Shown: piece by piece, positions 1-64,000 of the stretch
How positions within the stretch are numbered: the stretch's first letter is position 1
Layout of the letters: each line of letters starts with the position of its first letter
From: an uncultured Atopobiaceae bacterium
GTDB lineage: Bacteria > Actinomycetota > Coriobacteriia > Coriobacteriales > Atopobiaceae
Assembly (NCBI GenBank): GCA_910579165.1
Contig: CAJTTF010000002.1
Location: 41,746 to 105,745, forward strand
Length of the DNA: 64,000 bases
Direction of reading: 5' to 3'
Notes under the pieces: generated by a model
Seen by the model: the letters and a program-made list of their open reading frames with translations, nothing else
The model's database searches: none
What the model was told of the DNA's origin: nothing
Made by a program: the position numbers and the translations under genes

Positions 1-813
1 ACCGGGCTGAAGAGAGCCCGCTTCTACCTGCATTGCGCCCAGCCACAAGATGAAACAAATACCTCCATTAATGACAAGAAAGGTGGTCGGGTTAAGAATG
101 GCAGAAAGACCAGCAGCATAGGTCCCAGAACGCGCTAGTTCCGCCGTTGCTTCCTCAAAGCGCTTAGACTCGATTTTTTCTCGGCAAAAAGCCCTTATGA
201 CGCGCACGCCTGAGAGGTTTTCAGATACGAGAAGTCCAACCTTATCGAGCCACATCTGCATCGCCTGAAAGAAGGTGACTTGACGCTTCATAATCAAATA
301 GAACACGAGAGCAATGACAGGCAGGCAAATGAGAAATATGAGCCCGAGAGTGGGGCTTAAGACGAGCGCGCAAACAATGGCTCCCACAGCCAGGATTGGC
401 CAGCGAATGACTTGTCGTATTAGCATTGCGCAGGCAAGTTGAATCTGATTTGTGTCGTTTGTGATACGTGTAAGCAAAGAGGAGTGGCCAAAGCTATCCA
501 AATCTTGAAAAGACAGGCGGTTAACGTGGATAAAGAGCGCCTCCCTAATATGCGTACCTATCCCCTGGCTCGTTATAGATGCCATTTTTTGCGTTACGAG
601 TGTAAATAGAATGCCAAGTATGGCAAAGAGAATTAGAAGACCCCCACCAGCAAAAAGAACATGTACGTCGTTTGAAACAACACCTGCATCAATCATCCAT
701 GCAATAACGAGCGGGGTAAGAAGGTCAAAGATAACCTCCACTACCTTTGCAATGGGTCCTAGAGTAAGGAATGCCTTGTAGGGACCGAAGAATCTGCGAG
801 CAAGTTGAAGCAT
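1..813 (-). CDS. ABC transporter permease/ATP-binding protein, N-terminal transmembrane domain; the C-terminal part runs off the window
   Basis: Absent from the ORF track because there is no stop in the window. My own minus-strand translation from ATG at 813..811 gives MLQLARRFFGPYKAFLTLGPIAKVVEVIFDLLTPLVIAWMIDAGV...LSGVRVIRAFCREKIESKRFEE... It is 271 codons, open to position 1. The pattern is typical of an MsbA/MdlB-like ABC_membrane domain. Confidence 0.7.
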   Translation of the reverse strand, partial: MLQLARRFFGPYKAFLTLGPIAKVVEVIFDLLTPLVIAWMIDAGVVSNDVHVLFAGGGLLILFAILGILFTLVTQKMASITSQGIGTHIREALFIHVNRLSFQDLDSFGHSSLLTRITNDTNQIQLACAMLIRQVIRWPILAVGAIVCALVLSPTLGLIFLICLPVIALVFYLIMKRQVTFFQAMQMWLDKVGLLVSENLSGVRVIRAFCREKIESKRFEEATAELARSGTYAAGLSAILNPTTFLVINGGICFILWLGAMQVEAGSLQPG

Positions 814-828
814 TCCGAGATGGTTTTT

Positions 829-1731
829 CTAGGCCGATATGACTTGTTTATCCATGAGGAACGACTGCAGTTCCTCGAGAGGCTCACCCGAAATCATTTT
901 GTGAAGAAGCTCAATTTCAACTGCATAGCCATCGAAATCATTGGGTGTCTCTAATATGAAGGGTAGATTGGAAACACGAGGGTTGCACACAATCTGTTTG
1001 ATAGCCTCCAGACCAATCGTACCGTGCCCCAGTCTCTCGTGGCGATCCTTTTTGGAGCCGCACGTATTCTTTGAATCATTGAGATGAATGGCGCACAAGC
1101 GTGAAGGACCACAGACTGCCTCAAGCTCATTAAGGACGCTATCAAAATCAGTAGCAATGCTCATTCCTGCATCATGCGTATGACAGGTATCGAGGCAAAT
1201 ACCAATGCGATCATCATGGGTAACGCCATCGATGATTTGTTCGAGTTCGTCAAAATTTGAACCAATTTCCGTGCCTTTACCTGCCATTGTTTCAAGGAGC
1301 ACAATCGTCTTTTGATTCGGTTGAATAATATCGTTCAGGGCATCAATAATCTTGTTTATTCCAATGTGTCTCCCCTGCCCCGTGTGTGCACCGGGATGAA
1401 AATTGTAATAAACGGGATGTTTTGCGGCGATAATTTCAAGACGGTCGATGTCCTCGCGCATATTGTTGAGGCTTCTTTCGCGGATGCCTTCAGCTTGCGC
1501 AGCAAGATTGTAAACGTAGGGCGCATGCGCCACGAGAGGACCAAAATGGAAATCATGAAGATGCTGTAAGAGTTTGTCGATGTCGTCCATATCAAGCGTG
1601 CGCAGGGATCCGCCCCTAGGCGGACGTGGAAAGAAGGCAAACGTATCAGCGTTTGCATCGTGTGCGACGAGTGGCATATTTGCCCAGCTACCAGAAGTAC
1701 TTACATGCCATCCAAAGTAAGCCATTACCAA
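829..1731 (-). CDS. nfo: Endonuclease IV (AP endonuclease family 2)
   Basis: The 300 aa ORF carries HAPYVYNLA, HPGAH, LLETMAGKGTE, CLDTCHTHDAG and HLNDSKN..GSKKDRHE..GHGTIG, the metal-binding blocks of Nfo. Confidence 0.9.
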   Translation of the reverse strand: MVMAYFGWHVSTSGSWANMPLVAHDANADTFAFFPRPPRGGSLRTLDMDDIDKLLQHLHDFHFGPLVAHAPYVYNLAAQAEGIRERSLNNMREDIDRLEIIAAKHPVYYNFHPGAHTGQGRHIGINKIIDALNDIIQPNQKTIVLLETMAGKGTEIGSNFDELEQIIDGVTHDDRIGICLDTCHTHDAGMSIATDFDSVLNELEAVCGPSRLCAIHLNDSKNTCGSKKDRHERLGHGTIGLEAIKQIVCNPRVSNLPFILETPNDFDGYAVEIELLHKMISGEPLEELQSFLMDKQVISA

Positions 1732-1776
1732 TCCTTATCATCCTTAAAACACATTACGCCGATGAATTCCGTATTA

Positions 1777-2607
1777 TTATTGCTTTTGAATAAGAAGAAT
1801 TCTACGGCAATAGGGACATCTCTGAATTGCTGAAACGTCTTCGTTAAGAGACGCAAGCGCAGAAGGCTGAAGCTCTACTCGGCAAACACTTGGCTTGCTT
1901 CCCTCAAGCTTTTCAACGGCAAGCCCTTTGAATTGAGCTTGTGCTTCTGTGTAGGAATCGTAGAGGGTTGGTCCCAGTTGAGAGACGATACCCTCTCTTT
2001 CCTTGTGGAGATCTTTTACCTGTGAGCGCATCTCTGTAGTGGCTTGTTCTACTTGCATCTGTGCGTTCGCAAGGGCCTGGGTAAGTTGATCGTCTTTTCT
2101 TTTAAGCTGGTTCATCTCATCTTGTAATGCCAAGAGCTGAGAAGAAGTCTGCGCAGAGACATAGTCGATCTTGTCACGTTTTTTTGCGAGATCAGAAAGA
2201 GCAAGCTCGGCATTGGCAAGGGCCCTGTGATCGCTTGGATTATCTTGAATCTGCTGGGTAAGCCGTTCTCTATCCTCTTCGATTTGGGCGCGTCTTACTT
2301 TAAAATCACCAGTCTCTATCTCAAGATCCTTAATTTTTCCTGTTAAATCGAGACAGCGTTTTGCAACCTTCCTTTTCTCTGTTTGAGCAAGCTTAATAGT
2401 CTTTATTGCCTTCAAACCTTTCAACTTTTCCTGTAATTGCAGGAGAGTGAGATCGATAGTTTGCAGACGATCAAGAAAGCTTGCATCAACAGAGGATTCG
2501 GAAAAAGACTCACGGGGAAAGCCTTTGCTTATATGAGATGAGAAATCATTCACGGGACTCTCCTCTATCCGTTTTAAAGTGTTATTTGCGCAGTGGCTAA
2601 TGCGCAA
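1777..2607 (-). CDS. Coiled-coil protein with C-terminal zinc-ribbon-like CPYCRRIL motif (COG1579/DUF164-like)
   Basis: Long heptad-rich Q/E/K/L sequence ending in CPYCRRILL. It lies downstream of a NIF3-family gene, a commonly conserved pairing. The likely true start is GTG at 2553, preceded by GAGGAG at a 6-nt spacing. Confidence 0.7.
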   Translation of the reverse strand: MRISHCANNTLKRIEESPVNDFSSHISKGFPRESFSESSVDASFLDRLQTIDLTLLQLQEKLKGLKAIKTIKLAQTEKRKVAKRCLDLTGKIKDLEIETGDFKVRRAQIEEDRERLTQQIQDNPSDHRALANAELALSDLAKKRDKIDYVSAQTSSQLLALQDEMNQLKRKDDQLTQALANAQMQVEQATTEMRSQVKDLHKEREGIVSQLGPTLYDSYTEAQAQFKGLAVEKLEGSKPSVCRVELQPSALASLNEDVSAIQRCPYCRRILLIQKQ

Positions 2608-2675
2608 AGATCATTCTGTGTGGATGTGGTCCAGAGGGATTTGCTATGTAGGGTTTCTGGGCACATGCGGAGCAT

Positions 2676-3695
2676 TTATTTTACTCTCATCAGTAGAGGC
2701 TTACCCTTAATACTCACGATTTTATGATTAGTAAGGACAGAGGAGATAAGCTCACGTAAAAGCGGAACATAAGGCTCCTCGGATGCGTCATGGCCAAGTT
2801 CTATCAGGGTCGCTCCTGACAGGATAAGATCAAGCGCTGTATGGTAGTGAACCTCTCCGCATACAATGAGATTAACCTCGCGCTTTAACGCGGCAATCCC
2901 TAGATTCTTGTCCAGTGATCCAGAACAAAATGCCATGCGTACTGGATTGCGTCTGGCCAAAGAAAGCGTGCCGGCGCCCAGGATTTGGGCATGACATTGG
3001 AACCTATCTGCAAATGATTCGGCTATTTTTGCCACGGAATCACCTGAGCTACTGAAGATGCCCCCGTAGCATCCCCTGAGAGATCCTTGCGCGTGAGGGA
3101 AATTTGCAAGGTTGCCACGGATTGGCGCCGAGAGTAGATTTGAGGGAGCGGAAGAGGAAGAGGAAGATCGTGCGAGGGTTCGCGTCAAATACCCTGGAAT
3201 GTCTTTAATAAAAGCCTTTATCGCTGTAGAACGGTGTCGAAACGTCTTCGAGAAACGACAACGTTCTTGCTGAGCAGGATCTATTACTCGTTCGATAAAG
3301 TCGTAACCCGTAAGGTGACCCGGGAGACGTATCGCCTCATCCGAAACGTCCAGGTTAGTATGAAGGGCAATAATTGCTACGTCCAGTTCCCGAGCCTTTG
3401 CAAGGGTCGCCTGCGCGATTGAAGTGTCAAGCCCATAGGCGTCGCGAGACGGGAGCGTTGGTCGTTTACCTAGAAATGCCGGGTGGTGTGATACCAATAC
3501 ATTGCATCCTTCTTGCGCTGATTCCTCAATAGTTTTTGCCGTGGCGTTAAGAGCTATGGCAACTCCTTTTAGATGAGCACGCGCATCTCCCTGCAAAAGG
3601 CCAACGTTGTCCCATGGTTCCGCATCTGTTGCAGGAAACATATTTAACAGAAATGCGGAAAGCTGACCTACGGTAGTGATATCAATCGTCTCCAT
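2676..3695 (-). CDS. NIF3-family dinuclear metal centre protein (GTP cyclohydrolase 1 type 2 homologue family)
   Basis: HHPAFL, ALHTNLD and EVHYHT blocks. I place the start at METIDITT (ATG at 3695), which has GAAGGA upstream and lies 2 nt after the mnmA stop. The track ORF extends to 3758 and would overlap mnmA. There is a Ser-rich insertion in the middle. Confidence 0.8.
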   Translation of the reverse strand: METIDITTVGQLSAFLLNMFPATDAEPWDNVGLLQGDARAHLKGVAIALNATAKTIEESAQEGCNVLVSHHPAFLGKRPTLPSRDAYGLDTSIAQATLAKARELDVAIIALHTNLDVSDEAIRLPGHLTGYDFIERVIDPAQQERCRFSKTFRHRSTAIKAFIKDIPGYLTRTLARSSSSSSAPSNLLSAPIRGNLANFPHAQGSLRGCYGGIFSSSGDSVAKIAESFADRFQCHAQILGAGTLSLARRNPVRMAFCSGSLDKNLGIAALKREVNLIVCGEVHYHTALDLILSGATLIELGHDASEEPYVPLLRELISSVLTNHKIVSIKGKPLLMRVK

Positions 3696-3697
3696 CT

Positions 3698-4777
3698 TTA
3701 TCCTTCTTTTTCGATGATCCCCGAACCAAGAACGACCTTTCCGGAATAAAGGGCGCATATTTGCCCCGGAGCAGCAAGAATGGGATTCTCACAATAGACA
3801 CGTAAGGAATCTCCTTTTTTCTCAAACCTTGCAGGAATTGATTGGGAGCGATAATGAGTTTGCACCTCAATAGAGTTTTCGTTCATAAAAAGAGTGCCCT
3901 CTTTAATGTTGAGCGTTAGTTGTGCGATGGAAAATGTTGTGGTGAGCGGGCGCTCTCCTTTTACGAGAATAATTTCGTTCGTAATTTCATGAATCGCCTT
4001 TACAAACCATGGACCGCCAGGTAGCCCTATTCTCTTCCGTTGTCCTACGGTATAGAGAGCTATTCCTCTGTGTTTCCCTAATACGGTGCCCTTTTCGTCG
4101 ATGAAGTTTCCTTCACGAAAAGCACTTGGCACGGCAGTCCTCAAGAGATCAGTATAGACACGTCCCGCTGCAAAGCAGATATCGTTCGATTCTTCCATGT
4201 CGCTAACGGGGAGATTCTGATTGGAAGCGTCTTTGCGCACGCTCTGCTTTTTCTCGTCCTGAAGGGGGAAATAGAGGTGCTTGATTTGATCAGATGGGAG
4301 CCTTGAAAGAAAGTAGCTCTGATCCTTAGAAGTATCCGCACCGCGCCCTATAAACGTCTTTCCTTCTGAATCTGTGTACAGGGACGCATAATGGCCAGTA
4401 GCAACAAACGGTATCTCCTTGCTTTTCGCGGCCTCCAAAAGAAGGGGAACTTTTACGTGTTGATTGCAAAGAGCACAAGGGCATGGAGTAAGACCTGCGC
4501 TATAGCTCTCCTCGAAATAGGTGCGTACATGCTGTTTAAAGGCTTCCCCTGCATCAATAGCCTCAAAAGGAACCCCCAGCTTGCGGCAGAGCTCCTCAGC
4601 CATACGAAGATGACTAGAATCCGGGATGGGAAAAGGCTCCGCCTGCAAGAGCAACATAGCTGCCGTGAGTTTTGCCTTATTGTTCTTGAGCCGAATAAGC
4701 GAGGCGGATGAATCGAGACCTCCTGAAATGCCAAGGAGAATGGAGGAAGCTTCTGGTGTGTAGGGGCAAAATTCCAT
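3698..4777 (-). CDS. mnmA: tRNA 2-thiouridine(34) synthase
   Basis: PP-loop GISGGLDSS, a CPCALCN cysteine pair, and a size of 359 aa. Confidence 0.9.
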   Translation of the reverse strand: MEFCPYTPEASSILLGISGGLDSSASLIRLKNNKAKLTAAMLLLQAEPFPIPDSSHLRMAEELCRKLGVPFEAIDAGEAFKQHVRTYFEESYSAGLTPCPCALCNQHVKVPLLLEAAKSKEIPFVATGHYASLYTDSEGKTFIGRGADTSKDQSYFLSRLPSDQIKHLYFPLQDEKKQSVRKDASNQNLPVSDMEESNDICFAAGRVYTDLLRTAVPSAFREGNFIDEKGTVLGKHRGIALYTVGQRKRIGLPGGPWFVKAIHEITNEIILVKGERPLTTTFSIAQLTLNIKEGTLFMNENSIEVQTHYRSQSIPARFEKKGDSLRVYCENPILAAPGQICALYSGKVVLGSGIIEKEG

Positions 4778-4799
4778 TAGCGTTTATGAACCGTAAGTT

Positions 4800-5993
4800 C
4801 TAAGAAAGGGATTTTTGTACGACGTCGAGAAGGGCTTCAGAAAAAGCGGCGAGCTCGACCTTGCTCACTCGCTCATCAAAAGAGATGCGCAAAGAACTTG
4901 AAGCCTCTGCGTTGGAAAAGCCCATAGCGCGCAAGACTTTTGACCCGTGAGCAACACCCTGGGTGCATGCAGACGCTGCTGAAACATAAAATCCTCGCGC
5001 ATCAAGTGCAAGCAAAAGCGTTTCGGAGTCAGTTGCTTTAACATAGGCAGAAACTATACCTGGAACGCGGATTGGAGCATTCGTGCATGTAGAATCCGCA
5101 TATAAAGTTGAATGAATACCACTCTCAGGCGTAAAAATGCGCGCTTCAAGATAATTGGTTTTATCAACGAGTTCAGCTGTGCGCCTATCGGTAGTCTCGT
5201 ATAGATATGCAACGGTATCGCCCAGGGCTACATTTCCCGCAGTGTTCTGTGTCCCGGGACGACGCCCTTTTTCCTGTCCCCCACCAAACATTTGGTTAAC
5301 GTAGGCAGCGTTGCGTTTAATGAGCATTGCTCCAGTTCCTTGCGGCGCGCCAAGTTTATGACCGGCAAACGCGAGCGCATCAATTGCTTCATAGGGCAAC
5401 GAAGTCTTGCAAAACGCCTGGACTGCATCGACGAAGAGCCGAGCGCCGGCGCGGTGTGCAATATCGGCCACACCGGCGATGTCTTGCACAACTCCCGTTT
5501 CGTTATTTGCTCCCATCACTGCAACGAGCGCGCACGTATTGTCAATGCGATTTTCTAGGAAAGAAAGGTCGAGAAGACCGTCTCCTGATGCCGGAATGGT
5601 GTTAACTACAAAGCCGCGTCGTTCAAGCGGAGAAGTTAGTTCTGAAACTGCATCGTGTTCAAGCGCAGAAAGATAGAGCACGTTCCTCGTCGGGTTTTCT
5701 CTGCGCATGCCTTCTGCCATACCGAGAAGAGCAAGATTGATCGCCTCTGTAGCGCCGCCCGTAAAGTACGCTTCGGTAGGTTTGAAAGCACCTTCTGTAG
5801 GAAGAAGTATTTGTCGACGTGCTGTTTCAAGCGCTTCAGAAATCTTTCTTCCATATGTATGGAGCGATAAAGGATTTGCTCCAGCCCAAGGCTGATCATA
5901 AAAGTCCCTTAAAGAATTGCGCGCGACGTCTCTTAGAGGAACAGAGGCGGCATAATCCAAATAGACGTGAGAGTTCTCTTGAGTAGTGCTCAT
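4800..5993 (-). CDS. Cysteine desulfurase (class V aminotransferase, NifS/IscS/YrvO-like)
   Basis: GGATEAINL, a DAVQ block, HKLGAPQGTGAL (PLP lysine region), RPGTQN and SAASACT (active-site Cys loop). It lies directly upstream of mnmA, as in the Bacillus YrvO-MnmA pair. Confidence 0.85.
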   Translation of the reverse strand: MSTTQENSHVYLDYAASVPLRDVARNSLRDFYDQPWAGANPLSLHTYGRKISEALETARRQILLPTEGAFKPTEAYFTGGATEAINLALLGMAEGMRRENPTRNVLYLSALEHDAVSELTSPLERRGFVVNTIPASGDGLLDLSFLENRIDNTCALVAVMGANNETGVVQDIAGVADIAHRAGARLFVDAVQAFCKTSLPYEAIDALAFAGHKLGAPQGTGAMLIKRNAAYVNQMFGGGQEKGRRPGTQNTAGNVALGDTVAYLYETTDRRTAELVDKTNYLEARIFTPESGIHSTLYADSTCTNAPIRVPGIVSAYVKATDSETLLLALDARGFYVSAASACTQGVAHGSKVLRAMGFSNAEASSSLRISFDERVSKVELAAFSEALLDVVQKSLS

Positions 5994-5999
5994 TCCAAA

Positions 6000-6695
6000 T
6001 TATGCTAATTGCGAGAGTCCTTGTCTTGCCGCATGGAGGAGCGAAGAAATCGCCGCCTGGCGATCCGCATGAGAAAAGATGGACGAACCAGCCACAAGAA
6101 CATCGGCCCCCGATTTAATGATCTCCGCAGCGTTTGTGCACGAAATACCGCCATCAACCTCAATACGAGGCTGTACACGGTTAAGGCCTGCAAGGTGACG
6201 AAGACGACGTATCTTATCAAGTGTTCGCGGTATGAAGGCTTGTCCTCCAAAGCCGGGATTGACACTCATGATAAGGACCATATCGACATCGGTGATAATG
6301 TCTTCTAAGAGACTGATGGGCGTTGCAGGATTGAGGGAAACCGAAGCATAGATCCCCGCATCGTGTATTTGTTGAATCAAACGATTCGCATGATTCGTCG
6401 CTTCAATGTGAAAAGTAATGATGTCTGGTTGTGCTTTGATAAAGGCTTGCAGCGCAGTGTCGGGATTTGAAATCATGAGATGTGCATCGACGAGGCCTCC
6501 AAAGTTCTGACGCGCAAGCCGAACAGCTTCTGGTCCAAACGAAATATTTGGTACAAAATGACCATCCATGACGTCAACATGAACAAGATCAGCGTTGGAA
6601 ATTGAGGCAATTTCGTGCGCGAGGTTGCCAAAATTGGCAGCAAGCAAGGATGGAGCAATAAGAAGATCCTTTGTAGCAAGAATGCGATCAGCCAT
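6000..6695 (-). CDS. rpe: Ribulose-phosphate 3-epimerase
   Basis: PSLLAANF, HVDVMDGHFVPN, MSVNPGFGGQAFI and VDGGI. Start chosen at MADRIL (ATG at 6695), which has AGGAGG 9 nt upstream. The track ORF to 6908 overlaps the plsY tail. Confidence 0.9.
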   Translation of the reverse strand: MADRILATKDLLIAPSLLAANFGNLAHEIASISNADLVHVDVMDGHFVPNISFGPEAVRLARQNFGGLVDAHLMISNPDTALQAFIKAQPDIITFHIEATNHANRLIQQIHDAGIYASVSLNPATPISLLEDIITDVDMVLIMSVNPGFGGQAFIPRTLDKIRRLRHLAGLNRVQPRIEVDGGISCTNAAEIIKSGADVLVAGSSIFSHADRQAAISSLLHAARQGLSQLA

Positions 6696-6699
6696 AGCG

Positions 6700-7617
6700 C
6701 TAATCCTCCTCATCATGGTTCGTTTTGTTGCTATCAGTTGTATTGCGTCCATCGGATTTGAGGTGTTCAACGCACTTTTGTACATGGGAAGTGACCACCG
6801 GTTCGCTTCCAAAAAACACGCTTGTTCCCTGTTCGGGAAGATCTTTGCCCGTGTCGGAACGCTTTCCCTCTGTAAAGACGGGTTCCTCAAGGCGGATTTC
6901 TTCATCAAGTCCTGGATCTAACAGCGCGTCAAGCTGTTGGCTTTCCCGTGAGCCGCTTAGCTTGGGTTCTAAGCCTTTTCGAAGTCTACGGAGATTCTTT
7001 CGATGTGCCCAGATGACAATGATAGCAATGAGCACAAAAGGCATTTCAAAAGAAATTGAGACGGGGTAGTAAATAAAGAAGGCAAGGAATGGTAGCGCGG
7101 CTGCAGAGGCAATAGACCCAACAGAAACATAGCGAGTTGGAAAGCAGCAGATCCCCCATACGACAATTAAGCCAAGTGCAATAGGCCAGCTAAAACCAAG
7201 GGCTGCTCCAAAACCAACGGCTATCCCCTTTCCTCCTTTGAACTTGAGATATGGACTGAACACATGACCACAAATAGCAGCAAGAAAAATAAAAGCAGAT
7301 ACCCATGCGTGCTGCGGAAGATAGGGCTCGTCGGGCAAGAAATACACGGGTGGCACTAACAAAACAAGAGCGATAATACGCACACCAAAATAGGTGCAGA
7401 CAAATCCTTTTGCAATATCCAAAACTGCGGTCAGTACACCGGCAAAAAAATTAACTTCTCGCGAAACATTAGTAGCACCAATGTTTTTTGAGCCCACCGT
7501 TCGGGGGTCAGTGCCCAATGCATGTCCAACTAAGAGGCCAAAGGGAATTCCGCACACAAAAAAGGTGCCAAGCATTACAAGCAAAAGGCTAATTATTAAA
7601 AATGAAGGAGTAACCAT
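6700..7617 (-). CDS. plsY: Glycerol-3-phosphate acyltransferase PlsY with an acidic C-terminal extension of about 95 aa
   Basis: GSKNIGATNV and HVFSPYLKFKGGKG motifs with multiple TM segments. Start chosen at MVTPSFLII (ATG at 7617, AAGGAA upstream). Confidence 0.85.
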   Translation of the reverse strand: MVTPSFLIISLLLVMLGTFFVCGIPFGLLVGHALGTDPRTVGSKNIGATNVSREVNFFAGVLTAVLDIAKGFVCTYFGVRIIALVLLVPPVYFLPDEPYLPQHAWVSAFIFLAAICGHVFSPYLKFKGGKGIAVGFGAALGFSWPIALGLIVVWGICCFPTRYVSVGSIASAAALPFLAFFIYYPVSISFEMPFVLIAIIVIWAHRKNLRRLRKGLEPKLSGSRESQQLDALLDPGLDEEIRLEEPVFTEGKRSDTGKDLPEQGTSVFFGSEPVVTSHVQKCVEHLKSDGRNTTDSNKTNHDEED

Positions 7618-7697
7618 TGTATTATTCCTTGCTGGGTTGCAATTGTCATATACCAGGTTTAAAAGTAGTATCCCGCGGTAGCGCAACGGGCGAACGC

Positions 7698-9221
7698 CTA
7701 GCGATTTTTCATCTTGTCTTTGGGTCTAAATTTTAGAACAACTGGCGTTCCAATAAGGTTGAAAGTCTCGCGCAGTCTATTTTCAAGAAAGCGTTTATAG
7801 CCTTCGTCGACAATTTTTGGATGATTGCAGAAAAACGTAATCACTGGAGGATTGAAGCCCGTTTGCGTAGCGTAAGTCATACGAAGTTTCTGTTTGCCTT
7901 CTATGACCGTGTGTCCCGTTTCTCTTACGGTTGCGAGAAAAACATTAAGTTCATGGGTTGGAATCTTCCGAGAACGATTCTTTGCAACCTCCGCAATGAG
8001 TGGCCATATCTTAGAAATAGAACGACCGCTCAGTGCCGATATCCGCAAGACAGGAGCAAAGCGAGCAAAATCGAGACGTCTCGCTACGCTCTCCATACAC
8101 CGATCACGAGCCTCTTCTCTGTTCTTTAACAGATCCCACTTATTAAGAAGGACAATGACCCCTGCCCCCTTATCCAAAGCAAGTTGTGCGATCTTTTGGT
8201 CTTGCTCGGAAACACCCTCAAAAGCATCAATGATGAGAAGGCATACATCAGCCTCTTCTATGGCGGCAAGTCCTCGAACATATGAGTAATACTCAATATC
8301 TTCCGATACCTTTGCCTTTTTTCTGAGACCTGCGGTGTCTATGAATCGAAACGTTTCTCCTTCATGCACTACGTCAATATTAATGGCATCACGCGTGGTG
8401 CCTGCAACGTCAGAGACAATGACGCGCTCCTGTCGTGCAACTCGATTGATGAACGACGACTTCCCTACATTCGGTCTGCCGATAATAGCAACGCGAAGCG
8501 GGGTGTCATCGTCAATGTGGGCTTCTGACGCCCCCGCATTCTTTCGCCCTTGTTCTCCCCCGGCAGACGTATCGCTGTCTGAAAAGGGGATGTTGAGTGA
8601 GCCGCTTGCGTGTTGAAATCTGTCGTCAACGTCATCTACGCACGCTTTGAACCCATGATGTTCCGGATGGGCCATAGTCTCTGATTTTGGTATGTGTTCC
8701 CTAGAATTACTTGCGTTTGTTTCCTCCAAGAGCTTCGTGATCCTATCGAGTAGGTCACCTGTACCAGTTCCGTGCAGGCCGCTTAAAGGTACCATTGAGG
8801 ACACTCCGAGCTTATAAAAATCATACAAAAGATCCTCGCGTGCAGGATTGTCCACTTTGTTCACAGCGAGAAGGGTAGGCTTATCAGACTTTTTGAGAAT
8901 CTTAGAAACCAATTCATCGTCTGCAGTGAGACCAAGAGTTGCGTCCACTACGAAGAGAATAGCATCAGCTTCGCGCGTAGCAGCAAGCGCTTGACTACGT
9001 ATTTCAGCATTGAAGGCTGACTTGGAGCTCTCTGCCTCAATGCCCCCCGTATCAATAAAGACGAGTTTACGTCCATTCCAGTCGGTTTCATGATAGGAGC
9101 GATCACGCGTAACACCAGCTGATTCGTGTACTATTGCGGCTTTCGTCTGTGTGAGGCGGTTGATGAGGGTAGACTTTCCCACATTGGGGCACCCCACAAC
9201 TGCTATATAGTCTTTTTGCAT
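7698..9221 (-). CDS. der: Ribosome-associated GTPase Der/EngA (two tandem GTPase domains plus a KH-like domain)
   Basis: The first domain has GCPNVGKST/DTGG/NKVD and the second has GRPNVGKSS/DTAG/NKWD. A linker of about 70 aa separates the two domains. Confidence 0.9.
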   Translation of the reverse strand: MQKDYIAVVGCPNVGKSTLINRLTQTKAAIVHESAGVTRDRSYHETDWNGRKLVFIDTGGIEAESSKSAFNAEIRSQALAATREADAILFVVDATLGLTADDELVSKILKKSDKPTLLAVNKVDNPAREDLLYDFYKLGVSSMVPLSGLHGTGTGDLLDRITKLLEETNASNSREHIPKSETMAHPEHHGFKACVDDVDDRFQHASGSLNIPFSDSDTSAGGEQGRKNAGASEAHIDDDTPLRVAIIGRPNVGKSSFINRVARQERVIVSDVAGTTRDAINIDVVHEGETFRFIDTAGLRKKAKVSEDIEYYSYVRGLAAIEEADVCLLIIDAFEGVSEQDQKIAQLALDKGAGVIVLLNKWDLLKNREEARDRCMESVARRLDFARFAPVLRISALSGRSISKIWPLIAEVAKNRSRKIPTHELNVFLATVRETGHTVIEGKQKLRMTYATQTGFNPPVITFFCNHPKIVDEGYKRFLENRLRETFNLIGTPVVLKFRPKDKMKNR

Positions 9222-9265
9222 CTAGAAATCCTTTGTTATTCAGCATGATTTTAAACGAAAATGCA

Positions 9266-9303
9266 TTGACGTAGACGAAGAAGAGGACTAACGTAGCTAC
9301 GTT
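9266..9303 (+). promoter_or_regulatory. Candidate promoter (-35 TTGACG, 17 nt spacer, -10 TAACGT) overlapped by a perfect 14-bp palindrome AACGTAGCTACGTT
   Basis: Read directly: TTGACG at 9266..9271, TAACGT at 9289..9294, and the palindrome at 9290..9303. It lies 30 nt upstream of the 9333 start codon. Confidence 0.4.
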
Positions 9304-9332
9304 GGTAAAAGCAAAGATGACAAGGAGAAACT

Positions 9333-10430
9333 ATGCTTTTTCAAGTCTATGGGCAAGATGCCCTTTTCCAATGGCTTGGCCTAGCGGTGGTGCTCGTAAG
9401 TTTAATCTTACTTAACGAGTTTGCGCGCCGTACTAAGGCCGGTGGCCTCATCATGTTCGGTGGTTGTGCCGTTGCAATGACGATATATTGCATCGTGCTT
9501 GCCGTCGCTGCTTCATCTGGTGAAGAGTGGGCCGTAAACAATGCAACGGTGACCGAGATGAACAGTTGGTTCCACTATGCAAAGGTTTATGCTGCCCTAG
9601 CAGGCTGTATTGGTTTTATGGCAATCAAGTATTCTTGGGGAAAAATTGGACGTGCCCGCTGGTTTAAGTGCTTCCCCTTTGTCATCGTTGCCATTAATAT
9701 TCTTATCGCTGTCGCTTCTGACTTTGAATCTGCTATTCACGGGTTTTCCGTTGGCAATGCCACTCTCATGGGAGGTGGCATGTGGCACAGTTCTGAGGGT
9801 GTCGATGTCATTGGTGGCTGGTGGAATATCTTTAATGGACTTGCAGGAATTATCAATATCTTCTGTATGACTGGTATTTTTGGCATTTACATCTCTCGCA
9901 AACGTCAGGATATGCTTTGGCCCGATATGACATGGGTGTATATCATCGCCTATGATATTTGGAACTTCTGCTATACCTACAACTGCTTGCCTACGCATGC
10001 CTGGTACTGTGGCATTGCACTCCTTTTGGCACCCACAATTGCAGGTCTCTTCTGGAACAAAGGCGGATGGATTCAAAACCGCGCCTTCACTCTTGCTATG
10101 TGGTGTATGTTTGCGCAAACCTTCCCATTGCTTTTGAATCAAGGAATTTTCCATGTGGAAGCAACTATGAATCCTGTGGCAAACCTTGTGGTAGCAATCG
10201 CTGCCTTTGTAATTAATGTCATAGCTATCGTCTGGATTGTAGTACGCGCAAAGAAGCAACACATCAATCCTTGGACCAAAGAGGTTTGGGTTGGTACGAA
10301 AGACTTCGATGAGGCTCTTGCCCGTCGTGCTCCCCTGAAGAATCTTCTTGAAACCTTGCCTAAGAGCGCAAGTCAAGAAGACGTCAAAAACCTTGAGGAT
10401 GAATACAAGAAATACCCACTTGCCTCTTAA
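9333..10430 (+). CDS. Hypothetical polytopic membrane protein (about 9 predicted TM helices, charged C-terminal tail)
   Basis: 365 aa ORF with AAGGAG upstream of the ATG and repeated hydrophobic stretches rich in W, C and F. It is followed by a strong intrinsic terminator. I recognise no catalytic motif. Confidence 0.7.
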   Translation: MLFQVYGQDALFQWLGLAVVLVSLILLNEFARRTKAGGLIMFGGCAVAMTIYCIVLAVAASSGEEWAVNNATVTEMNSWFHYAKVYAALAGCIGFMAIKYSWGKIGRARWFKCFPFVIVAINILIAVASDFESAIHGFSVGNATLMGGGMWHSSEGVDVIGGWWNIFNGLAGIINIFCMTGIFGIYISRKRQDMLWPDMTWVYIIAYDIWNFCYTYNCLPTHAWYCGIALLLAPTIAGLFWNKGGWIQNRAFTLAMWCMFAQTFPLLLNQGIFHVEATMNPVANLVVAIAAFVINVIAIVWIVVRAKKQHINPWTKEVWVGTKDFDEALARRAPLKNLLETLPKSASQEDVKNLEDEYKKYPLAS

Positions 10431-10456
10431 GGACGACTAAATCAACCATGACACAT

Positions 10457-10486
10457 AGGGCCCCTCTGTGAGGGGCCCTTTCTTTA
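10457..10486 (+). terminator. Rho-independent terminator of the membrane-protein gene
   Basis: AGGGCCCCT-CTGTG-AGGGGCCCT forms a 9-bp GC-rich stem, followed by TTCTTT. Confidence 0.75.
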
Positions 10487-10489
10487 GCC

Positions 10490-10565
10490 TGGTGGGCCCG
10501 GCAGGATTCGAACCTGCACTCAAAGGATTATGAGTCCTCTGCATTAACCGTTATGCTACAGGCCC
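10490..10565 (-). tRNA. tRNA-Met(CAT), elongator type; it could instead be a lysidine-modified tRNA-Ile2
   Basis: The reverse complement GGGCCTGTAGCATAACGGTTAATGCAGAGGACTCATAATCCTTTGAGTGCAGGTTCGAATCCTGCCGGGCCCACCA folds as a cloverleaf with anticodon loop CTCATAA and an encoded CCA. The 1:72 pair is intact, so it is not an initiator. Confidence 0.85.
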
Positions 10566-10600
10566 AAAAAGAACCAAAAAGAAAGGCAGCAAGCGCTGCC
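10566..10600 (-). terminator. Hairpin plus U-tract between tRNA-Ala and tRNA-Met (terminator-like or processing element)
   Basis: On the minus strand, GGCAGC-GCTT-GCTGCC is followed by TTTCTTTTTGGTTCTTTTTGG and abuts the 5' end of tRNA-Met. Confidence 0.4.
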
Positions 10601-10609
10601 TGAATTCTT

Positions 10610-10685
10610 TGGTGGAGATAAGGGGGATCGAACCCCTGACCTCATGGCTGCCAGCCATGCGCTCTCCCAGCTGAGCTATATCCCC
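10610..10685 (-). tRNA. tRNA-Ala(GGC)
   Basis: The reverse complement GGGGATATAGCTCAGCTGGGAGAGCGCATGGCTGGCAGCCATG...TATCTCCACCA has the G3:U70 identity pair, anticodon GGC and an encoded CCA. Confidence 0.9.
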
Positions 10686-10730
10686 GTTGGGTATCGTCGA
10701 GACGGCGCGCCGTTCAACGCATGAGAGATA

Positions 10731-12554
10731 TTACCTGTTTTTAAGCTCTTCTACAAGTGTAAGAATAGAATTCTTTGCCTCTTGCGTTGAAAGGGAGGAT
10801 TTTTCTTGCGTGGCACGTATTTTGACCTCTAGGGTGTTCTCGGCAATACCGCGCTTCCCTATTACAATTTGTACGGGCGTACCCATTAGATCCGCCTCGT
10901 TAAACTTAACGCCTGGACGCTCATCTCGATCGTCGAGAAGAACTTGTAAACCTGAGTTGCTGAGCTCTGTAGCAAGCGTTTCCGCAGCAATACGAACCTC
11001 TTCATGTTTTGGATCAAGCGCGATAATCCCTACCTCATACGGCGCTACCGTAATGGGCCAGATGATGCCATCATCGTCGTGGTGCTGCTCAACAATCGCC
11101 GCGAGCGTCCGCGTGACGCCAATTCCGTAACAGCCCATCTGGAGCGGTTTTTCTTTTCCGTCCTTATCAAGGAATGTAGCATGCAGTGGAGCTGAGTATT
11201 TATTGGCAAGCTGAAAAATCTGACCCACTTCAATCCCACGCGTCAGAGAGAGAGGGTTGCTGCAGACGGGGCAGCCATCGTCGCTGCACACTGTGACGAG
11301 ATCAATCCACGCATCAATAGTAAAGTCACGATCCGGCTCGGCGCCCTTGTAATGGGTGTCAGCTTTATTGGCGCCTATGAGCCACTGTTTAGAGTCTCTC
11401 AGTGAAACATCAGCAACAATCTGTATACCAGCGGGCAGATTATGCGGTCCTATAAAGCCCTTAATGAGTCCATACTGGTCCAATTCCTCATCGTCCATAA
11501 GATGATACGGACCAAAGGCATTGTAGGCCTTAACTTCATTGAGTTCATGGTCGCCAGGAAGCATAGCGATTATGGCTTGCGGATCTTCATCGCTGTCCGG
11601 CTCTTTTAGCAGCGCGACAGCTTTCTTGCAATCTTTTTCTTCCACGCCGACATAGCGCGCAAGATCCGCGATTGTAGAAATGCCGGGCGTTGAAACCTCT
11701 TCGATAATGCCAGCGCTAGACTGAGGCCCATCTCCTACATTAACACGCGCGGTTGCTGCTTCAAGGTCTGCTGCATAGCCGCATGAGGAGCAGGACGCAA
11801 TGGCAGCTTCCCCAGATTCTGCCAGTGCCATGAATTCTATAGAGTCAGCGCCTCCAATTTGTCCCGCATCGGCAGCAACAGGAAGCGCCTTAAGACTAAG
11901 TCTTTCGCAAATAGTTGTGTAGACGTTATACATAACCTTAAAGGATTCCTTCATGCCGTCTATGTCCGCATCGAACGAATAGGCGTCTTTCATAATGAAC
12001 TCACGACCACGCATGAGTCCAAAACGGGGACGCAGCTCATCTCTAAACTTTGTTGAAATCTGATATAGATTGAGAGGTAGTCCCTTATAGGAACGCAGTT
12101 CATGGCGTACAAGATCAGTCATGATTTCCTCGTGCGTAGGTCCTAATACAAACGTTCGCTCATGGCGATCTTCAAGGCGCATGAGTTCAGGACCGTATTT
12201 AGAAATGCGCCCAGATTCCTCCCAAAGTGTCGCAGGACCCAGAATAGGCAGGAGGCACTCTTGGGCGCCCGAAGCATCCATTTCCTCTCTGATAATCGCC
12301 TCAATCTTCTTGAGTACTCGCCATCCCAGGGGCAAATAAGAATAAAGGCCAGAGGCCGTTTTACGTATAAAGCCTCCCCGGAGCAACAAACGATGGCTGG
12401 GAATTTCGGCGTCCGCGGGCTCCTCTTTCAGCGTGGGAGCATAAAGAGTACTCATGCGAGCAAACGGATCGCCGTGATTAAAACGACTCATAAGGTCTTT
12501 TTTGTTATCTTCAGTATGTATTTCGTTCTTTATATCAGGCATTTCATTGATCAT
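10731..12554 (-). CDS. proS: Proline--tRNA ligase (bacterial type with INS editing domain)
   Basis: 607 aa with class II motifs (FRDELRPRFGLMRGREF, GCYGIGVTR) and a central editing insertion. Confidence 0.95.
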   Translation of the reverse strand: MINEMPDIKNEIHTEDNKKDLMSRFNHGDPFARMSTLYAPTLKEEPADAEIPSHRLLLRGGFIRKTASGLYSYLPLGWRVLKKIEAIIREEMDASGAQECLLPILGPATLWEESGRISKYGPELMRLEDRHERTFVLGPTHEEIMTDLVRHELRSYKGLPLNLYQISTKFRDELRPRFGLMRGREFIMKDAYSFDADIDGMKESFKVMYNVYTTICERLSLKALPVAADAGQIGGADSIEFMALAESGEAAIASCSSCGYAADLEAATARVNVGDGPQSSAGIIEEVSTPGISTIADLARYVGVEEKDCKKAVALLKEPDSDEDPQAIIAMLPGDHELNEVKAYNAFGPYHLMDDEELDQYGLIKGFIGPHNLPAGIQIVADVSLRDSKQWLIGANKADTHYKGAEPDRDFTIDAWIDLVTVCSDDGCPVCSNPLSLTRGIEVGQIFQLANKYSAPLHATFLDKDGKEKPLQMGCYGIGVTRTLAAIVEQHHDDDGIIWPITVAPYEVGIIALDPKHEEVRIAAETLATELSNSGLQVLLDDRDERPGVKFNEADLMGTPVQIVIGKRGIAENTLEVKIRATQEKSSLSTQEAKNSILTLVEELKNR

Positions 12555-12649
12555 TTCGTACGTTACGTATCTAGTTTATGGCCTTCCGCGTTAAATATGC
12601 TTTAAGTGGCATCTTGTTTCCATATTAGCAAGAAGTGCTTACCAGCATC

Positions 12650-13717
12650 TCAAAAATCACGTTGAATTGCTCTTAGAAGCTCTGGCACGATTTCATCTTC
12701 TGGGATAGTTTTAATAATCTCTCCCTTTTCGAAAAGCGCAGCGCAGCCGTCACCTCCCGCTATTCCAATATCTGCATGTCTGGCCTCTCCCGGTCCGTTC
12801 ACAACGCAACCCATTACGGCAACGGTGATATCTTTGGGAGAGTCTGCGAGAGCATTCTCTACTTCTTGTGCGTATCTCACAAGATCAATTTTGGTCCTTC
12901 CACATGTAGGGCATGAAACTATTTCCACGCCTCCGTTTTTTAGACCCAGAACGTGCAGGAGCATTTTTCCCACGCGCACCTCTTCAAGAGGATCAGCAGT
13001 GAGAGAAATGCGTATGGTGTCCCCTATTCCCTCCTGTAAGAGCGGGGAAAGCGCAGCTACATTCTTTATCGTGCCGGGAAGGAGCGTGCCTGCCTCCGTG
13101 ACGCCAATATGAAGCGGCACATGAGGCAGTTCTTGCGCTAAACGACGATTCACATCTAGCGTTGAGCTAACATCATGCGTTTTTGCTGAAACAACCACAT
13201 CTCTAAACCGAAGTCTCTCAAAATACTCAACAAATTGACATGCAGATGCTACAAGCTTATCCGTCCGAGAAAGATGTTCGTTCTTTTCAATTTTAGGCGC
13301 AAGAGATCCCTCATTTACCCCAATTCTTATGGGAATTTGAGCAGTTTGAGCAGCCTCTATGACAGCATCTACATTCTTGAAGGAACCAATGTTTCCTGGA
13401 TTAATTCTGAGTGCAGAAGCACCCTGCTTTGCTGCCTCTATGGCAAGCTTATAATCAAAATGCACATCGGCGATGATAGGAACAGGACTGTTCTCGCATA
13501 TCTTACGAAAGGCACAAAGAGCGGACGCGCGTGGAAGGGCCACGCGTATCAGTTGTGCGCCAGCAACAGAAAGCACACGAATCTGCTCAAGGGTTTTCTC
13601 GGCATCGTGCGTATCGGTAGAAGTCATCGATTGGAGAGGTATAGAAGCACCACCTCCAATTTGGACATCCCCTACAAGGACGGGATGAGTGAGGGTGTGA
13701 GGCATGGCTCGCGACAC
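12650..13717 (-). CDS. ispG: 4-hydroxy-3-methylbut-2-en-1-yl diphosphate synthase
   Basis: RINPGN, SCPTCGR and MGCVVNGPGE motifs. Confidence 0.95.
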   Translation of the reverse strand: MSRAMPHTLTHPVLVGDVQIGGGASIPLQSMTSTDTHDAEKTLEQIRVLSVAGAQLIRVALPRASALCAFRKICENSPVPIIADVHFDYKLAIEAAKQGASALRINPGNIGSFKNVDAVIEAAQTAQIPIRIGVNEGSLAPKIEKNEHLSRTDKLVASACQFVEYFERLRFRDVVVSAKTHDVSSTLDVNRRLAQELPHVPLHIGVTEAGTLLPGTIKNVAALSPLLQEGIGDTIRISLTADPLEEVRVGKMLLHVLGLKNGGVEIVSCPTCGRTKIDLVRYAQEVENALADSPKDITVAVMGCVVNGPGEARHADIGIAGGDGCAALFEKGEIIKTIPEDEIVPELLRAIQRDF

Positions 13718-13726
13718 GTTAGATTC

Positions 13727-15115
13727 CTAACCGCCAAAGATATAGCGAACGATATCTTGTTTGAGCAGAACAATGAAGAGAAGAATAAAGAGAAGAACTC
13801 CCACGTAAGAGATAATGCGTTGAATCTTTATGGGCACAGGACGGCGAATGATGGAAGAAATTGCCTCAATGAGGATTTTTCCACCATCGAGAGGCGGTAT
13901 AGGTAAAAGGTTCATAAATCCAAGAGACAAAGAGATAGCTGCAGTAAGGATGAGAAGTGAGGTGATGCCTTTTTCTGCGGCATCTGCTGCCATAACAGAG
14001 ATTCCTACAACAGAGCTTGATTGCGAGAGGACCTCTTGGAAATGCGCAGGATTAAAAAGCTGGGCAATAGCTGCAGCGGTCATGCCAATATAGGAGGCAG
14101 CCGCTACGCAGGCATCAGAGAGAGAAAGGTGTACCTGAGTAGTTGTGGCTCGAATTCCTAGCTTTTCGCCAGGACTTTTAGGCTCAATTGTAAAGGTGCG
14201 TACAAACGATGCTGCATCGCCTTCGCTTAAAGGTGCAGAACCATCGTTACTAGGTGCAGATGACAATACGGCAACACTGTAGGGTTGTGCCGTTTCTGAA
14301 GCGGAAGAAACTGCCTCGGCCATTTCATTCCATGATAAAACCTCGTGATTGTCTATGGCAACAATAGTGTCACCGGCCTTAAGTCCAACGGCCGCGGCAA
14401 GACTCCCGTCATCGACAGAACCAATCGTCGTGGAGTTTGATGCACCAGTAATTCCTAGGCACGATAAAGTGAGAACGAGAATTGTAAACCCGGCAACGAT
14501 ATTAATAAAAATACCATTAATAAGGACGAAAGCGCGGCCCCAAAATCCTAGGGTTTGATACGTGTGACTATGTTCCTGCTGGAGGAACGCTTTTTGAGTA
14601 CCGGCAAACGGGTGTGGCTCCCCTGCCAGGGTGGATCCAGCTTCAGAAAAGTTGTGTCCCTTATCATAGATGGTTCGCATGTGTGCATCGCGCGCGAGCG
14701 TCTGAAAGCCATCTTCGGTTTCTTCAATTGAACCCCAATCGCAAAGCGTTAAAAGAGCAGTCTCAATTTCAATTTCGTCTAGGTGTAAATCCTGGGCAGC
14801 TGACGCAACCGTTGTGGATCCCTGTTTGTAGACATAGGCGAGAACACGCGGAAGACATTGCGACTCAGACCCTTCCATGCCGCAGATGAGCGTGTAACCC
14901 CCCATTAGGAGGGGCGTTATGCCATAAGCAGTACCTGTCTTTTTAGAAACGCGCGACAAGCGTATCCTGCAAGGTAATCCTATAAAAAACTCTCTAACGC
15001 GAAGACCCATAATGCGAGCAGCAATGAAGTGGCCAGCCTCGTGAATATAAACGAGAACTGAAAGGATAAGGAGGCCCCAAAATACAATTGCCACGATATG
15101 AATGAACTGATCCAT
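13727..15115 (-). CDS. rseP: RIP metalloprotease RseP/Rip1 family (M50 site-2 protease with PDZ domain)
   Basis: HEAGHF zinc motif in the first TM region, a central PDZ-like segment (GLKAGDTIVAIDN) and a C-terminal NLLPIPPLDGG. Confidence 0.85.
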   Translation of the reverse strand: MDQFIHIVAIVFWGLLILSVLVYIHEAGHFIAARIMGLRVREFFIGLPCRIRLSRVSKKTGTAYGITPLLMGGYTLICGMEGSESQCLPRVLAYVYKQGSTTVASAAQDLHLDEIEIETALLTLCDWGSIEETEDGFQTLARDAHMRTIYDKGHNFSEAGSTLAGEPHPFAGTQKAFLQQEHSHTYQTLGFWGRAFVLINGIFINIVAGFTILVLTLSCLGITGASNSTTIGSVDDGSLAAAVGLKAGDTIVAIDNHEVLSWNEMAEAVSSASETAQPYSVAVLSSAPSNDGSAPLSEGDAASFVRTFTIEPKSPGEKLGIRATTTQVHLSLSDACVAAASYIGMTAAAIAQLFNPAHFQEVLSQSSSVVGISVMAADAAEKGITSLLILTAAISLSLGFMNLLPIPPLDGGKILIEAISSIIRRPVPIKIQRIISYVGVLLFILLFIVLLKQDIVRYIFGG

Positions 15116-15145
15116 ATAAAGTCTTTCTCCTCTGTTTATGGAAAT

Positions 15146-16390
15146 CTAGTTGGTAATGAAGGTCTTTGCAATCTGACGCGCGTCCTTTTCGATAGAAAGA
15201 AGTTGTTCCACAGATGATATGGGATCAACCTCAAAGCAATCCATAGTTGATTCTATTATGCGCTCTATTCCAAGAAAATCGAGTGCGCCAGCTCTAAAGG
15301 CAGCGTTGGCAACCTCATTTGCCGCGTTCATTACGGCAGGCATCGTTCCCCCCAGACGTCCTGCGTGTATCGCAAGATCAAGACAACGAAATGTGTTCAT
15401 ATCGGGTTCGCCAAATGAGAGTGGAGTGTGCTTTTGGTAGTTGATGGGCTCATCTTTGATCCCCCAGCGTTCAGGATACGAAAAAGCGAGGGCAATAGGT
15501 ATCTTCATAGAAGGAGATGCCAATTGTGCTTTAGTAGAACCATCCACGAAAGTAACCATGGAATGGATTGTCGAACCAGGGTGGATAAGAGTTTTAATTT
15601 GATCATAGTCCGCACCAAAAAGATGGTGAGCCTCAATAATCTCCAAGCCTTTATTGGCTAAGGTGGCTGAGTCAATAGTAATCTTTGGGCCCATTTGCCA
15701 GCTAGGATGCTTGAGTGCATCGTAAGCGGTTACATTTTGTAGTTCTGAGCGAGTGCGACCATAAAACGGACCGCCCGAACAGGTCAGCCAGATGGTTGTA
15801 TAAGGCGTACTCTCCCCCATTAAACACTGATATATAGCAGAGTGTTCAGAATCCACAGGAAATAACTGACCTGGCTTCACGAGAGGCATAAGAATGTCGC
15901 CCGCAACAACCAGTGCCTCCTTATTAGCAAGCGCTATCCTCTTGCCGCCCTTAATTGCAACGTAGGTAGGTTCAATTGCAGCAGCCCCAACAATGCCCAT
16001 TAAAATACAGTCGAGTGCATCGTCTTGAATCAGACGAATGAGGCCCTCTGTGCCTGTATAAAGCTTTGTGTGTTCTGAGAGCGACTCAAGGCAGCTATCT
16101 TTTGTATGCGCATCATCGGTTACGCATACCATCCTGCAGGAAAACTCATGAGCCGCTCTCACGAGAAACTCTGTGGAGGTATGAACGGAAAGACCCACTA
16201 CCTCAAGCTTGTCGGAATGCTCACGAGCAATTTCAAGTGCCTGTGTACCAATGGAACCAGATGCTCCTAGAATCGCAACCCTTAAGGGGCGCGTGGACGG
16301 AGTGCTTGAAGCTCGTGACAAAAGATTTCCTTTGGAATGGTCGTTCAGCGGGTTTACGCTTTTGGATGCTTGTTGGTCTTTGTTCATCAC
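15146..16390 (-). CDS. dxr: 1-deoxy-D-xylulose 5-phosphate reductoisomerase
   Basis: ILGASGSIGTQAL, LANKEAL, DSEHSAI and NAANE motifs. Confidence 0.95.
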   Translation of the reverse strand: MMNKDQQASKSVNPLNDHSKGNLLSRASSTPSTRPLRVAILGASGSIGTQALEIAREHSDKLEVVGLSVHTSTEFLVRAAHEFSCRMVCVTDDAHTKDSCLESLSEHTKLYTGTEGLIRLIQDDALDCILMGIVGAAAIEPTYVAIKGGKRIALANKEALVVAGDILMPLVKPGQLFPVDSEHSAIYQCLMGESTPYTTIWLTCSGGPFYGRTRSELQNVTAYDALKHPSWQMGPKITIDSATLANKGLEIIEAHHLFGADYDQIKTLIHPGSTIHSMVTFVDGSTKAQLASPSMKIPIALAFSYPERWGIKDEPINYQKHTPLSFGEPDMNTFRCLDLAIHAGRLGGTMPAVMNAANEVANAAFRAGALDFLGIERIIESTMDCFEVDPISSVEQLLSIEKDARQIAKTFITN

Positions 16391-16409
16391 GAGGTCCGCC
16401 AGCTCTCAT

Positions 16410-17297
16410 CTAAACAACAAAACCTGCAAGCAGAAGAACAAAATAAGCAACAAAGTAGGCAAAGAGAAGTGAATCTGAACGGTCGAGCATTCCTCCGTGG
16501 CCAGGTATAAAGGCACCAGCATCCTTAACGCCAGCTGCTCGTTTGAGACGCGATTCGAAGAGATCCCCCATTACACCTGCAAAGCCAACAGAAATACCAC
16601 CAATAACGGCAAGAGGCAGAGAAAAACCCGGTATACCAATAAACCACATTAAAATCCAGATAAATACAGACCCAAGCATTCCGCCAAAGAAGCCTTCCCA
16701 AGTTTTGTTAGGACTTATTTTTGGCGTCATTTTGAGCGATCCAAACTTGGAACCAACAAAATATGCGAGCGCGTCGCTTGCCCATACCGATGCAACAACT
16801 CCAAACGCAAGAAGCATCGACCAGATCCAGAAATAGTCGATTGTCTCGTAATGCATATGTCTTATTGAAACAATAGGGCTCATCATGAAACCTGTATAGA
16901 GAGGGGCAAAGAGAGTGATAGCTGCGTCACCAATAGACGCACGCGGCCGCCAGACGTACCAGATACCACTTAAAAGTATGAGCAGTGCAAGAACAAAAGG
17001 AAAGAGGTCGAATTGTGGTTCCCATAGGGGAAGTATGACAAATATCACTGTAGCTGTAAGACCTAAAAATTCATTTGGCGTACGCCCCATCTGCCGAGAT
17101 ATTCTGAAGAACTCGCTACAACAAAGCCACGACATGGCTGCGAACGCAATAGCGGTAGGAATTGTGCCTAAGAAGAGAAAGAGCACTGTTAAAAAGGCAT
17201 AAAGAAGACCTGAAAACGTACGTGTAAAGAGCTTCTCGGCACCGCCCCGCGCGCGCTCACGACGGGTAGGTATTTTGTTTTCAGCACTCATGCACAC
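16410..17297 (-). CDS. cdsA: Phosphatidate cytidylyltransferase
   Basis: Polytopic membrane protein with SDALAYFVGSKFG, KISPNKTWEG and GDLFESRLKR. It overlaps the uppS end by 17 nt. Confidence 0.9.
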   Translation of the reverse strand: MCMSAENKIPTRRERARGGAEKLFTRTFSGLLYAFLTVLFLFLGTIPTAIAFAAMSWLCCSEFFRISRQMGRTPNEFLGLTATVIFVILPLWEPQFDLFPFVLALLILLSGIWYVWRPRASIGDAAITLFAPLYTGFMMSPIVSIRHMHYETIDYFWIWSMLLAFGVVASVWASDALAYFVGSKFGSLKMTPKISPNKTWEGFFGGMLGSVFIWILMWFIGIPGFSLPLAVIGGISVGFAGVMGDLFESRLKRAAGVKDAGAFIPGHGGMLDRSDSLLFAYFVAYFVLLLAGFVV

Positions 17298-18084
17298 CCT
17301 CCTCTATTTTTCCAAATCTACGATGACGTCCCTGAAATGAGAAGATTGCGTCTAAAAGCGTCTCGCAAGAGAAGTCTGGCCAGTAGGTATCGCAGAGGAA
17401 AAGCTCGGCGTAGGCAAGTTGGAACAGGAGAAAATTGGAGAGCCGCATCTCCCCCGACGTTCTAATGAGGAGTTCTGGATCAGGCATTCCTGCTGTGTAT
17501 AGATAGTGAGAAAAAAGATGAGCATCAATCTCATCAGTTCGTATCTTTTTATCTGCGGTCGCCTGAGCAATCAGGCGAGCAGCACGCGCGATTTCTGCGC
17601 GTGCACCATAATTAACGGCAAGCGCCAAAACCATGCCTGTATGTGAGGACGTTTCTGAAAGGCCTTTATGAAATATATCACGCGTCTTCTGTGGGAGCGC
17701 TTCAATATCACCCAGGAAGGCTATTCGTACGTTTTCCTGTTTGAAGAGCGGTAGCTCAGCAATGAGTGTTTTTGCAAAGAGATGCATCAAATAGTCAACC
17801 TCTTCTTGAGGCCTTCCCCAGTTCTCTGTGGAAAAAGCATAAGCACTCAGGTATTCTATGCCGAGACGAACGCATGTAGTAATTGTCTCGCGTAGAGCAT
17901 CAACGCCCGCCTTGTGACCAGCAACACGAGGCAGACCCCGTTCTTGAGCCCATCGGCCATTGCCATCCATAATGAGAGCGATGTGATGCGGAAGGTTTTT
18001 GAGATCAATACCACGCTCGAGGGCAAGACGCGTCTGGGGATTCAAGGTATTTGAAAAAGGGCGAGAGGCAGAAGCAGGTCCCAT
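17281..18084 (-). CDS. uppS: Undecaprenyl (isoprenyl) diphosphate synthase
   Basis: HIALIMDGNGRWA, FSTENW, and IRTSGE.RLSNFLL.Q..YAEL. Confidence 0.95.
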   Translation of the reverse strand: MGPASASRPFSNTLNPQTRLALERGIDLKNLPHHIALIMDGNGRWAQERGLPRVAGHKAGVDALRETITTCVRLGIEYLSAYAFSTENWGRPQEEVDYLMHLFAKTLIAELPLFKQENVRIAFLGDIEALPQKTRDIFHKGLSETSSHTGMVLALAVNYGARAEIARAARLIAQATADKKIRTDEIDAHLFSHYLYTAGMPDPELLIRTSGEMRLSNFLLFQLAYAELFLCDTYWPDFSCETLLDAIFSFQGRHRRFGKIEEGVHEC

Positions 18085-18630
18085 TTAGACCTCCATAACC
18101 TCAGCTTCTTTATGCTTGAGTAACGCATCAATCTCTGTGATGTGCTTATCGGTGATGGTTTGTATGGACGATTGTTCGCGATGTTTTTCATCATCATTGA
18201 GATCTGGGTCGCGTTCGACTTTCCCGTTCATATCGCGACGAATATTTCTCACTGCCACACGAGCCTCTTCAGAGTGAGCCTTGCATTCCTTAACAAGTTC
18301 CAGCCTTCTTTCTTGCGTAGGAGAAGGGAAACTCAATCTCAACGAGGCACCATCGTTGGCAGGATTTATTCCTAGGTCAGACGCTTGAATGGCGGCTTCA
18401 AGAGGTTTTAAGGCCGACTTATCCCATGGCTCCACGACAAGCGTCGTTGCCTCGGGAACCTTAATGGCCGCAAGTTGAACAATGGGGGTAGGAACTCCGT
18501 AGTAGTCAACCTGAATAGAATCAAGGATGTGTGGATTAGCACGTCCCGTACGTATCTTAGTAAAGTTCTCTTTGAGGTTATCGATGCATTTATTCATGCG
18601 CTCTTCTGTAGTGTGCGCAATGCTTGACAT
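18085..18630 (-). CDS. frr: Ribosome recycling factor
   Basis: 181 aa with the typical Frr sequence (RTGRANPHILD, VRNIRRD). Confidence 0.95.
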   Translation of the reverse strand: MSSIAHTTEERMNKCIDNLKENFTKIRTGRANPHILDSIQVDYYGVPTPIVQLAAIKVPEATTLVVEPWDKSALKPLEAAIQASDLGINPANDGASLRLSFPSPTQERRLELVKECKAHSEEARVAVRNIRRDMNGKVERDPDLNDDEKHREQSSIQTITDKHITEIDALLKHKEAEVMEV

Positions 18631-18643
18631 AGTTTCTCCTTAG

Positions 18644-19423
18644 CTAACGATACATTTTAGGTTCAACAGTTTCAGGCGTGACAAGTGTCCCGATATGCTT
18701 GCCCTTTAATGCCTTTTCAAAAACATTGTTTTCATTAATATCTAAAACCAAGATAGGCAGGTTATTGTCACGGCAAAGCGCAGTAGCAGCAGCATCCATG
18801 ACCTTGAGATCCTTTGCCAGTACATCTCTATGAGAAATGAGTTCGTAGCGCTGGGCGTCATCATGAAGTGCGGGGTCTTTATCAAAAACACCATTCACCT
18901 TTGTAGCCTTAATAATGCACTGCGCATCAATTTCAAGAGCCCGTAAGGCAGCAGCAGAATCAGTCGTAAAGTAGGGATTGCCAGTACCACCTGCAAAGAT
19001 CGCAATACGACCCTTCTCTAGGTGACGAATAGCGCGACGACGAATATATACTTCAGCAATCTGCTGCATCTGAATGGAAGTCATAACGCGCGTGTAAAGG
19101 CCATTTTGTTCAAAACCATCCTGAAGTGCTAACGCATTCATGATGGTTGCAAGCATACCAACATTATCCGCTTGTGCGCGATCCATGCCATTTTTAGAAG
19201 CCGACATTCCGCGAAAGAAGTTTCCTCCCCCAACGACAATACCAATCTCAATACCAGCATCGTAAATCTTTTTGATTGAACGAGCGAGATGTTCAATCTC
19301 CTGGGGATCTACACCAAATGAGCGGTTCCCCAAAAGCGCCTCACCCGAGAGCTTGAGGAGAACACGCTTGTAAAGATAGCCTTTAGGCGGTTTTCCTACC
19401 TTGGAAGATTGAAAATAATCCAC
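18644..19423 (-). CDS. pyrH: UMP kinase
   Basis: LLKLSGEAL, VVGGGN.FRG and FAGGTGNPYFTTD. Confidence 0.95.
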   Translation of the reverse strand: MDYFQSSKVGKPPKGYLYKRVLLKLSGEALLGNRSFGVDPQEIEHLARSIKKIYDAGIEIGIVVGGGNFFRGMSASKNGMDRAQADNVGMLATIMNALALQDGFEQNGLYTRVMTSIQMQQIAEVYIRRRAIRHLEKGRIAIFAGGTGNPYFTTDSAAALRALEIDAQCIIKATKVNGVFDKDPALHDDAQRYELISHRDVLAKDLKVMDAAATALCRDNNLPILVLDINENNVFEKALKGKHIGTLVTPETVEPKMYR

Positions 19424-19440
19424 GAAAACCCCTACTCTAT

Positions 19441-20307
19441 CTAGTCGCCAATGCTTAAAAGATCAAAACTGACGATTTCAATGGTGTCATCAACTGCCTT
19501 AGATGTTTCGCACTGATATTGTTTTACGGTCTTATTGGAATCCTTGATAAAAAGCTGCTCGGTGAGGACAGTTTCCTTGTAGAACTTCTCAAGGCGTCCT
19601 TGCGCCATCTTCTCCTGGATAGCCTCAGGCTTGCCAGATTCAGCGGCTTGCTCTTTATAGAGGTTAATCTCGTGCTCTACGGTTGCGGGGTCAACATCTT
19701 CACGACGAGCAGCAATAGGCATGGTGGCAGCAACTTGCATTGCTACATCGTGTGCAAACGTTTTAAACACCTCCGAGGTGTAAGTGGCAGGCTTTGAAAA
19801 GGCAAACGTAACCAATACGGCTATTTTTGATCCATGAATATAAGAGGCAATGCCACCATTCTCTATGCTTGCGGAGATGAAGCGGCCAATCTTCATGTTT
19901 TCACCCATGGTGTGAATGAGATCAGTGAGACCCTCCTCAACAGTTCCCTCGTTTAAGGCAAGACCGTTGATGTCGGCCTCTGCTGCAGGAGCGTTTTCAG
20001 CGACAGATTTTGCTACCTGCTCTACAAAACCGGTGAACTTAGGATTCGTTCCAACGAAGTCAGTCTCGCAGAAAACCTCAACAAGACCACCTTTATGTCC
20101 ATCATCGGTAACGTATGCGCTTACAGCGCCTTCATTGGTGTCGCGACCAGCCTTTTTACTGGCTTTAGCAACGCCCATTTTACGTAGGACGTCGATAGCT
20201 TTTTCTACATCGCCTTCAGCCTCCGTTAGGGCTTTCTTGCACTCCATCATAGGAGCATCGGTGATTTGTCGAAGTTCTTTAACAAGAGCTGCGGTTATCT
20301 CTGCCAT
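19441..20307 (-). CDS. tsf: Elongation factor Ts
   Basis: N-terminal UBA-like LVKELRQITDAPMMECKKAL and the expected position after rpsB. Confidence 0.95.
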   Translation of the reverse strand: MAEITAALVKELRQITDAPMMECKKALTEAEGDVEKAIDVLRKMGVAKASKKAGRDTNEGAVSAYVTDDGHKGGLVEVFCETDFVGTNPKFTGFVEQVAKSVAENAPAAEADINGLALNEGTVEEGLTDLIHTMGENMKIGRFISASIENGGIASYIHGSKIAVLVTFAFSKPATYTSEVFKTFAHDVAMQVAATMPIAARREDVDPATVEHEINLYKEQAAESGKPEAIQEKMAQGRLEKFYKETVLTEQLFIKDSNKTVKQYQCETSKAVDDTIEIVSFDLLSIGD

Positions 20308-20479
20308 TATCTATTCCTTTCAGAGAAAAGTATCTTTGCAATACGTAGCTTTTAATAACGCTCAGATTAATCTGCTCATAGCTTGTAAACGCTGTTTTTT
20401 TATTATGCATTACCGCACAACACGTCATTGAAAACTGCAGTAATTTCTGGGGCGAGTTGATTTTAATCCAGAAATAGCT

Positions 20480-21367
20480 TTAGATTGTATCAACGTGTTC
20501 TGCGAGCTCAGGCGTTGTTACTGCCTGAATGGTTTCGCCCTCAACTGAAGCGGTGGTTGAGTCCTGCTTTAACTCAGGTTGAACGTCTTCGATAGCTGCA
20601 ATTTGAGATTGAGAAATGGCATCGAGCGAGGCATTGGCGACAGAAACAGGGGTTTTGCCCGTCATTTCATCAAGTGTGATGCCGGATTTCTTGGTTCCCG
20701 CTTCAACGGCATCTGCCATTACCTCAACCATGAGAGCAATGGAGCGAATGGCGTCGTCATTGGCAGGTATGCCATAGTCAACAACATCAGGATTGGAGTT
20801 TGTATCCAATAAGCCAACAACAGGAATACCCAGACGATTTGCTTCTTTTACAGCAATCTCTTCGCGAACAGTATCAACGACGAAGAGAGCCTGTGGCAGT
20901 TTTGTCATATTACGAACACCGCCCAGATTCTTCTGGAGCTTTTCAAGCTCTTTATTGAGGACGGACTGCTCTTTTTTTGGCAGAAGAGCCATTTGTCCAG
21001 ATTCTTCCATGGCCTCGAGCTCTTTCATGCGATCAATGCGCGCCTGAATAGTGACAAAATTGGTAAGAAGGCCGCCGAGCCAACGATTGGAGATGAAGGG
21101 CATCCCACAACGGTTTGCATTTTCAACAATGGCTTCCTGAGCTTGCTTTTTGGTGCCAACAAAGAGAATCGTGCCACCCTTTTTAGCTATATCGTTGAGG
21201 AAAGAATAGGAACGATCGGCTTGCTGGATGGTCTTCTTTAAATCGAGAATGTAGATATCGTTGCGCTCGCCAAAGATATAGGGCTTCATGCGCGGATCCC
21301 AGCGACGCGTTTGATGTCCGTAGTGGCATCCAGCTTCCAGAAGTGTCTTGATAGTTACTTTTGCCAT
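20480..21367 (-). CDS. rpsB: 30S ribosomal protein S2 with an acidic C-terminal extension
   Basis: LLEAGCHYGHQTRRWDP.M and LFVVDT..E..AV.EA..LGIPV. Confidence 0.95.
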   Translation of the reverse strand: MAKVTIKTLLEAGCHYGHQTRRWDPRMKPYIFGERNDIYILDLKKTIQQADRSYSFLNDIAKKGGTILFVGTKKQAQEAIVENANRCGMPFISNRWLGGLLTNFVTIQARIDRMKELEAMEESGQMALLPKKEQSVLNKELEKLQKNLGGVRNMTKLPQALFVVDTVREEIAVKEANRLGIPVVGLLDTNSNPDVVDYGIPANDDAIRSIALMVEVMADAVEAGTKKSGITLDEMTGKTPVSVANASLDAISQSQIAAIEDVQPELKQDSTTASVEGETIQAVTTPELAEHVDTI

Positions 21368-21555
21368 AGTGTTCTCCTTTGTCGGTTAGGCCTCCGCACG
21401 ATGTTTTCCCAGCTAGTCCACTCACATTTATGGCTAAGTGAGCACCGGGGACGCCAGTAGTCGTGCGTGTGTTTTTCTAAGCTGATTATTCAGCAGTGGT
21501 TAGTATAGCAGCAATTTCGCAAATCATAATGAAATTCTTGCTTGAAGAGGGTGGA

Positions 21556-22614
21556 TTAGGATGCGCTCTGAGAACGTGGGTGGGCCTGTCGCGCTGCTTC
21601 TTTAAGGCGCTCAACCGATAAATGTGTATAGATTTGTGTTGTTGATAAGCTCGCATGACCCAGAAGTTCCTGGACACTCCGCAAATCCGCTCCTCCTTGG
21701 AGGAGTTCCGTTGCGAACGTATGGCGCATTGTGTGGGGCGTTACAGAAGAAGGAAGCCCTGCCAGTTTAACGATCTTTTCAAAGCGCGTACGAAGTGCAG
21801 CTGGCGACATTGGATTATGTCGCAGAGAGATAAAGAGGCTCCTCTCGTTAAGCTGCAACATATCGGTCGATAGACGGGCCTTGCGAGTGGGACTTACAGG
21901 ACAGCGGTGAGGACGTGCATCTTGAACATATGCACCGATTGCGGCTTTAGCTGACGAATAGAGAGGCACAAGTCGCTCTTTTTTGCCCTTACCATAAAGA
22001 CGGACTGTTCCCTGTTGCAGCTGAATATCATCAAGATGAAGTGCTGCGACTTCAGAAATACGAGCGCCCGTGGCGTACATGAGCTCTATGAGAGCATAGT
22101 CAAGCAATGCTTGATCAAGGGCATCTTGCTGTTCTTTAGTAGGTTTATCGAGAAAGGCAGCCTTTGCATTTTGTATAGCGTCCTGAGTAGCTTTAAGCAT
22201 GCGTCCAACATCTGAATCATGCATAACCTCAGGTAGTTTACGTGAAGATTTTGGCGTGAGCGTTGCTGCGGGTGCATCTTCGGTGGTGTAGCCCTCCAAA
22301 ACAAGCCATTGATAAAAAGATCGAAGAGACGAAAGACGGCGAGCGATTGTTTTGTCGGCATATCGCGACTGGCGTAGATACGCCATGTAGGTGCGAACCT
22401 GAAGGTGCTGCAGTCTAAAAGGGTCAATACGCTGTTTCTGAGCCCATTGAAAGAACAGTTCTAAATCAACCTGGTACGCCTCTATAGTATGTGGCGAAAG
22501 ATTCCTTACGTTTGTAAGATACGTCAGAAACTCCGCCAGGATTCCGTTAAGAGGCGACTCCGTCTTGTGTTTTATGTACTCTTCTTCCCTAGCCATACGT
22601 GTCCATTTACTCAA
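21556..22614 (-). CDS. xerC: Tyrosine recombinase XerC/XerD family
   Basis: C-terminal catalytic block HTMRHTFATELLQGGADLRSVQELLGHASLSTTQIYTH and an upstream ARISE block. The chromosomal position next to rpsB matches actinobacterial xerC. Confidence 0.8.
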   Translation of the reverse strand: MSKWTRMAREEEYIKHKTESPLNGILAEFLTYLTNVRNLSPHTIEAYQVDLELFFQWAQKQRIDPFRLQHLQVRTYMAYLRQSRYADKTIARRLSSLRSFYQWLVLEGYTTEDAPAATLTPKSSRKLPEVMHDSDVGRMLKATQDAIQNAKAAFLDKPTKEQQDALDQALLDYALIELMYATGARISEVAALHLDDIQLQQGTVRLYGKGKKERLVPLYSSAKAAIGAYVQDARPHRCPVSPTRKARLSTDMLQLNERSLFISLRHNPMSPAALRTRFEKIVKLAGLPSSVTPHTMRHTFATELLQGGADLRSVQELLGHASLSTTQIYTHLSVERLKEAARQAHPRSQSAS

Positions 22615-24047
22615 CTATCGCCTAGTAATTCGTCCATAGAATAATTTTTTCTAGAATTTATACTGGATGTTATATGGGAAAATGCAAAAATATCGTCTCT
22701 TGAAGCAACGGTAGAATCTACGCGCCTAAAAGCACGATCTGCGTAGGCATCGTATCGCTCTCGCCTATTCCTGATGGGCGGATCCAACGGGGGCAAAAGA
22801 CCAAAATTCACATGCATCGGTTGATAATTCTTTGTAGAGGGATTGGTTGCATAGGAAATGAGGGCGCCCCAGAGCGAGGTTGATGGCATAAGGAATGATT
22901 GAAGGCCCTGGATGGCTGCGAACGTATTAACGGCGGTATAAAGACCTGATGCGATTGCTTCTACATACCCTTCTGTGCCTGCAATTTGACCGGCAAAGCG
23001 CAAGCGGGGGTTATCTCGGAGGGCAAACGTTGGATCAAAAAGTCTGGGAGCATCAAAGAAACTATTTCGATGCATGACTCCGTAGCGCATAAATGAGGCC
23101 TCTTCAAGCCCGGGAATACGAGAAAAGATGCGTTTTTGCTCGGCAAATGTGAGGTTAGTCTGAAAGCCAACAAGATTGTATGCTGTCCGAGCTTCGTTTT
23201 CTGCTCTCAGTTGAAGAGCAGCATAGGGTCTTTTTCCTGTTCGCGGATCAACAAGACCTACCGGTTTTAGGGGACCGAAGCGAAGAGAATCTATGCCTGT
23301 GCGAGCGATCTCTTCAATCGGCTGGCATGCTTGAAATAATTCCTTGCGTTCAAACTCCTTCTTGATAACGGTTTTTGCCGCACAGAGTTCCTCTACCAAG
23401 GCAATATACTGCTCTTGATTTAGAGGGCAATTGAGATAGTCGCCTTCCACATCTTTCGTTCCTTTTCCCGCAAGCTCATAGCGTGATTGCGCAAAAATTT
23501 GATTAAAGCCAAGCGATGCCGCCTCTACGATAGGGGCTGCAGCATCATAAAAGTGAAGCAAGGATGCCTCTTCCTCATTCAAACGACTTTGGAGGTCTTT
23601 GAGCAAAGAAGGGCTCGTGAGTGGTCCAGTTGCTACAATCACGTATGTATTGTTATCAAGATACTCCTCAAGCGAGGTCACCTCTCCTCTAATTAGCTCA
23701 ATATTGGATTGTGCGCGGATTGCATCTGTAACAGCCTTAGAGAAGAGCTCCCTGTCAACCGCAAGAGCATTGCCTGCAGGAACACGTGTGTCCTCAGCAA
23801 TCTTGAGCAATTCTGAACCCATTAGCTTAAGTTCGCGTTTGAGTGCGCCAGCGGCTGTGGCGCGTTTCTCAGATTTGAGAGAATTTGAGCATACCAACTC
23901 TGCACACTCAGCTGTTTTGTGTGCAGGTGTTGTGGTGCTTGGTCGCTCCTCGTGCAATACGACTGAAATACCTCTTTTGGCAAGTTGGAGCGCACACTCA
24001 GAGCCAGCGAGACCAGCTCCAATAACATGAACAGTATCTGCCATCAT
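22611..24047 (-). CDS. trmFO: Methylenetetrahydrofolate--tRNA-(uracil-5-)-methyltransferase TrmFO
   Basis: VHVIGAGLAGSE FAD motif and the conserved Gid/TrmFO body. The start is uncertain. I use MMADTVHV at 24047, while the track ORF extends to 24197. There is a 4-nt overlap with the xerC start. Confidence 0.85.
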   Translation of the reverse strand: MMADTVHVIGAGLAGSECALQLAKRGISVVLHEERPSTTTPAHKTAECAELVCSNSLKSEKRATAAGALKRELKLMGSELLKIAEDTRVPAGNALAVDRELFSKAVTDAIRAQSNIELIRGEVTSLEEYLDNNTYVIVATGPLTSPSLLKDLQSRLNEEEASLLHFYDAAAPIVEAASLGFNQIFAQSRYELAGKGTKDVEGDYLNCPLNQEQYIALVEELCAAKTVIKKEFERKELFQACQPIEEIARTGIDSLRFGPLKPVGLVDPRTGKRPYAALQLRAENEARTAYNLVGFQTNLTFAEQKRIFSRIPGLEEASFMRYGVMHRNSFFDAPRLFDPTFALRDNPRLRFAGQIAGTEGYVEAIASGLYTAVNTFAAIQGLQSFLMPSTSLWGALISYATNPSTKNYQPMHVNFGLLPPLDPPIRNRRERYDAYADRAFRRVDSTVASRDDIFAFSHITSSINSRKNYSMDELLGDS

Positions 24048-24231
24048 CTCTCTCATCGCTCTCATGAGGGTTAGTTTGCTATAGTCATGGCAGGCAGTAC
24101 TAACGTATACCGCAAAGCACATTCTCTTGGTACCATGCTCACTGGGCGCGTTTATAGTTATGCCAGCTATGCCTACCGATGCATCTAGTACAAGCATACC
24201 TTAAACAACGAGAAAGAAAAGGAGACTGCGC

Positions 24232-24825
24232 GTGCAAGATAAATCAAGAAAACGCACTGTCGCTGTATATTGTGGATCCTCTCCAGGCACCTCTCCCCTC
24301 TTTGGAGAAGTAGCATCGCAGTTTGGAACATGGCTTGGCCAAAACGGGTTCAATGTTGTATATGGTGGATCGAGCGTAGGTCTTATGGGACTGGTATCAC
24401 GCGCAGCGCTTGATGCTGGGGCTGAGGTTTTAGGCGTAGAGCCTCAGTTCTTTATCGATGCAGGTGTGGAACAACACGACTTAAGTGAGCTTCGCATTGT
24501 ACGCACCATGAGCGAACGCAAGGCAGCAATGATCGCGGAGGCCGATGAGTTTATCGCGCTTCCGGGAGGTGTTGGAACGCTTGAGGAGATTAGCGAAATC
24601 ATGGCTCGAATCCATCTGTATCTTGACCGGGAAAACCATATCAACCCTTCTTATTCGCTTCATTGCTATCTATTGAATCTTGAGGGCTTTTACGAAGGGC
24701 TCAAAAGCCTTCTCAACACAATGTTAGATACCGGTTTCATGATTCCAGACACTTATGAACGGATCCATTTTCCCAATTCCCTTAAAAGCCTACAAAAACA
24801 ACTTTTACAAAGAGTGTCGCATTAG
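24232..24825 (+). CDS. LOG family protein (TIGR00730; cytokinin riboside 5'-monophosphate phosphoribohydrolase-like)
   Basis: VYCGSS, VYGGSSVGLMG and PGGVGTLEE motifs. It has a GTG start and is divergent from trmFO. Confidence 0.85.
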   Translation: MQDKSRKRTVAVYCGSSPGTSPLFGEVASQFGTWLGQNGFNVVYGGSSVGLMGLVSRAALDAGAEVLGVEPQFFIDAGVEQHDLSELRIVRTMSERKAAMIAEADEFIALPGGVGTLEEISEIMARIHLYLDRENHINPSYSLHCYLLNLEGFYEGLKSLLNTMLDTGFMIPDTYERIHFPNSLKSLQKQLLQRVSH

Positions 24826-24831
24826 CATAAA

Positions 24832-24860
24832 TAATAAAAAAACCGAGTAATACCCGGCTC
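24832..24860 (-). terminator. Terminator-like hairpin downstream of tRNA-Glu
   Basis: On the minus strand, CCGGG-TATTA-CTCGG (with one G.U pair) is followed by TTTTTTTATT. Confidence 0.45.
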
Positions 24861-24869
24861 AAAAGTTAA

Positions 24870-24946
24870 TGGTAGCCCGTACGAGATTCGAACTCGTGAT
24901 CTCCGCCTTGAGAGGGCGGTGTCCTAAACCGCTAGACGAACGGGCC
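24870..24946 (-). tRNA. tRNA-Glu(CTC)
   Basis: The reverse complement GGCCCGTTCGTCTAGCGGTTTAGGACACCGCCCTCTCAAGGCGGAG...TACGGGCTACCA has anticodon loop CTCTCAA and an encoded CCA. Confidence 0.9.
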
Positions 24947-24961
24947 AGGTGCTAGGGACAG

Positions 24962-25035
24962 TGGCTGGGATAGAGAGAGTCGAACTCCCATTGACGGAAC
25001 CAGAATCCGCTGTCCTACCATTAGACGATATCCCA
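24962..25035 (-). tRNA. tRNA-Gln(CTG)
   Basis: The reverse complement TGGGATATCGTCTAATGGTAGGACAGCGGATTCTGGTTCCGTC...TATCCCAGCCA has anticodon CTG and an encoded CCA. Confidence 0.9.
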
Positions 25036-25082
25036 AAGATACTGTCTGCGCGGGAATGTACTTTACGGGATTGGTCGCAACT

Positions 25083-28000
25083 TTACAAGTCAGAAATAGA
25101 ATTTATCGTCTTTTTCTGATGCCAGAGTTCCTTTAAGGGCTCAAGTAGTTCTATTTCCGCGCGTGCCACAATATCTCTATCCCGTAATGACTCTGTGTTG
25201 TCTGGCGAAGAAAGGCCTTCCTCTGCATATTTAAGAAGCAGGTTGACTATGTCAGACAATTTCTGATTGCCAATTACTGCATTCCATCCCCGTTCCTTCA
25301 ACATAAGAGCAATGTTGGCGGGAGAAGATTCCTCTGATCCTTCGACAAGTAACGAGTATGCTTTGAAAAAGGAGGTCTTGTTATAGAACAGTCCCTTAAT
25401 GAAAGCAGCGAGAGCTAACGCATACTGAGTTGGCATTGCATCTGGCGTTCGTATTTCGAGATATCCTTTAGCACGCACGTCGGGAAATACGAAAGAAGAA
25501 GCATACAGAAGTTCTTCATCCGTAAGAAGCTGTGACGCAAGATACTCCTTGACAGTCCTATGACCCATTTTGTCATTACAAAAGCTGTTATTTTGCTCAT
25601 GTTCTTTGAGATATACGCAAGGCGTATTAAGCAACCATAAGAGGTACGCATCCTCTGGTGAAGACTTATCGAGACCGAGGTCTAGGGCGAGCATACGGTC
25701 CAGGTTTTCCTCATCTTTATCCACAATGGATGGCGTGCTCTCCCCTGCGAACAAGCCACGAGGAATCCGGCAACGAGCCTTGTCAACATTGTTCCAAATG
25801 TCCAAACGCGTCATTGATCCAGTTGTGTCACAAAGAAAGTAGAGATATTGAGAAAGAACAGTCGCCAAAAGGAGTTCCCGACTGAGCCTTCTATGTTCAA
25901 GAAAATCAATTGAAATCTGCGTTGAGGCAGATTCCCGCATCATTTGACGCGATTGCTCCCCTTTCCTGCCAAGGAAAGCATCCATCGCCTTGTAGCGCTC
26001 TTTTGGAAGGAGCGCCGTATCTGAAAGAAGCGTATTCTTAGGATCTACACCTGAAGCTATAAGCTCAACGTTGAGACCAATATCAGAGAAGACTTGCTCA
26101 ATATTTCTATTAAGGAAATCAAACGCCTCGTGCAGACAAATCAAAGAGTTCATTGGACCCAGAGAGATCTCAAGTTGAGCGCCAGGCTCAAGGGTCAGTG
26201 TATACCGTGTGCCATGCGCGCAGTCTTCAGAATCTTGTAGATGGATGTAACCTTCTGCGCCGAGTAGAAGGTTGTCTTCAATCACCGCCTTTGAGCAGCG
26301 GAATTTCTTCAGCCATGCTTCAAGAAATTCCAGGATTCCCGTGTTGTAATGGAGCCTATTCCCCGAATTTTTATCATAAACAAAGCGTTCGAGCTCAATA
26401 CCTATGTTACCTGACCACTGAGGTCGAGGCTCATCCCTATAGTGAAAGTAGATACAGTCGTCGGGGTTTGGAAACAGGAGCTCCTTTAAACGATCAAGAT
26501 TTGCAGAGAGAATCGCATCTGCAGCAACACGCGATAAGTCGTTTGGAGTGTTTTTGGCAGTTCCGCACCAGATGAGTTTTAAAAGAGCCTCTTGAATTCG
26601 AGAAATACCAGGCCCCGATTCAATATGAAAATGATGTTTAATGTCATCGCCGTCCAACGCAAGTTCTGTTGCCATAATTGGGAGAGGCTTTTGCCGAGAC
26701 AATACGCAAGCAGGGCGCTCATGAGAAAGAGAGTCTCGTCGCTCATTCGTGCGAAGGAGCGTCTTTTCAAAGACGTAGGCTTTCTCTGCAGCTATAGCTC
26801 CCGCACGATACCCTTGGGCCTTGGCCGCAGCATCGGCTTCCTGAAGAAGTGCAAGGGGGTACAAAAGCGAATAGGGGTCCTTGGCCTTATGTTGATGCAA
26901 TCCGTGCACGAGTTGCGCAATGTGCAGCGCTGTAGGTTGTGTTTGGCGGTCATGAAAACGTATCAATGCAGATGCACGCTGGCGAATATTTCTGTTGATA
27001 CCGAGTTGCTTCATTATCTTATTAGCAATGTATGCACTAACGGAGGGATGGTTATAGAAGTGCATGGTCTCCGGTGAATCTGGATTTGGATCGAGAAACA
27101 TAACCGACGGCTTGCCGATATCATGAAAAAGGGCTGCAAGCCCAAGTTCGGCAGGGATGCGAAATTGTTCTGGCGTATCAGAAATACCTGCGAAGATTTG
27201 GAGATAATCGATGACACTAGCTGTATGCTGAAGAATATCCAGATTGTGATACGGAGTTTTTTGAGGATAGCCGTCTAGCCCTGCAAGCTCTGGGATGGAG
27301 GCACAAAGAACGCCTTTATACTGGCGTAACGCTTTAGAAAACCATCGAGTCCTCACGAGTTTCGCTAACTCGTTGCCTATCCGCTCAGCGCTGAGCGAAG
27401 AAAGGGAGCGCACTTCCTGCTCTATTGTTCGCTTTAAACTCGCTTCTAGTTGAAAGTTGAATGCGCACGAAAACCGGACAGCACGAAGGATGCGCAGCGC
27501 GTCTTCTCGGATGCGAGCACAGGAGTCGCCCACCGTACGAATCAAGCCCTGTTTAATATCTTTTCTACCACAAAACGGATCAAGAATCCCTCGACAAGGA
27601 TGGAAGGCCATAGCGTTCATCGTGAAGTCGCGTCGCCTGAGATCTTCTTGAATCGACTGTCCAAAACGTACATTCTTTGGATGTCTTTTATCGCTATAAA
27701 AATCCTCTGCCCTGAACGTGGTTATATCGAGAAATTTTCTGCCTAAGAACCGTTTTGAAAATCTAGGTGAGACTATGGCCGCCTTAATTTCAGAACTGTT
27801 ACAAACGGAAGAGAACGAAGCACTGTTGGTGGATGTGGCAGCGCGTTCATTGGGGTATGCCTTCTGAATGGTATTCAGAAGCTGCACCTTAATAGTCCCA
27901 TAGCGCTCACCTTGATCGACGAGTGCGCAGGCCGCCTTTGAAAAGACTTGCTTTATCTCCTCTGGTGCGGCGTTTGTGGCGACATCAACGTCATCTGAGG

Positions 28001-28112
28001 ATAGCCCCAGAAGCTGATCGCGCACCCAGCCTCCTACAATCCACGCTTCAAAACCAGCGTCCTCAAGGAGATGAAGCGCCAAGGACGCATCCGCGGGCAG
28101 CGCTTGTACCAT
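25083..28112 (-). CDS. Fusion protein: CCA-adding tRNA nucleotidyltransferase plus HD domain (N-terminal about 590 aa), then a glutamate--cysteine ligase-like domain (C-terminal about 450 aa)
   Basis: The N-terminal part has GGWVRDQLLG..DVDVAT, RRDFTMNAMA and EDALRILRAVRF, the class II nucleotidyltransferase motifs. The HD domain has LFHDIGKP and RFHD. The C-terminal part has IGIELERF, TLEPGAQLEISLGP, LPKERYKAMDAF, QMMRESASTQISIDF, DIWNNVDKARCRIP and FPDVRAKGYLEIRTPD. These parallel the conserved blocks of plant/proteobacterial-type GCL. Start placed at MVQALPAD (28112), 24 aa before the GG motif. The track ORF extends to 28262 and would overlap yigZ. Confidence 0.8.
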   Translation of the reverse strand: MVQALPADASLALHLLEDAGFEAWIVGGWVRDQLLGLSSDDVDVATNAAPEEIKQVFSKAACALVDQGERYGTIKVQLLNTIQKAYPNERAATSTNSASFSSVCNSSEIKAAIVSPRFSKRFLGRKFLDITTFRAEDFYSDKRHPKNVRFGQSIQEDLRRRDFTMNAMAFHPCRGILDPFCGRKDIKQGLIRTVGDSCARIREDALRILRAVRFSCAFNFQLEASLKRTIEQEVRSLSSLSAERIGNELAKLVRTRWFSKALRQYKGVLCASIPELAGLDGYPQKTPYHNLDILQHTASVIDYLQIFAGISDTPEQFRIPAELGLAALFHDIGKPSVMFLDPNPDSPETMHFYNHPSVSAYIANKIMKQLGINRNIRQRASALIRFHDRQTQPTALHIAQLVHGLHQHKAKDPYSLLYPLALLQEADAAAKAQGYRAGAIAAEKAYVFEKTLLRTNERRDSLSHERPACVLSRQKPLPIMATELALDGDDIKHHFHIESGPGISRIQEALLKLIWCGTAKNTPNDLSRVAADAILSANLDRLKELLFPNPDDCIYFHYRDEPRPQWSGNIGIELERFVYDKNSGNRLHYNTGILEFLEAWLKKFRCSKAVIEDNLLLGAEGYIHLQDSEDCAHGTRYTLTLEPGAQLEISLGPMNSLICLHEAFDFLNRNIEQVFSDIGLNVELIASGVDPKNTLLSDTALLPKERYKAMDAFLGRKGEQSRQMMRESASTQISIDFLEHRRLSRELLLATVLSQYLYFLCDTTGSMTRLDIWNNVDKARCRIPRGLFAGESTPSIVDKDEENLDRMLALDLGLDKSSPEDAYLLWLLNTPCVYLKEHEQNNSFCNDKMGHRTVKEYLASQLLTDEELLYASSFVFPDVRAKGYLEIRTPDAMPTQYALALAAFIKGLFYNKTSFFKAYSLLVEGSEESSPANIALMLKERGWNAVIGNQKLSDIVNLLLKYAEEGLSSPDNTESLRDRDIVARAEIELLEPLKELWHQKKTINSISDL

Positions 28113-28125
28113 TTCATTGAACGAA

Positions 28126-28791
28126 CTATGACTCACCGTGCACCTCTCCGTAAGCGCTACCTTCATTTTCGAGCGAGATTTCTCGACGAAAAACATCTTG
28201 AAAGGATTCATTAAAGCTGCTGGCATTAGAAGATGGCACCGCACAACGAAGTTTAATCTCATCTTCGTAACTGCGATTGATTATTGTTCCTTTGCAGGAT
28301 TTAAGTAGGTGTTCAAATGTTTTCATATGCTTATAAGAAAGCGATGTACAAAAAATTGATTGCTTTTGAACAACGCAAAGGACGCCCTCCTCCGCTGCGT
28401 CCTTAAGTGCATCCCTTGCGCACCCAGCATATGCGCGTTTAAGGCCCCCCGGACCCAAGAGAATACCTCCAAAATAGCGCACAACGCACACACATACATT
28501 CACCAGGCCTTCACCTCGTAAAACCTCAAGCACCGGAAGACCTGCTGTCTGAGAGGGCTCACCATCGTCACAGGATCTCTCATGGATAGCGTCTGCATCA
28601 TCGAGAATTCGCCAGGCATATACAACATGTCGAGCATCAAGATTATCGTGAGAAATGGCCTCATAGAAAGACTTGGCTTCTTCTGGAGAAGCCACCGCTT
28701 TTACTAGGGCAATAAATCGACTTTTGCGGTCAACAAGGGAGCCTTTTGCTACTTTCCCCTTGCGGATGCTGTTAAATACCTGCGTTTCCAT
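28126..28791 (-). CDS. yigZ: IMPACT/YigZ family protein
   Basis: DRKSRFIALV, an HVVYAWR block, DDGEPSQTAG and VVRYFGGILLG motifs. Start moved to METQVF (28791), because the longer ORF to 28872 would overlap the rnpB 5' end on the opposite strand. Confidence 0.8.
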   Translation of the reverse strand: METQVFNSIRKGKVAKGSLVDRKSRFIALVKAVASPEEAKSFYEAISHDNLDARHVVYAWRILDDADAIHERSCDDGEPSQTAGLPVLEVLRGEGLVNVCVCVVRYFGGILLGPGGLKRAYAGCARDALKDAAEEGVLCVVQKQSIFCTSLSYKHMKTFEHLLKSCKGTIINRSYEDEIKLRCAVPSSNASSFNESFQDVFRREISLENEGSAYGEVHGES

Positions 28792-28810
28792 AGGTGATAT
28801 ACTACCATCT

Positions 28811-29200
28811 GCGAAGGAACCTAGACGATTGCGCCATTTCCTCCACAGGGTGACTCTATCGGTGTCAAGCAATTAAGGCTGGTAGATAAATACATCCATG
28901 GCTGGATATGGTGAGGAAAGTCCGGGCTCCACAGGGCAGGATGCCAGGATGAGCCTGGGCGGGGCAACCCGACGGAAAGTGCCGCAGAAAAGAAAACTCT
29001 CACTGGCGTGCAAACGCTAAGAGAAAAGCTGAAAAGGTGGTGTAAGAGACCACCAGCGTCGCAGCAATGTGACGGCTTGGTAAACCCCATTCGGAGCAAG
29101 ACCAAATAGGAACGCTACGCATTTGCCCGATGCGCGTTCGGGTTGGTCGCTAAGATAAATAATCGTCCTCGACAGAACCCGGCTTACAGGTTCCTTCGTC
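28811..29200 (+). ncRNA. rnpB: RNase P RNA, bacterial type A
   Basis: GAGGAAAGTCCGGGCTCCACAGGGCAGGATGCCAGG (P4 5' strand), GGTAAACCCCATTCGGAGCAAGACCAAATAGG, and ACAGAACCCGGCTTA (P4 3' strand). P1 pairs CGAAGGAACCT (28812..28822) with AGGTTCCTTCG (29188..29198). P2 pairs GACGATT with AATCGTC. Confidence 0.9.
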
Positions 29201-29336
29201 TCTTTTGATATCAGATTAAGCGTCCAATGAAATCGAGTCTTCTGCGAAATCAGCGGCTCATTGATACTTGATGGGCCCAGAACTGGACGCCCGGCGAGAT
29301 TAGGCTGATATGATATCAATGGCTTGTTTGCTGAGA

Positions 29337-30149
29337 CTAGATGTTCTGATTCATCCTTGAGGCTCCCGCGGCCATCCACTTCCGCGGCAGAAGTCGACTT
29401 GCAAGAACGATGCTCTTTCCCAATATACCAGGCACGACTAGTGCTTTATTTCGCTTTAGGCCATGCCAAGCACTGCGAGCAACGATATCCGGTTTTTGAG
29501 CGAGCCTTACATAGATAGTTTTGTCGGCATTGGCACGCGCCCAAAAAGCCGTCCTTACGGGTCCTGGACAGAGCGCACTCACGCGAATGCCCTTATCGGC
29601 AAGCTCATGGTGAAGCGCTAAGGAAAAGGAGGCAACATATGCTTTACTTGCAAAATAAGTAGCCATAGAGGGACCTGGAAGAAATGCCGCAACGGATGCA
29701 ATGTTGAGGATTGCTCCCGTGCCGCGTTTGAGCATAGCAGGAAGAAGATGACGACAGAGTTTTCGGACGACCGTTACGTCTAACTTTTCAAGATTGTTTT
29801 GCCGTTTTTTATTGCTATTAACAAAGGGCGCATCCAGTCCAAATCCAGCATTGTTAACAAGGAGTTCTACTGGACAATTGAGGTCTTCAACAAAATGGAT
29901 AAGGCGTTTTACCGCACCTTTTTTACAGAGGTTGAGAGGAAGGCAATGGACGGTTGCGCCATACTTTTGAGCTAGTTCCAACGAGAGCTTCTTGAGGGCT
30001 TTTTTGTTTTGTCCTGTCGCAACGATAGTAAAGCCATCTTGTGCAGCAAGCCGTGCAAACTCAATGCCTAAGCCTGAAGTTGCTCCCGTAATGAGCGCAA
30101 GACTCATTTGAGGTTGAGGCTTGCTTACCTGTTTACTTTTACGTGTCAC
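29337..30149 (-). CDS. Short-chain dehydrogenase/reductase (SDR) family oxidoreductase
   Basis: TGATSGLG Rossmann motif, NNAG, and a YFASK active-site region. The start is either GTG at 30149 or ATG at 30107 (MSLALITGA). Confidence 0.8.
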   Translation of the reverse strand: MTRKSKQVSKPQPQMSLALITGATSGLGIEFARLAAQDGFTIVATGQNKKALKKLSLELAQKYGATVHCLPLNLCKKGAVKRLIHFVEDLNCPVELLVNNAGFGLDAPFVNSNKKRQNNLEKLDVTVVRKLCRHLLPAMLKRGTGAILNIASVAAFLPGPSMATYFASKAYVASFSLALHHELADKGIRVSALCPGPVRTAFWARANADKTIYVRLAQKPDIVARSAWHGLKRNKALVVPGILGKSIVLASRLLPRKWMAAGASRMNQNI

Positions 30150-30221
30150 GTTAATACCCCGTACTGGCCTTCAGGAAATGCGGGGCCTCACCTCACCCGT
30201 ATAAAGGGCGCGAGATCTTGT

Positions 30222-30596
30222 TTATTGATTGGCTTCGTTCGCCTTTTTTGCAATAGCAGCAAGATCAGCAAAGGCTTTAGCATCCTCATAGGCGATTTGC
30301 GCCAGTACCTTGCGATCAAGCTCAACGCCCGCAAGCTTGAGTCCGTGCATAAAGTGAGAGTAGCTCATGTCGTTAAGACGAGCTGCGGCATTAATACGCG
30401 TAATCCAGAGGCGACGGATATCACGTTTTTTATTACGACGATCGCGGTAGGCGTATTGCAGAGAATGACGAGACTGCTCTTTCATGCCACGGAGGGTTCT
30501 CGAGCCAGTTCCGTAATAACCTTTGGTTCTTTCTTGCAGGGTGCGACGACGTTTCTTTGAATGAACCGCGCGTTTAACTCGTGCCATAGTAATCAA
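30222..30596 (-). CDS. rplT: 50S ribosomal protein L20
   Basis: [15 protein letters not shown]...GYYG...[21 protein letters not shown]. Confidence 0.95.
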
Positions 30597-30704
30597 CTCC
30601 TTAAAAGAAGAATGTCTAATTTCATTTCATCTTTTCTTGCGAGATCTAAACCTGCTGCCATCTTTTCTTTTTGCGAGCAGGGCTAGCGGTAGATCCCAAA
30701 GGGC

Positions 30705-30920
30705 TTAATGAACAGCCTTCTTGCGTCCTCTACCAATACGCTTGGTGACAACAGCGCTATCGCCCTTAACGAGCGCTTCTTCGTCCCTAAAGCTTCTGAT
30801 GCGTTTTTGGTTTTTCTTCGTCAGGATGTGGCTCTTAAAGGCGTGGGCATGCATGATTTTGCCAGAAGCCGTACGTCTAAAGCGCTTAGCTGCACCTTTA
30901 TGGGTTTTCATCTTAGGCAT
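30705..30920 (-). CDS. rpmI: 50S ribosomal protein L35
   Basis: [18 protein letters not shown]......F.SH. Confidence 0.95.
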
Positions 30921-31491
30921 TGTTCTCCTCCTTTTGTGTAATGTCTTTTTTTAGAGATGCTTCGTCTTTAAAAGCACCCTTAATAGGAGCAACCAGCATG
31001 TGCATGTTACGACCTTCCATTACTGGCTGCTGCTCAATAGTGGCATAAGGCTCTAAATCATTAGAAAGCCGTTCAAGCACGTTAAGTCCCTGATCGGGAT
31101 GCGCCATCTCGCGGCCGCGAAACATAATGGTGATCTTCACGCGAGCTCCCTTTTTAAGAAAGCGCATGACATGGCCTTTTTTCGTCTCGTAATCACCTAC
31201 ATCAATCTTTGGTCGAAACTTCATCTCCTTGACCTCGATCTTTTGTTGGTGCTTACGGGCGGCCTTTTGTTTGATTGCTTGCTCGTATTTGTACTTTCCA
31301 AAATCCATAATCTTGCAAACAACGGGGTCTGAATGAGGAGAAATCTCAACAAGGTCCAAGCCCGCGCTATCTGCTATTGTTTGTGCCTCGTCAATCCCAT
31401 AGACGCCCATCTGCTCTCCGTCGACGCCAATAAGTCGGCACTGGGGAGCGGTAATCTCAAGATTAACGCGTGTGTTGTCCTTTTTAGCTAT
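30913..31491 (-). CDS. infC: Translation initiation factor IF-3, starting at a non-canonical ATA codon
   Basis: The track ORF starts at an internal Met. Extending the frame upstream gives (ATA)[35 protein letters not shown]..., the canonical IF-3 N-terminus. An in-frame TAA lies immediately upstream of the ATA, and AGGTG sits 6 nt upstream. Confidence 0.85.
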
Positions 31492-31536
31492 TTAAAACAC
31501 CTACTCTCAAACTCACGCGAAAACAAACGAATTAAC

Positions 31537-31566
31537 CCAAAGAAAAAGCCAGTACACAGACTGGCT
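31537..31566 (-). terminator. Terminator-like hairpin inside the infC leader (candidate attenuator)
   Basis: On the minus strand, GAGCCAGT-CTGTGT-ACTGGCTT is followed by TTTTCTTTGGG, about 45 nt upstream of the infC start. There is no upstream co-oriented gene for it to terminate. Confidence 0.5.
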
Positions 31567-31686
31567 CAAACACTACCTAGTAAGAACGAAAGAAGCGTGC
31601 GTGCTTCTTTCAAATGTATTTGACCAGTCAGCTCGGCGCCAATCAGGTGGAAAACGTCAGTTTTCACTTTGTTTCGCACTATGCGT

Positions 31687-31716
31687 TTGGACAGTTTATC
31701 CTACTTTCATTAAAAT
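31687..31716 (+). promoter_or_regulatory. Candidate xpt promoter (-35 TTGGAC, 18 nt spacer, -10 TAAAAT)
   Basis: Hexamers read directly at 31687..31692 and 31711..31716, about 45 nt upstream of the xpt ATG. Confidence 0.35.
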
Positions 31717-31759
31717 CTCAAGAAAAATTGGCCATGCTATCGTTAAGACGGAGGAGCGC

Positions 31760-32353
31760 ATGATTGCACTTGAGGAACGCATCCAGGCAGACGGAAAGAT
31801 TCTTCCCGGTAACGTGGTTGCTATTGATAATTTTTTAAATCACCAGATAGACATAGCCCTTTGCCGTCAGATGGCCGATGAAATCTACGAAGCTTTCAAG
31901 GATAAACCTATCAGTAAGATTCTCACAATTGAAGCTTCTGGTATAGCCATGGCTACGCTTGTGGCTCGACGCTTTAATGCTCCCCTGCTCTTCGCCAAGA
32001 AGACGAAATCAACCAATCTTCATCACGATATCTACGAGACGAACGTTGCTTCTTATACACACGGAGATTCCAACCGCGTCTTTGTATCAAAGAAGTATCT
32101 CCCTTCCTCAGATGTTGTGCTTATCATTGATGACTTCCTTGCCATGGGTGAAGCCACGCGCGGTCTTATCAATATCTGTGAACAGGCGGGGGCGACACTT
32201 GCAGGCATTGGAGTCGCCGTCGAGAAGGGCTTTCAGCCTGGTGGCGCGTACTTAAGAGAACAGGGGTACCCATTAAAATCGCTCGCAATTATCGATGCTA
32301 TAGACGAGGCCTCTGGAAAAATTACGTTTAGAAAAGAAGAAGAAAAAGCGTAG
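31760..32353 (+). CDS. xpt: Xanthine phosphoribosyltransferase
   Basis: MIALEERIQADGKILPGNVV.ID.FLNHQID and VLIIDDFLAMGEA (PRPP-binding motif). Start at 31760 has GGAGG upstream. The track ORF from 31601 is an artefactual extension. Confidence 0.9.
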   Translation: MIALEERIQADGKILPGNVVAIDNFLNHQIDIALCRQMADEIYEAFKDKPISKILTIEASGIAMATLVARRFNAPLLFAKKTKSTNLHHDIYETNVASYTHGDSNRVFVSKKYLPSSDVVLIIDDFLAMGEATRGLINICEQAGATLAGIGVAVEKGFQPGGAYLREQGYPLKSLAIIDAIDEASGKITFRKEEEKA

Positions 32354-32359
32354 AAAAAC

Positions 32360-32447
32360 TGGTGCCAGAGGAGAGATTCGAACTCTCACGGGATTGCTCC
32401 CAGTGGTGTTTGAGACCACCGTGTCTGCCGTTCCACCACTCTGGCAC
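32360..32447 (-). tRNA. tRNA-Leu(CAA)
   Basis: 88 nt. The reverse complement GTGCCAGAGTGGTGGAACGGCAGACACGGTGGTCTCAAACACCAC has anticodon CAA, followed by a long variable arm, a T-arm and an encoded CCA. Confidence 0.9.
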
Positions 32448-32459
32448 GTCCGTTATACC

Positions 32460-33137
32460 TTATTGCAAAAAGGGATTAGTCGCAAGTTCTTGTCGCATAG
32501 TTGTTCTAGGTCCATGTCCCGGAAAGATAATAACGTCCGGATTTAGCTTCTTTTTGAGATGCATCAGAGATTTTTGCAGGGCACTTGCGTCTCCTCCCGG
32601 AAAATCAGTTCTCCCTGCAGATCCCCGGAAGAGAGTGTCACCAGTAAATGCAAGTTCATCACCAGTCAAAACAATGCCACCTTCCGTGTGGCCCGGAGTA
32701 TGAAGGACTTCCAATTGAATTGAGCCCGTGCCTACTTTGTCACCGGCTTTAAGCAAAACATCAGGTTCGGGTGCGTCATCATCATAAGGCAAGCCCAAAT
32801 TAGAATTGCTTACAGCGTGGACAACGCGGTTGGCATCGTAGGAGCCAACCGCAAAAGGAACCTTGTAGTCCAAAGAATCCTGGAGTGCCTTCACACCTGA
32901 AACATGATCGCCATGTGCGTGGGTCGACACAATAAGCTTAATACGAACATCTTGCAGGTTGTGAGCGATTTCTGCGCCTGCGGTACCCGGATCGATTACG
33001 ATGGCATCAGCGTTGTTGATAACGGCATAACAATTGGTCTCAATTGGCGTCACTACATACGTCCGCACGTACGTTTTTTTATCATACGGATTCTGGAATT
33101 CTTCCTGAGCGATGACGTGATTTCTACTCGTTATCAT
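32460..33137 (-). CDS. MBL-fold metallo-hydrolase (glyoxalase II-like)
   Basis: THAHGDHVSG (HxHxDH) and the later HTPGHT and GDTLF blocks. Start at MITSRN (33137), preceded by GGGAG. The longer track ORF overlaps the rel 3' end. Confidence 0.8.
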   Translation of the reverse strand: MITSRNHVIAQEEFQNPYDKKTYVRTYVVTPIETNCYAVINNADAIVIDPGTAGAEIAHNLQDVRIKLIVSTHAHGDHVSGVKALQDSLDYKVPFAVGSYDANRVVHAVSNSNLGLPYDDDAPEPDVLLKAGDKVGTGSIQLEVLHTPGHTEGGIVLTGDELAFTGDTLFRGSAGRTDFPGGDASALQKSLMHLKKKLNPDVIIFPGHGPRTTMRQELATNPFLQ

Positions 33138-33210
33138 GATCTCCCTATTCCTATACTCACCGTAACCCGTCTGTGTCTTCTGCCGTAGCCTTTTATAGCA
33201 ATCTGCCTGT

Positions 33211-35724
33211 TTACGACCGGGCGCGGCGTTTAAACGATTTGGGTGTTTCCCCTGGCATAATGCGACGAGCATCAAAAACAGAAGGGACGTGAGAAACCGA
33301 AGCAAGCAACGGGTCAAGAAGTGATGCATCGGAAATGGCCACTAAGAAGCGGAGACGCGCCTCTCCAGAATCTGAAACCCGCGTGGCAGCAGACATAATG
33401 TTACCGCCAGCTTCGCCAACCGCTATGGTGATATCTTTTAAAAGACCCACACGATCTTGCGCTTCAACCACAATTTCAACCTGGAATTGAGTATGACCGG
33501 AGGTATCCCATGCTACGTCTATCATACGCTCAGGATGCTCCGAGAGGCTCTTTACGTTAGGGCACGTCGCGCGGTGTACCGACACTCCCCTACCACGCGT
33601 AATGAAGCCGACAATATCATCTCCGGCTACTGGATTGCAACAATGCGCAAGATGGACAAGCAGATCAGGATCACCTTTAACAACAACGCCCGATGTATTC
33701 TTGCGCTTGCCTTCCTTTAGCTGTCCAGCGACGAACGCTTTATTACCCATCATGGGCAAGTCTTTTGTGAATGTTTCATTTAATCGTTCGTTGGCTGCTT
33801 TTGATTCTTCAGCAGCCTCCTGAGCGTGCGTATCGGCTTCTAAAATGTCCGCAATGCGATTAACAATAGCTTTGGGCGTATAGGTATTGGTACCAATAGC
33901 GGCAAACAAGTCATCCGGGGACTTGAGATCAAGATGCTCACATACCTGCTCTATAGCTTTCGTCGAGCGTCGGGTGGAGATTCCGTATCCGCGTTTTCTC
34001 ATCTCTGTGGCGAGGCTTGCGCGTCCCAACTCTGCATCGTTGTCTTTGTTGACGCTTGAAAAATATCGTCTGATTTTGGAACGTGCAGAAGGTGTTTTAA
34101 CAATTTTGAGCCAGTCTGTAGAGGGACGGGAGTTCTTATTGGTCATAACCTCCACGCGATCCCCCGTTTGCAGCTCGTAGGTAAGTGGAACTACCCGACC
34201 GTTTACGCGAGCGCCAACACAGTGATTCCCAACTTCTGTGTGGACAGCATAGGCGAAATCGAGCGGCGTTGAGTGATTGCGCAAGCTCATTACCTCGCCC
34301 TTAGGAGTAAAGATAAAGACTTCCTTCTCAAAAAGGTCAACGCGCAAGTCTCGAAGGAAGGATCGTGCATCTTCAATATCAGACTCCACTGTCCACTCCA
34401 TGGACTTTCGGATTGCATTGATTTGCTCTTCGAGGTCTCTATCCTCTCCGCTCATATTCCCTTCAGAATTGCCCGCTGTTTTATAGAGCCAATGTGCGGC
34501 AATACCGTATTCTGCTTGCTCATGCATGTCGCGCGTGCGGATTTGTATCTCGATGGGGCGCCCTTCGGGTCCTATAACCGTCGTGTGAAGGGACTGATAG
34601 AGATTTGTTTTGGGCATTGCGATGTAGTCTTTAAAACGTCCAGGAATGGGGTGCCAATGATTGTGAACAGCGCCAAGAGCGGCGTAGCAATCTCCTATAG
34701 TAGACGTCAAAACGCGAAGCGCAATCAGGTCATATATATCCTGAAAATCTTTATCTTTATGCTTCATTTTTTGAAAGATTGACCAGAAATGCTTGGGGCG
34801 TCCTGTAATCTTAAAGTCTTCAATGCCAGCAGAAGATAGTTCGTGCTCCAGCTCCTGCATGGCGTTCATTGTGACGTGTTTGCGCTGCTCTTGAGTTTCT
34901 TTAACAAGGCGTGCGATGTGTTTGTATTCGTCGGGTTCAATGTAAGAAAAAGCAAGATCCTCAAGCTCTGTCTTCATATTTGACATACCCAGGCGGTCAG
35001 CAAGAGGAGCGTAGACGTCCATCGTTTCCGTTGCCTTAAAGATTTGGCGATCAGAGGGAAGTGACTGTAATGTCCGCATATTATGCAGACGATCCGCAAG
35101 TTTAATGAGAATAACGCGAATATCTTTAGACATCGCCAGGAACATTTTACGTAGATTTAGTGCTTGCTTCTCATCCATTGAAGATACGTCGATGTTTGTA
35201 AGCTTAGTAACACCATCAACAAGTTCGGCGACCGTATCGCCAAAGAGTTTGGCAATATCGTCTTTCGTGGCTGAGGTATCTTCAACCGTATCATGGAGGA
35301 GCGCCGCGCAGACAACGTCGTCGTCCATGCGAAAATCGTGCGCCAGGATTGTGGAAACCTCGACGGGATGGTTTATATAGGGTTCGCCGGAACGACGCTT
35401 CTGTTCTTTATGTACATCTGCAGCAAAGAGATAGGCATCGTGGACCCGATTGAGTTGTTCTTCTGACATATACCGAGAGGCGGCATCGTACAGGTTCGCG
35501 TAGTGAAAAGCACCCACAGAGGGAAGCTTGCAAGAGGTTGGTAATTGCGGAGAGACCTCATTAAGAGTGGTATGAATTTGACTTGATGTCTGAGACTGAG
35601 TTCGATTGTGCGCTTGCGTCTTTGCGTCGTGCGGCATCTGGGCGCTCGTATGAGTGCCCATTTTGGTGTTTGCTGCTGAGTTTTTAGAACTCATGCGTCC
35701 TTCTTCTTGAGTGTTTACCTTCAA
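33211..35724 (-). CDS. relA: Bifunctional (p)ppGpp synthetase/hydrolase Rel (HD, synthetase, TGS and ACT domains)
   Basis: HD block (HPVEV...LHDTVEDT), synthetase block (YIAMPK.N.YQSLHT), TGS (VFIFTPKGEV) and a C-terminal ACT-like region. It has a low-complexity N-terminal extension of about 70 aa. Confidence 0.95.
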   Translation of the reverse strand: MKVNTQEEGRMSSKNSAANTKMGTHTSAQMPHDAKTQAHNRTQSQTSSQIHTTLNEVSPQLPTSCKLPSVGAFHYANLYDAASRYMSEEQLNRVHDAYLFAADVHKEQKRRSGEPYINHPVEVSTILAHDFRMDDDVVCAALLHDTVEDTSATKDDIAKLFGDTVAELVDGVTKLTNIDVSSMDEKQALNLRKMFLAMSKDIRVILIKLADRLHNMRTLQSLPSDRQIFKATETMDVYAPLADRLGMSNMKTELEDLAFSYIEPDEYKHIARLVKETQEQRKHVTMNAMQELEHELSSAGIEDFKITGRPKHFWSIFQKMKHKDKDFQDIYDLIALRVLTSTIGDCYAALGAVHNHWHPIPGRFKDYIAMPKTNLYQSLHTTVIGPEGRPIEIQIRTRDMHEQAEYGIAAHWLYKTAGNSEGNMSGEDRDLEEQINAIRKSMEWTVESDIEDARSFLRDLRVDLFEKEVFIFTPKGEVMSLRNHSTPLDFAYAVHTEVGNHCVGARVNGRVVPLTYELQTGDRVEVMTNKNSRPSTDWLKIVKTPSARSKIRRYFSSVNKDNDAELGRASLATEMRKRGYGISTRRSTKAIEQVCEHLDLKSPDDLFAAIGTNTYTPKAIVNRIADILEADTHAQEAAEESKAANERLNETFTKDLPMMGNKAFVAGQLKEGKRKNTSGVVVKGDPDLLVHLAHCCNPVAGDDIVGFITRGRGVSVHRATCPNVKSLSEHPERMIDVAWDTSGHTQFQVEIVVEAQDRVGLLKDITIAVGEAGGNIMSAATRVSDSGEARLRFLVAISDASLLDPLLASVSHVPSVFDARRIMPGETPKSFKRRARS

Positions 35725-35857
35725 TCTTGCTGGAAGCTCTTAACGCCTTGAGGCTATGTCCAGGTTTTAAACTAACCTTAAAGAGCTCGCAAAACGTGAA
35801 CAAAGTATACAAGAAATACCCCTTGGAACATGGGCGCATGCAACGAGAGAGTTGGCG

Positions 35858-38800
35858 CTACGGAATTATGGGGTGGCTAATACGCGCAACAAGTTCCTCA
35901 GCAGGCGCAGAGAGGACCCATGACTTAAAAGCTGCAAAAGACTCTTTGAGGCGCTCCCCTTCTAAAAAGAATACAGAGTCTTCGAGAGAGACCGGCTGAG
36001 CGGATTTTTGGTCCGCAATATACAATGTTCTCTGCTCTCCCCTTCCCTCAATGCGTACAAGACCCAGTTCTTTAAAGATGGAAAGACCTTGATCCACAAG
36101 CGTGCCATCGAGGAGGCCATTGTCGGAAAGGTAGGCGGCGTACTCACCAATCTCAGGATTAGAGGCGTGTAAGACATTTGGAGGGGTTTGAGTTTGTTTC
36201 CCTTCCATTGTCTTAATCGTGCGAAAGAGCAATCCCAATGTTTCTTTGTTAGGCGCAACGTTTTGCAGTATTCCTTCGTTAATACACGCATCATCTTCGC
36301 CAAAAAGCAGATAGATATGAGCATCGTCTCCATCTCTGCCTGCGCGCCCCGACATCTGATTGAATTCCGTAGCACCAAACGGAAGATGATAGAGGATGAT
36401 TTGACGAATATCTGGTATGTTCACGCCTTCGCCAAAAGCGCTGGTTGATACGATAGTTTTTAGAGTGTTCTCGCGAAAATTCTTTTCTATTGCCATGCGT
36501 TCTGCGCGAGAAAGACCAGCATGGTAGAAAGCAATCTGATGAGCAATCTCTGGGCAATGCTGTCTGAGTAGCTTGCAAAGCGTTTCAGCTTGACCGCGCG
36601 AATTAACGTAGACGACCGTTTTGATCCCGCAATAAACACGATCAATGAGAAAGCTTTCCTTAGGTGTTAGTCCTGATTCATCATCAATGCGCTCAAAAAG
36701 AGAGCGTTCTGCATGATCGATGTTGCGATAGTCTTCAAGAATGAGGTTCTCTCGACAGGTGTTATCGGAAAGAGTGAGCTCTATGTTAAAAAGACGCCCA
36801 ATTTCAGCAGCTTCTTCTTTTCCAACAGTTGCAGAAACGCATAAGACCGTAGGCGCTCCGAGAAGGTTTTGCACGCGCGGTAAATCTTGATAGGCAAAAC
36901 GATTTCCACCTTTAGAAGCGCCCGCGTGATGCGCTTCGTCAATCACCAGAAAGTCTATTCGGTTCGTCTCGGCAAAGCGCTTTGCGTTAAGGGATAAAAA
37001 TTCTGGAGTTGTAAGAACGATATCAACAGTGCCCGTCTTTAAGCCATCATAAGTGATTTCGCGCTGCTCATCATCTGTTTCGCCCGTCAGAAGCGCCACG
37101 CTGAGGCCAAATTGCGCCAGGGCATTCTCTAGATGGAAAACTTGATCGTTTACGAGAGCTCGAAGAGGAAATACAAAAACACTGGCGCGTCGCGCGGCAA
37201 GTGCAATTCTCGCGGCATGGATTTGAAAGATGAGTGACTTTCCCCTACCCGTAGCCATAATGGCGAGCGTGTTATTACCGTCCTCAAGGGATGCGAGTGT
37301 CTCTTCCTGGATGGGAAGGAAAGTGTTCTCACCGATAAAAGCCTGACGCAGCTGCTGTGTAAGATGCGTGGTGTCGGGTGCGAAAAGGTCCCTAATGAGC
37401 AGTTGTGGGTGCACGGTATTTCTCCAACTATTCAGCGTTGGTTCAAATACCACATCAAAAATTGAACCAGGTGGGACTTCCGCGAGATGTGCGGGCGGAT
37501 AGAAATAGACACCGTCAAGTGCGACATCGGAGGAGATCTCCGTCATACGCACCTTCATGTGGGCCCTTTCTTGACCAATGCGCTTTAAGGTCAATAGGCT
37601 TATGCGAGGCGTTATGAAGAGCGGATATGGGTTTCCTTTCCCAAAGGGCCGCAAGGCCGCAAGGCCTTCGATGTTGGAAACAGTTAGCTCACGAAAAGAT
37701 ACTTCACCCGTAATCTCAATGCTTTCAGCAAAGGCAGAAGCAGGAAGGGTCTCAAGATAGGTGTTGAGCGCTTGTTGAAATGCAGAAACTTGACTTCTAT
37801 TGATCGTAAGTCCAACGGCATTTTTGTGGCCTCCAAAACGCACGAGATAATCAGAACAGGCAGCCACCGCTTGCATGAGGTCCACGGACCCTATTGACCT
37901 TCCAGAGCCCTTTCCAACGTCTTCAGCAAAAGATATGAGGATGCACGGTCGCTGGAACTGATGTGCCAAGCGCGAGGCAACAATTCCTTTTACCCCCTCA
38001 TACCAATCATCGGCCGCCAGTATAAGCACACGCGTATTGGGCGACTCCTTCAGAATTTCCTCTGCCTGGAAGCATGCCTTTTCTTGCATGTCTTTTTCTA
38101 GAGCCTTGCGCTCTGTGTTCAGCTCTTGGATTCTCTCAGAAAGATTTATCGCCTCTTCTTTATCCTTAGTCAAGAGGAGTTTAAATGCTGTCTCCACATC
38201 CCCCATTCTGCCTGCGGCGTTTAGCCGAGGAATAACGGAAAACGGTAATTCGTCAGCCTGTAGGTTCTTTGGGTTAATTTTAAGAAGCTTAAGAAGTGCC
38301 GCGAGGCCTGTGCGAGGATTGCTTTGAATGCAGTTCATACCTTCAACGACAAGTGCACGGTTCTCAAAATCAAGATCCATAACGTCGCCAACTGTGCCCA
38401 AAGTTCCTAAGTCGCAAAAGCACTGCCAGTAATCATCTTGCACTCCCGCAAACAGGCGAGAAGCTCTCTCATCACTCCTACTCAAGAGCTGAAGCGCATG
38501 CAGCAGTTTTAGGGCGACCCCAGCGCCACAAAGATTCTGTCCGGGTCCAGAAGGGTTAAGTTTTGGATCGATAACGGGAACGCCCTGTGGCACGAGTTCA
38601 TCAGGTACATGATGGTCGCTTACGATGACTTCAACACCTGCATCTAGCAGGCTATTAACCTCCTCAGCAGCAGCAATACCATTGTCTACGGTCAGAAGAA
38701 GCTCGGGGTGATTTTTTGCTAACAGATGTTCGACTGATGCCTTGGAAAGGCCGTATCCTTCGCTAAAACGATCTGGAATATACCAATCAACCTGAACACC

Positions 38801-39139
38801 CAACCCCTCTAATGCAAGGACAATAATGGCCGTTGCTGTCATGCCGTCAACGTCAAAATCACCATAAACAGTGATGCGCTTCCTTTTATCAATAGCGTCC
38901 AAAAGAGCCCTGGCACCCACCTCCATGGAGGGAAGCAAGAAAGGATCTGACCAATCGCGCTTAAGAGAAGGATGAAGAAAACGCTCGATTTCCGCATCAT
39001 CGGTCCACCCGTGGTTTGCAAGCGTACGCGCCGCAAGGGGCGAGAGACCAAACGTGTCACACAGCTTAGCCTCTCGATCGGGACGTGGTTTTAGTAATTT
39101 GTAGCTTTTATCCGAGGAGTTCTGCGACATCGGTTGCAA
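35858..39139 (-). CDS. recJ: Fusion protein: RecJ single-stranded-DNA 5'-3' exonuclease (N-terminal about 600 aa) plus a RecQ-like superfamily 2 helicase core (C-terminal about 490 aa)
   Basis: The RecJ part has GDFDVDGMT, VSDHH (DHH) and FGGHKNAVG (DHHA1). The helicase part has ATGRGKSLIFQ (motif I, near 37240..37260), VIDEAHH (motif II, 36926..36946), VSAT, and YHAGL..AER...E..F.......IVSTSAFGEGVN.PDIRQIILYHLP....EFNQMSGRAGRDG. It is a single uninterrupted 1093-aa frame. Confidence 0.85.
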   Translation of the reverse strand: MQPMSQNSSDKSYKLLKPRPDREAKLCDTFGLSPLAARTLANHGWTDDAEIERFLHPSLKRDWSDPFLLPSMEVGARALLDAIDKRKRITVYGDFDVDGMTATAIIVLALEGLGVQVDWYIPDRFSEGYGLSKASVEHLLAKNHPELLLTVDNGIAAAEEVNSLLDAGVEVIVSDHHVPDELVPQGVPVIDPKLNPSGPGQNLCGAGVALKLLHALQLLSRSDERASRLFAGVQDDYWQCFCDLGTLGTVGDVMDLDFENRALVVEGMNCIQSNPRTGLAALLKLLKINPKNLQADELPFSVIPRLNAAGRMGDVETAFKLLLTKDKEEAINLSERIQELNTERKALEKDMQEKACFQAEEILKESPNTRVLILAADDWYEGVKGIVASRLAHQFQRPCILISFAEDVGKGSGRSIGSVDLMQAVAACSDYLVRFGGHKNAVGLTINRSQVSAFQQALNTYLETLPASAFAESIEITGEVSFRELTVSNIEGLAALRPFGKGNPYPLFITPRISLLTLKRIGQERAHMKVRMTEISSDVALDGVYFYPPAHLAEVPPGSIFDVVFEPTLNSWRNTVHPQLLIRDLFAPDTTHLTQQLRQAFIGENTFLPIQEETLASLEDGNNTLAIMATGRGKSLIFQIHAARIALAARRASVFVFPLRALVNDQVFHLENALAQFGLSVALLTGETDDEQREITYDGLKTGTVDIVLTTPEFLSLNAKRFAETNRIDFLVIDEAHHAGASKGGNRFAYQDLPRVQNLLGAPTVLCVSATVGKEEAAEIGRLFNIELTLSDNTCRENLILEDYRNIDHAERSLFERIDDESGLTPKESFLIDRVYCGIKTVVYVNSRGQAETLCKLLRQHCPEIAHQIAFYHAGLSRAERMAIEKNFRENTLKTIVSTSAFGEGVNIPDIRQIILYHLPFGATEFNQMSGRAGRDGDDAHIYLLFGEDDACINEGILQNVAPNKETLGLLFRTIKTMEGKQTQTPPNVLHASNPEIGEYAAYLSDNGLLDGTLVDQGLSIFKELGLVRIEGRGEQRTLYIADQKSAQPVSLEDSVFFLEGERLKESFAAFKSWVLSAPAEELVARISHPIIP

Positions 39140-40274
39140 TCATTAGCTCTTCGTTGGTGGGAACGACAAGAACGTGAATCGAAGAATCTGGAGTAGAAAT
39201 CTCGCGTACTGCATCCGAACGCACAAGATTTTTCTTTTCGTCAAGCTTAAGGCCTACCCAGACAAGGTTGTCGCAAATCATCTTACGCACTTCATGGGAA
39301 TTTTCACCCACGCCAGCCGAGAATGCCAACGTATCCCACCCTTGCATCGATTGAGCCATTTCCATTATAAGCTGGCCAGCTCTGTAGGCATACATGGCAA
39401 GAGCGAGCTGCGCATTCGTGTCGCCTTTCTCGGCGCCGGCACAAACATCGCGTACATCAGACGAGATTTCAGAAAGCGCAAGCAAGCCCGATTCCTTATT
39501 CATCATCGTATCAACTTCGTCAACGGAATAGCCGCCCTCGCGTTGAAGATAGACTACCGTAGCTGGATCAATAGTACCTGTGCGCGTGCCCATAATGAGA
39601 CCATCTAGTGGCGTAAGTCCCATGGTTGTTTCTATGGACTTGCCATCGTGGATTGCGCAAAGCGAAGCGCCTGAGCCAATATGAGCGCTAACGATTTTAT
39701 GCGTCTTATCACCCATGAATTCCTTGGTAGCACGCCAAATATAACGATGTGATGTGCCGTGAGCACCGTACTTTCTAATATGAAGCTCATCAGTCACTTT
39801 GCGCGGCAGAGCATAGCGCCAGGCCACTTCGGGCATATCAAAGTGAAACGCCGTATCGGGAACAATGACGTTACCTATTTCAGGAAAGCTCTTTTGACAT
39901 ATTTCAATAACATCAGCTTCAGCATAATTGTGAAGCGGTGCAAGAGGCGCAACTTCACGCACTTTTGCAAGTGCTTCCGGTGTAGCAATGGCAGACTCCG
40001 GGAAGTAAACGCCTCCCATCACTACACGATGACCGATGCCGTCTATCTTTATATCTTGCTCTTTAAGAAGATCAAAGACTTCTTGGACGGCTGCTTTGTG
40101 ATTGGGAAGATCGAGATCAATTTTGCGCTTCTCGCCAGCAGCCTCATGAGTCACGAAGGCATTCTTAAGGCCAATTCTCTCGCAATTTCCCTTAGCAAAG
40201 ACCTTTGCAGTGTCTACATCTATGAGCTGATACTTTAGGCTTGAGGATCCTGCATTAATAACGAGTACATTCAT
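39108..40274 (-). CDS. ackA: Acetate kinase
   Basis: VLVINAGSSSLKYQL, GHRVV.GG, and the HGTSH and EELMIA regions. Confidence 0.95.
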   Translation of the reverse strand: MNVLVINAGSSSLKYQLIDVDTAKVFAKGNCERIGLKNAFVTHEAAGEKRKIDLDLPNHKAAVQEVFDLLKEQDIKIDGIGHRVVMGGVYFPESAIATPEALAKVREVAPLAPLHNYAEADVIEICQKSFPEIGNVIVPDTAFHFDMPEVAWRYALPRKVTDELHIRKYGAHGTSHRYIWRATKEFMGDKTHKIVSAHIGSGASLCAIHDGKSIETTMGLTPLDGLIMGTRTGTIDPATVVYLQREGGYSVDEVDTMMNKESGLLALSEISSDVRDVCAGAEKGDTNAQLALAMYAYRAGQLIMEMAQSMQGWDTLAFSAGVGENSHEVRKMICDNLVWVGLKLDEKKNLVRSDAVREISTPDSSIHVLVVPTNEELMIATDVAELLG

Positions 40275-40288
40275 CTATAAATCCTTTC

Positions 40289-40630
40289 CTAACACATTTT
40301 TTCCGAGAGGGGCTCTCCACCCACTATGTGGAAATGGAGGTGATTTACCGTTTGCCCTGCGTCTTTGCCGGTGTTGGTGATAACACGAAAACCTCCGTCG
40401 TTTAAACCTTTAATCTTTACTACCTTCTTGATTCCTCTATGAAGCGCTTCAAGAGTAGAGGCATCAAGGTCCTCAAGGATGTTGTCGTAATGGTTCTTTG
40501 GTATCAGCAAAACATGTACCGACGCTTGCGGGCCGATGTCATCTATAGCGAAAACCTTATCGTCTTCGTAGAGTATTTCTTTTGGAGGAATCTTTCCACT
40601 TGCCATATTGCAAAAGAGGCAATCTTCCAT
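40289..40630 (-). CDS. HIT family protein (histidine triad nucleotide-binding)
   Basis: CLFC..., and the HLHFHIVGG histidine triad. Confidence 0.9.
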   Translation of the reverse strand: MEDCLFCNMASGKIPPKEILYEDDKVFAIDDIGPQASVHVLLIPKNHYDNILEDLDASTLEALHRGIKKVVKIKGLNDGGFRVITNTGKDAGQTVNHLHFHIVGGEPLSEKMC

Positions 40631-40670
40631 GGTTTCTCCTTTTAGTAACTATTGGTAGTACTTCCCATGG

Positions 40671-41000
40671 CTACTCTTTTGCCTCGGGTGGAAAGATTTC
40701 AGCAGTCAGAGTGCTTACCTCTTGCTCCGCCTTCTCCAGACGCATTGAAAGATTCTTAACAAGCTCAACTCCATGCCTATAAGCAATGAGGGATTGCTCA
40801 AGCTCCATGTCGCCCGCTTCTAAGGAACGCACGATGCCTTCAAGCTCAGTTGAAGCCTCCTTAAAGCTCAGGTCTTTGATGCTGCTATCTTGAGTATCTT
40901 TGGGTTCCTTGTTAGGTTTTCCGTTTGCGCCAGCACTAGATTGTTCTGACGTGCTGTGCGAGATGGGCAGTTGCGTCTGAGGTTTTTCGAGAGGCTCCAT
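40671..41000 (-). CDS. xseB: Exodeoxyribonuclease VII small subunit
   Basis: SFKEASTELEGIVRSLEAGDMELEQSL.AY..G. Start placed at MEPLEK (41000), with AAGGAG 5 nt upstream. Confidence 0.85.
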   Translation of the reverse strand: MEPLEKPQTQLPISHSTSEQSSAGANGKPNKEPKDTQDSSIKDLSFKEASTELEGIVRSLEAGDMELEQSLIAYRHGVELVKNLSMRLEKAEQEVSTLTAEIFPPEAKE

Positions 41001-41077
41001 ATAATCTCCTTTATGCTTCTCTATATCATTAAAGTGAAGTCTTGTTCTGTTGCTTGTTCTCTTTTGCACCTATGCAA

Positions 41078-42496
41078 TTATTGCAAATGTTGGGTAGTAA
41101 CGGAGTCCACCGTTGCCTTGGCTTCTCCATCATACATGAGGACTTCTATCTCGTCTGTAGGATACATGGCATGTACGCCATTGAGAGCTCGTCCGTTTTT
41201 TTGGATGATGGCATATCCACGCGCAAGAACGCCTTTTGGATTGAGGGTGTTAAGAATATGATCGAGCCGGTGAAGTTCAGTCTTTGGCTGTTCAATAATC
41301 GCATCTGTCTTATGACGAAGCGTGCTGGCGATATTTGCGATAAACGCTAAGCCCTTTTGCGGAACGCTTTTCCCTGCCAAAAGAAGCCTGTGACGTACGA
41401 TAGGCAAATAGTCCCTTGATGGAAGCGCTTTTTCTGCAGCAAAGAGAAGGCGTTCAGAAGTCTGCGAAAGGGCATTTTCTCTCATGTGCAATTGATAGAG
41501 AGGATCTTGTAAAGCTGGAGACTGCGCGAGGTAGCGTACTCTCTCCCCTGTCCTTTCGAGTTCTCTCTCAATGGCAGTCCGCGCTACCTGCATACTGTGT
41601 TGAAATGACAAGTCCAAGCGAGATAGCAATCCTACAAAAGCCTTATCGGTTTTTGCTTTTTCCCCTGCAAGATAAGCAAAAAGATCTTCCTTAGCAGGAG
41701 CAATGCTTTCTGCAGCCGCAGTGGGCGTTGACATGCGTCTATCGGCAACCATGTCTGCTACGGACGTATCAGGCTCGTGGCCAATACCGGTAACAACAGG
41801 CAAGGCTGAATCAGCTATGGCCCTTGCGACACCCTCATCGTTGAACGTCATGAGGTCTTCAAACGAACCACCTCCCCGCACCAAAAGGATAGCGTCAACG
41901 GGCAGCGTCTGAGCAAAAGAGAGTGCCGAGACAATCTGGGCAGGCGCCTCCTCTCCCTGCACTGCTGCCCCCACAGCAAAGATCTTAACGAGGGGATTTC
42001 TTCGGGCAAGCGTTCGTTTAACATCATCAATAACGGCACCTGATAATGAGGTTATTACACAAATCTTTTCGCAAAAATACGGTATAGGCTTTTTGCGGCT
42101 TTGGTCCATGAGCCCCTCAAGCTCAAGCTTGCGGGCAAGCTCAGCAACTTGTTGACGCAAAAGCCCCTCTCCTGCTATGTTTAATTTCTGAATAATAAAT
42201 GAGAGTTTTCCGGATGCGGCGTACACATCAAATTTGCCTATCACCTCTACGAGAAGACCGTCTCTCAGGGGAGCCGTACAGGAGCTAAAGACGCCTTTCC
42301 ACATGATGACGTCCATAGCAGCATTTTCATCCTTGAGCTGAAAATAGACGTGGCCGCTTCTGGCGTGAGGCCCCTTGAATCCACTAATTTCCCCCACGAC
42401 CCTAAAAGAGCCCAAATCGGTGAGCGTCTTTTTTGCGCGATTAACAATGTCGCTTACGCTAAAAGGCGCATCCTCGGTGTCTTTTTGAGAAACCAT
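41078..42496 (-). CDS. xseA: Exodeoxyribonuclease VII large subunit
   Basis: N-terminal OB fold (V.GEISGFK.....GH.YF.LKD) and RGGGS.EDL..FN. Start at MVSQKD (42496), 5 nt after the upstream stop. Confidence 0.9.
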   Translation of the reverse strand: MVSQKDTEDAPFSVSDIVNRAKKTLTDLGSFRVVGEISGFKGPHARSGHVYFQLKDENAAMDVIMWKGVFSSCTAPLRDGLLVEVIGKFDVYAASGKLSFIIQKLNIAGEGLLRQQVAELARKLELEGLMDQSRKKPIPYFCEKICVITSLSGAVIDDVKRTLARRNPLVKIFAVGAAVQGEEAPAQIVSALSFAQTLPVDAILLVRGGGSFEDLMTFNDEGVARAIADSALPVVTGIGHEPDTSVADMVADRRMSTPTAAAESIAPAKEDLFAYLAGEKAKTDKAFVGLLSRLDLSFQHSMQVARTAIERELERTGERVRYLAQSPALQDPLYQLHMRENALSQTSERLLFAAEKALPSRDYLPIVRHRLLLAGKSVPQKGLAFIANIASTLRHKTDAIIEQPKTELHRLDHILNTLNPKGVLARGYAIIQKNGRALNGVHAMYPTDEIEVLMYDGEAKATVDSVTTQHLQ

Positions 42497-42501
42497 ATTC
42501 T

Positions 42502-43188
42502 TTAGTTCCTGCGGGTGAAGCCAAGGTAATAGATGAGCTGTAGGCACGAGACAAGCGCTGCTATTACATACGTAAGGGCAGCTGCCGTAAGAACTTGTCT
42601 GAAGCCTTTAAGTACTTCGTCTGAATAGCCAGCGCTCTTAGCATACGACAATGCACGACGAGAGGCGTCGAATTCAACAGGAAGCGTCACTAATTGAAAC
42701 AATACGACCGCGGCAAAGAGCGCAATAGCAGCATAAATAAAGCCGGTTACCCCCATAATGATGCCGGCAAAAAAGACGAGAATCCAAACGGATGAGGCAA
42801 AGTTCACTACTGGGACGATAGCCGTGCGGATAATACCAGGCATGTAGTGCTTGGCAAACTGCACCGCATGGCCTGCTTCGTGGCATGCGACAGCAGCGCT
42901 TGCTATCGAAGCATTCTGAAAATTGTCTTTTGAAAGCGATAAGGAGTTGTCGCGCGGATCATAGTGATCGGTGAGCTTACCGTCGATTTCCAGAATTCCT
43001 ACTCCATCCACGTGATTGCTTTGCAGCATAGAACGCGCAATGTCGGCGCCGGTTTTATTGCCAGGCAAAGGAATCTGAGACCACGTCTTATATCTGTTAT
43101 TGATGAATAGCTGACCGAGCCCCCCCAGGACAAGCGAGGCAATAACAAGAATTAGGTACCAGCTATCAAACAGGTAATAACCATACAT
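42502..43188 (-). CDS. Membrane zinc metallopeptidase (COG2738/YugP-like)
   Basis: HEAGHAVQ zinc motif flanked by TM segments, 228 aa. Confidence 0.8.
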   Translation of the reverse strand: MYGYYLFDSWYLILVIASLVLGGLGQLFINNRYKTWSQIPLPGNKTGADIARSMLQSNHVDGVGILEIDGKLTDHYDPRDNSLSLSKDNFQNASIASAAVACHEAGHAVQFAKHYMPGIIRTAIVPVVNFASSVWILVFFAGIIMGVTGFIYAAIALFAAVVLFQLVTLPVEFDASRRALSYAKSAGYSDEVLKGFRQVLTAAALTYVIAALVSCLQLIYYLGFTRRN

Positions 43189-43211
43189 ATACTATCCAAT
43201 CTCTTTCGTCT

Positions 43212-44384
43212 TTATTTTAGCCTAACCTCACCGTCATGAACGTAGAGGCCAGCTCGACCGGTAAGAATATTTTTCATGGGTCTGCCTGCGATTTCCCAGC
43301 GCCAACCCGTAAATAGGCGAGAATCCTCGTCTTCGCGAATAAAATTGATGATGTCATCTTTGCTCGCAAGAACCGCAGGGGCTATTTGCTCTTTCTCGGA
43401 AAGAACGCGTACATACGAAAAGAGCAAATCAACAACTGCCTGGGTGCCCCTTGGATCCTTTTGTTGCTGCGGAGCATCTTCCTCAGGATGGAATGGATTT
43501 TTCCGCGCAGTTTCAGCGATGCGGGCAATCTCCTCAACATCTCGTTCGTTCAAATGCGAGGTGGAACGTATCTTTCTGATCTTGTCAGGAGTAGGCCTTC
43601 GAAGATGCGCAATGGAAAGAACCACCTCATCAGCAAGAACGGATCTCCTGGGCTTATTAAGGGATTGCGCACGCTCTTCGCGCCATGTGGCTACCTCTTT
43701 TGCTACGACAAGCTCCTTTGGTCGAAGAGAGCTAATGCGTTTAATGTGGCGATAAGCGCTCGCGCTGTCTTCGTGTTCTTTGGCACGAACAATTTCGTCT
43801 TGAAATTCAGGAAGAACCCAGCTATAACGTCCCAAATTGAGCAACTTTTGTTTCATGGCATCGTAGATTTTCGGAAGATACTTAACGTCATCTAGAGCAT
43901 AGCGAATCTGCGAAAGATCGAGCGGGCGGCGCGTCCAATCAGTGAGCGAGGATGCCTTGGGGAGCGTAATGTGCAAGTACTTCTCGACGAGAGCGCCATA
44001 GCCAATTTGTATTTGTGTTGAGAGGAACGCCTCAGCTATCTGCGTATCAAAAATAGGCGTTGGCAAATCACCAAACAGGAGCTCGAGAACTTCTAAGTCC
44101 TGAAAACCTGCATGCAAGATTTTGGTTTTTGCAGAATCGAAAAGAACGTCGTTAATTGAGCTTTTTAACGCATCCGCAGAAAGCGTCCTCACGTCCAATG
44201 CGAACTGATTCGAATGAGTTCCAACTTGCAACAGGCATGGAAGCGGATAATACGTTCTCTCACGTATAAACTCTGTATCGATAGCAATAACAGGAGCCGC
44301 AGTCAAACACTGAGCCACTTCATCAAGCTTTTGGGGTGTGTCAATTACGCGCGTCTGCTCTCGCATTGTTGAGGGCCTTTCCAA
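43212..44384 (-). CDS. rnd: Ribonuclease D (DEDD 3'-5' exonuclease plus HRDC domain)
   Basis: IAIDTEF (ExoI), ILHAGFQDLE (ExoII), YALDDVKYL (ExoIII), then an HRDC-like region. Confidence 0.85.
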   Translation of the reverse strand: MERPSTMREQTRVIDTPQKLDEVAQCLTAAPVIAIDTEFIRERTYYPLPCLLQVGTHSNQFALDVRTLSADALKSSINDVLFDSAKTKILHAGFQDLEVLELLFGDLPTPIFDTQIAEAFLSTQIQIGYGALVEKYLHITLPKASSLTDWTRRPLDLSQIRYALDDVKYLPKIYDAMKQKLLNLGRYSWVLPEFQDEIVRAKEHEDSASAYRHIKRISSLRPKELVVAKEVATWREERAQSLNKPRRSVLADEVVLSIAHLRRPTPDKIRKIRSTSHLNERDVEEIARIAETARKNPFHPEEDAPQQQKDPRGTQAVVDLLFSYVRVLSEKEQIAPAVLASKDDIINFIREDEDSRLFTGWRWEIAGRPMKNILTGRAGLYVHDGEVRLK

Positions 44385-44441
44385 TCTAGTATTTAGGCTA
44401 TGATACTACTCGACCAAACCTTGAGAATTAAGAGCCTCCTT

Positions 44442-45395
44442 ATGAGATTACTGATACTCTCTAAAGAATCCATGCCTTTTGAGTCTGATGCGCTTTACAC
44501 CTTTATCCGCGCCGTCACTGAGGCTGACGATGAAATAGTCCTGCGAAGCGTTGCTACGAATGCAGACATCGCCGCACGCCTACAAGATGCTACTACTTTC
44601 GACCGCTGTGTTGTTGCGGGCGACGATCAAGTAATAGCGTCTGCTTTGTTTGCCTTGCGAGGTCTCAGTGTCCCTGTCCTCGTGTTTCCTAATGGGATGG
44701 AAAACCTCTACTTTGAATCCCTAGGCAATTCCCATGAACCAGCGGCCCTTGCCAAAGCCTGCCGCGAGGGACGCACGGTCTCAGCAGATCTTGGTCTCAT
44801 TAGCTGGTCGGATCCGCAGGGAACCATTCATACACACCCCTTTAGCTGCATGGTTGGTTTTGGCTTTGATGCAACACTTCTGCGCACAGCCATCCCCAAT
44901 AAAGAGGCGCTTGGAGGGCTCTCATACATTCTTGCAGCCCTCTCAATTAAAAAAATTCCTCGCGCAACCTTTGACATCACGCTCGATAACAACCGATTCA
45001 CCGTTGATGGCATAGCGTGCCTTGTAGCTAATTCTCCTATGCTTGGAGCTGATATAGAAATTGTTTCTGGATCATCAATCAATGATGGCACTTTGGACAT
45101 AGTCGTTGTGCAGGCAACAGACTCAATGCGCCTTATTCGCCCTGTTTTTGCTGGCGTTCTGGACCACAAAGGCACCAATTTAGGACGACCGGAAATGGCT
45201 CATTATCAGGGCGTGAGCGTGACCGTACAGAGTTCAGAGGCGCTCCCTCTTCAGGTTAACGGTGAGCCAACTCCTTACGAGATAAATGGCTATAAAGCGC
45301 GCATTCTTCAAGGCGCCAATCAGCTCATCGTGGATCACGTTTCACCCTATGCAGCCGTATCTATACGCGAGGCTCCTCAACGAGATAACCGTTAG
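44442..45395 (+). CDS. Diacylglycerol/lipid kinase catalytic-domain family protein (YegS/LCB5-like) with degenerate nucleotide-binding motifs
   Basis: The overall pattern matches the DAGK_cat and YegS C-terminal fold (GLISW..., FGFDA, LVANSPMLGADI, DG.LD). However, the GGDGT position reads AGDDQ and the GTGN position reads NGMEN. Confidence 0.6.
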   Translation: MRLLILSKESMPFESDALYTFIRAVTEADDEIVLRSVATNADIAARLQDATTFDRCVVAGDDQVIASALFALRGLSVPVLVFPNGMENLYFESLGNSHEPAALAKACREGRTVSADLGLISWSDPQGTIHTHPFSCMVGFGFDATLLRTAIPNKEALGGLSYILAALSIKKIPRATFDITLDNNRFTVDGIACLVANSPMLGADIEIVSGSSINDGTLDIVVVQATDSMRLIRPVFAGVLDHKGTNLGRPEMAHYQGVSVTVQSSEALPLQVNGEPTPYEINGYKARILQGANQLIVDHVSPYAAVSIREAPQRDNR

Positions 45396-45427
45396 AAACA
45401 CGTAGATTGTTTACTGCATGCAGAGAA

Positions 45428-46309
45428 TTAGTGGCGCGTAGAAAGTGCAATGTTCTCGAGATACTTACCGTAATCAGTCTTCTTTAGACGATCTGCGCAC
45501 TTCAGGAGATGTGCACGCTTGATCCATCCTGCCTCGTAAGCAATCTCTTCAAGAGCGGCTACTTTAACGCCCGTAGATTGCTGCATGACGCGAATAAACT
45601 CGCCTGCATTGAAGAGCGAATCGACAGTTCCCGTATCAAACCAGGCAAAGGAGAGATCTAGTTGCTCTACCTTGAGTCTTTTTTGCTCGAGATATTGCTG
45701 GCAAATATCGGTAATCTCATACTTGCCCATGGCGCTAGGCTGAAGGTTGCACGCCATCTCTACCACAGAATTATCGAAAAAGTAAAGGCCAGTCACTGCA
45801 TAGTTGCTTTTTGGTACCACGGGTTTTTCCTCAATGGAAATGGCCGTACCCTTGGCATCAAAATCCACGACTCCAAAGCGAGTTGGGTCCTCTACACGGC
45901 AGCCAAATATCGTTGCTGTGCCTTTTGAAGCATTTTCGAGCGCATGTGCAAGATTTTGTTTAAAACCCGAGCCATAAAAGACATTGTCGCCTAATACCAA
46001 AGCAACGGAATCATCGCCGATAAAATCCTTGCCCAACACAATACCTTGCGGTACACCATCCATTGTAGGCTGCGTGACATAGGAAAAATTAACGCCAAAT
46101 TGGTGGCCGTCACCTAGAAGCTCTTTGTATGTGGGCAAATCATGCTCTGTGGTGACCATGAGAATATCGCGAATACCCGCCTCAAAAAGAACGGAGATGG
46201 GATAGTAAATCATGGGCTTATCGTAGATAGGAAGGAGCTGTTTTGAGGTTGCCCAGGTCATCGGCTGGAGACGCGTTCCTCCCCCTGCAGTTAAAACAAT
46301 ACCTTTCAT
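45428..46309 (-). CDS. rfbA: Glucose-1-phosphate thymidylyltransferase
   Basis: MKGIVLTAGGGTRLQPMT...SKQLLPIYDKPMIYYP. Start at 46309 is preceded by GGAG. Confidence 0.9.
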   Translation of the reverse strand: MKGIVLTAGGGTRLQPMTWATSKQLLPIYDKPMIYYPISVLFEAGIRDILMVTTEHDLPTYKELLGDGHQFGVNFSYVTQPTMDGVPQGIVLGKDFIGDDSVALVLGDNVFYGSGFKQNLAHALENASKGTATIFGCRVEDPTRFGVVDFDAKGTAISIEEKPVVPKSNYAVTGLYFFDNSVVEMACNLQPSAMGKYEITDICQQYLEQKRLKVEQLDLSFAWFDTGTVDSLFNAGEFIRVMQQSTGVKVAALEEIAYEAGWIKRAHLLKCADRLKKTDYGKYLENIALSTRH

Positions 46310-46340
46310 CGTATGCTCCAAATTCTTCTTAGCTTTTTTC

Positions 46341-47201
46341 TCATTGTAAAGGAAAAGCGATGGTTTCTGCACACGTTACAACGGCATCGCAAAGACAAGC
46401 CGTTGTGATGGAACCCACACCTCCTGGGACAGGGGTTATCGCCTGAACGTGATCTTGAACATCATCAAAGTTGACATCTCCAACAATCTTCCCTGCTTCG
46501 TTGGATGATGTTCCCACGTCAATGACGGCTGCCTCTCTTTGAAAGTAATCCGAGGTTAGTATGTGCGGTTTTCCCATGCAGCTTACAACGATGTCTGCTT
46601 CACGCGTAAGGTGCTTTAACTTCAAGGTTTTACTGTGGGCAATTGATACCGTTGCGTTGCGATTTATTAACAAATAAGCAAGAGGTTTGGAAACTGTCAG
46701 CGAACGACCAATAATAACAACGCGAGCGCCGCTGAGCTCAAATTGATAGTAGTCCAGAAGACGGACAACGGCTTGCGCAGTACACGCTACATTGGCCCCT
46801 GCTTTTCCTCGCATAAGCCGAGCGAGAGAAATATCACACATTCCATCCACATCTTTCGAGGGATCAATCGCGTTTTCTACAGTTTCCACTGAAAGGTGTT
46901 GCGGTAGTGGCCGGAGAAGGAGTATTCCATGGGTGGTTGGATCATCGGAGCAGTCTTTAAGCATGTCTATAAGTTCTTCTTGAGGGATGTCGCGGCGCAT
47001 ATGAATGCTTGTAACAGCGCCCCCAATGCTCTCCATCTTCCTGATGATAGCTCGCTCATAAAAACAGTCTCCAGCCTCTTCGCCTAGGCGGATAAGAGCA
47101 AGCCTTGGAACAATCGCTCTATCCTCAAGCGCTTGCGCACGAACACGAGCGACTGTAAGCAGCGCGTCTGCAACCGGTTTTCCTTTTAATACCAAGGTCA
47201 T
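46341..47201 (-). CDS. folD: Bifunctional methylenetetrahydrofolate dehydrogenase/methenyltetrahydrofolate cyclohydrolase
   Basis: A DVDG block, VVIIGRS..V.KPLA.LL and ITPVPGGVG. Confidence 0.95.
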   Translation of the reverse strand: MTLVLKGKPVADALLTVARVRAQALEDRAIVPRLALIRLGEEAGDCFYERAIIRKMESIGGAVTSIHMRRDIPQEELIDMLKDCSDDPTTHGILLLRPLPQHLSVETVENAIDPSKDVDGMCDISLARLMRGKAGANVACTAQAVVRLLDYYQFELSGARVVIIGRSLTVSKPLAYLLINRNATVSIAHSKTLKLKHLTREADIVVSCMGKPHILTSDYFQREAAVIDVGTSSNEAGKIVGDVNFDDVQDHVQAITPVPGGVGSITTACLCDAVVTCAETIAFPLQ

Positions 47202-47234
47202 TGTTCGTCCTGAATAAGCGGTTCACTAAGCATT

Positions 47235-47879
47235 CTAAGATGTGCTAATCGCATGGTAAATGTCTTGCGAAAGACTGTCCGATGACTGAGCAAGCACATG
47301 CGCTTTTTCTTCGAGAGCAGCTGCTTTCTGTGCATCACTAAGATACATCGTGTTGGCGCGCACCATGGCTTCACCACCACGCGCTGCAGCCTTAAGAGCA
47401 AGCGATGCCACAATAAGATCTGTTTTTGTCATGGATGACGCATATTCTGCAAGCTCCGCAACAGAGGCAAGGGCTTCATGTGTGTTATGGAGAACCTCAA
47501 AGGGCGGAATTGTTGCAAGTACGAGATGCTTCTGAAGGAGCGCATGACGACTCTCCACCTCCTCGGAGGTATCGCGTGGCATTTTGAAAACCGCAGATAA
47601 CTCGGTGTAAGCATGAGCATCGTCAGCAACGTAGCTCAGAAATTGTTTTTGAAGCGTCAGGAACTGCTCGCGCAAACGCGAGAGCGCTGCGACGCAAGCC
47701 TCGTCTTTCCGGCAAGTAGTATTTTGGAGGCTCAGACCGGCAACCATAGCAGATTGTGCGCACGCAATGGCACCAATCACTGCAGCACTTGCGCCTCCTC
47801 CCGGAGCAGGAGTATCAGAGGCGAGATCAGCCAAAAAAGTACTTACTCCCGAAAGATTCATGTCATTATATACACTCAT
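47235..47879 (-). CDS. Cyclodeaminase/cyclohydrolase family protein (FTCD C-terminal domain-like)
   Basis: SDTPAPGGGASAAVIGAIACAQSAMV motif. All-helical, 214 aa, adjacent to folD. Confidence 0.8.
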   Translation of the reverse strand: MSVYNDMNLSGVSTFLADLASDTPAPGGGASAAVIGAIACAQSAMVAGLSLQNTTCRKDEACVAALSRLREQFLTLQKQFLSYVADDAHAYTELSAVFKMPRDTSEEVESRHALLQKHLVLATIPPFEVLHNTHEALASVAELAEYASSMTKTDLIVASLALKAAARGGEAMVRANTMYLSDAQKAAALEEKAHVLAQSSDSLSQDIYHAISTS

Positions 47880-47895
47880 TGCAGTGGAAAAACTC

Positions 47896-49389
47896 CTATA
47901 TCATCTCTGGCTTAAATGCCTGACAAGCAGCAACGGCGTTTAACCAATCTGCGTAGCGCTTGTCCAGCTCACTCTTATCGCGCTGAGGATTAAAGACACG
48001 GTCTGATTCTATACGCAACTCATCTGACTTCCAATAGCCTACGGCCAGCCCCGCAAGAAACGCGGCTCCCAACGCTGTGAGTTCATTAATTTTAAAGCGT
48101 TCAACCGGAACCTGAAGAAGGTCTGATTGAAATTGCAGAAGAAAATTATTAACCGCGGCTCCTCCGTCAACTTTAAGACGCGTGATGGGGTAGCCAGAAT
48201 CTCTAACCATGGCGTCCATGACGTCGCGTGCTTGATAAGCCATGGATTCAAGGGCGGCTCGCACTAGCTGGTTCTTATCAGTTCCAAGCGTCAAGCCAGA
48301 GATAGAGGCCTTCGCGCGTTCATCCCAAAAAGGCGCTCCAAGACCTACAAAAGCGGGAATAATGTAAACGCCGCCCGTGGTTTTAGCTTGCTCAGCCATC
48401 ATACATGACTCGGAAACGTTGTCAAAGAGGTGCAATTGATCGCGCATCCATTTCATAATAGAACCTGAGACAAAGATAGAGCCCTCAAGCGCATAGGTAA
48501 TAGTGTCCCCAATCTTCCAGGCAATGGTAGAGAGAAGACCGGAGCTACTCCTCACAATATTCTCTCCTGTATTCATAAGAAGAAAACCGCCTGTGCCGTA
48601 CGTATTTTTGGCCTGTCCTGCATCAAGACAAAGTTGACCAAAAAGCGCAGCCTGCTGGTCACCAACGATACTTGCAATAGGAATTTCTTCTTGAAAGAAA
48701 ACGTAGGGCGAGGTCTTGCCAATATTTTCAGAAGTCCCAACAATGTTGGGGAGAATGGCGTTAGGAATGTCAAAATCATCTAAAAGACGCTCGTCCCAGA
48801 CTAGGTTTTCAATGTCGCACAAAAGCGTACGTGAGGCGTTGGAAGCATCGGTCACGTGCGAATATCCTCCCGTGAGCTTCCAAACAAGCCATGTATCCAT
48901 AGTCCCAAAAAGGATTTCTCCCTCTTCGGCAAGCGCGCGAACTTCGGGATTATTTCGCAGAATGAAGGCAATCTTTGATGCCGAGAAGTACGGGTCAATA
49001 CGCAATCCGGTCTTTGTGCGCACATAAGGTTCAAGCCCACGTTCCTTCCATTCATCGCAGATATCGGCCGTTTGTCGAGACTGCCAGACAATAGCTTTGT
49101 CAACAGGAAGACCGGTCTTACGATCCCAAAGCACCGTTGTCTCGCGCTGGTTGGATATGCCTATGCCTGCAATTTGATTGGGCTTTACTCCTGACTTATC
49201 AAGAACATCTGAGATTGCCGTCATCGTATCGTTCCAGATGAGGTTGGCATCTTGAACCACCCAGCCAGGATGGGGATATTCGACACTTCCCTCTTTTTGT
49301 GCAATGGCAACAATTTCTTGGGCCTTATTGAAGAGAATAGCACGCGTAGACGTCGTTCCATGATCTATGGCAAGTATGTAAGATTCCAT
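47896..49389 (-). CDS. glpK: Glycerol kinase
   Basis: YILAIDHGTTSTRA, GISNQRETTV.WD and NTYGTGGFLLMNTG. Confidence 0.95.
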   Translation of the reverse strand: MESYILAIDHGTTSTRAILFNKAQEIVAIAQKEGSVEYPHPGWVVQDANLIWNDTMTAISDVLDKSGVKPNQIAGIGISNQRETTVLWDRKTGLPVDKAIVWQSRQTADICDEWKERGLEPYVRTKTGLRIDPYFSASKIAFILRNNPEVRALAEEGEILFGTMDTWLVWKLTGGYSHVTDASNASRTLLCDIENLVWDERLLDDFDIPNAILPNIVGTSENIGKTSPYVFFQEEIPIASIVGDQQAALFGQLCLDAGQAKNTYGTGGFLLMNTGENIVRSSSGLLSTIAWKIGDTITYALEGSIFVSGSIMKWMRDQLHLFDNVSESCMMAEQAKTTGGVYIIPAFVGLGAPFWDERAKASISGLTLGTDKNQLVRAALESMAYQARDVMDAMVRDSGYPITRLKVDGGAAVNNFLLQFQSDLLQVPVERFKINELTALGAAFLAGLAVGYWKSDELRIESDRVFNPQRDKSELDKRYADWLNAVAACQAFKPEMI

Positions 49390-49424
49390 ACGTAGAACCC
49401 TCCTTCAACGGCTTCAGGAAGTCT

Positions 49425-49796
49425 TTAGACGGCCTCTATATCAGCAGTAGAGACGAAATCAACTCCCGTATTGGCTATGTCTTTCACGAGAACATCGCCT
49501 ATGTGCACAGGTGCCATAATCTCCACGTGAGCAAGAGCGTCAATGATCGCAAAAATCGCGTCTTTGGGAATATCTTCTCTTGTTTTACCTGAAACAACGG
49601 AGCGAAGACCATTCTTGACGCGCACCGTTGATGTTACGACGCGGGTAGGATTGGTGACTTCTTTTTTGCCGTATGCTTCGCCTCGAGGGCACGTGTTCCC
49701 TGCAACAGAAATTGCCTCGCCGTCCTCAAGAGTCACTTCAAGAGCGCAGCCAAGAGGACAATTAATGCAGGTAAGGTGCTCGGTTTTTTGGGACAT
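49425..49796 (-). CDS. DUF1667-like small Cys-rich protein, third component of a glycerol-3-phosphate-oxidising flavoprotein set
   Basis: LTCINCPLGCALEV...CPRGEAYG pattern. It sits immediately after two FAD oxidoreductase genes. Confidence 0.7.
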   Translation of the reverse strand: MSQKTEHLTCINCPLGCALEVTLEDGEAISVAGNTCPRGEAYGKKEVTNPTRVVTSTVRVKNGLRSVVSGKTREDIPKDAIFAIIDALAHVEIMAPVHIGDVLVKDIANTGVDFVSTADIEAV

Positions 49797-49798
49797 TC

Positions 49799-51298
49799 CT
49801 ACGCTCCTTCTACAATAGATATCTCAAGAATATTTTCAAGATGACCAGTCTCCCTACTTCTCTTAAGCGCTGAAAGGAGATTCTCACATTTGAGAATCAC
49901 TTGCTCCATTTCGCCAGGTGCCATAACGGGTCGCTTTTTTGTTTGAAGCTCATTCCCGTTGAGAGTGACCTGAATAGCAGCCTTCGAGAAGACCGCCCGA
50001 ACCCTAAAGCGAATCGTGGTAGTCTCCTCTAGATGTTCGAGACGAAGAATTGAAGGGACAGTATAAGAAACACCATTGCCAGCAATGACATGCACTATGG
50101 CTTTGGAGTCCTCTGTGGCACAGGAATCTTGACTCTTTGCAGTGCGTTCTTGTAAGTACTGTGCAGCACATGCTCCAGCTAGCGTCGCTTCCTGGCTCAC
50201 GTAATCAACGAGATCGTGTACATGCAAAACGTTTCCACAGGCAAAAATGCCAGGAATTGAAGTTTGGAGGCTATTATCGACAAGAGCGCCCTTTGTTGTC
50301 GGCGAAAGCTCAATCCCGGCTTTTGCTGAGAGCTCGTTTTCAGGAAGGAGTCCGCATGATAAAAGAAGCGTATCAACTTCAAATTCTTTCTCGGTACCTA
50401 AAATAGGTTTCATATTTTCGTCTACCTGGGCAATCGTCACGCTCTCAACACGCTCTTTCCCCTTAATATCCACTACGGTGTGCGACAAGAAAAGGGGAAT
50501 ACCAAAATCATCAAGGCACTGCACAATATTGCGTTTTAGCCCTCCCGAAAAAGGCATCAACTCGGCTACGCCCAGAACCTTGGCACCTTCCAAAACCATA
50601 CGTCGAGCCATGATGAGACCAATATCGCCAGACCCTAGAATAAAAACGCGGCTTCCCGGCATCTCGCCCTCAAGGTTTACGAAACGTTGCGCTGTTCCTG
50701 CCGAGAAGATCCCCGCTCCCCTGTTTCCTGGAATATTAAGTGCACCGCGAGGACGCTCTCTGCAGCCCATAGCCAGGATGATCGCTTGTGCAAAAATACG
50801 CTTTAGCCCTTGGTCTTTACTAATAGTTGTCACCAAGCAACCCGCCGAAACCCCGTCAATAGAAACAGGAGTTATGTCCAGCGTCATTGTGTTGAGCTCA
50901 TAGTCAATATTGCGCTCCTTAACCATATCTTCGTAACGCTTCGCATACTCAGGTCCTGTAAGCTCTTCTTTGAACGTATGGAGCCCAAAACCATTATGAA
51001 TGCACTGATTTAATATGCCCCCAAGAACGGCATCACGCTCAATAATGAGAATATCTGTAACACCGGCATCGCAAGCAGAGACAGCAGCCGCAAGACCAGC
51101 GGGACCTCCCCCAACGATTAGAAGTTCACACGAAGGAAATGCCTGAACTTCTTCAGCAGTCATTTCATGAGACGCTTTGCTTTCCGTCTTTACTCTTAGC
51201 TTGCCCCGCTGAGAGCTTTCTATTTGCTCTTCCATATTGTTCGGCACCTCGTCATCCGCACGTTTTGAAGATTGTTTTTGCATAACGCTTCCTGCCAT
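49799..51298 (-). CDS. NAD(P)/FAD-dependent pyridine nucleotide-disulfide-type oxidoreductase
   Basis: Two dinucleotide-binding motifs (LLIVGGGPAGLAAA and VFILGSGDIGL). TAATG start/stop overlap with the upstream gene. Confidence 0.8.
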   Translation of the reverse strand: MAGSVMQKQSSKRADDEVPNNMEEQIESSQRGKLRVKTESKASHEMTAEEVQAFPSCELLIVGGGPAGLAAAVSACDAGVTDILIIERDAVLGGILNQCIHNGFGLHTFKEELTGPEYAKRYEDMVKERNIDYELNTMTLDITPVSIDGVSAGCLVTTISKDQGLKRIFAQAIILAMGCRERPRGALNIPGNRGAGIFSAGTAQRFVNLEGEMPGSRVFILGSGDIGLIMARRMVLEGAKVLGVAELMPFSGGLKRNIVQCLDDFGIPLFLSHTVVDIKGKERVESVTIAQVDENMKPILGTEKEFEVDTLLLSCGLLPENELSAKAGIELSPTTKGALVDNSLQTSIPGIFACGNVLHVHDLVDYVSQEATLAGACAAQYLQERTAKSQDSCATEDSKAIVHVIAGNGVSYTVPSILRLEHLEETTTIRFRVRAVFSKAAIQVTLNGNELQTKKRPVMAPGEMEQVILKCENLLSALKRSRETGHLENILEISIVEGA

Positions 51299-52893
51299 TA
51301 CTTGCCTTCTTTTGTCTTGTGAAAAAGTACGCGTGAGGATGGTCCAGATTTCTTGACATCTTCTAAGGGGATATCGTTCTCACGCGCAAGAATCTCCATA
51401 ACGCGTGGCATACAGAAGCCCGCCTGACAGCGACCCATGCCCGCCCTAACGCGTCTCTTTATTCCATCAAGGGTAGTTACGGGAATGGAGCGATGACACG
51501 CGGCTACAATTTCAGCTTCTGTTACTGTTTCACACCGGCAGATGATTTGTCCGTAAAGAGGGTTCTCATCAACAAGGGATCCCTGTTCATTAGGGGTTTT
51601 ATCGGCAAAACGCACAATACCTTGCCGCGTTGGATGAAAGCTCTTCTTACGTTCAAGATTTAGATAGTCTCCTACCTCTGTGGCAAGTGATAAGGCAATA
51701 GCTGGAGCAGATGTAAGACCAGGCGACTCAATGCCAGCGGCCTCAAAATAGCCGTTGCACATCATGCCTACGAGAAACTCGTGCTCAACCTCATGGGCAC
51801 GCAGTCCCGCAAACGAGGTAATGACCGAGGACAGAGAAATCTCAGGAAAACTCTTATGTGCCTTTCCAATGACATCTGCGATTTCTTCTGCCGAGGTTTC
51901 GGTTCCCTCTGGGTTGTCAATGTCAACAGCTGTGGGACCAATGAGCGTGTTTCCATGTGCTGTTGGAGTTACGAGAATTCCCTTTCCCAGCTTTGTGGGT
52001 AGTTGGAAGAGCGTGTGAATAGGTTTTGGTTGCGCGTTCATATCGAGAAGGAGATAAGAACCGCGGCGCACCACGATCTCTATGTCGCGATTGAACGCAG
52101 GGGCAACCGTGATCTCAAAAGACGTTGTATCGTTATGCGCTTTCACCTTTTCTAGAATTGCGTTATGGAATACTCCCGAGAAAACCCCAGCAGCATTAAT
52201 TACTGTTTTGGCCCTGATCGATTTCTCTTTGGTATCTGGATTCGTGGTATCGACATAAGTAACGGTGTAGAGCGCAAGAGAATCTTGCAGACTTTTCTGA
52301 GGCAGCTCTACGTCAACCACTTGAGAATTGAGTCTGAACTCTACGCCGTTGTCGGCAGCGTTTTCTGCAAAAGCAACGGTTAAGAGAAATGGATCAACGA
52401 TTCCTGCGCTGGGCGCCCAAAGCGCTGCAATAGCTTGCGGAGAAACATGTGGTTCAAGCTCACGGAGACGCTCTGCATCTAGTATCTCAAGTCCGTCAAC
52501 TCCGTTTTTTACCCCTTGTTCTTTTGGTTTCTGAAGAGCAGGAATGTTTTCCTCATCAAAACAGAGAACTAACGAACCATTATTAACGTAGGGGACATCA
52601 AGATCTTTGCAGACCGTCGGCATTAAACGCGCGCCCTCAACGTTATAGCGCGCCATAAGCGTTCCAGGATGGGCATCAAACCCTGCGTGCACAATGCCGG
52701 AATTGGCCTTGCTCGTTCCTGTGCAAACGTCCTCACCTTTCTCCAGGACAACGACGGATGCATGATAACGCGATAATTCGCGTGCAATAGAAGCTCCAAC
52801 CACGCCCGCGCCAATAATGCAGACGTCATATATGTTGGAAGCCTGAGAGGCAAGAACTGAATCGCATGAAGACTGTTGGGACATGACAAGCAC
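51298..52893 (-). CDS. FAD-dependent oxidoreductase (glycerol-3-phosphate dehydrogenase-like, DAO family) with a BFD-like [2Fe-2S] domain
   Basis: VCIIGAGVVGASIA FAD motif and C-terminal ICRCETVTEAEI...CQAGFC cysteines. Confidence 0.8.
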   Translation of the reverse strand: MLVMSQQSSCDSVLASQASNIYDVCIIGAGVVGASIARELSRYHASVVVLEKGEDVCTGTSKANSGIVHAGFDAHPGTLMARYNVEGARLMPTVCKDLDVPYVNNGSLVLCFDEENIPALQKPKEQGVKNGVDGLEILDAERLRELEPHVSPQAIAALWAPSAGIVDPFLLTVAFAENAADNGVEFRLNSQVVDVELPQKSLQDSLALYTVTYVDTTNPDTKEKSIRAKTVINAAGVFSGVFHNAILEKVKAHNDTTSFEITVAPAFNRDIEIVVRRGSYLLLDMNAQPKPIHTLFQLPTKLGKGILVTPTAHGNTLIGPTAVDIDNPEGTETSAEEIADVIGKAHKSFPEISLSSVITSFAGLRAHEVEHEFLVGMMCNGYFEAAGIESPGLTSAPAIALSLATEVGDYLNLERKKSFHPTRQGIVRFADKTPNEQGSLVDENPLYGQIICRCETVTEAEIVAACHRSIPVTTLDGIKRRVRAGMGRCQAGFCMPRVMEILARENDIPLEDVKKSGPSSRVLFHKTKEGK

Positions 52894-53072
52894 CTTTTCT
52901 GAGCCTTATTAACCCCTGTAACTTGCACCATTCTAAAACAATGTAAGCAAATTACGAGCAGAATCACCTTCAAATTCCATGCCTGTTATCGCAATGGAAA
53001 TAGAGGTAAAACAGCGTGGCTCAATTTCTCGATTCGGTTCCCTAGCAGGAGGCGAGACAGTCAAATCTAGTA

Positions 53073-53172
53073 ATTTACCAGCAAGAAGGATGGTGGGAGT
53101 TAGAAGATTTGGCACGACATTCAAACACAGCTATTTACCAGGCAAAAAAGATGGTGGGCGTTAGAAGATTTG
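53073..53172. repeat. Direct repeat (about 39 nt, period 60-61 nt) duplicating the 3'-terminal 21 nt of tRNA-Val plus about 18 nt of its downstream flank
   Basis: Copy A, 53073..53111: ATTTACCAGCAAGAAGGATGGTGGGAGTTAGAAGATTTG. Copy B, 53133..53172: ATTTACCAGGCAAAAAAGATGGTGGGCGTTAGAAGATTTG. Copy B continues into the intact tRNA. Confidence 0.75.
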
Positions 53173-53228
53173 AACTTCTGACCTCTTCCGTGTCAGGGAA
53201 GCGCTCTCCCCCTGAGCTAAACGCCCAC
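53152..53228 (-). tRNA. tRNA-Val(GAC)
   Basis: The reverse complement GTGGGCGTTTAGCTCAGGGGGAGAGCGCTTCCCTGACACGGAAG...AACGCCCACCA has anticodon GAC and an encoded CCA. Confidence 0.9.
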
Positions 53229-53361
53229 ATACAATAAGGCAGAATCAAACGATGCAACTTGCGATGAGCCTAGAAGCCATTCTGATTCAATGCTCATGAA
53301 GCAGATTCTGCGAGAAAAGAGTATAGGCGACTGAACGTTTGGGCGCAAGGGAAAAATTCAT

Positions 53362-53390
53362 TTGCGTAATTTCATTCCCTGTGCTTTAAT
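53362..53390 (+). promoter_or_regulatory. Candidate promoter for tRNA-Gly/tRNA-Cys (-35 TTGCGT, 17 nt spacer, extended -10 TGcTTTAAT)
   Basis: Hexamers at 53362..53367 and 53385..53390. The tRNA 5' end is at 53404. Confidence 0.45.
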
Positions 53391-53403
53391 ATAAAGCCGC
53401 AAA

Positions 53404-53479
53404 GCGGACATGGCTCAGTTGGTAGAGCATCACCTTGCCAAGGTGAGGGTCGCGGGTTCGAGCCCCGTTGTCCGCTCCA
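53404..53479 (+). tRNA. tRNA-Gly(GCC)
   Basis: GCGGACATGGCTCAGTTGGTAGAGCATCACCTTGCCAAGGTGAGGGTCGCGGGTTCGAGCCCCGTTGTCCGCTCCA has anticodon GCC. Confidence 0.9.
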
Positions 53480-53489
53480 GATTAATCAG

Positions 53490-53518
53490 GGCCGATCTTT
53501 TGCATCGGCCTTCTTTTC
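53490..53518 (+). terminator. Hairpin plus T-tract between tRNA-Gly and tRNA-Cys (terminator-like or processing element)
   Basis: GGCCGAT-CTTTTGC-ATCGGCC is followed by TTCTTTTC, 10 nt before tRNA-Cys. Confidence 0.4.
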
Positions 53519-53528
53519 AAGGGTGTTC

Positions 53529-53602
53529 GGCGACGTGGCCAAGTGGTAAGGCAGAAGCCTGCAAAGCTTTTATCCCCAGTTCGAATCTGGGCGTCGCCTC
53601 CA
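53529..53602 (+). tRNA. tRNA-Cys(GCA)
   Basis: GGCGACGTGGCCAAGTGGTAAGGCAGAAGCCTGCAAAGCTTTTATCCCCAGTTCGAATCTGGGCGTCGCCTCCA has anticodon GCA. Confidence 0.9.
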
Positions 53603-53608
53603 TCTATT

Positions 53609-54337
53609 TCAGCCAGTGTTAAAAAGCTTGACCATTTTTACAATGGTACCCGGACCATTAATCTTCTTCTTGATTCTCACGTTATCAACAAGCATCCGCA
53701 TTATCCTAATACCGCGTCCGTGATCAAGCGTCTGAGGAGGCAGCTCGTCTTGGCCAATCTCATAGCCAGGTCCATCATCAACGACTTCGATGTTGATACG
53801 ATCATCAAAGACCTCAATCGTTACAAAACCGATTTTACTGGGGGTGTGAAGAACGACATTCCCGCACGCCTCCCCCGTAGCAAGTGTTAGATCAAAGACC
53901 TCGTCCGTACTCAAAGGAAGTTGTTGGAAAAAGGAGCGAAGTTCTTCTCGGGCGAACTCTAAAGAGCGTTCGTCAATTCTGAGGGCATAGCGATTGCGTG
54001 GAAGTGTTCCTTTGGGAAGCGGCTTAATCTCAATTCGGGACTTTTTAGGGATGGTGGGGATTATATCAAGAAGGCGCCCCAGGCGTAGTTTTTTTAAGAT
54101 AGGCTCTGAAACGTTACAGAAGGTAAGCGTACCGCCTGTACACTGCATGTCTTTAAACTTATTAATAATGACCGCGAGCCCCGAGGAGTCTAGATAGGTT
54201 ACCTGATCAAAATCGAGAATGACTCGTTTGACGCCGCCTCTTTGCATCGCATCGAGGTGTGCTTTTAGAGCGGGTGCCGTTGCGAAGTCAATGGAGCTTC
54301 GCAAAGGAACAAGCATGCAATCAGTGATTATGAGCAT
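53609..54337 (-). CDS. Fused STAS (anti-sigma-factor antagonist, SpoIIAA/RsbV-like) and HATPase_c (anti-sigma serine kinase, SpoIIAB/RsbW-like) protein
   Basis: The N-terminal STAS has the phospho-acceptor motif YLDSSGLAVI. The C-terminal part has the N-box GEACGNVVLH, G1 VVDDGPGY and G2 HGRGIRIM. 242 aa in one frame. Confidence 0.8.
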   Translation of the reverse strand: MLIITDCMLVPLRSSIDFATAPALKAHLDAMQRGGVKRVILDFDQVTYLDSSGLAVIINKFKDMQCTGGTLTFCNVSEPILKKLRLGRLLDIIPTIPKKSRIEIKPLPKGTLPRNRYALRIDERSLEFAREELRSFFQQLPLSTDEVFDLTLATGEACGNVVLHTPSKIGFVTIEVFDDRINIEVVDDGPGYEIGQDELPPQTLDHGRGIRIMRMLVDNVRIKKKINGPGTIVKMVKLFNTG

Positions 54338-54490
54338 AGAAAACCTTCTATTTGCACCTGCACAGCAAAAACACCCTACCCAAAATTCCAGTCGCTTAAA
54401 CGCTATGAAGTCGTCTTCCTCAAAATCCTACGTGGCGTACGCATCAGTACGCTCTTGACTAGCATCGCGGTCTGATGCCTTCACAAAACC

Positions 54491-56860
54491 TTACGCAGCA
54501 TAAGCATCAAAACGGAGACACATAAGAGCAATGTCATCATCAAGATCATTTTGAGAAAAGGCGTAGAGCTCCTTAAGGATAATTTCGGGAATCTCTTCGG
54601 CAGGACTATCAAAATGCTTCATGAGGGCATCGTGAAGCGATAGCTCACCAAAGAACTCGCCCGTCGTAGGCCTTCTCGCCTCAATGGCGCCATCGGTATA
54701 GAGAAGAAGTTGATCTCCAGGTTCCAAAGTTGCATGCCCGTTCTCGTAAATAATCTCACGGAAGGCCCCTACAACACCAGACTGCTTATTGAGCAACTCC
54801 AGCTTTCCCGTCTTGGGCCGCATCACAATTGCGGGTGGATGTCCTGCAGAACAATAAACAAGCTTTCCTGTCTTCATATCAAGAATGCCAACAAATAGCG
54901 TTGCAAACGTTTCCAGCCGAGAAAACCCTAAGAAGAAATCGTTGAGGGAGCGCACCATATGAGCGGGAAGAAGTCCTTCCCAGGCATAAGCGCCAAGAGC
55001 AGTGCGCACGGCCGAGGAAATAGCGGCAGAACCAACGCCCTTTCCCGCGACATCGCCCATGATGATACACGCCTTCTGATTAGGAAGCGCAATGACATCG
55101 TAGAAGTCACCGCCAATTTCCGTTGCCTTGGTAGCAGAATTGTAAAGAGGAACGACCGTAAGGCCCTCAACTTTCTGTGTCTGATTCTCAAGTCCGGCTT
55201 GCAATATTTTGCTGACATAAATGTCTTGGGCAGCGCGATTCTTATCGCGAACAAACAGACAAGCGTCCTGTAAAAAACGCTTATACAGGGTAATTTCAAT
55301 ATGCGAAAGAGGTTCCTCCCCCACAAAATGACCAATTGCAACGGTATGGCGTTTTCCAAGAATCTCAGGGATAACAAATACCGCGCCTACAAGCGGTTTA
55401 CCAAAGACGGCAGCGGTCCATGACGAGAGAATCGAGCCTTCGCCAAAGGGGATCACCGTAACATCAGAAAGCGCACCTTCAAAGGTTTCCAGCATTTCCC
55501 GAATCTCTTCTTCTGGGTGTTCACGTTTGCTTGTCTTACGGTAGGCCTCGTTTTCGATAAGCTCGCGGTACATATCTGCAAGCGTAAAGTCGATATGATG
55601 AAAGACCTTCTCGTTGACCACAGCCGTGCACTCGCCATTCTCATCATTTTTGTAAAAAGCGAGGTACTGAGCATCGAATACGTTTGCATATTTATGGAAC
55701 AGCTTTTGGATATCAGGTTCTATGAGCGTTCCCTGTTGATTTCGCAACGACACCCACATAGCCTCGCTCGTTTGTTGGATTTCATCGGAGCTATTTGTGT
55801 GCATTGAGACAGAGGCGGTGACGAGCTCGTCTGCGTAGTGAGCCGAAAGCAGATCAAGCACGCGAGCGGATTGAGGAGAAAGCTTTGTCTTTCCCTCCCA
55901 TCCAACGATGGTGAACGCAACGACCGTGCCATCAAAAATCACAGGTACGATATAGAACGAGCTCAAAGGAGGGGCAATGTTCGTGGCTATTTTATGTGTC
56001 GTCTTTTCTGATGAAGACTCAGCAAGAAACAAATAGGGCGAGCGCGATTTGGGGCCAGTTCGCGTGTAGCGAACGGTTGATTGATGCTTCATGGCAAGCT
56101 CTGCAAGTGGATCATCTGCGGGAAGATAACCAGGAATATTGTCTTTGTTTAATATGCCCTTACAGCCCTTGAGATGATATCCCTCCGCGTCTGCGAGAAA
56201 GACTCCGGCGCCCTCTGCATCGGTTGCACCCATGAGCTCAGATGACAGTACGCTGTAAATGCCTGAAGGGTCGCCGGATCCAACCGCTTTCACCAACTCC
56301 GACAAGATCCTTTCATTCCCTGAATAACTGGCGACCTCAAGCGCGTCTTTCTCAAGCGTTTCAGTTTGGGGTAATGAATCTTGCTCCCCCGTCTGTGGCA
56401 CTTTAGGAGTCGTTGCGCTTGCGAGCGAATGAATTGCAACTTCAACGGAAGTATCGCTTATTTCCTGCTTCGATTCGTTAGACAAAATTGCTAGAAACAC
56501 CACGCGCTTCTTCTCCCCTACGCCCAGCGCACGAACTTCAACGGGTAAGCATTGAGCGCTATGCGGCACTCTCAACATCATTTTCTGTTTGGTGCCATCA
56601 TGTGTAAAAGGAAGATGGCCTCTGCCTATTGGCTTACCTTCGGGCGAAACAAGCAGTGTTTTGATGTTGGCGTTTAGGATCTTTGGGAGCGAAAGCTCGC
56701 AAAGAGCAGAAAAATTCTTATTAGCCACGAGAATATTGCCATCCTCATCGCATCCACAGAGCGCATCCGATGAGATTGAAAAGAGAGTAACAAGCCCTTC
56801 TGAGGAGAACAAATCAGAAAGATCTGTCTGGTGTTTAAATAATGGGCGCCACGTTGCCAT
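54491..56860 (-). CDS. PAS/GAF sensor-containing PP2C (SpoIIE/RsbU-type) serine phosphatase
   Basis: The C-terminal PP2C has IGGDFYDV, MGDVAGKGVGSA, LLLYTDG and DDDIALMCL. The N-terminus is PAS-like (ALCGCDEDGNILVANKNF), and a central GAF-like region follows. Confidence 0.85.
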   Translation of the reverse strand: MATWRPLFKHQTDLSDLFSSEGLVTLFSISSDALCGCDEDGNILVANKNFSALCELSLPKILNANIKTLLVSPEGKPIGRGHLPFTHDGTKQKMMLRVPHSAQCLPVEVRALGVGEKKRVVFLAILSNESKQEISDTSVEVAIHSLASATTPKVPQTGEQDSLPQTETLEKDALEVASYSGNERILSELVKAVGSGDPSGIYSVLSSELMGATDAEGAGVFLADAEGYHLKGCKGILNKDNIPGYLPADDPLAELAMKHQSTVRYTRTGPKSRSPYLFLAESSSEKTTHKIATNIAPPLSSFYIVPVIFDGTVVAFTIVGWEGKTKLSPQSARVLDLLSAHYADELVTASVSMHTNSSDEIQQTSEAMWVSLRNQQGTLIEPDIQKLFHKYANVFDAQYLAFYKNDENGECTAVVNEKVFHHIDFTLADMYRELIENEAYRKTSKREHPEEEIREMLETFEGALSDVTVIPFGEGSILSSWTAAVFGKPLVGAVFVIPEILGKRHTVAIGHFVGEEPLSHIEITLYKRFLQDACLFVRDKNRAAQDIYVSKILQAGLENQTQKVEGLTVVPLYNSATKATEIGGDFYDVIALPNQKACIIMGDVAGKGVGSAAISSAVRTALGAYAWEGLLPAHMVRSLNDFFLGFSRLETFATLFVGILDMKTGKLVYCSAGHPPAIVMRPKTGKLELLNKQSGVVGAFREIIYENGHATLEPGDQLLLYTDGAIEARRPTTGEFFGELSLHDALMKHFDSPAEEIPEIILKELYAFSQNDLDDDIALMCLRFDAYAA

Positions 56861-56880
56861 TAACTTCCTCGCATTCTAGC

Positions 56881-56918
56881 TCAAGTAAAAAAGCCCGAGA
56901 AAAGCAGTTTTCTCGGGC
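56881..56918 (-). terminator. Rho-independent terminator after tRNA-Leu(GAG)
   Basis: On the minus strand, GCCCGAGAAAA-CTGC-TTTTCTCGGGC forms an 11-bp stem, followed by TTTTTTACTT. Confidence 0.6.
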
Positions 56919-56927
56919 TCAATATAC

Positions 56928-57018
56928 TGGTGTCGGAAGCGGGACTTGAACCCGCACGCCCGTTTAATTGGGCACTAGCACCTCAAGCTAGCGCGTCTGC
57001 CTATTCCGCCACTCCGAC
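56928..57018 (-). tRNA. tRNA-Leu(GAG)
   Basis: 91 nt. The reverse complement GTCGGAGTGGCGGAATAGGCAGACGCGCTAGCTTGAGGTGCTAG has anticodon GAG, followed by a long variable arm, a T-arm and an encoded CCA. Confidence 0.9.
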
Positions 57019-57212
57019 TTAAGTGCGTGATAGATGGTAGCACACCTTTGCCTTCTGGTGCAGCAGATATTTGCAAAAGTCCTTAGCGGATCACGGATAT
57101 GGCCAGGGAGATGACTAAGGATAAGACTAAGGCGCTGGCTAGGCAAAGGGCAATGACTATAGTCTAGGCAGATTTCTAACTAAGCAAATGGCTGTGGTTA
57201 TAAGATTGAATT

Positions 57213-59357
57213 CTAGGAAGCAAGATACATACGAGCAATCGTGTAGACAAGCACGGCAACAACCCAGGCCACAACAAGATTGAAAATGATCGTTCCGACC
57301 GCAAACTTAGAGCTCTTCGATTCAGATGCAATGACAGCAATCGCTGCTATACAGGGGACGTAAAGGAGACAAAACGTAAGGAAACCTAAGGCACTTGCCG
57401 GACCAAAACCAATGCTCGCAAAAGCTTGGTGCCACGTAAGAGGACCAGCAACTCCCGCTATTCCAAATAGAACAGACAATGAAGAAACTATAACTTCCTT
57501 CGCAGAAACTCCCGCTAAGAGCGCCACGGCAAGTCGCCAATCGCCGCAGCCAAAGGGTGCTAAAGCAGGGGCCAGTGCATGACCAATTATACCCGCGAAG
57601 GAGGATGAAAAGTCCTCTTCAACGTAGCCAGCGGGTCCCGTATGAAGCAAGACCCAGATAGCAATAGAAGCAAGAAATATTACGGTGCCAGCTCGAATAA
57701 GGTAGTCCTTCACCTTGTCCCACATATACATCCAAATACTGTGAGCATCGGGCATTTTATAATCAGGAAGCGCAATCAAAAGGCTTGCGTCAACTTCCCC
57801 CTGGCCACTTCGCTTGGCATCAGTTGCGTGTATTATAAGGAGCGTGAGAAGAGCTGTAATGATTCCCAGAAAATACATTCCAAAGGCAACAAGCGCAGCG
57901 TAATTGGCAAAGAATATACCGGCAAGCAGTATGTAGACAGGCAGACGAGCAGAACAACTCATAAAGGAACAGACAAGCATAACGCGCAATTTATCGCGCT
58001 TTGATTCGAGAGTACGTGTTGCAAGAACAGCAGGCACGGTGCAGCCAAATCCCAAAATCATAGGTATGAAGGCTCGGCCAGAAAGACCAAGTTTACTCAT
58101 AATAGTGTCCATCACATACGCAACGCGACTCATATAACCCGAATCTTCTAAAAACGCCAGCGCAAAAAAAAGGATGCAAATATTGGGGAGAAACGTTACA
58201 ACGGTGCCAACGCCGCTAATCACGCCATCGCAGATAAGTGATATGGCCCAATCACTTGCGCCAACGATAGCCAGCCCCTCTCCTACCCTCGCATTGAGGA
58301 AATCAAGTCCCGCCTCAAGCCATTCTTTGCAGGTATTTCCTAGAAAGAACGTAAGAAAGAAGACGAATCCCATAATGCAGAGAAAGATGGGAATAGCAAA
58401 CCATGAGTTGGTGAGAATTCTATCCGCGCTGTCAGTACGCAGAGCGACTTCGTGATTGTTAAACACACATTCGTGGATGATCTCTTGAATAAAGTTGTAA
58501 CGCTCCATGATAAAACGCTGCTCGAAGGAGGCATTTTCCGCCAATATGGCACCCTGTGCCATGTCAGATAAGGCCTCCTGTCCCAGAGGAAAGTCATGGA
58601 GAATGCCCTTATCTCCCTCTAGTTCCTTGATAGCGTACCAACGAGGATTCGCAACATCTGGGTACTGGGCTTCAAAGTGTTCCTGCACAGCATCAATAGC
58701 TACCTCAAGCTCCGCAGAGTAAACAATAACGTTTTCTTCGTGCTTGTAGGACATGCCATCATCGGTTTCATGCAGGTGCTGCACCTTATCAAGACCGGTC
58801 ATCTTGTGGTGATAAACCGCGTGCATCAACGGTTTCAGCCCCTGACGCTTTCGGGCAGAAATGGGAATAACGGGAGCACCAAGCGTCTCAGAGAGGCGAT
58901 GTAGGTCAATCTCGATGCCACGCTTCTCAACGATATCCATCATGTTGAGCGCAACAACAACAGGCTTTTTCAATGCAAGTAATTCGAGCGTCAGATAAAG
59001 CGAACGCTCCAGGCAGCTTGCATCAACAACATCAACGATTACATCGGCCTCATTGCTAAAGACGAGAGATCGTGTGACTTCCTCCTCCATGGTGTAACTC
59101 GTGAGTGAGTAGGTACCAGGAAGGTCGATAAGCTCCATCAAATGGCCGTCAAAGTTGTAAAACCCCTCTTTCCCTTCTACGGTAACTCCGGGCCAGTTGG
59201 CAGTCTTGAGACTCGCTCCGGTAAGAGCGTTAAATAACGTTGTCTTGCCACAATTGGGATTTCCAACAAACGCAACGGTGATGGAAGGATGCATCACCTC
59301 ATCTACGTTCCTTTGAGGTTCTTCAGAGTACGTAAAGTGCCGAGAAAACCTATTCAC
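57213..59357 (-). CDS. feoB: Ferrous iron transporter FeoB
   Basis: N-terminal G-domain (GNPNCGKTTLFNALTG, DLPGTYS, NMMD) followed by a large polytopic membrane domain. GTG start at 59357 has GGGGGGAGG 6 nt upstream and overlaps the feoA end. Confidence 0.95.
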   Translation of the reverse strand: MNRFSRHFTYSEEPQRNVDEVMHPSITVAFVGNPNCGKTTLFNALTGASLKTANWPGVTVEGKEGFYNFDGHLMELIDLPGTYSLTSYTMEEEVTRSLVFSNEADVIVDVVDASCLERSLYLTLELLALKKPVVVALNMMDIVEKRGIEIDLHRLSETLGAPVIPISARKRQGLKPLMHAVYHHKMTGLDKVQHLHETDDGMSYKHEENVIVYSAELEVAIDAVQEHFEAQYPDVANPRWYAIKELEGDKGILHDFPLGQEALSDMAQGAILAENASFEQRFIMERYNFIQEIIHECVFNNHEVALRTDSADRILTNSWFAIPIFLCIMGFVFFLTFFLGNTCKEWLEAGLDFLNARVGEGLAIVGASDWAISLICDGVISGVGTVVTFLPNICILFFALAFLEDSGYMSRVAYVMDTIMSKLGLSGRAFIPMILGFGCTVPAVLATRTLESKRDKLRVMLVCSFMSCSARLPVYILLAGIFFANYAALVAFGMYFLGIITALLTLLIIHATDAKRSGQGEVDASLLIALPDYKMPDAHSIWMYMWDKVKDYLIRAGTVIFLASIAIWVLLHTGPAGYVEEDFSSSFAGIIGHALAPALAPFGCGDWRLAVALLAGVSAKEVIVSSLSVLFGIAGVAGPLTWHQAFASIGFGPASALGFLTFCLLYVPCIAAIAVIASESKSSKFAVGTIIFNLVVAWVVAVLVYTIARMYLAS

Positions 59358-59655
59358 CGTGCGCCTCCCCCCTATCTTGAGATTTGGCGCTAGAAGCGTT
59401 ATTGGAAACCACCTGAGCGATAGTAGGACCTGGCACCTCTTTCACAACAACACAAGAAGTGATGGCAGAACCAACAGCGTAGCGAGATTCTCTCACACGA
59501 ATAATGGCGGTTCCATGACTTTTATTATTGAGGACATCAAGAGCGGTGCCAGGAGTCATGCCAAGGGACTCGAGACGTCGCTCTATAGTAAGGGGCAGGT
59601 TTTGAAAACGAAGTATCTTGTAGGTCTTCCCTATGATGCCGTCACTAAGATACAT
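59350..59655 (-). CDS. feoA: FeoA family protein with a short C-terminal extension
   Basis: SH3-like FeoA pattern (RLESLGMTPGTALDVL....HGTAIIRV..SRYAV). Confidence 0.85.
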   Translation of the reverse strand: MYLSDGIIGKTYKILRFQNLPLTIERRLESLGMTPGTALDVLNNKSHGTAIIRVRESRYAVGSAITSCVVVKEVPGPTIAQVVSNNASSAKSQDRGEAHGE

Positions 59656-59688
59656 AGATGTTCTGATTCTATACGCCAGTTCAACGTT

Positions 59689-60717
59689 CTAAAGGGCAAT
59701 GTTAGACCCTTTGATGGGATAGGGTTTTGCATGCCAGCAAGCACAATAGTGGTCCTTAGTAACTTCACGCATGGGCGGGCGTTCCTTCGTGCACTTCTCG
59801 GTAGCAATGGGACAGCGTGTATGAAAGCGACAACCGCGCGGAGGGTCTACCGGCGATGGCGGATCGCCCTGGAGAATGATGCGATTACGTTTCTTCTGAA
59901 TGTCTGGATTAGGAAGAGGAATCGCAGAAAGAAGCGCCTGGGTGTAAGGATGATAAGGTTCGGCGTAAAGGCCAAGGTAGTCAGAGTGCTCAACGAGAGT
60001 TCCCAGGTACATGACGGCAACCTTAGCAGAGATGTGCTGCACGACAGAAAGATCATGCGCAATGAAAAGATAAGCGGTGCCAAATTCTTTCTGCAAACGA
60101 GCTAGAAGATTGAGCACTTGTGCCTGAATAGAAACGTCAAGAGCTGAAACCGGTTCATCGCAGATGATAAGTCGCGGGCGGAGAGCAAAAGCGCGAGCAA
60201 TTCCAACGCGCTGGCGCTGACCTCCAGAAAACTCATGCGGATAGCGATTGATATGCTCAGGATTGAGGCCAACAATATCAAGGAGATATCGTACAAAATC
60301 GATGCGCTCAGAGCGGTTGGGCATAACGTTGTGAATGACAAGAGGTTCTGAAACAATCTCGCCAATGGTCATACGTGGATTGAGCGAAGCGTATGGATCC
60401 TGAAAGATGAACTGCATATTGCGTCGCATTTCTTTCAGTTTCCTTCCCTTGAGACGAGCAATATCGTTTCCCTCAAAGAGAACACGGCCGCCAGTAGGAC
60501 TCGTAAGACGCATAATAGCGCGCCCAGTTGTTGATTTACCGCAGCCCGACTCTCCTACAAGTCCGAGTGTTTCTCCAGGTGCAATTTCGAACGAGACATC
60601 GTCGACGGCCGAGACCTTCTTAGAAGTGCGACCAGAAAGAATCCCGTTGTTTATAGGGAACTCTTTAGTAAGATGCTCAACTTTGAGGATAGGTTGTTGT
60701 GATGCAGCCTTAGTCAT
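59689..60717 (-). CDS. oppF: Oligopeptide/dipeptide ABC transporter ATP-binding protein (OppF-type)
   Basis: Walker A GESGCGKST, signature FSGGQRQR, Walker B LIICDEPVSALD, and the C-terminal Cys-containing oligopeptide extension (GCRFHTRCP). Confidence 0.9.
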   Translation of the reverse strand: MTKAASQQPILKVEHLTKEFPINNGILSGRTSKKVSAVDDVSFEIAPGETLGLVGESGCGKSTTGRAIMRLTSPTGGRVLFEGNDIARLKGRKLKEMRRNMQFIFQDPYASLNPRMTIGEIVSEPLVIHNVMPNRSERIDFVRYLLDIVGLNPEHINRYPHEFSGGQRQRVGIARAFALRPRLIICDEPVSALDVSIQAQVLNLLARLQKEFGTAYLFIAHDLSVVQHISAKVAVMYLGTLVEHSDYLGLYAEPYHPYTQALLSAIPLPNPDIQKKRNRIILQGDPPSPVDPPRGCRFHTRCPIATEKCTKERPPMREVTKDHYCACWHAKPYPIKGSNIAL

Positions 60718-60719
60718 GC

Positions 60720-62003
60720 TTACTTCGCTTTCTTTGTTGCTGCTGATTTAGTAGTGGAACGCTTTGCAGAAACAGCTTTCTTTGTTGCGGGCTTTGCGAC
60801 AGAACGCTTTGCCGGAGTAGCTTTCTTTGTTGCTGTCTTAGCGGCAGAGCGCTTTGCAGCACTAGCTCTCTTTGCTGTGCCTGCCTTGCTCGTCACCTTC
60901 TTAGTGCGCGTCTTTTTCTCAGCTTCCTCAAGGGAACGAGGATTAACCGGTGCGTTCTTCTTGACAAACTGGGCGTCTCCCGCATAGTGACAGCGCGCGG
61001 AGTGACCCGTCTTGGTCTCGTAGAGAGGCGGTAGTTCTTTACGGCAGAGCTCCGTTGCATAGGGGCAGCGTGGGTGAAATGAGCAACCACTGGGTAGATT
61101 GACCAGAGAGGGCGGGTTACCGTCGATGGGCTTCAGTGGCTTCTTTTCGTACATATCGGGCTCGGGAATGGAGCGCATCAATCCCCATGTATAAGGATGC
61201 AGCGGGTTATAGAAAATTTCATCGGCAGTTCCAAACTCAACGGGACGCCCAGCGTACATGACCATGATTTTATCGGCCATGTTGGCAACAACCCCAAGAT
61301 CATGCGTAATCATAATGATGGCGTTGTTGTTCTTGGCTTGAATCTCCTGCATGAGCTCAACGATTTGAGCCTGAATGGTTACATCAAGCGCCGTCGTTGG
61401 TTCGTCGGCAATGAGAATATCAGGATCACACGCAAGTGCCATAGCGATCATGGCACGCTGACGCATGCCGCCAGAGAATTGATGCGGGTATTCCTTCACG
61501 CGTTGCTCGGCGTTGGGGATGCCAACCATACGAAGGAGTTCAACGGCGCGCGCAAGGGCGTCCCGTTTGGAAGCGCCCAAGTGAATTCGCGGGCCCTCGG
61601 CAAGCTGACGACCAACCGTATAGACCGGATTAAGGGAGGTCATAGGGTCTTGGAAAATCATAGCAATATTGTTTCCACGAATTCCCTGAAGCTCCTTCTC
61701 TGATTTGTTGAGAAGAGACTCACCGCGATACAAAATATCGCCGCCTTCAATTTTTCCAGGAGGCATTTCGATAAGTCCCATGATTGTCATCGCTGTAACC
61801 GACTTACCAGAACCAGACTCCCCCACAACTCCTAACGTCTCGCCTTTGTCAAGCGTGTAAGAGACGCCATTTACGGCCTTAACGATGCCGTCTTTTGTAT
61901 GGAAATACATCTGGAGATTTTTTACCTCCAGAAGATGCGATCCCTCAGGAATGGGCTTGTTCTTAAGGTCTTCACCGCTCATATGTTTCTTTGAAATAGT
62001 CAT
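60720..62003 (-). CDS. oppD: Oligopeptide/dipeptide ABC transporter ATP-binding protein (OppD-type) with a Lys/Ala-rich C-terminal tail
   Basis: Walker A GESGSGKSV, FSGGMRQR, ILIADEPTTALD and GCSFHPRCP. Start at MTISKK (62003) has GGGAGGG upstream. The last 70 aa or so are AKK/AKR repeats. Confidence 0.9.
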   Translation of the reverse strand: MTISKKHMSGEDLKNKPIPEGSHLLEVKNLQMYFHTKDGIVKAVNGVSYTLDKGETLGVVGESGSGKSVTAMTIMGLIEMPPGKIEGGDILYRGESLLNKSEKELQGIRGNNIAMIFQDPMTSLNPVYTVGRQLAEGPRIHLGASKRDALARAVELLRMVGIPNAEQRVKEYPHQFSGGMRQRAMIAMALACDPDILIADEPTTALDVTIQAQIVELMQEIQAKNNNAIIMITHDLGVVANMADKIMVMYAGRPVEFGTADEIFYNPLHPYTWGLMRSIPEPDMYEKKPLKPIDGNPPSLVNLPSGCSFHPRCPYATELCRKELPPLYETKTGHSARCHYAGDAQFVKKNAPVNPRSLEEAEKKTRTKKVTSKAGTAKRASAAKRSAAKTATKKATPAKRSVAKPATKKAVSAKRSTTKSAATKKAK

Positions 62004-62017
62004 TGAATGCCCTCCCT

Positions 62018-63103
62018 TTAGGCATCTTTCATCTTGACATCGAGGGCATCGCGCAAACCATCGCCCAAAAGCGTGAAGGCCAACACCGTCGTGAGGATTG
62101 CAAGACCAGGCATAAGCATGAGCCAAGGCTCAGTTGCTAGATAGGCTTGTCCATCCTGAATCATCGCGCCCCAGCTGGGATTTGGCGGCGTCACGCCCAT
62201 TCCAAGGTAGGACAGAGCGGACTCTGTGAGAATTGCCCCACCTATATTCATAGTTGCATACACGACCACGGAGGCAACAGAATTGGGGAAAATGTGACGG
62301 CCAATGATGCGTCTATCGGAAGCACCCATAGACCGTGCAGCATCCACGTAATCATTCTCTTTAACCGATAAAATCGCCGACCTAAACACGCGTGCAATCG
62401 AAGGCCATCCCAAAATACCAATGGCAATAAATACGTTTTGTATCCCCGATCCCAGTACCGCAAGCATGACAATAACAAAGAGCGTATAAGGGAAGGCGAG
62501 AAAGATATCGGCCAGACGCATGATGATCGTGTCCCAGATACCGCCATAAAAAGCGGCCAGCGCTCCCATAACAAGACCGATAAGCGAGGAAATAGCCGTA
62601 GCAAGAAGACCTACTGCAAGAGAAATGCGTGCGCCGTAGACAACGCGGCAGAGGACGTCGCGGCCAAGCATATCTGTGCCAAAGGGGTGCTGAAGCGATG
62701 GTGGCAAAAGCGAAAGACTCGCCATGTCCTGCGACTCAATGGCCGTAGGAGACCCCAGCATCTGCGGAGCCCAGAGATCCGCAGTCAAGGCCACGAGAAC
62801 CATAATAAGAATCCAGACGGCCCCGATGATAGCAAGCTTATTGCGGCGGAGGCGCCCCCATGCATCAGACCAAAGGGTGCGCGTGGTGTTCTCGCCAGCC
62901 TCAAGACCTACAACCGCATCATACTCTGTGCGATAGTCGGCATGGCGCTCACTCTCATCAACAGCGTGCTGGGCGCTCTTTACTTCCGAGGCAGCCTGTC
63001 GCTTCTCTTCATGTTCAGCAAAGGCCTTATCGGTGCCCTCTTTGAGTTGCTTGGAGAGGAGGTTTTGCTTAGAGGCTTCTTTTTTCTTTTTTAACATAGC
63101 CAT
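62018..63103 (-). CDS. oppC: Oligopeptide ABC transporter permease (OppC-type) with a charged N-terminal extension of about 70 aa
   Basis: BPD_transp_1 pattern (DYVDAARSMGASDRRIIGRHIFPN) and 6 TM segments. Confidence 0.9.
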   Translation of the reverse strand: MAMLKKKKEASKQNLLSKQLKEGTDKAFAEHEEKRQAASEVKSAQHAVDESERHADYRTEYDAVVGLEAGENTTRTLWSDAWGRLRRNKLAIIGAVWILIMVLVALTADLWAPQMLGSPTAIESQDMASLSLLPPSLQHPFGTDMLGRDVLCRVVYGARISLAVGLLATAISSLIGLVMGALAAFYGGIWDTIIMRLADIFLAFPYTLFVIVMLAVLGSGIQNVFIAIGILGWPSIARVFRSAILSVKENDYVDAARSMGASDRRIIGRHIFPNSVASVVVYATMNIGGAILTESALSYLGMGVTPPNPSWGAMIQDGQAYLATEPWLMLMPGLAILTTVLAFTLLGDGLRDALDVKMKDA

Positions 63104-64000
63104 TACCTCTCATCCTTAGGCGCTCCAAAGCGAATGCGCGGGTCGAGAAATGCGTAAGAAACGTCAACAACGAGGTTGATAACGAGAACAATACCAATAA
63201 TAAGCGTAACGCCCCCCATAACAATGGGCCAATCACGCTGGGATATTGCTCGATAGATTTCATAGCCAATGCCCGGCCAATTGAAAACCGTTTCAGTAAG
63301 AATAGCTCCGGAGAGCATGGCTCCCAAATCAAGGCCAATATAGGTTACAACCGGTATAAGCGCGTTTTTGAGGGCGTGATGATAGATAACCTGGCGACGC
63401 GACAAGCCCTTAGCACGTGCTGTTCTAATGTAATCTTGGTTCATAACCTCTAAGAGCTGAGAGCGCATGATACGCGCAGCATAGGCAGTAGATACGGCCG
63501 CAAGCGTAATGGCTGGCAAGATGTAGTGCACCCAGTCATAAAAAGGTGATGCAGGGCCTCCCGCACCAGAGATTGGGAGGTAGAAAGCATCATTTGTCCA
63601 ATCTTTAAGCCACACGCCAAAGAAGAGCTGGAGTAACATACCCAGCCAAAATGCAGGAATAGCTACAAGGATTGAGGTTGTGAGAGTTACGAGAACATCC
63701 CAAAAAGAATAGCGTTTTATGGCCGATATTAGCCCCGCACCAATACCAACAACCGCCTCTATAACGATGGCGCAGAGGGCAAGTCGAGCAGTATAGGGAA
63801 ACTTTTCAGCAAAGATTTGAGTAACGGGCAGCTTTCTTGCATACGATGTACCCAGATCGCCATGGAGGAGATCACCAAGATAATTAGCGTACTGCTCGTA
63901 CCAAGGCGTTGGAATGGGCTCTCCATTTTCATCGAGAATTGCTTGGCCATTGCCGTCTGTTCTTACAAGATGATTGGCAACGCGGAGCTGCAATTCCACC
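63103..64000 (-). CDS. oppB: Oligopeptide ABC transporter permease (OppB-type); the N-terminus lies beyond the window edge
   Basis: DYIRTARAKGLSRRQVIYHHALKNALIPVVT (EAA loop). The frame stays open to the window end. TAATG overlap with the oppC start. Confidence 0.85.
   Translation of the reverse strand, partial: VELQLRVANHLVRTDGNGQAILDENGEPIPTPWYEQYANYLGDLLHGDLGTSYARKLPVTQIFAEKFPYTARLALCAIVIEAVVGIGAGLISAIKRYSFWDVLVTLTTSILVAIPAFWLGMLLQLFFGVWLKDWTNDAFYLPISGAGGPASPFYDWVHYILPAITLAAVSTAYAARIMRSQLLEVMNQDYIRTARAKGLSRRQVIYHHALKNALIPVVTYIGLDLGAMLSGAILTETVFNWPGIGYEIYRAISQRDWPIVMGGVTLIIGIVLVINLVVDVSYAFLDPRIRFGAPKDER

Follow-up and report, generated by a model that had tools for sequence, protein, structure and literature searches.

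A CCA-adding enzyme fused in frame to a plant-type glutamate-cysteine-ligase-like domain in Coriobacteriia

How a tRNA 3'-end enzyme and a glutamate-cysteine ligase (GCL)-like protein come to share one polypeptide, and whether either half has any business with the other, is the question raised by a gene of a gut/oral-type actinobacterium (class Coriobacteriia). The gene lies in a stretch of 64,000 nucleotides that was analysed as a whole (the window). A preliminary description of the window had reported a complete CCA-adding enzyme, HD domain included, in one frame with a full GCL-like domain, and this was borne out in every part tested. It had also offered two functional options, of which the plain co-expression fusion is now favored, while a ligase acting on tRNA has gained no support. 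The reading that we consider probable is that of a bifunctional, co-expressed protein: a housekeeping cca joined by one ancestral fusion to an independent GCS2 glutamate-cysteine ligase, with co-expression as the main effect.

The gene and its segments are the following (residue numbers refer to the 1009-residue product that starts at the ATG at 28112).

25083..28136, minus strand: cca::gcs2 fusion gene, 1017 aa from the GTG at 28136; stop codon at 25085..25083
27243..28112, minus strand: head and neck of the CCA-adding enzyme, residues 1-290 (PolyA_pol, conserved motifs, fold model)
27732..27884, minus strand: lineage-specific Ser/Asn-rich insertion, residues 77-127 (~50 aa), in a loop of the head domain
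26778..27242, minus strand: HD phosphohydrolase/body domain, residues 291-445 (H296, H330-D331, H387-D388, D427)
26478..26777, minus strand: tail of the CCA enzyme, residues 446-545; helical in the model, with a homologous tail in the stand-alone cca of lineage L017
26403..26477, minus strand: linker, residues 546-570; its length and sequence vary among fusions, and it has no internal Met
25086..26402, minus strand: plant-type (group 3, Pfam GCS2) GCL-like domain, residues 571-1009 (Pfam, TIGR01436, PDB profile, model)

The uninterrupted frame of 1009 aa that had been described at 25083-28112 is confirmed by the ORF listing (open from 25083 to 28262 on the minus strand, a strand that had not been given) and by translation. 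The product carries every motif that had been quoted for it: GGWVRD..DVDVAT, RRDFTMNAMA, EDALRILRAVRF, LFHDIGKP and RFHD in the CCA half, and IGIELERF, TLEPGAQLEIS, LPKERYKAM, QMMRESASTQISIDF, DIWNNVDKARCRIP and FPDVRAKGYLEIRTPD in the ligase half (IGIELERF is at 26382..26405, one base from the approximate 26383..26406 first assigned to it). The true start is likely to be the GTG at 28136 rather than the ATG at 28112, because a Shine-Dalgarno sequence (GGAGAGG, 28149..28143) precedes that GTG by 6 nt and the resulting protein matches the 1017-aa database protein P0001. The CCA enzyme, which had been allotted ~590 residues, is complete but ends near residue 545, and residues 546-570 are a poorly conserved linker.

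That two separate genes have been joined here by a frameshift or a chimeric contig has practically no chance of being right; nothing turned up in its favor. The identical 1017-aa protein is encoded by 5 contigs, drawn from NCBI, ENA and Logan, and a sister-species cluster (P0002) has 24 members, of which the 15 listed are each on 1-11 contigs. In six further fusion lineages, at 35-55% identity, the linkers differ and the frame is likewise single: P0003, P0004, L006 and P0135 (type 1 fusions) and P0138 and P0146 (type 2 fusions, which have no HD domain) are all in frame. That the frame stays single across independent assemblies, and across lineages whose identity falls to 35-48%, also meets the concern of the preliminary description that resequencing might separate the two genes; an assembly or sequencing artefact was rejected.

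Residues 1-545 are predicted, from motifs and fold, to constitute a complete and active HD-type class II CCA-adding enzyme. PolyA_pol (PF01743) is matched at 2.3e-33, above its gathering score. All eight aligned fusions retain motif A (GGWVRD..DVDVAT), the third carboxylate (DITTFR), the flexible loop (YSDKRHP), motif B (RRDFT) and motif D (EDALRILRAVRF); RRDFT, EDALRILRAVRF and YSDKRHP are invariant in 74 homologues. (Motif D, EDxxRxLRAxRF, holds the nucleotide-templating residues, and the flexible loop is needed for addition of A76). The NCBIfam CCA tRNA nucleotidyltransferase match is 4.9e-69; the best NCBIfam match, NF009814, is broken in two by the head insertion and, at 233.3 bits against a cut-off of 290, narrowly misses equivalog status. 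Poly(A) polymerase (pcnB) scores lower, at 133.5 against a cut-off of 305.65, and the nearest solved proteins by sequence are CCA-adding enzymes (1e-46, versus 1e-25 for poly(A) polymerase). The model of the N-terminal half (pLDDT 84.6; above 90 over residues 1-290 except for the insertion) matches 1MIV with a Foldseek E of 4.5e-19 and TM 0.58/0.78, and its top 46 Foldseek matches are all CCA-adding, A-adding or poly(A) polymerase enzymes. The HD domain (PF01966) is detected at 26.7 bits (cut-off 22; 7e-6) and its residues are invariant in the 74 homologues; they are kept in type 1 fusions and lost in type 2. The tails of the orthologues P0004, L006 and P0135 contain a detectable tRNA_NucTran2_2 domain.

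The head-neck-body-tail fold is that of the Geobacillus stearothermophilus (1MIV) and Planococcus halocryophilus (6IBP) enzymes (TM 0.76-0.78 with normalisation to the length of the target); motifs A, B and D, like the flexible loop, are common to the bacterial class II CCA-adding enzymes, and the HD domain is present as in the multifunctional E. coli Cca. In contrast to these enzymes, the fusion protein scores just under the equivalog cut-off, adds a C-terminal extension of 464 aa that is a whole second enzyme, and has the ~50-aa insertion in its head. This insertion is absent from P0003, from the L017 cca and from P0146, is disordered in the model (pLDDT <50 at residues 89-123) and has a dN/dS of 0.60.

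The ligase half is a distant relative of plant-type GCL that the NCBI criteria do not class as an equivalog. Pfam GCS2 (PF04107) is matched at 2.2e-11 (44.1 bits, cut-off 21). TIGR01436 (plant-type GCL) is matched with an E of 1.2e-26, but at 93.2 bits against a cut-off of 463.15, and TIGR03444 (EgtA) at 74.4 bits against 370.8. The preliminary description stood or fell with a GCL/GCS match in this half, and one is found over the full length: a PDB profile match to the plant enzyme (2GWC/6GMO) at 7e-30. The blocks ExE, LEPGxQxE, PKxRY, MMRxxxxxQxxxD, RxxIWxxxDxxR and FPxVRxKxxxExRxxD are present and conserved in all fusions (ExE and LEPGxQxE hold the metal-binding glutamates of GCL); this half also keeps 23 positions on which at least 95% of 80 family sequences agree. 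The C-terminal model (pLDDT 87.6, pTM 0.91) superimposes on 2GWC with TM 0.78/0.82 (Foldseek E = 1.6e-22). The next best fold match is YbdK (TM 0.44/0.57); PafA/Dop (PafA ~0.4) and the yeast and E. coli GCLs are likewise much weaker. Only two conserved residues (L702 and Y758) are specific to the fusions and both are outside the catalytic motifs, so that the active site is that of the stand-alone relatives, with no remodelling.

Full-length alignment, all blocks and the fold are thus shared with the plant/alpha-proteobacterial group 3 GCL, represented by the Brassica juncea enzyme (2GWC, 6GMO). On the other hand, identity to the Brassica protein is only ~20%, the ligase half is joined to a CCA enzyme, and its clade, made up of anaerobic Firmicutes and Coriobacteriia, is annotated as GCL (the clostridial homologues by their sources, which is annotation and not experiment). 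Since the scores are far below the TIGR01436 and EgtA cut-offs, cysteine is a putative acceptor, suggested by motifs and fold. The called ORFs of 150 aa or more that were scanned in the window include neither gshB nor any other glutathione-related gene, to which extent the earlier statement that a gshB-like partner is lacking there holds, nor was one found adjoining the stand-alone Coriobacteriia GCS2 homologues examined. That these anaerobic actinobacteria carry a plant-type GCL, with no gshB nearby at any locus examined, leads one to ask what low-molecular-weight thiol serves them.

Purifying selection acts equally on both halves (dN/dS 0.16), with values of 0.157 in the head and neck, 0.174 in HD and 0.160 in the GCL domain, while the linker and the head insertion are at 0.44-0.60. 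The linker itself, at 0.44, has a pLDDT of 48-57.

Besides being real, the fusion is rare, old and uncharacterised. Among 2417 GCS2 relatives, recovered by searching 1.84 billion representative proteins exhaustively, only six clusters are cca-GCS2 fusions, and a literature search found no paper on such a fusion or on thiols in Coriobacteriia; an architecture that is common and already characterised, which the preliminary description had named as a ground for refutation, is not what emerges. The fusion is present in eight diverged lineages of Coriobacteriia, and GCS2 as a partner of cca was seen only in that class. In neighbor-joining trees of trimmed alignments the GCS2 parts of the eight fusions are monophyletic (98/100 bootstraps), which implies a single ancient fusion; their sister group consists of stand-alone Coriobacteriia GCS2, including that of Olsenella uli. 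(The CCA-domain tree is weakly resolved: the L017 cca and P0005 are placed with 60-64% support). Should the halves be independent, they would make a neat case of an ancient fusion of neighboring genes, and the fusion would serve as a clade-specific marker for a Coriobacteriia subgroup.

The surroundings of the gene in the window are these.

28874..29202, plus strand: RNase P RNA (rnpB; Rfam RF00010, 218.8 bits), divergent from yigZ
28126..28791, minus strand: yigZ (IMPACT/UPF0029 plus DUF1949 by Pfam; 221-aa database copy P0390)
24962..25035, minus strand: tRNA-Gln(CUG), 47 nt after the fusion-gene stop; CCA encoded (ARAGORN, Rfam)
24870..24946, minus strand: tRNA-Glu(CUC); CCA encoded (ARAGORN, Rfam)
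24840..24860, minus strand: terminator-like hairpin with T-run after tRNA-Glu (terminator scan)

The fusion gene occupies the cca locus that is ancestral in Coriobacteriia (yigZ-cca-tRNA-Gln-tRNA-Glu). The end of yigZ, through its stop codon, and the GTG start of the fusion gene overlap by 11 nt, and yigZ is directly upstream of every type 1 fusion as well as of the unfused cca in L100. In L001, L002 and L006 the fusion is likewise followed by the tRNA-Gln/tRNA-Glu pair; so is the stand-alone cca of Collinsella (L099, in the order pepC, cca, tRNA-Gln, tRNA-Glu), which assigns the pair to cca rather than to the ligase. In L017 an unfused cca is followed, after a 164-nt gap, by a GCS2 gene. The terminator scan found no terminator-like site between the fusion-gene stop and the tRNAs. 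The hairpin after tRNA-Glu is probably the end of a yigZ-cca::gcs2-tRNA transcription unit; it is suggestive only, since the scan performs at chance level (8 sites found, 5.5 expected). All nine tRNA genes of the window encode CCA, so that CCA addition by the fusion would be repair rather than maturation. Among the surrounding genes there is also a trmFO.

The following scheme would accommodate these features. In the window, the gene would be the ordinary housekeeping cca, specifying an HD-type class II CCA-adding and repair enzyme. In the ancestor of one subclade, a plant-type GCS2 gene lying 3' of cca may have become continuous with it by loss of the intervening stop and start. The N-terminal module would rebuild damaged 3'-CCA ends of tRNA; the C-terminal module would use ATP to activate the gamma-carboxyl group of glutamate and then ligate it to an amine, most probably cysteine, yielding gamma-glutamylcysteine. 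The two active sites would act independently, and the fusion would mainly secure 1:1 co-expression, in an operon with yigZ and possibly both tRNAs. A possible rationale is the joint recovery of an anaerobe from oxidative damage, by thiol supply and repair of tRNA ends.

Departures from this scheme can be sought in either module. The CCA half might be degenerate and catalytically dead, an RNA-binding appendage with no role other than to regulate or localise the ligase, as the loss of HD motifs in type 2 fusions, the disordered insertion in the head of the window protein and the near miss of the CCA equivalog cut-off could suggest. We hold this to be very improbable: all nucleotidyltransferase motifs persist in 8/8 fusions, the half is constrained at a dN/dS of 0.16, and the gene is at the orthologous cca locus. 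The C-terminal module might instead be a GCS2-superfamily carboxylate-amine ligase with another amine acceptor or carboxylate donor, again in an independent bifunctional fusion, and its product could then be another gamma-glutamyl compound or a peptide. This is unlikely. The low scores against curated GCL and EgtA models, the ~20% identity to plant GCL, the lack of gshB near any locus examined and a sister clade that is fused to a circularly permuted ATP-grasp rather than to a classical glutathione synthetase are consistent with it; against it are the retention of every conserved plant GCL block over the full length, a fold far closer to GCL (TM 0.8) than to YbdK (~0.5) or PafA (~0.4), and the GCL annotation (not experimental) of the clostridial homologues.

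A departure of another kind is mechanistic coupling, in which tRNA is brought in by the CCA module. The ligase would then either work on a substrate carried by tRNA (e.g. by gamma-glutamylating aminoacyl-tRNA or using a tRNA-bound amine) or be switched by the state of the tRNA 3' end (e.g. with damaged or uncharged tRNA as a stress signal controlling thiol synthesis). Long retention of the fusion through very deep divergence and in two genomic contexts (type 2 being in a changed one) would also fit selected coupling, as would the adjacent but unfused pair in L017 and the tRNA-processing surroundings (the yigZ overlap, rnpB, two tRNAs downstream and trmFO). PafA and Dop are among the fold matches of the ligase half; GS/GCL-fold enzymes can ligate macromolecular substrates, and the role of PafA and Dop is established. 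We nevertheless judge coupling improbable: the ligase active site is indistinguishable from that of stand-alone relatives, the linker is variable and relaxed, the tRNA pair also follows the unfused Collinsella cca, the sister-clade GCS2 genes (Olsenella uli, L007, L018, L101) are in unrelated contexts, and cca fuses with many unrelated enzymes. Quite improbable, too, is the bolder version in which tRNA on the CCA module gates the ligase or presents a tRNA-borne amine or carboxylate to it (a previously unknown tRNA-dependent GS/GCL-fold ligase), with the conserved, translationally coupled, IMPACT-family yigZ upstream in the same tRNA-sensing unit. If the halves were coupled, this would be the first link of tRNA 3'-end surveillance to thiol or gamma-glutamyl chemistry, and a handle on the function of the bacterial YigZ/IMPACT proteins, whose genes share operons with cca throughout Coriobacteriia. 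With standard assays for both activities, the fusion protein is a cheap and well-defined target.

The independent co-expression fusion that we favor has parallels on both sides. The preliminary description regarded both families as normally stand-alone, which needs softening. In Gram-positive anaerobes HD-type cca is found fused to many different partners, among them thiamine pyrophosphokinase, GNAT, HAD, GlmM, NUDIX, GntR, a metallo-beta-lactamase fold and a class II aaRS fragment. Such fusions (cca-NUDIX of Leptotrichia, cca-GlmM, cca-thiamine pyrophosphokinase, cca-GNAT, HAD-cca, cca-class II aaRS fragment) share the HD-type cca backbone and carry a complete unrelated enzyme, usually C-terminal; the fusion described here differs from them in its GCS2 partner, which was seen only in Coriobacteriia, its divergence to 35-48% identity and the loss of HD in one branch. 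Close GCS2 relatives are fused to a circularly permuted ATP-grasp domain (P0140, P0153; the next-nearest clade in the GCS2 tree), and these proteins, like the bifunctional glutathione synthetases GshF/GshAB, are multi-enzyme polypeptides with a GCL module. An ATP-grasp glutathione-synthetase module, which marks the GshF/GshAB type, was found neither in the fusion protein nor in the window ORFs scanned. In both kinds of protein the GCL module is joined to the enzyme for the following step of its own pathway, whereas in cca::gcs2 it is joined to a tRNA enzyme without pathway relation.

The cca::gcs2 gene lies in an open frame at 25083..28262 on the minus strand (ORF list). Translation from ATG 28112 yields a 1009-aa protein that contains every motif quoted in the preliminary description, which had read it as a CCA-adding enzyme joined in one frame to a domain resembling glutamate-cysteine ligase (GCL). 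The fusion is confirmed, with corrections of strand (minus), start codon and end of the CCA enzyme (residue ~545, not 590). GTG 28136, preceded by GGAGAGG at a spacing of 6 nt, is more likely than ATG 28112 to be the start codon, because it agrees with the database copy of the protein (P0001, 1017 aa); there is an 11-nt overlap between the GTG start and the TAG codon that ends yigZ upstream. Within the gene, a promoter-like sequence (25273..25246, minus strand) and a terminator-like sequence (25935..25912, minus strand) belong to classes whose counts do not exceed shuffled-sequence expectation.

Both halves of the product are recognisable members of known superfamilies, and neither reaches the NCBI equivalog cut-offs. 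(Pfam finds PolyA_pol at 2.3e-33, HD at 26.7 bits against a cut-off of 22 and GCS2 at 44.1 bits against a cut-off of 21. In NCBIfam the best match of the CCA half is CCA tRNA nucleotidyltransferase at 233 bits, just below the cut-off of 290, while the ligase half misses widely, with the plant-type GCL model TIGR01436 at 93 bits, far below 463, and EgtA at 74 bits against 371.) The narrow miss of the CCA half is due in part to an insertion that splits the match. This insertion of ~50 residues, Ser/Asn-rich and predicted to be disordered, occupies residues 77-127 (27732..27884, minus strand) within a head-domain loop of the CCA half, and is confined to the window species and its sister species.

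The CCA half retains motifs A, B and D together with the third carboxylate and the flexible loop; all of these are kept in the eight fusions and are invariant across 74 HD-type cca homologues. Its closest solved proteins by sequence are the CCA-adding enzymes 6IBP and 1MIV (1e-46 to 1e-41), with poly(A) polymerases at 1e-25. Fold models were built half by half; the AlphaFold model of the N-terminal half (pLDDT 84.6) finds its best fold matches among CCA-adding enzymes (1MIV, TM 0.78, normalised to target length). That the CCA module of the fusion is dead is very improbable.

When the four nearest fusions are made into a profile, it matches plant GCL (2GWC and 6GMO) at 7e-30 from end to end, with the catalytic blocks all in register. 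The C-terminal model (pLDDT 87.6, pTM 0.91) superimposes on 2GWC with TM 0.78/0.82, and far more weakly on YbdK (0.44/0.57), PafA/Dop, yeast GCL and E. coli GCL. All 23 positions that are at least 95% conserved in the family (80 sequences) are present in the window ligase. Comparison of the window with its sister species (locus L002) gives dN/dS values of 0.157 for head and neck, 0.174 for the HD domain and 0.160 for the ligase; these near-equal values imply that selection maintains both enzymes to the same degree. The linker (0.44) stands higher, and the head insertion is under relaxed constraint (0.60, against 0.16 elsewhere in the protein).

The single frame at the junction is upheld by independent assemblies, which rule out an assembly artefact or frameshift; the probability left to an artefact is close to nil. 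A protein identical to P0001 is found on five contigs (NCBI, ENA and Logan), and the cluster of the sister species (84% identity) comprises 24 members, spread over many contigs. Further full-length fusions have 55% (P0003) and 45% (P0004) overall identity, and one of 931 aa (locus L006) comes from a Coriobacteriaceae MAG. An exhaustive HMMER search of 1.84 billion representative proteins with a profile of the ligase domain, counting relatives at E up to 1e-3, returns 2417 relatives, in only six of which (P0002, the cluster containing the window's fusion, with P0003, P0004, P0135, P0138 and P0146) does the ligase domain stand behind a CCA enzyme. The named relatives are all Coriobacteriia (Coriobacteriaceae, Atopobiaceae, Olsenella and Collinsella). 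Literature searches, directed at a CCA enzyme-GCL fusion and at thiols in Coriobacteriia, turned up no relevant paper. The combination is ancient, limited to a subclade of Coriobacteriia and undescribed in the searchable literature; its novelty lies in the domain architecture rather than in the kind of system, and it is a curiosity for specialists in tRNA and in thiols.

The fusions fall into two types, which differ in the HD domain and in their surroundings.

Fusion types
Type 1 (window, P0002, P0003, P0004, L006, P0135): HD kept; always behind yigZ
Type 2 (P0138, P0146; 800-843 aa): HD motifs gone; flanked by genes for pepC (C1 peptidase) and a YegS-like kinase
Type 2, loci L013 (6001..8403) and L014 (6001..8532): all HD metal-binding residues lost; nucleotidyltransferase and ligase motifs kept

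The type-2 locus continues with rnd, xseAB and ackA. An ackA..xseA..rnd..YegS block is also present in the window (39108-45395), where it is without cca. Also in the window, a 1093-aa ORF (35858..39139, minus strand) joins a complete RecJ (DHH, DHHA1, RecJ_OB) to a DEAD/Helicase_C core, an unusual nuclease-helicase fusion.

The gene immediately preceding cca in type-1 loci is yigZ (IMPACT/UPF0029 plus DUF1949).

yigZ as direct neighbour of cca
28126..28791, minus strand: window
3473..4393: L006
62..967: L012
37..690: L004
154..801: L005
7001..7639: L100 (JGI contig)

The yigZ-cca junctions are overlaps of 4-11 nt or a 7-nt gap, and are found at every type-1 fusion locus and at one unfused Coriobacteriia locus. 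This conserved and translationally coupled operon hints at a role for bacterial YigZ in translation or at the 3' end of tRNA. Genes for tRNA processing (cca, RNase P RNA, trmFO and rnd) are concentrated in this region.

Other features of the window
22611..24197: trmFO, downstream of the fusion gene
24840..24860: terminator-like hairpin and T-run, after tRNA-Glu
24870..25035, minus strand: tRNA-Gln(CUG), starting 47 nt past the fusion stop codon, then tRNA-Glu(CUC); same strand as the fusion gene
28874..29202, plus strand: RNase P RNA (Rfam RF00010, 218.8 bits), divergent from yigZ
43212..44384: rnd

The lack of any terminator-like hairpin between the fusion gene and the tRNA genes suggests that all three are carried on one mixed mRNA-tRNA transcript; since the terminator scan is overall at chance level, co-transcription is something that we infer. 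A tie between the two tRNAs and the glutamate-activating domain (GatB-like amidation, or use of Glu-tRNA) was considered and rejected: the same pair (locus L099, 12791..13076) trails the unfused cca of Collinsella sp. zg1085, and therefore belongs to the cca locus. CCA is encoded in nine of the nine tRNA genes of the window. In E. coli, where tRNA genes encode CCA, the CCA enzyme serves repair and not maturation; by analogy, the enzyme of the window would be needed for tRNA repair rather than maturation.

The remark in the preliminary description that a gshB-like partner is missing holds for the ORFs scanned in the 64-kb window, among which there is no ATP-grasp/gshB, and no glutaredoxin, glutathione S-transferase or similar protein. 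None of these, nor any other conserved neighbour, stands beside the stand-alone Coriobacteriia GCS2 genes. Metagenomes scanned with an alignment built on the neighbouring LOG protein yielded 80 loci at no more than 49% identity, with cca, GCS2, yigZ and trmFO near none of them.

In the neighbour-joining (NJ) tree of ligase domains (supports out of 100 bootstraps), the eight fusions come together as a single clade (98/100), within which type 2 has a support of 100 and type 1 of 63. They are sister to a set of stand-alone proteins from Coriobacteriia, the Olsenella uli protein among them (joint clade 63/100), and the next group consists of GCS2 proteins with a C-terminal extension that weakly matches circularly permuted ATP-grasp. 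The proteins nearest to the Coriobacteriia GCS2 clade in the tree include P0140, P0153, P0159, P0164 and P0169 (878-991 aa), with GCS2 at the N-terminus and a long extension behind it. (In the Pfam scan, which covers P0140, P0153 and P0159, the first two match circularly permuted ATP-grasp weakly, with scores under the cut-off, and P0159 matches GCS2 only; P0159, P0164 and P0169 are placed with the first two by length and tree position only.) Proteins like P0140 and P0153 may be undescribed analogues of the bifunctional glutathione synthetase GshF. In the NJ tree of CCA domains the fusions group with the cca of locus L017 and with P0005 (64/100). P0005 (608 aa) is itself composite: an HD-type CCA enzyme of the same clade, followed by a class II aminoacyl-tRNA synthetase core C-terminal part and an HGTP anticodon-binding domain.

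Three unfused loci bear on the origin of the gene. L100 has yigZ, a 7-nt gap and a stand-alone cca of 471 aa; L099 has yigZ and, further on, pepC, cca (464 aa), tRNA-Gln(CUG) and two copies of tRNA-Glu(CUC); L017 has pepC, cca (517 aa), a 164-nt gap and a separate GCS2 gene, whose product P0282 is the nearest stand-alone relative by word-indexed protein search (36% identity). The fused gene therefore sits at the ancestral cca locus and is orthologous to housekeeping cca. A second unfused, adjacent cca-GCS2 pair was sought: the GCS2 gene of L101 (P0136) lies away from cca and those of L018, L008 and L007 have unrelated surroundings, so that L017 stands alone. (The L007 protein, at 5500..7245 in an Atopobiaceae MAG, has 581 aa and an N-terminal extension of ~230 aa with no Pfam match.) The simplest history of the locus would have a GCS2 gene arrive 3' of cca, a single fusion of the two, and rearrangements of the locus that differ between the types, HD being lost in type 2.

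The product is probably a single bifunctional chain in which two catalytic centres work independently, the outcome of neighbouring genes having fused and been held together by co-expression. One centre would repair tRNA 3' ends by CCA addition and the other would carry out ATP-dependent gamma-glutamyl ligation, with cysteine as the most probable acceptor; that two such independent centres are present and the ligase prefers another acceptor is unlikely. General knowledge offers a possible rationale in oxidative stress, in which thiol supply and tRNA-end repair might be wanted together. This independent (null) explanation fits all the observations.

Some selected linkage is favoured by the persistence of the fusion to 35-48% identity and across changed genomic context, and by the one lineage (L017) that has both genes adjacent and unfused. 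True coupling of the two modules through tRNA is nevertheless quite improbable: the ligase is not remodelled (only L702 and Y758 are present in all fusions yet rare among stand-alone relatives, and both lie outside the catalytic blocks), the linker is variable in both length and sequence, and the tRNA pair goes with cca rather than with the ligase. Moreover, HD-type cca is elsewhere joined to many unrelated enzymes (thiamine pyrophosphokinase, GNAT, HAD phosphatase, GlmM, NUDIX, GntR, a metallo-beta-lactamase fold and a class-II aaRS fragment), so that a cca fusion is weak evidence for functional linkage.

Elsewhere in the window, a 242-aa protein with STAS and HATPase_c_2 anti-sigma kinase domains (53609..54337, minus strand) adjoins a 789-aa SpoIIE-type phosphatase (54491..56860, minus strand), the two forming a compact partner-switching module.
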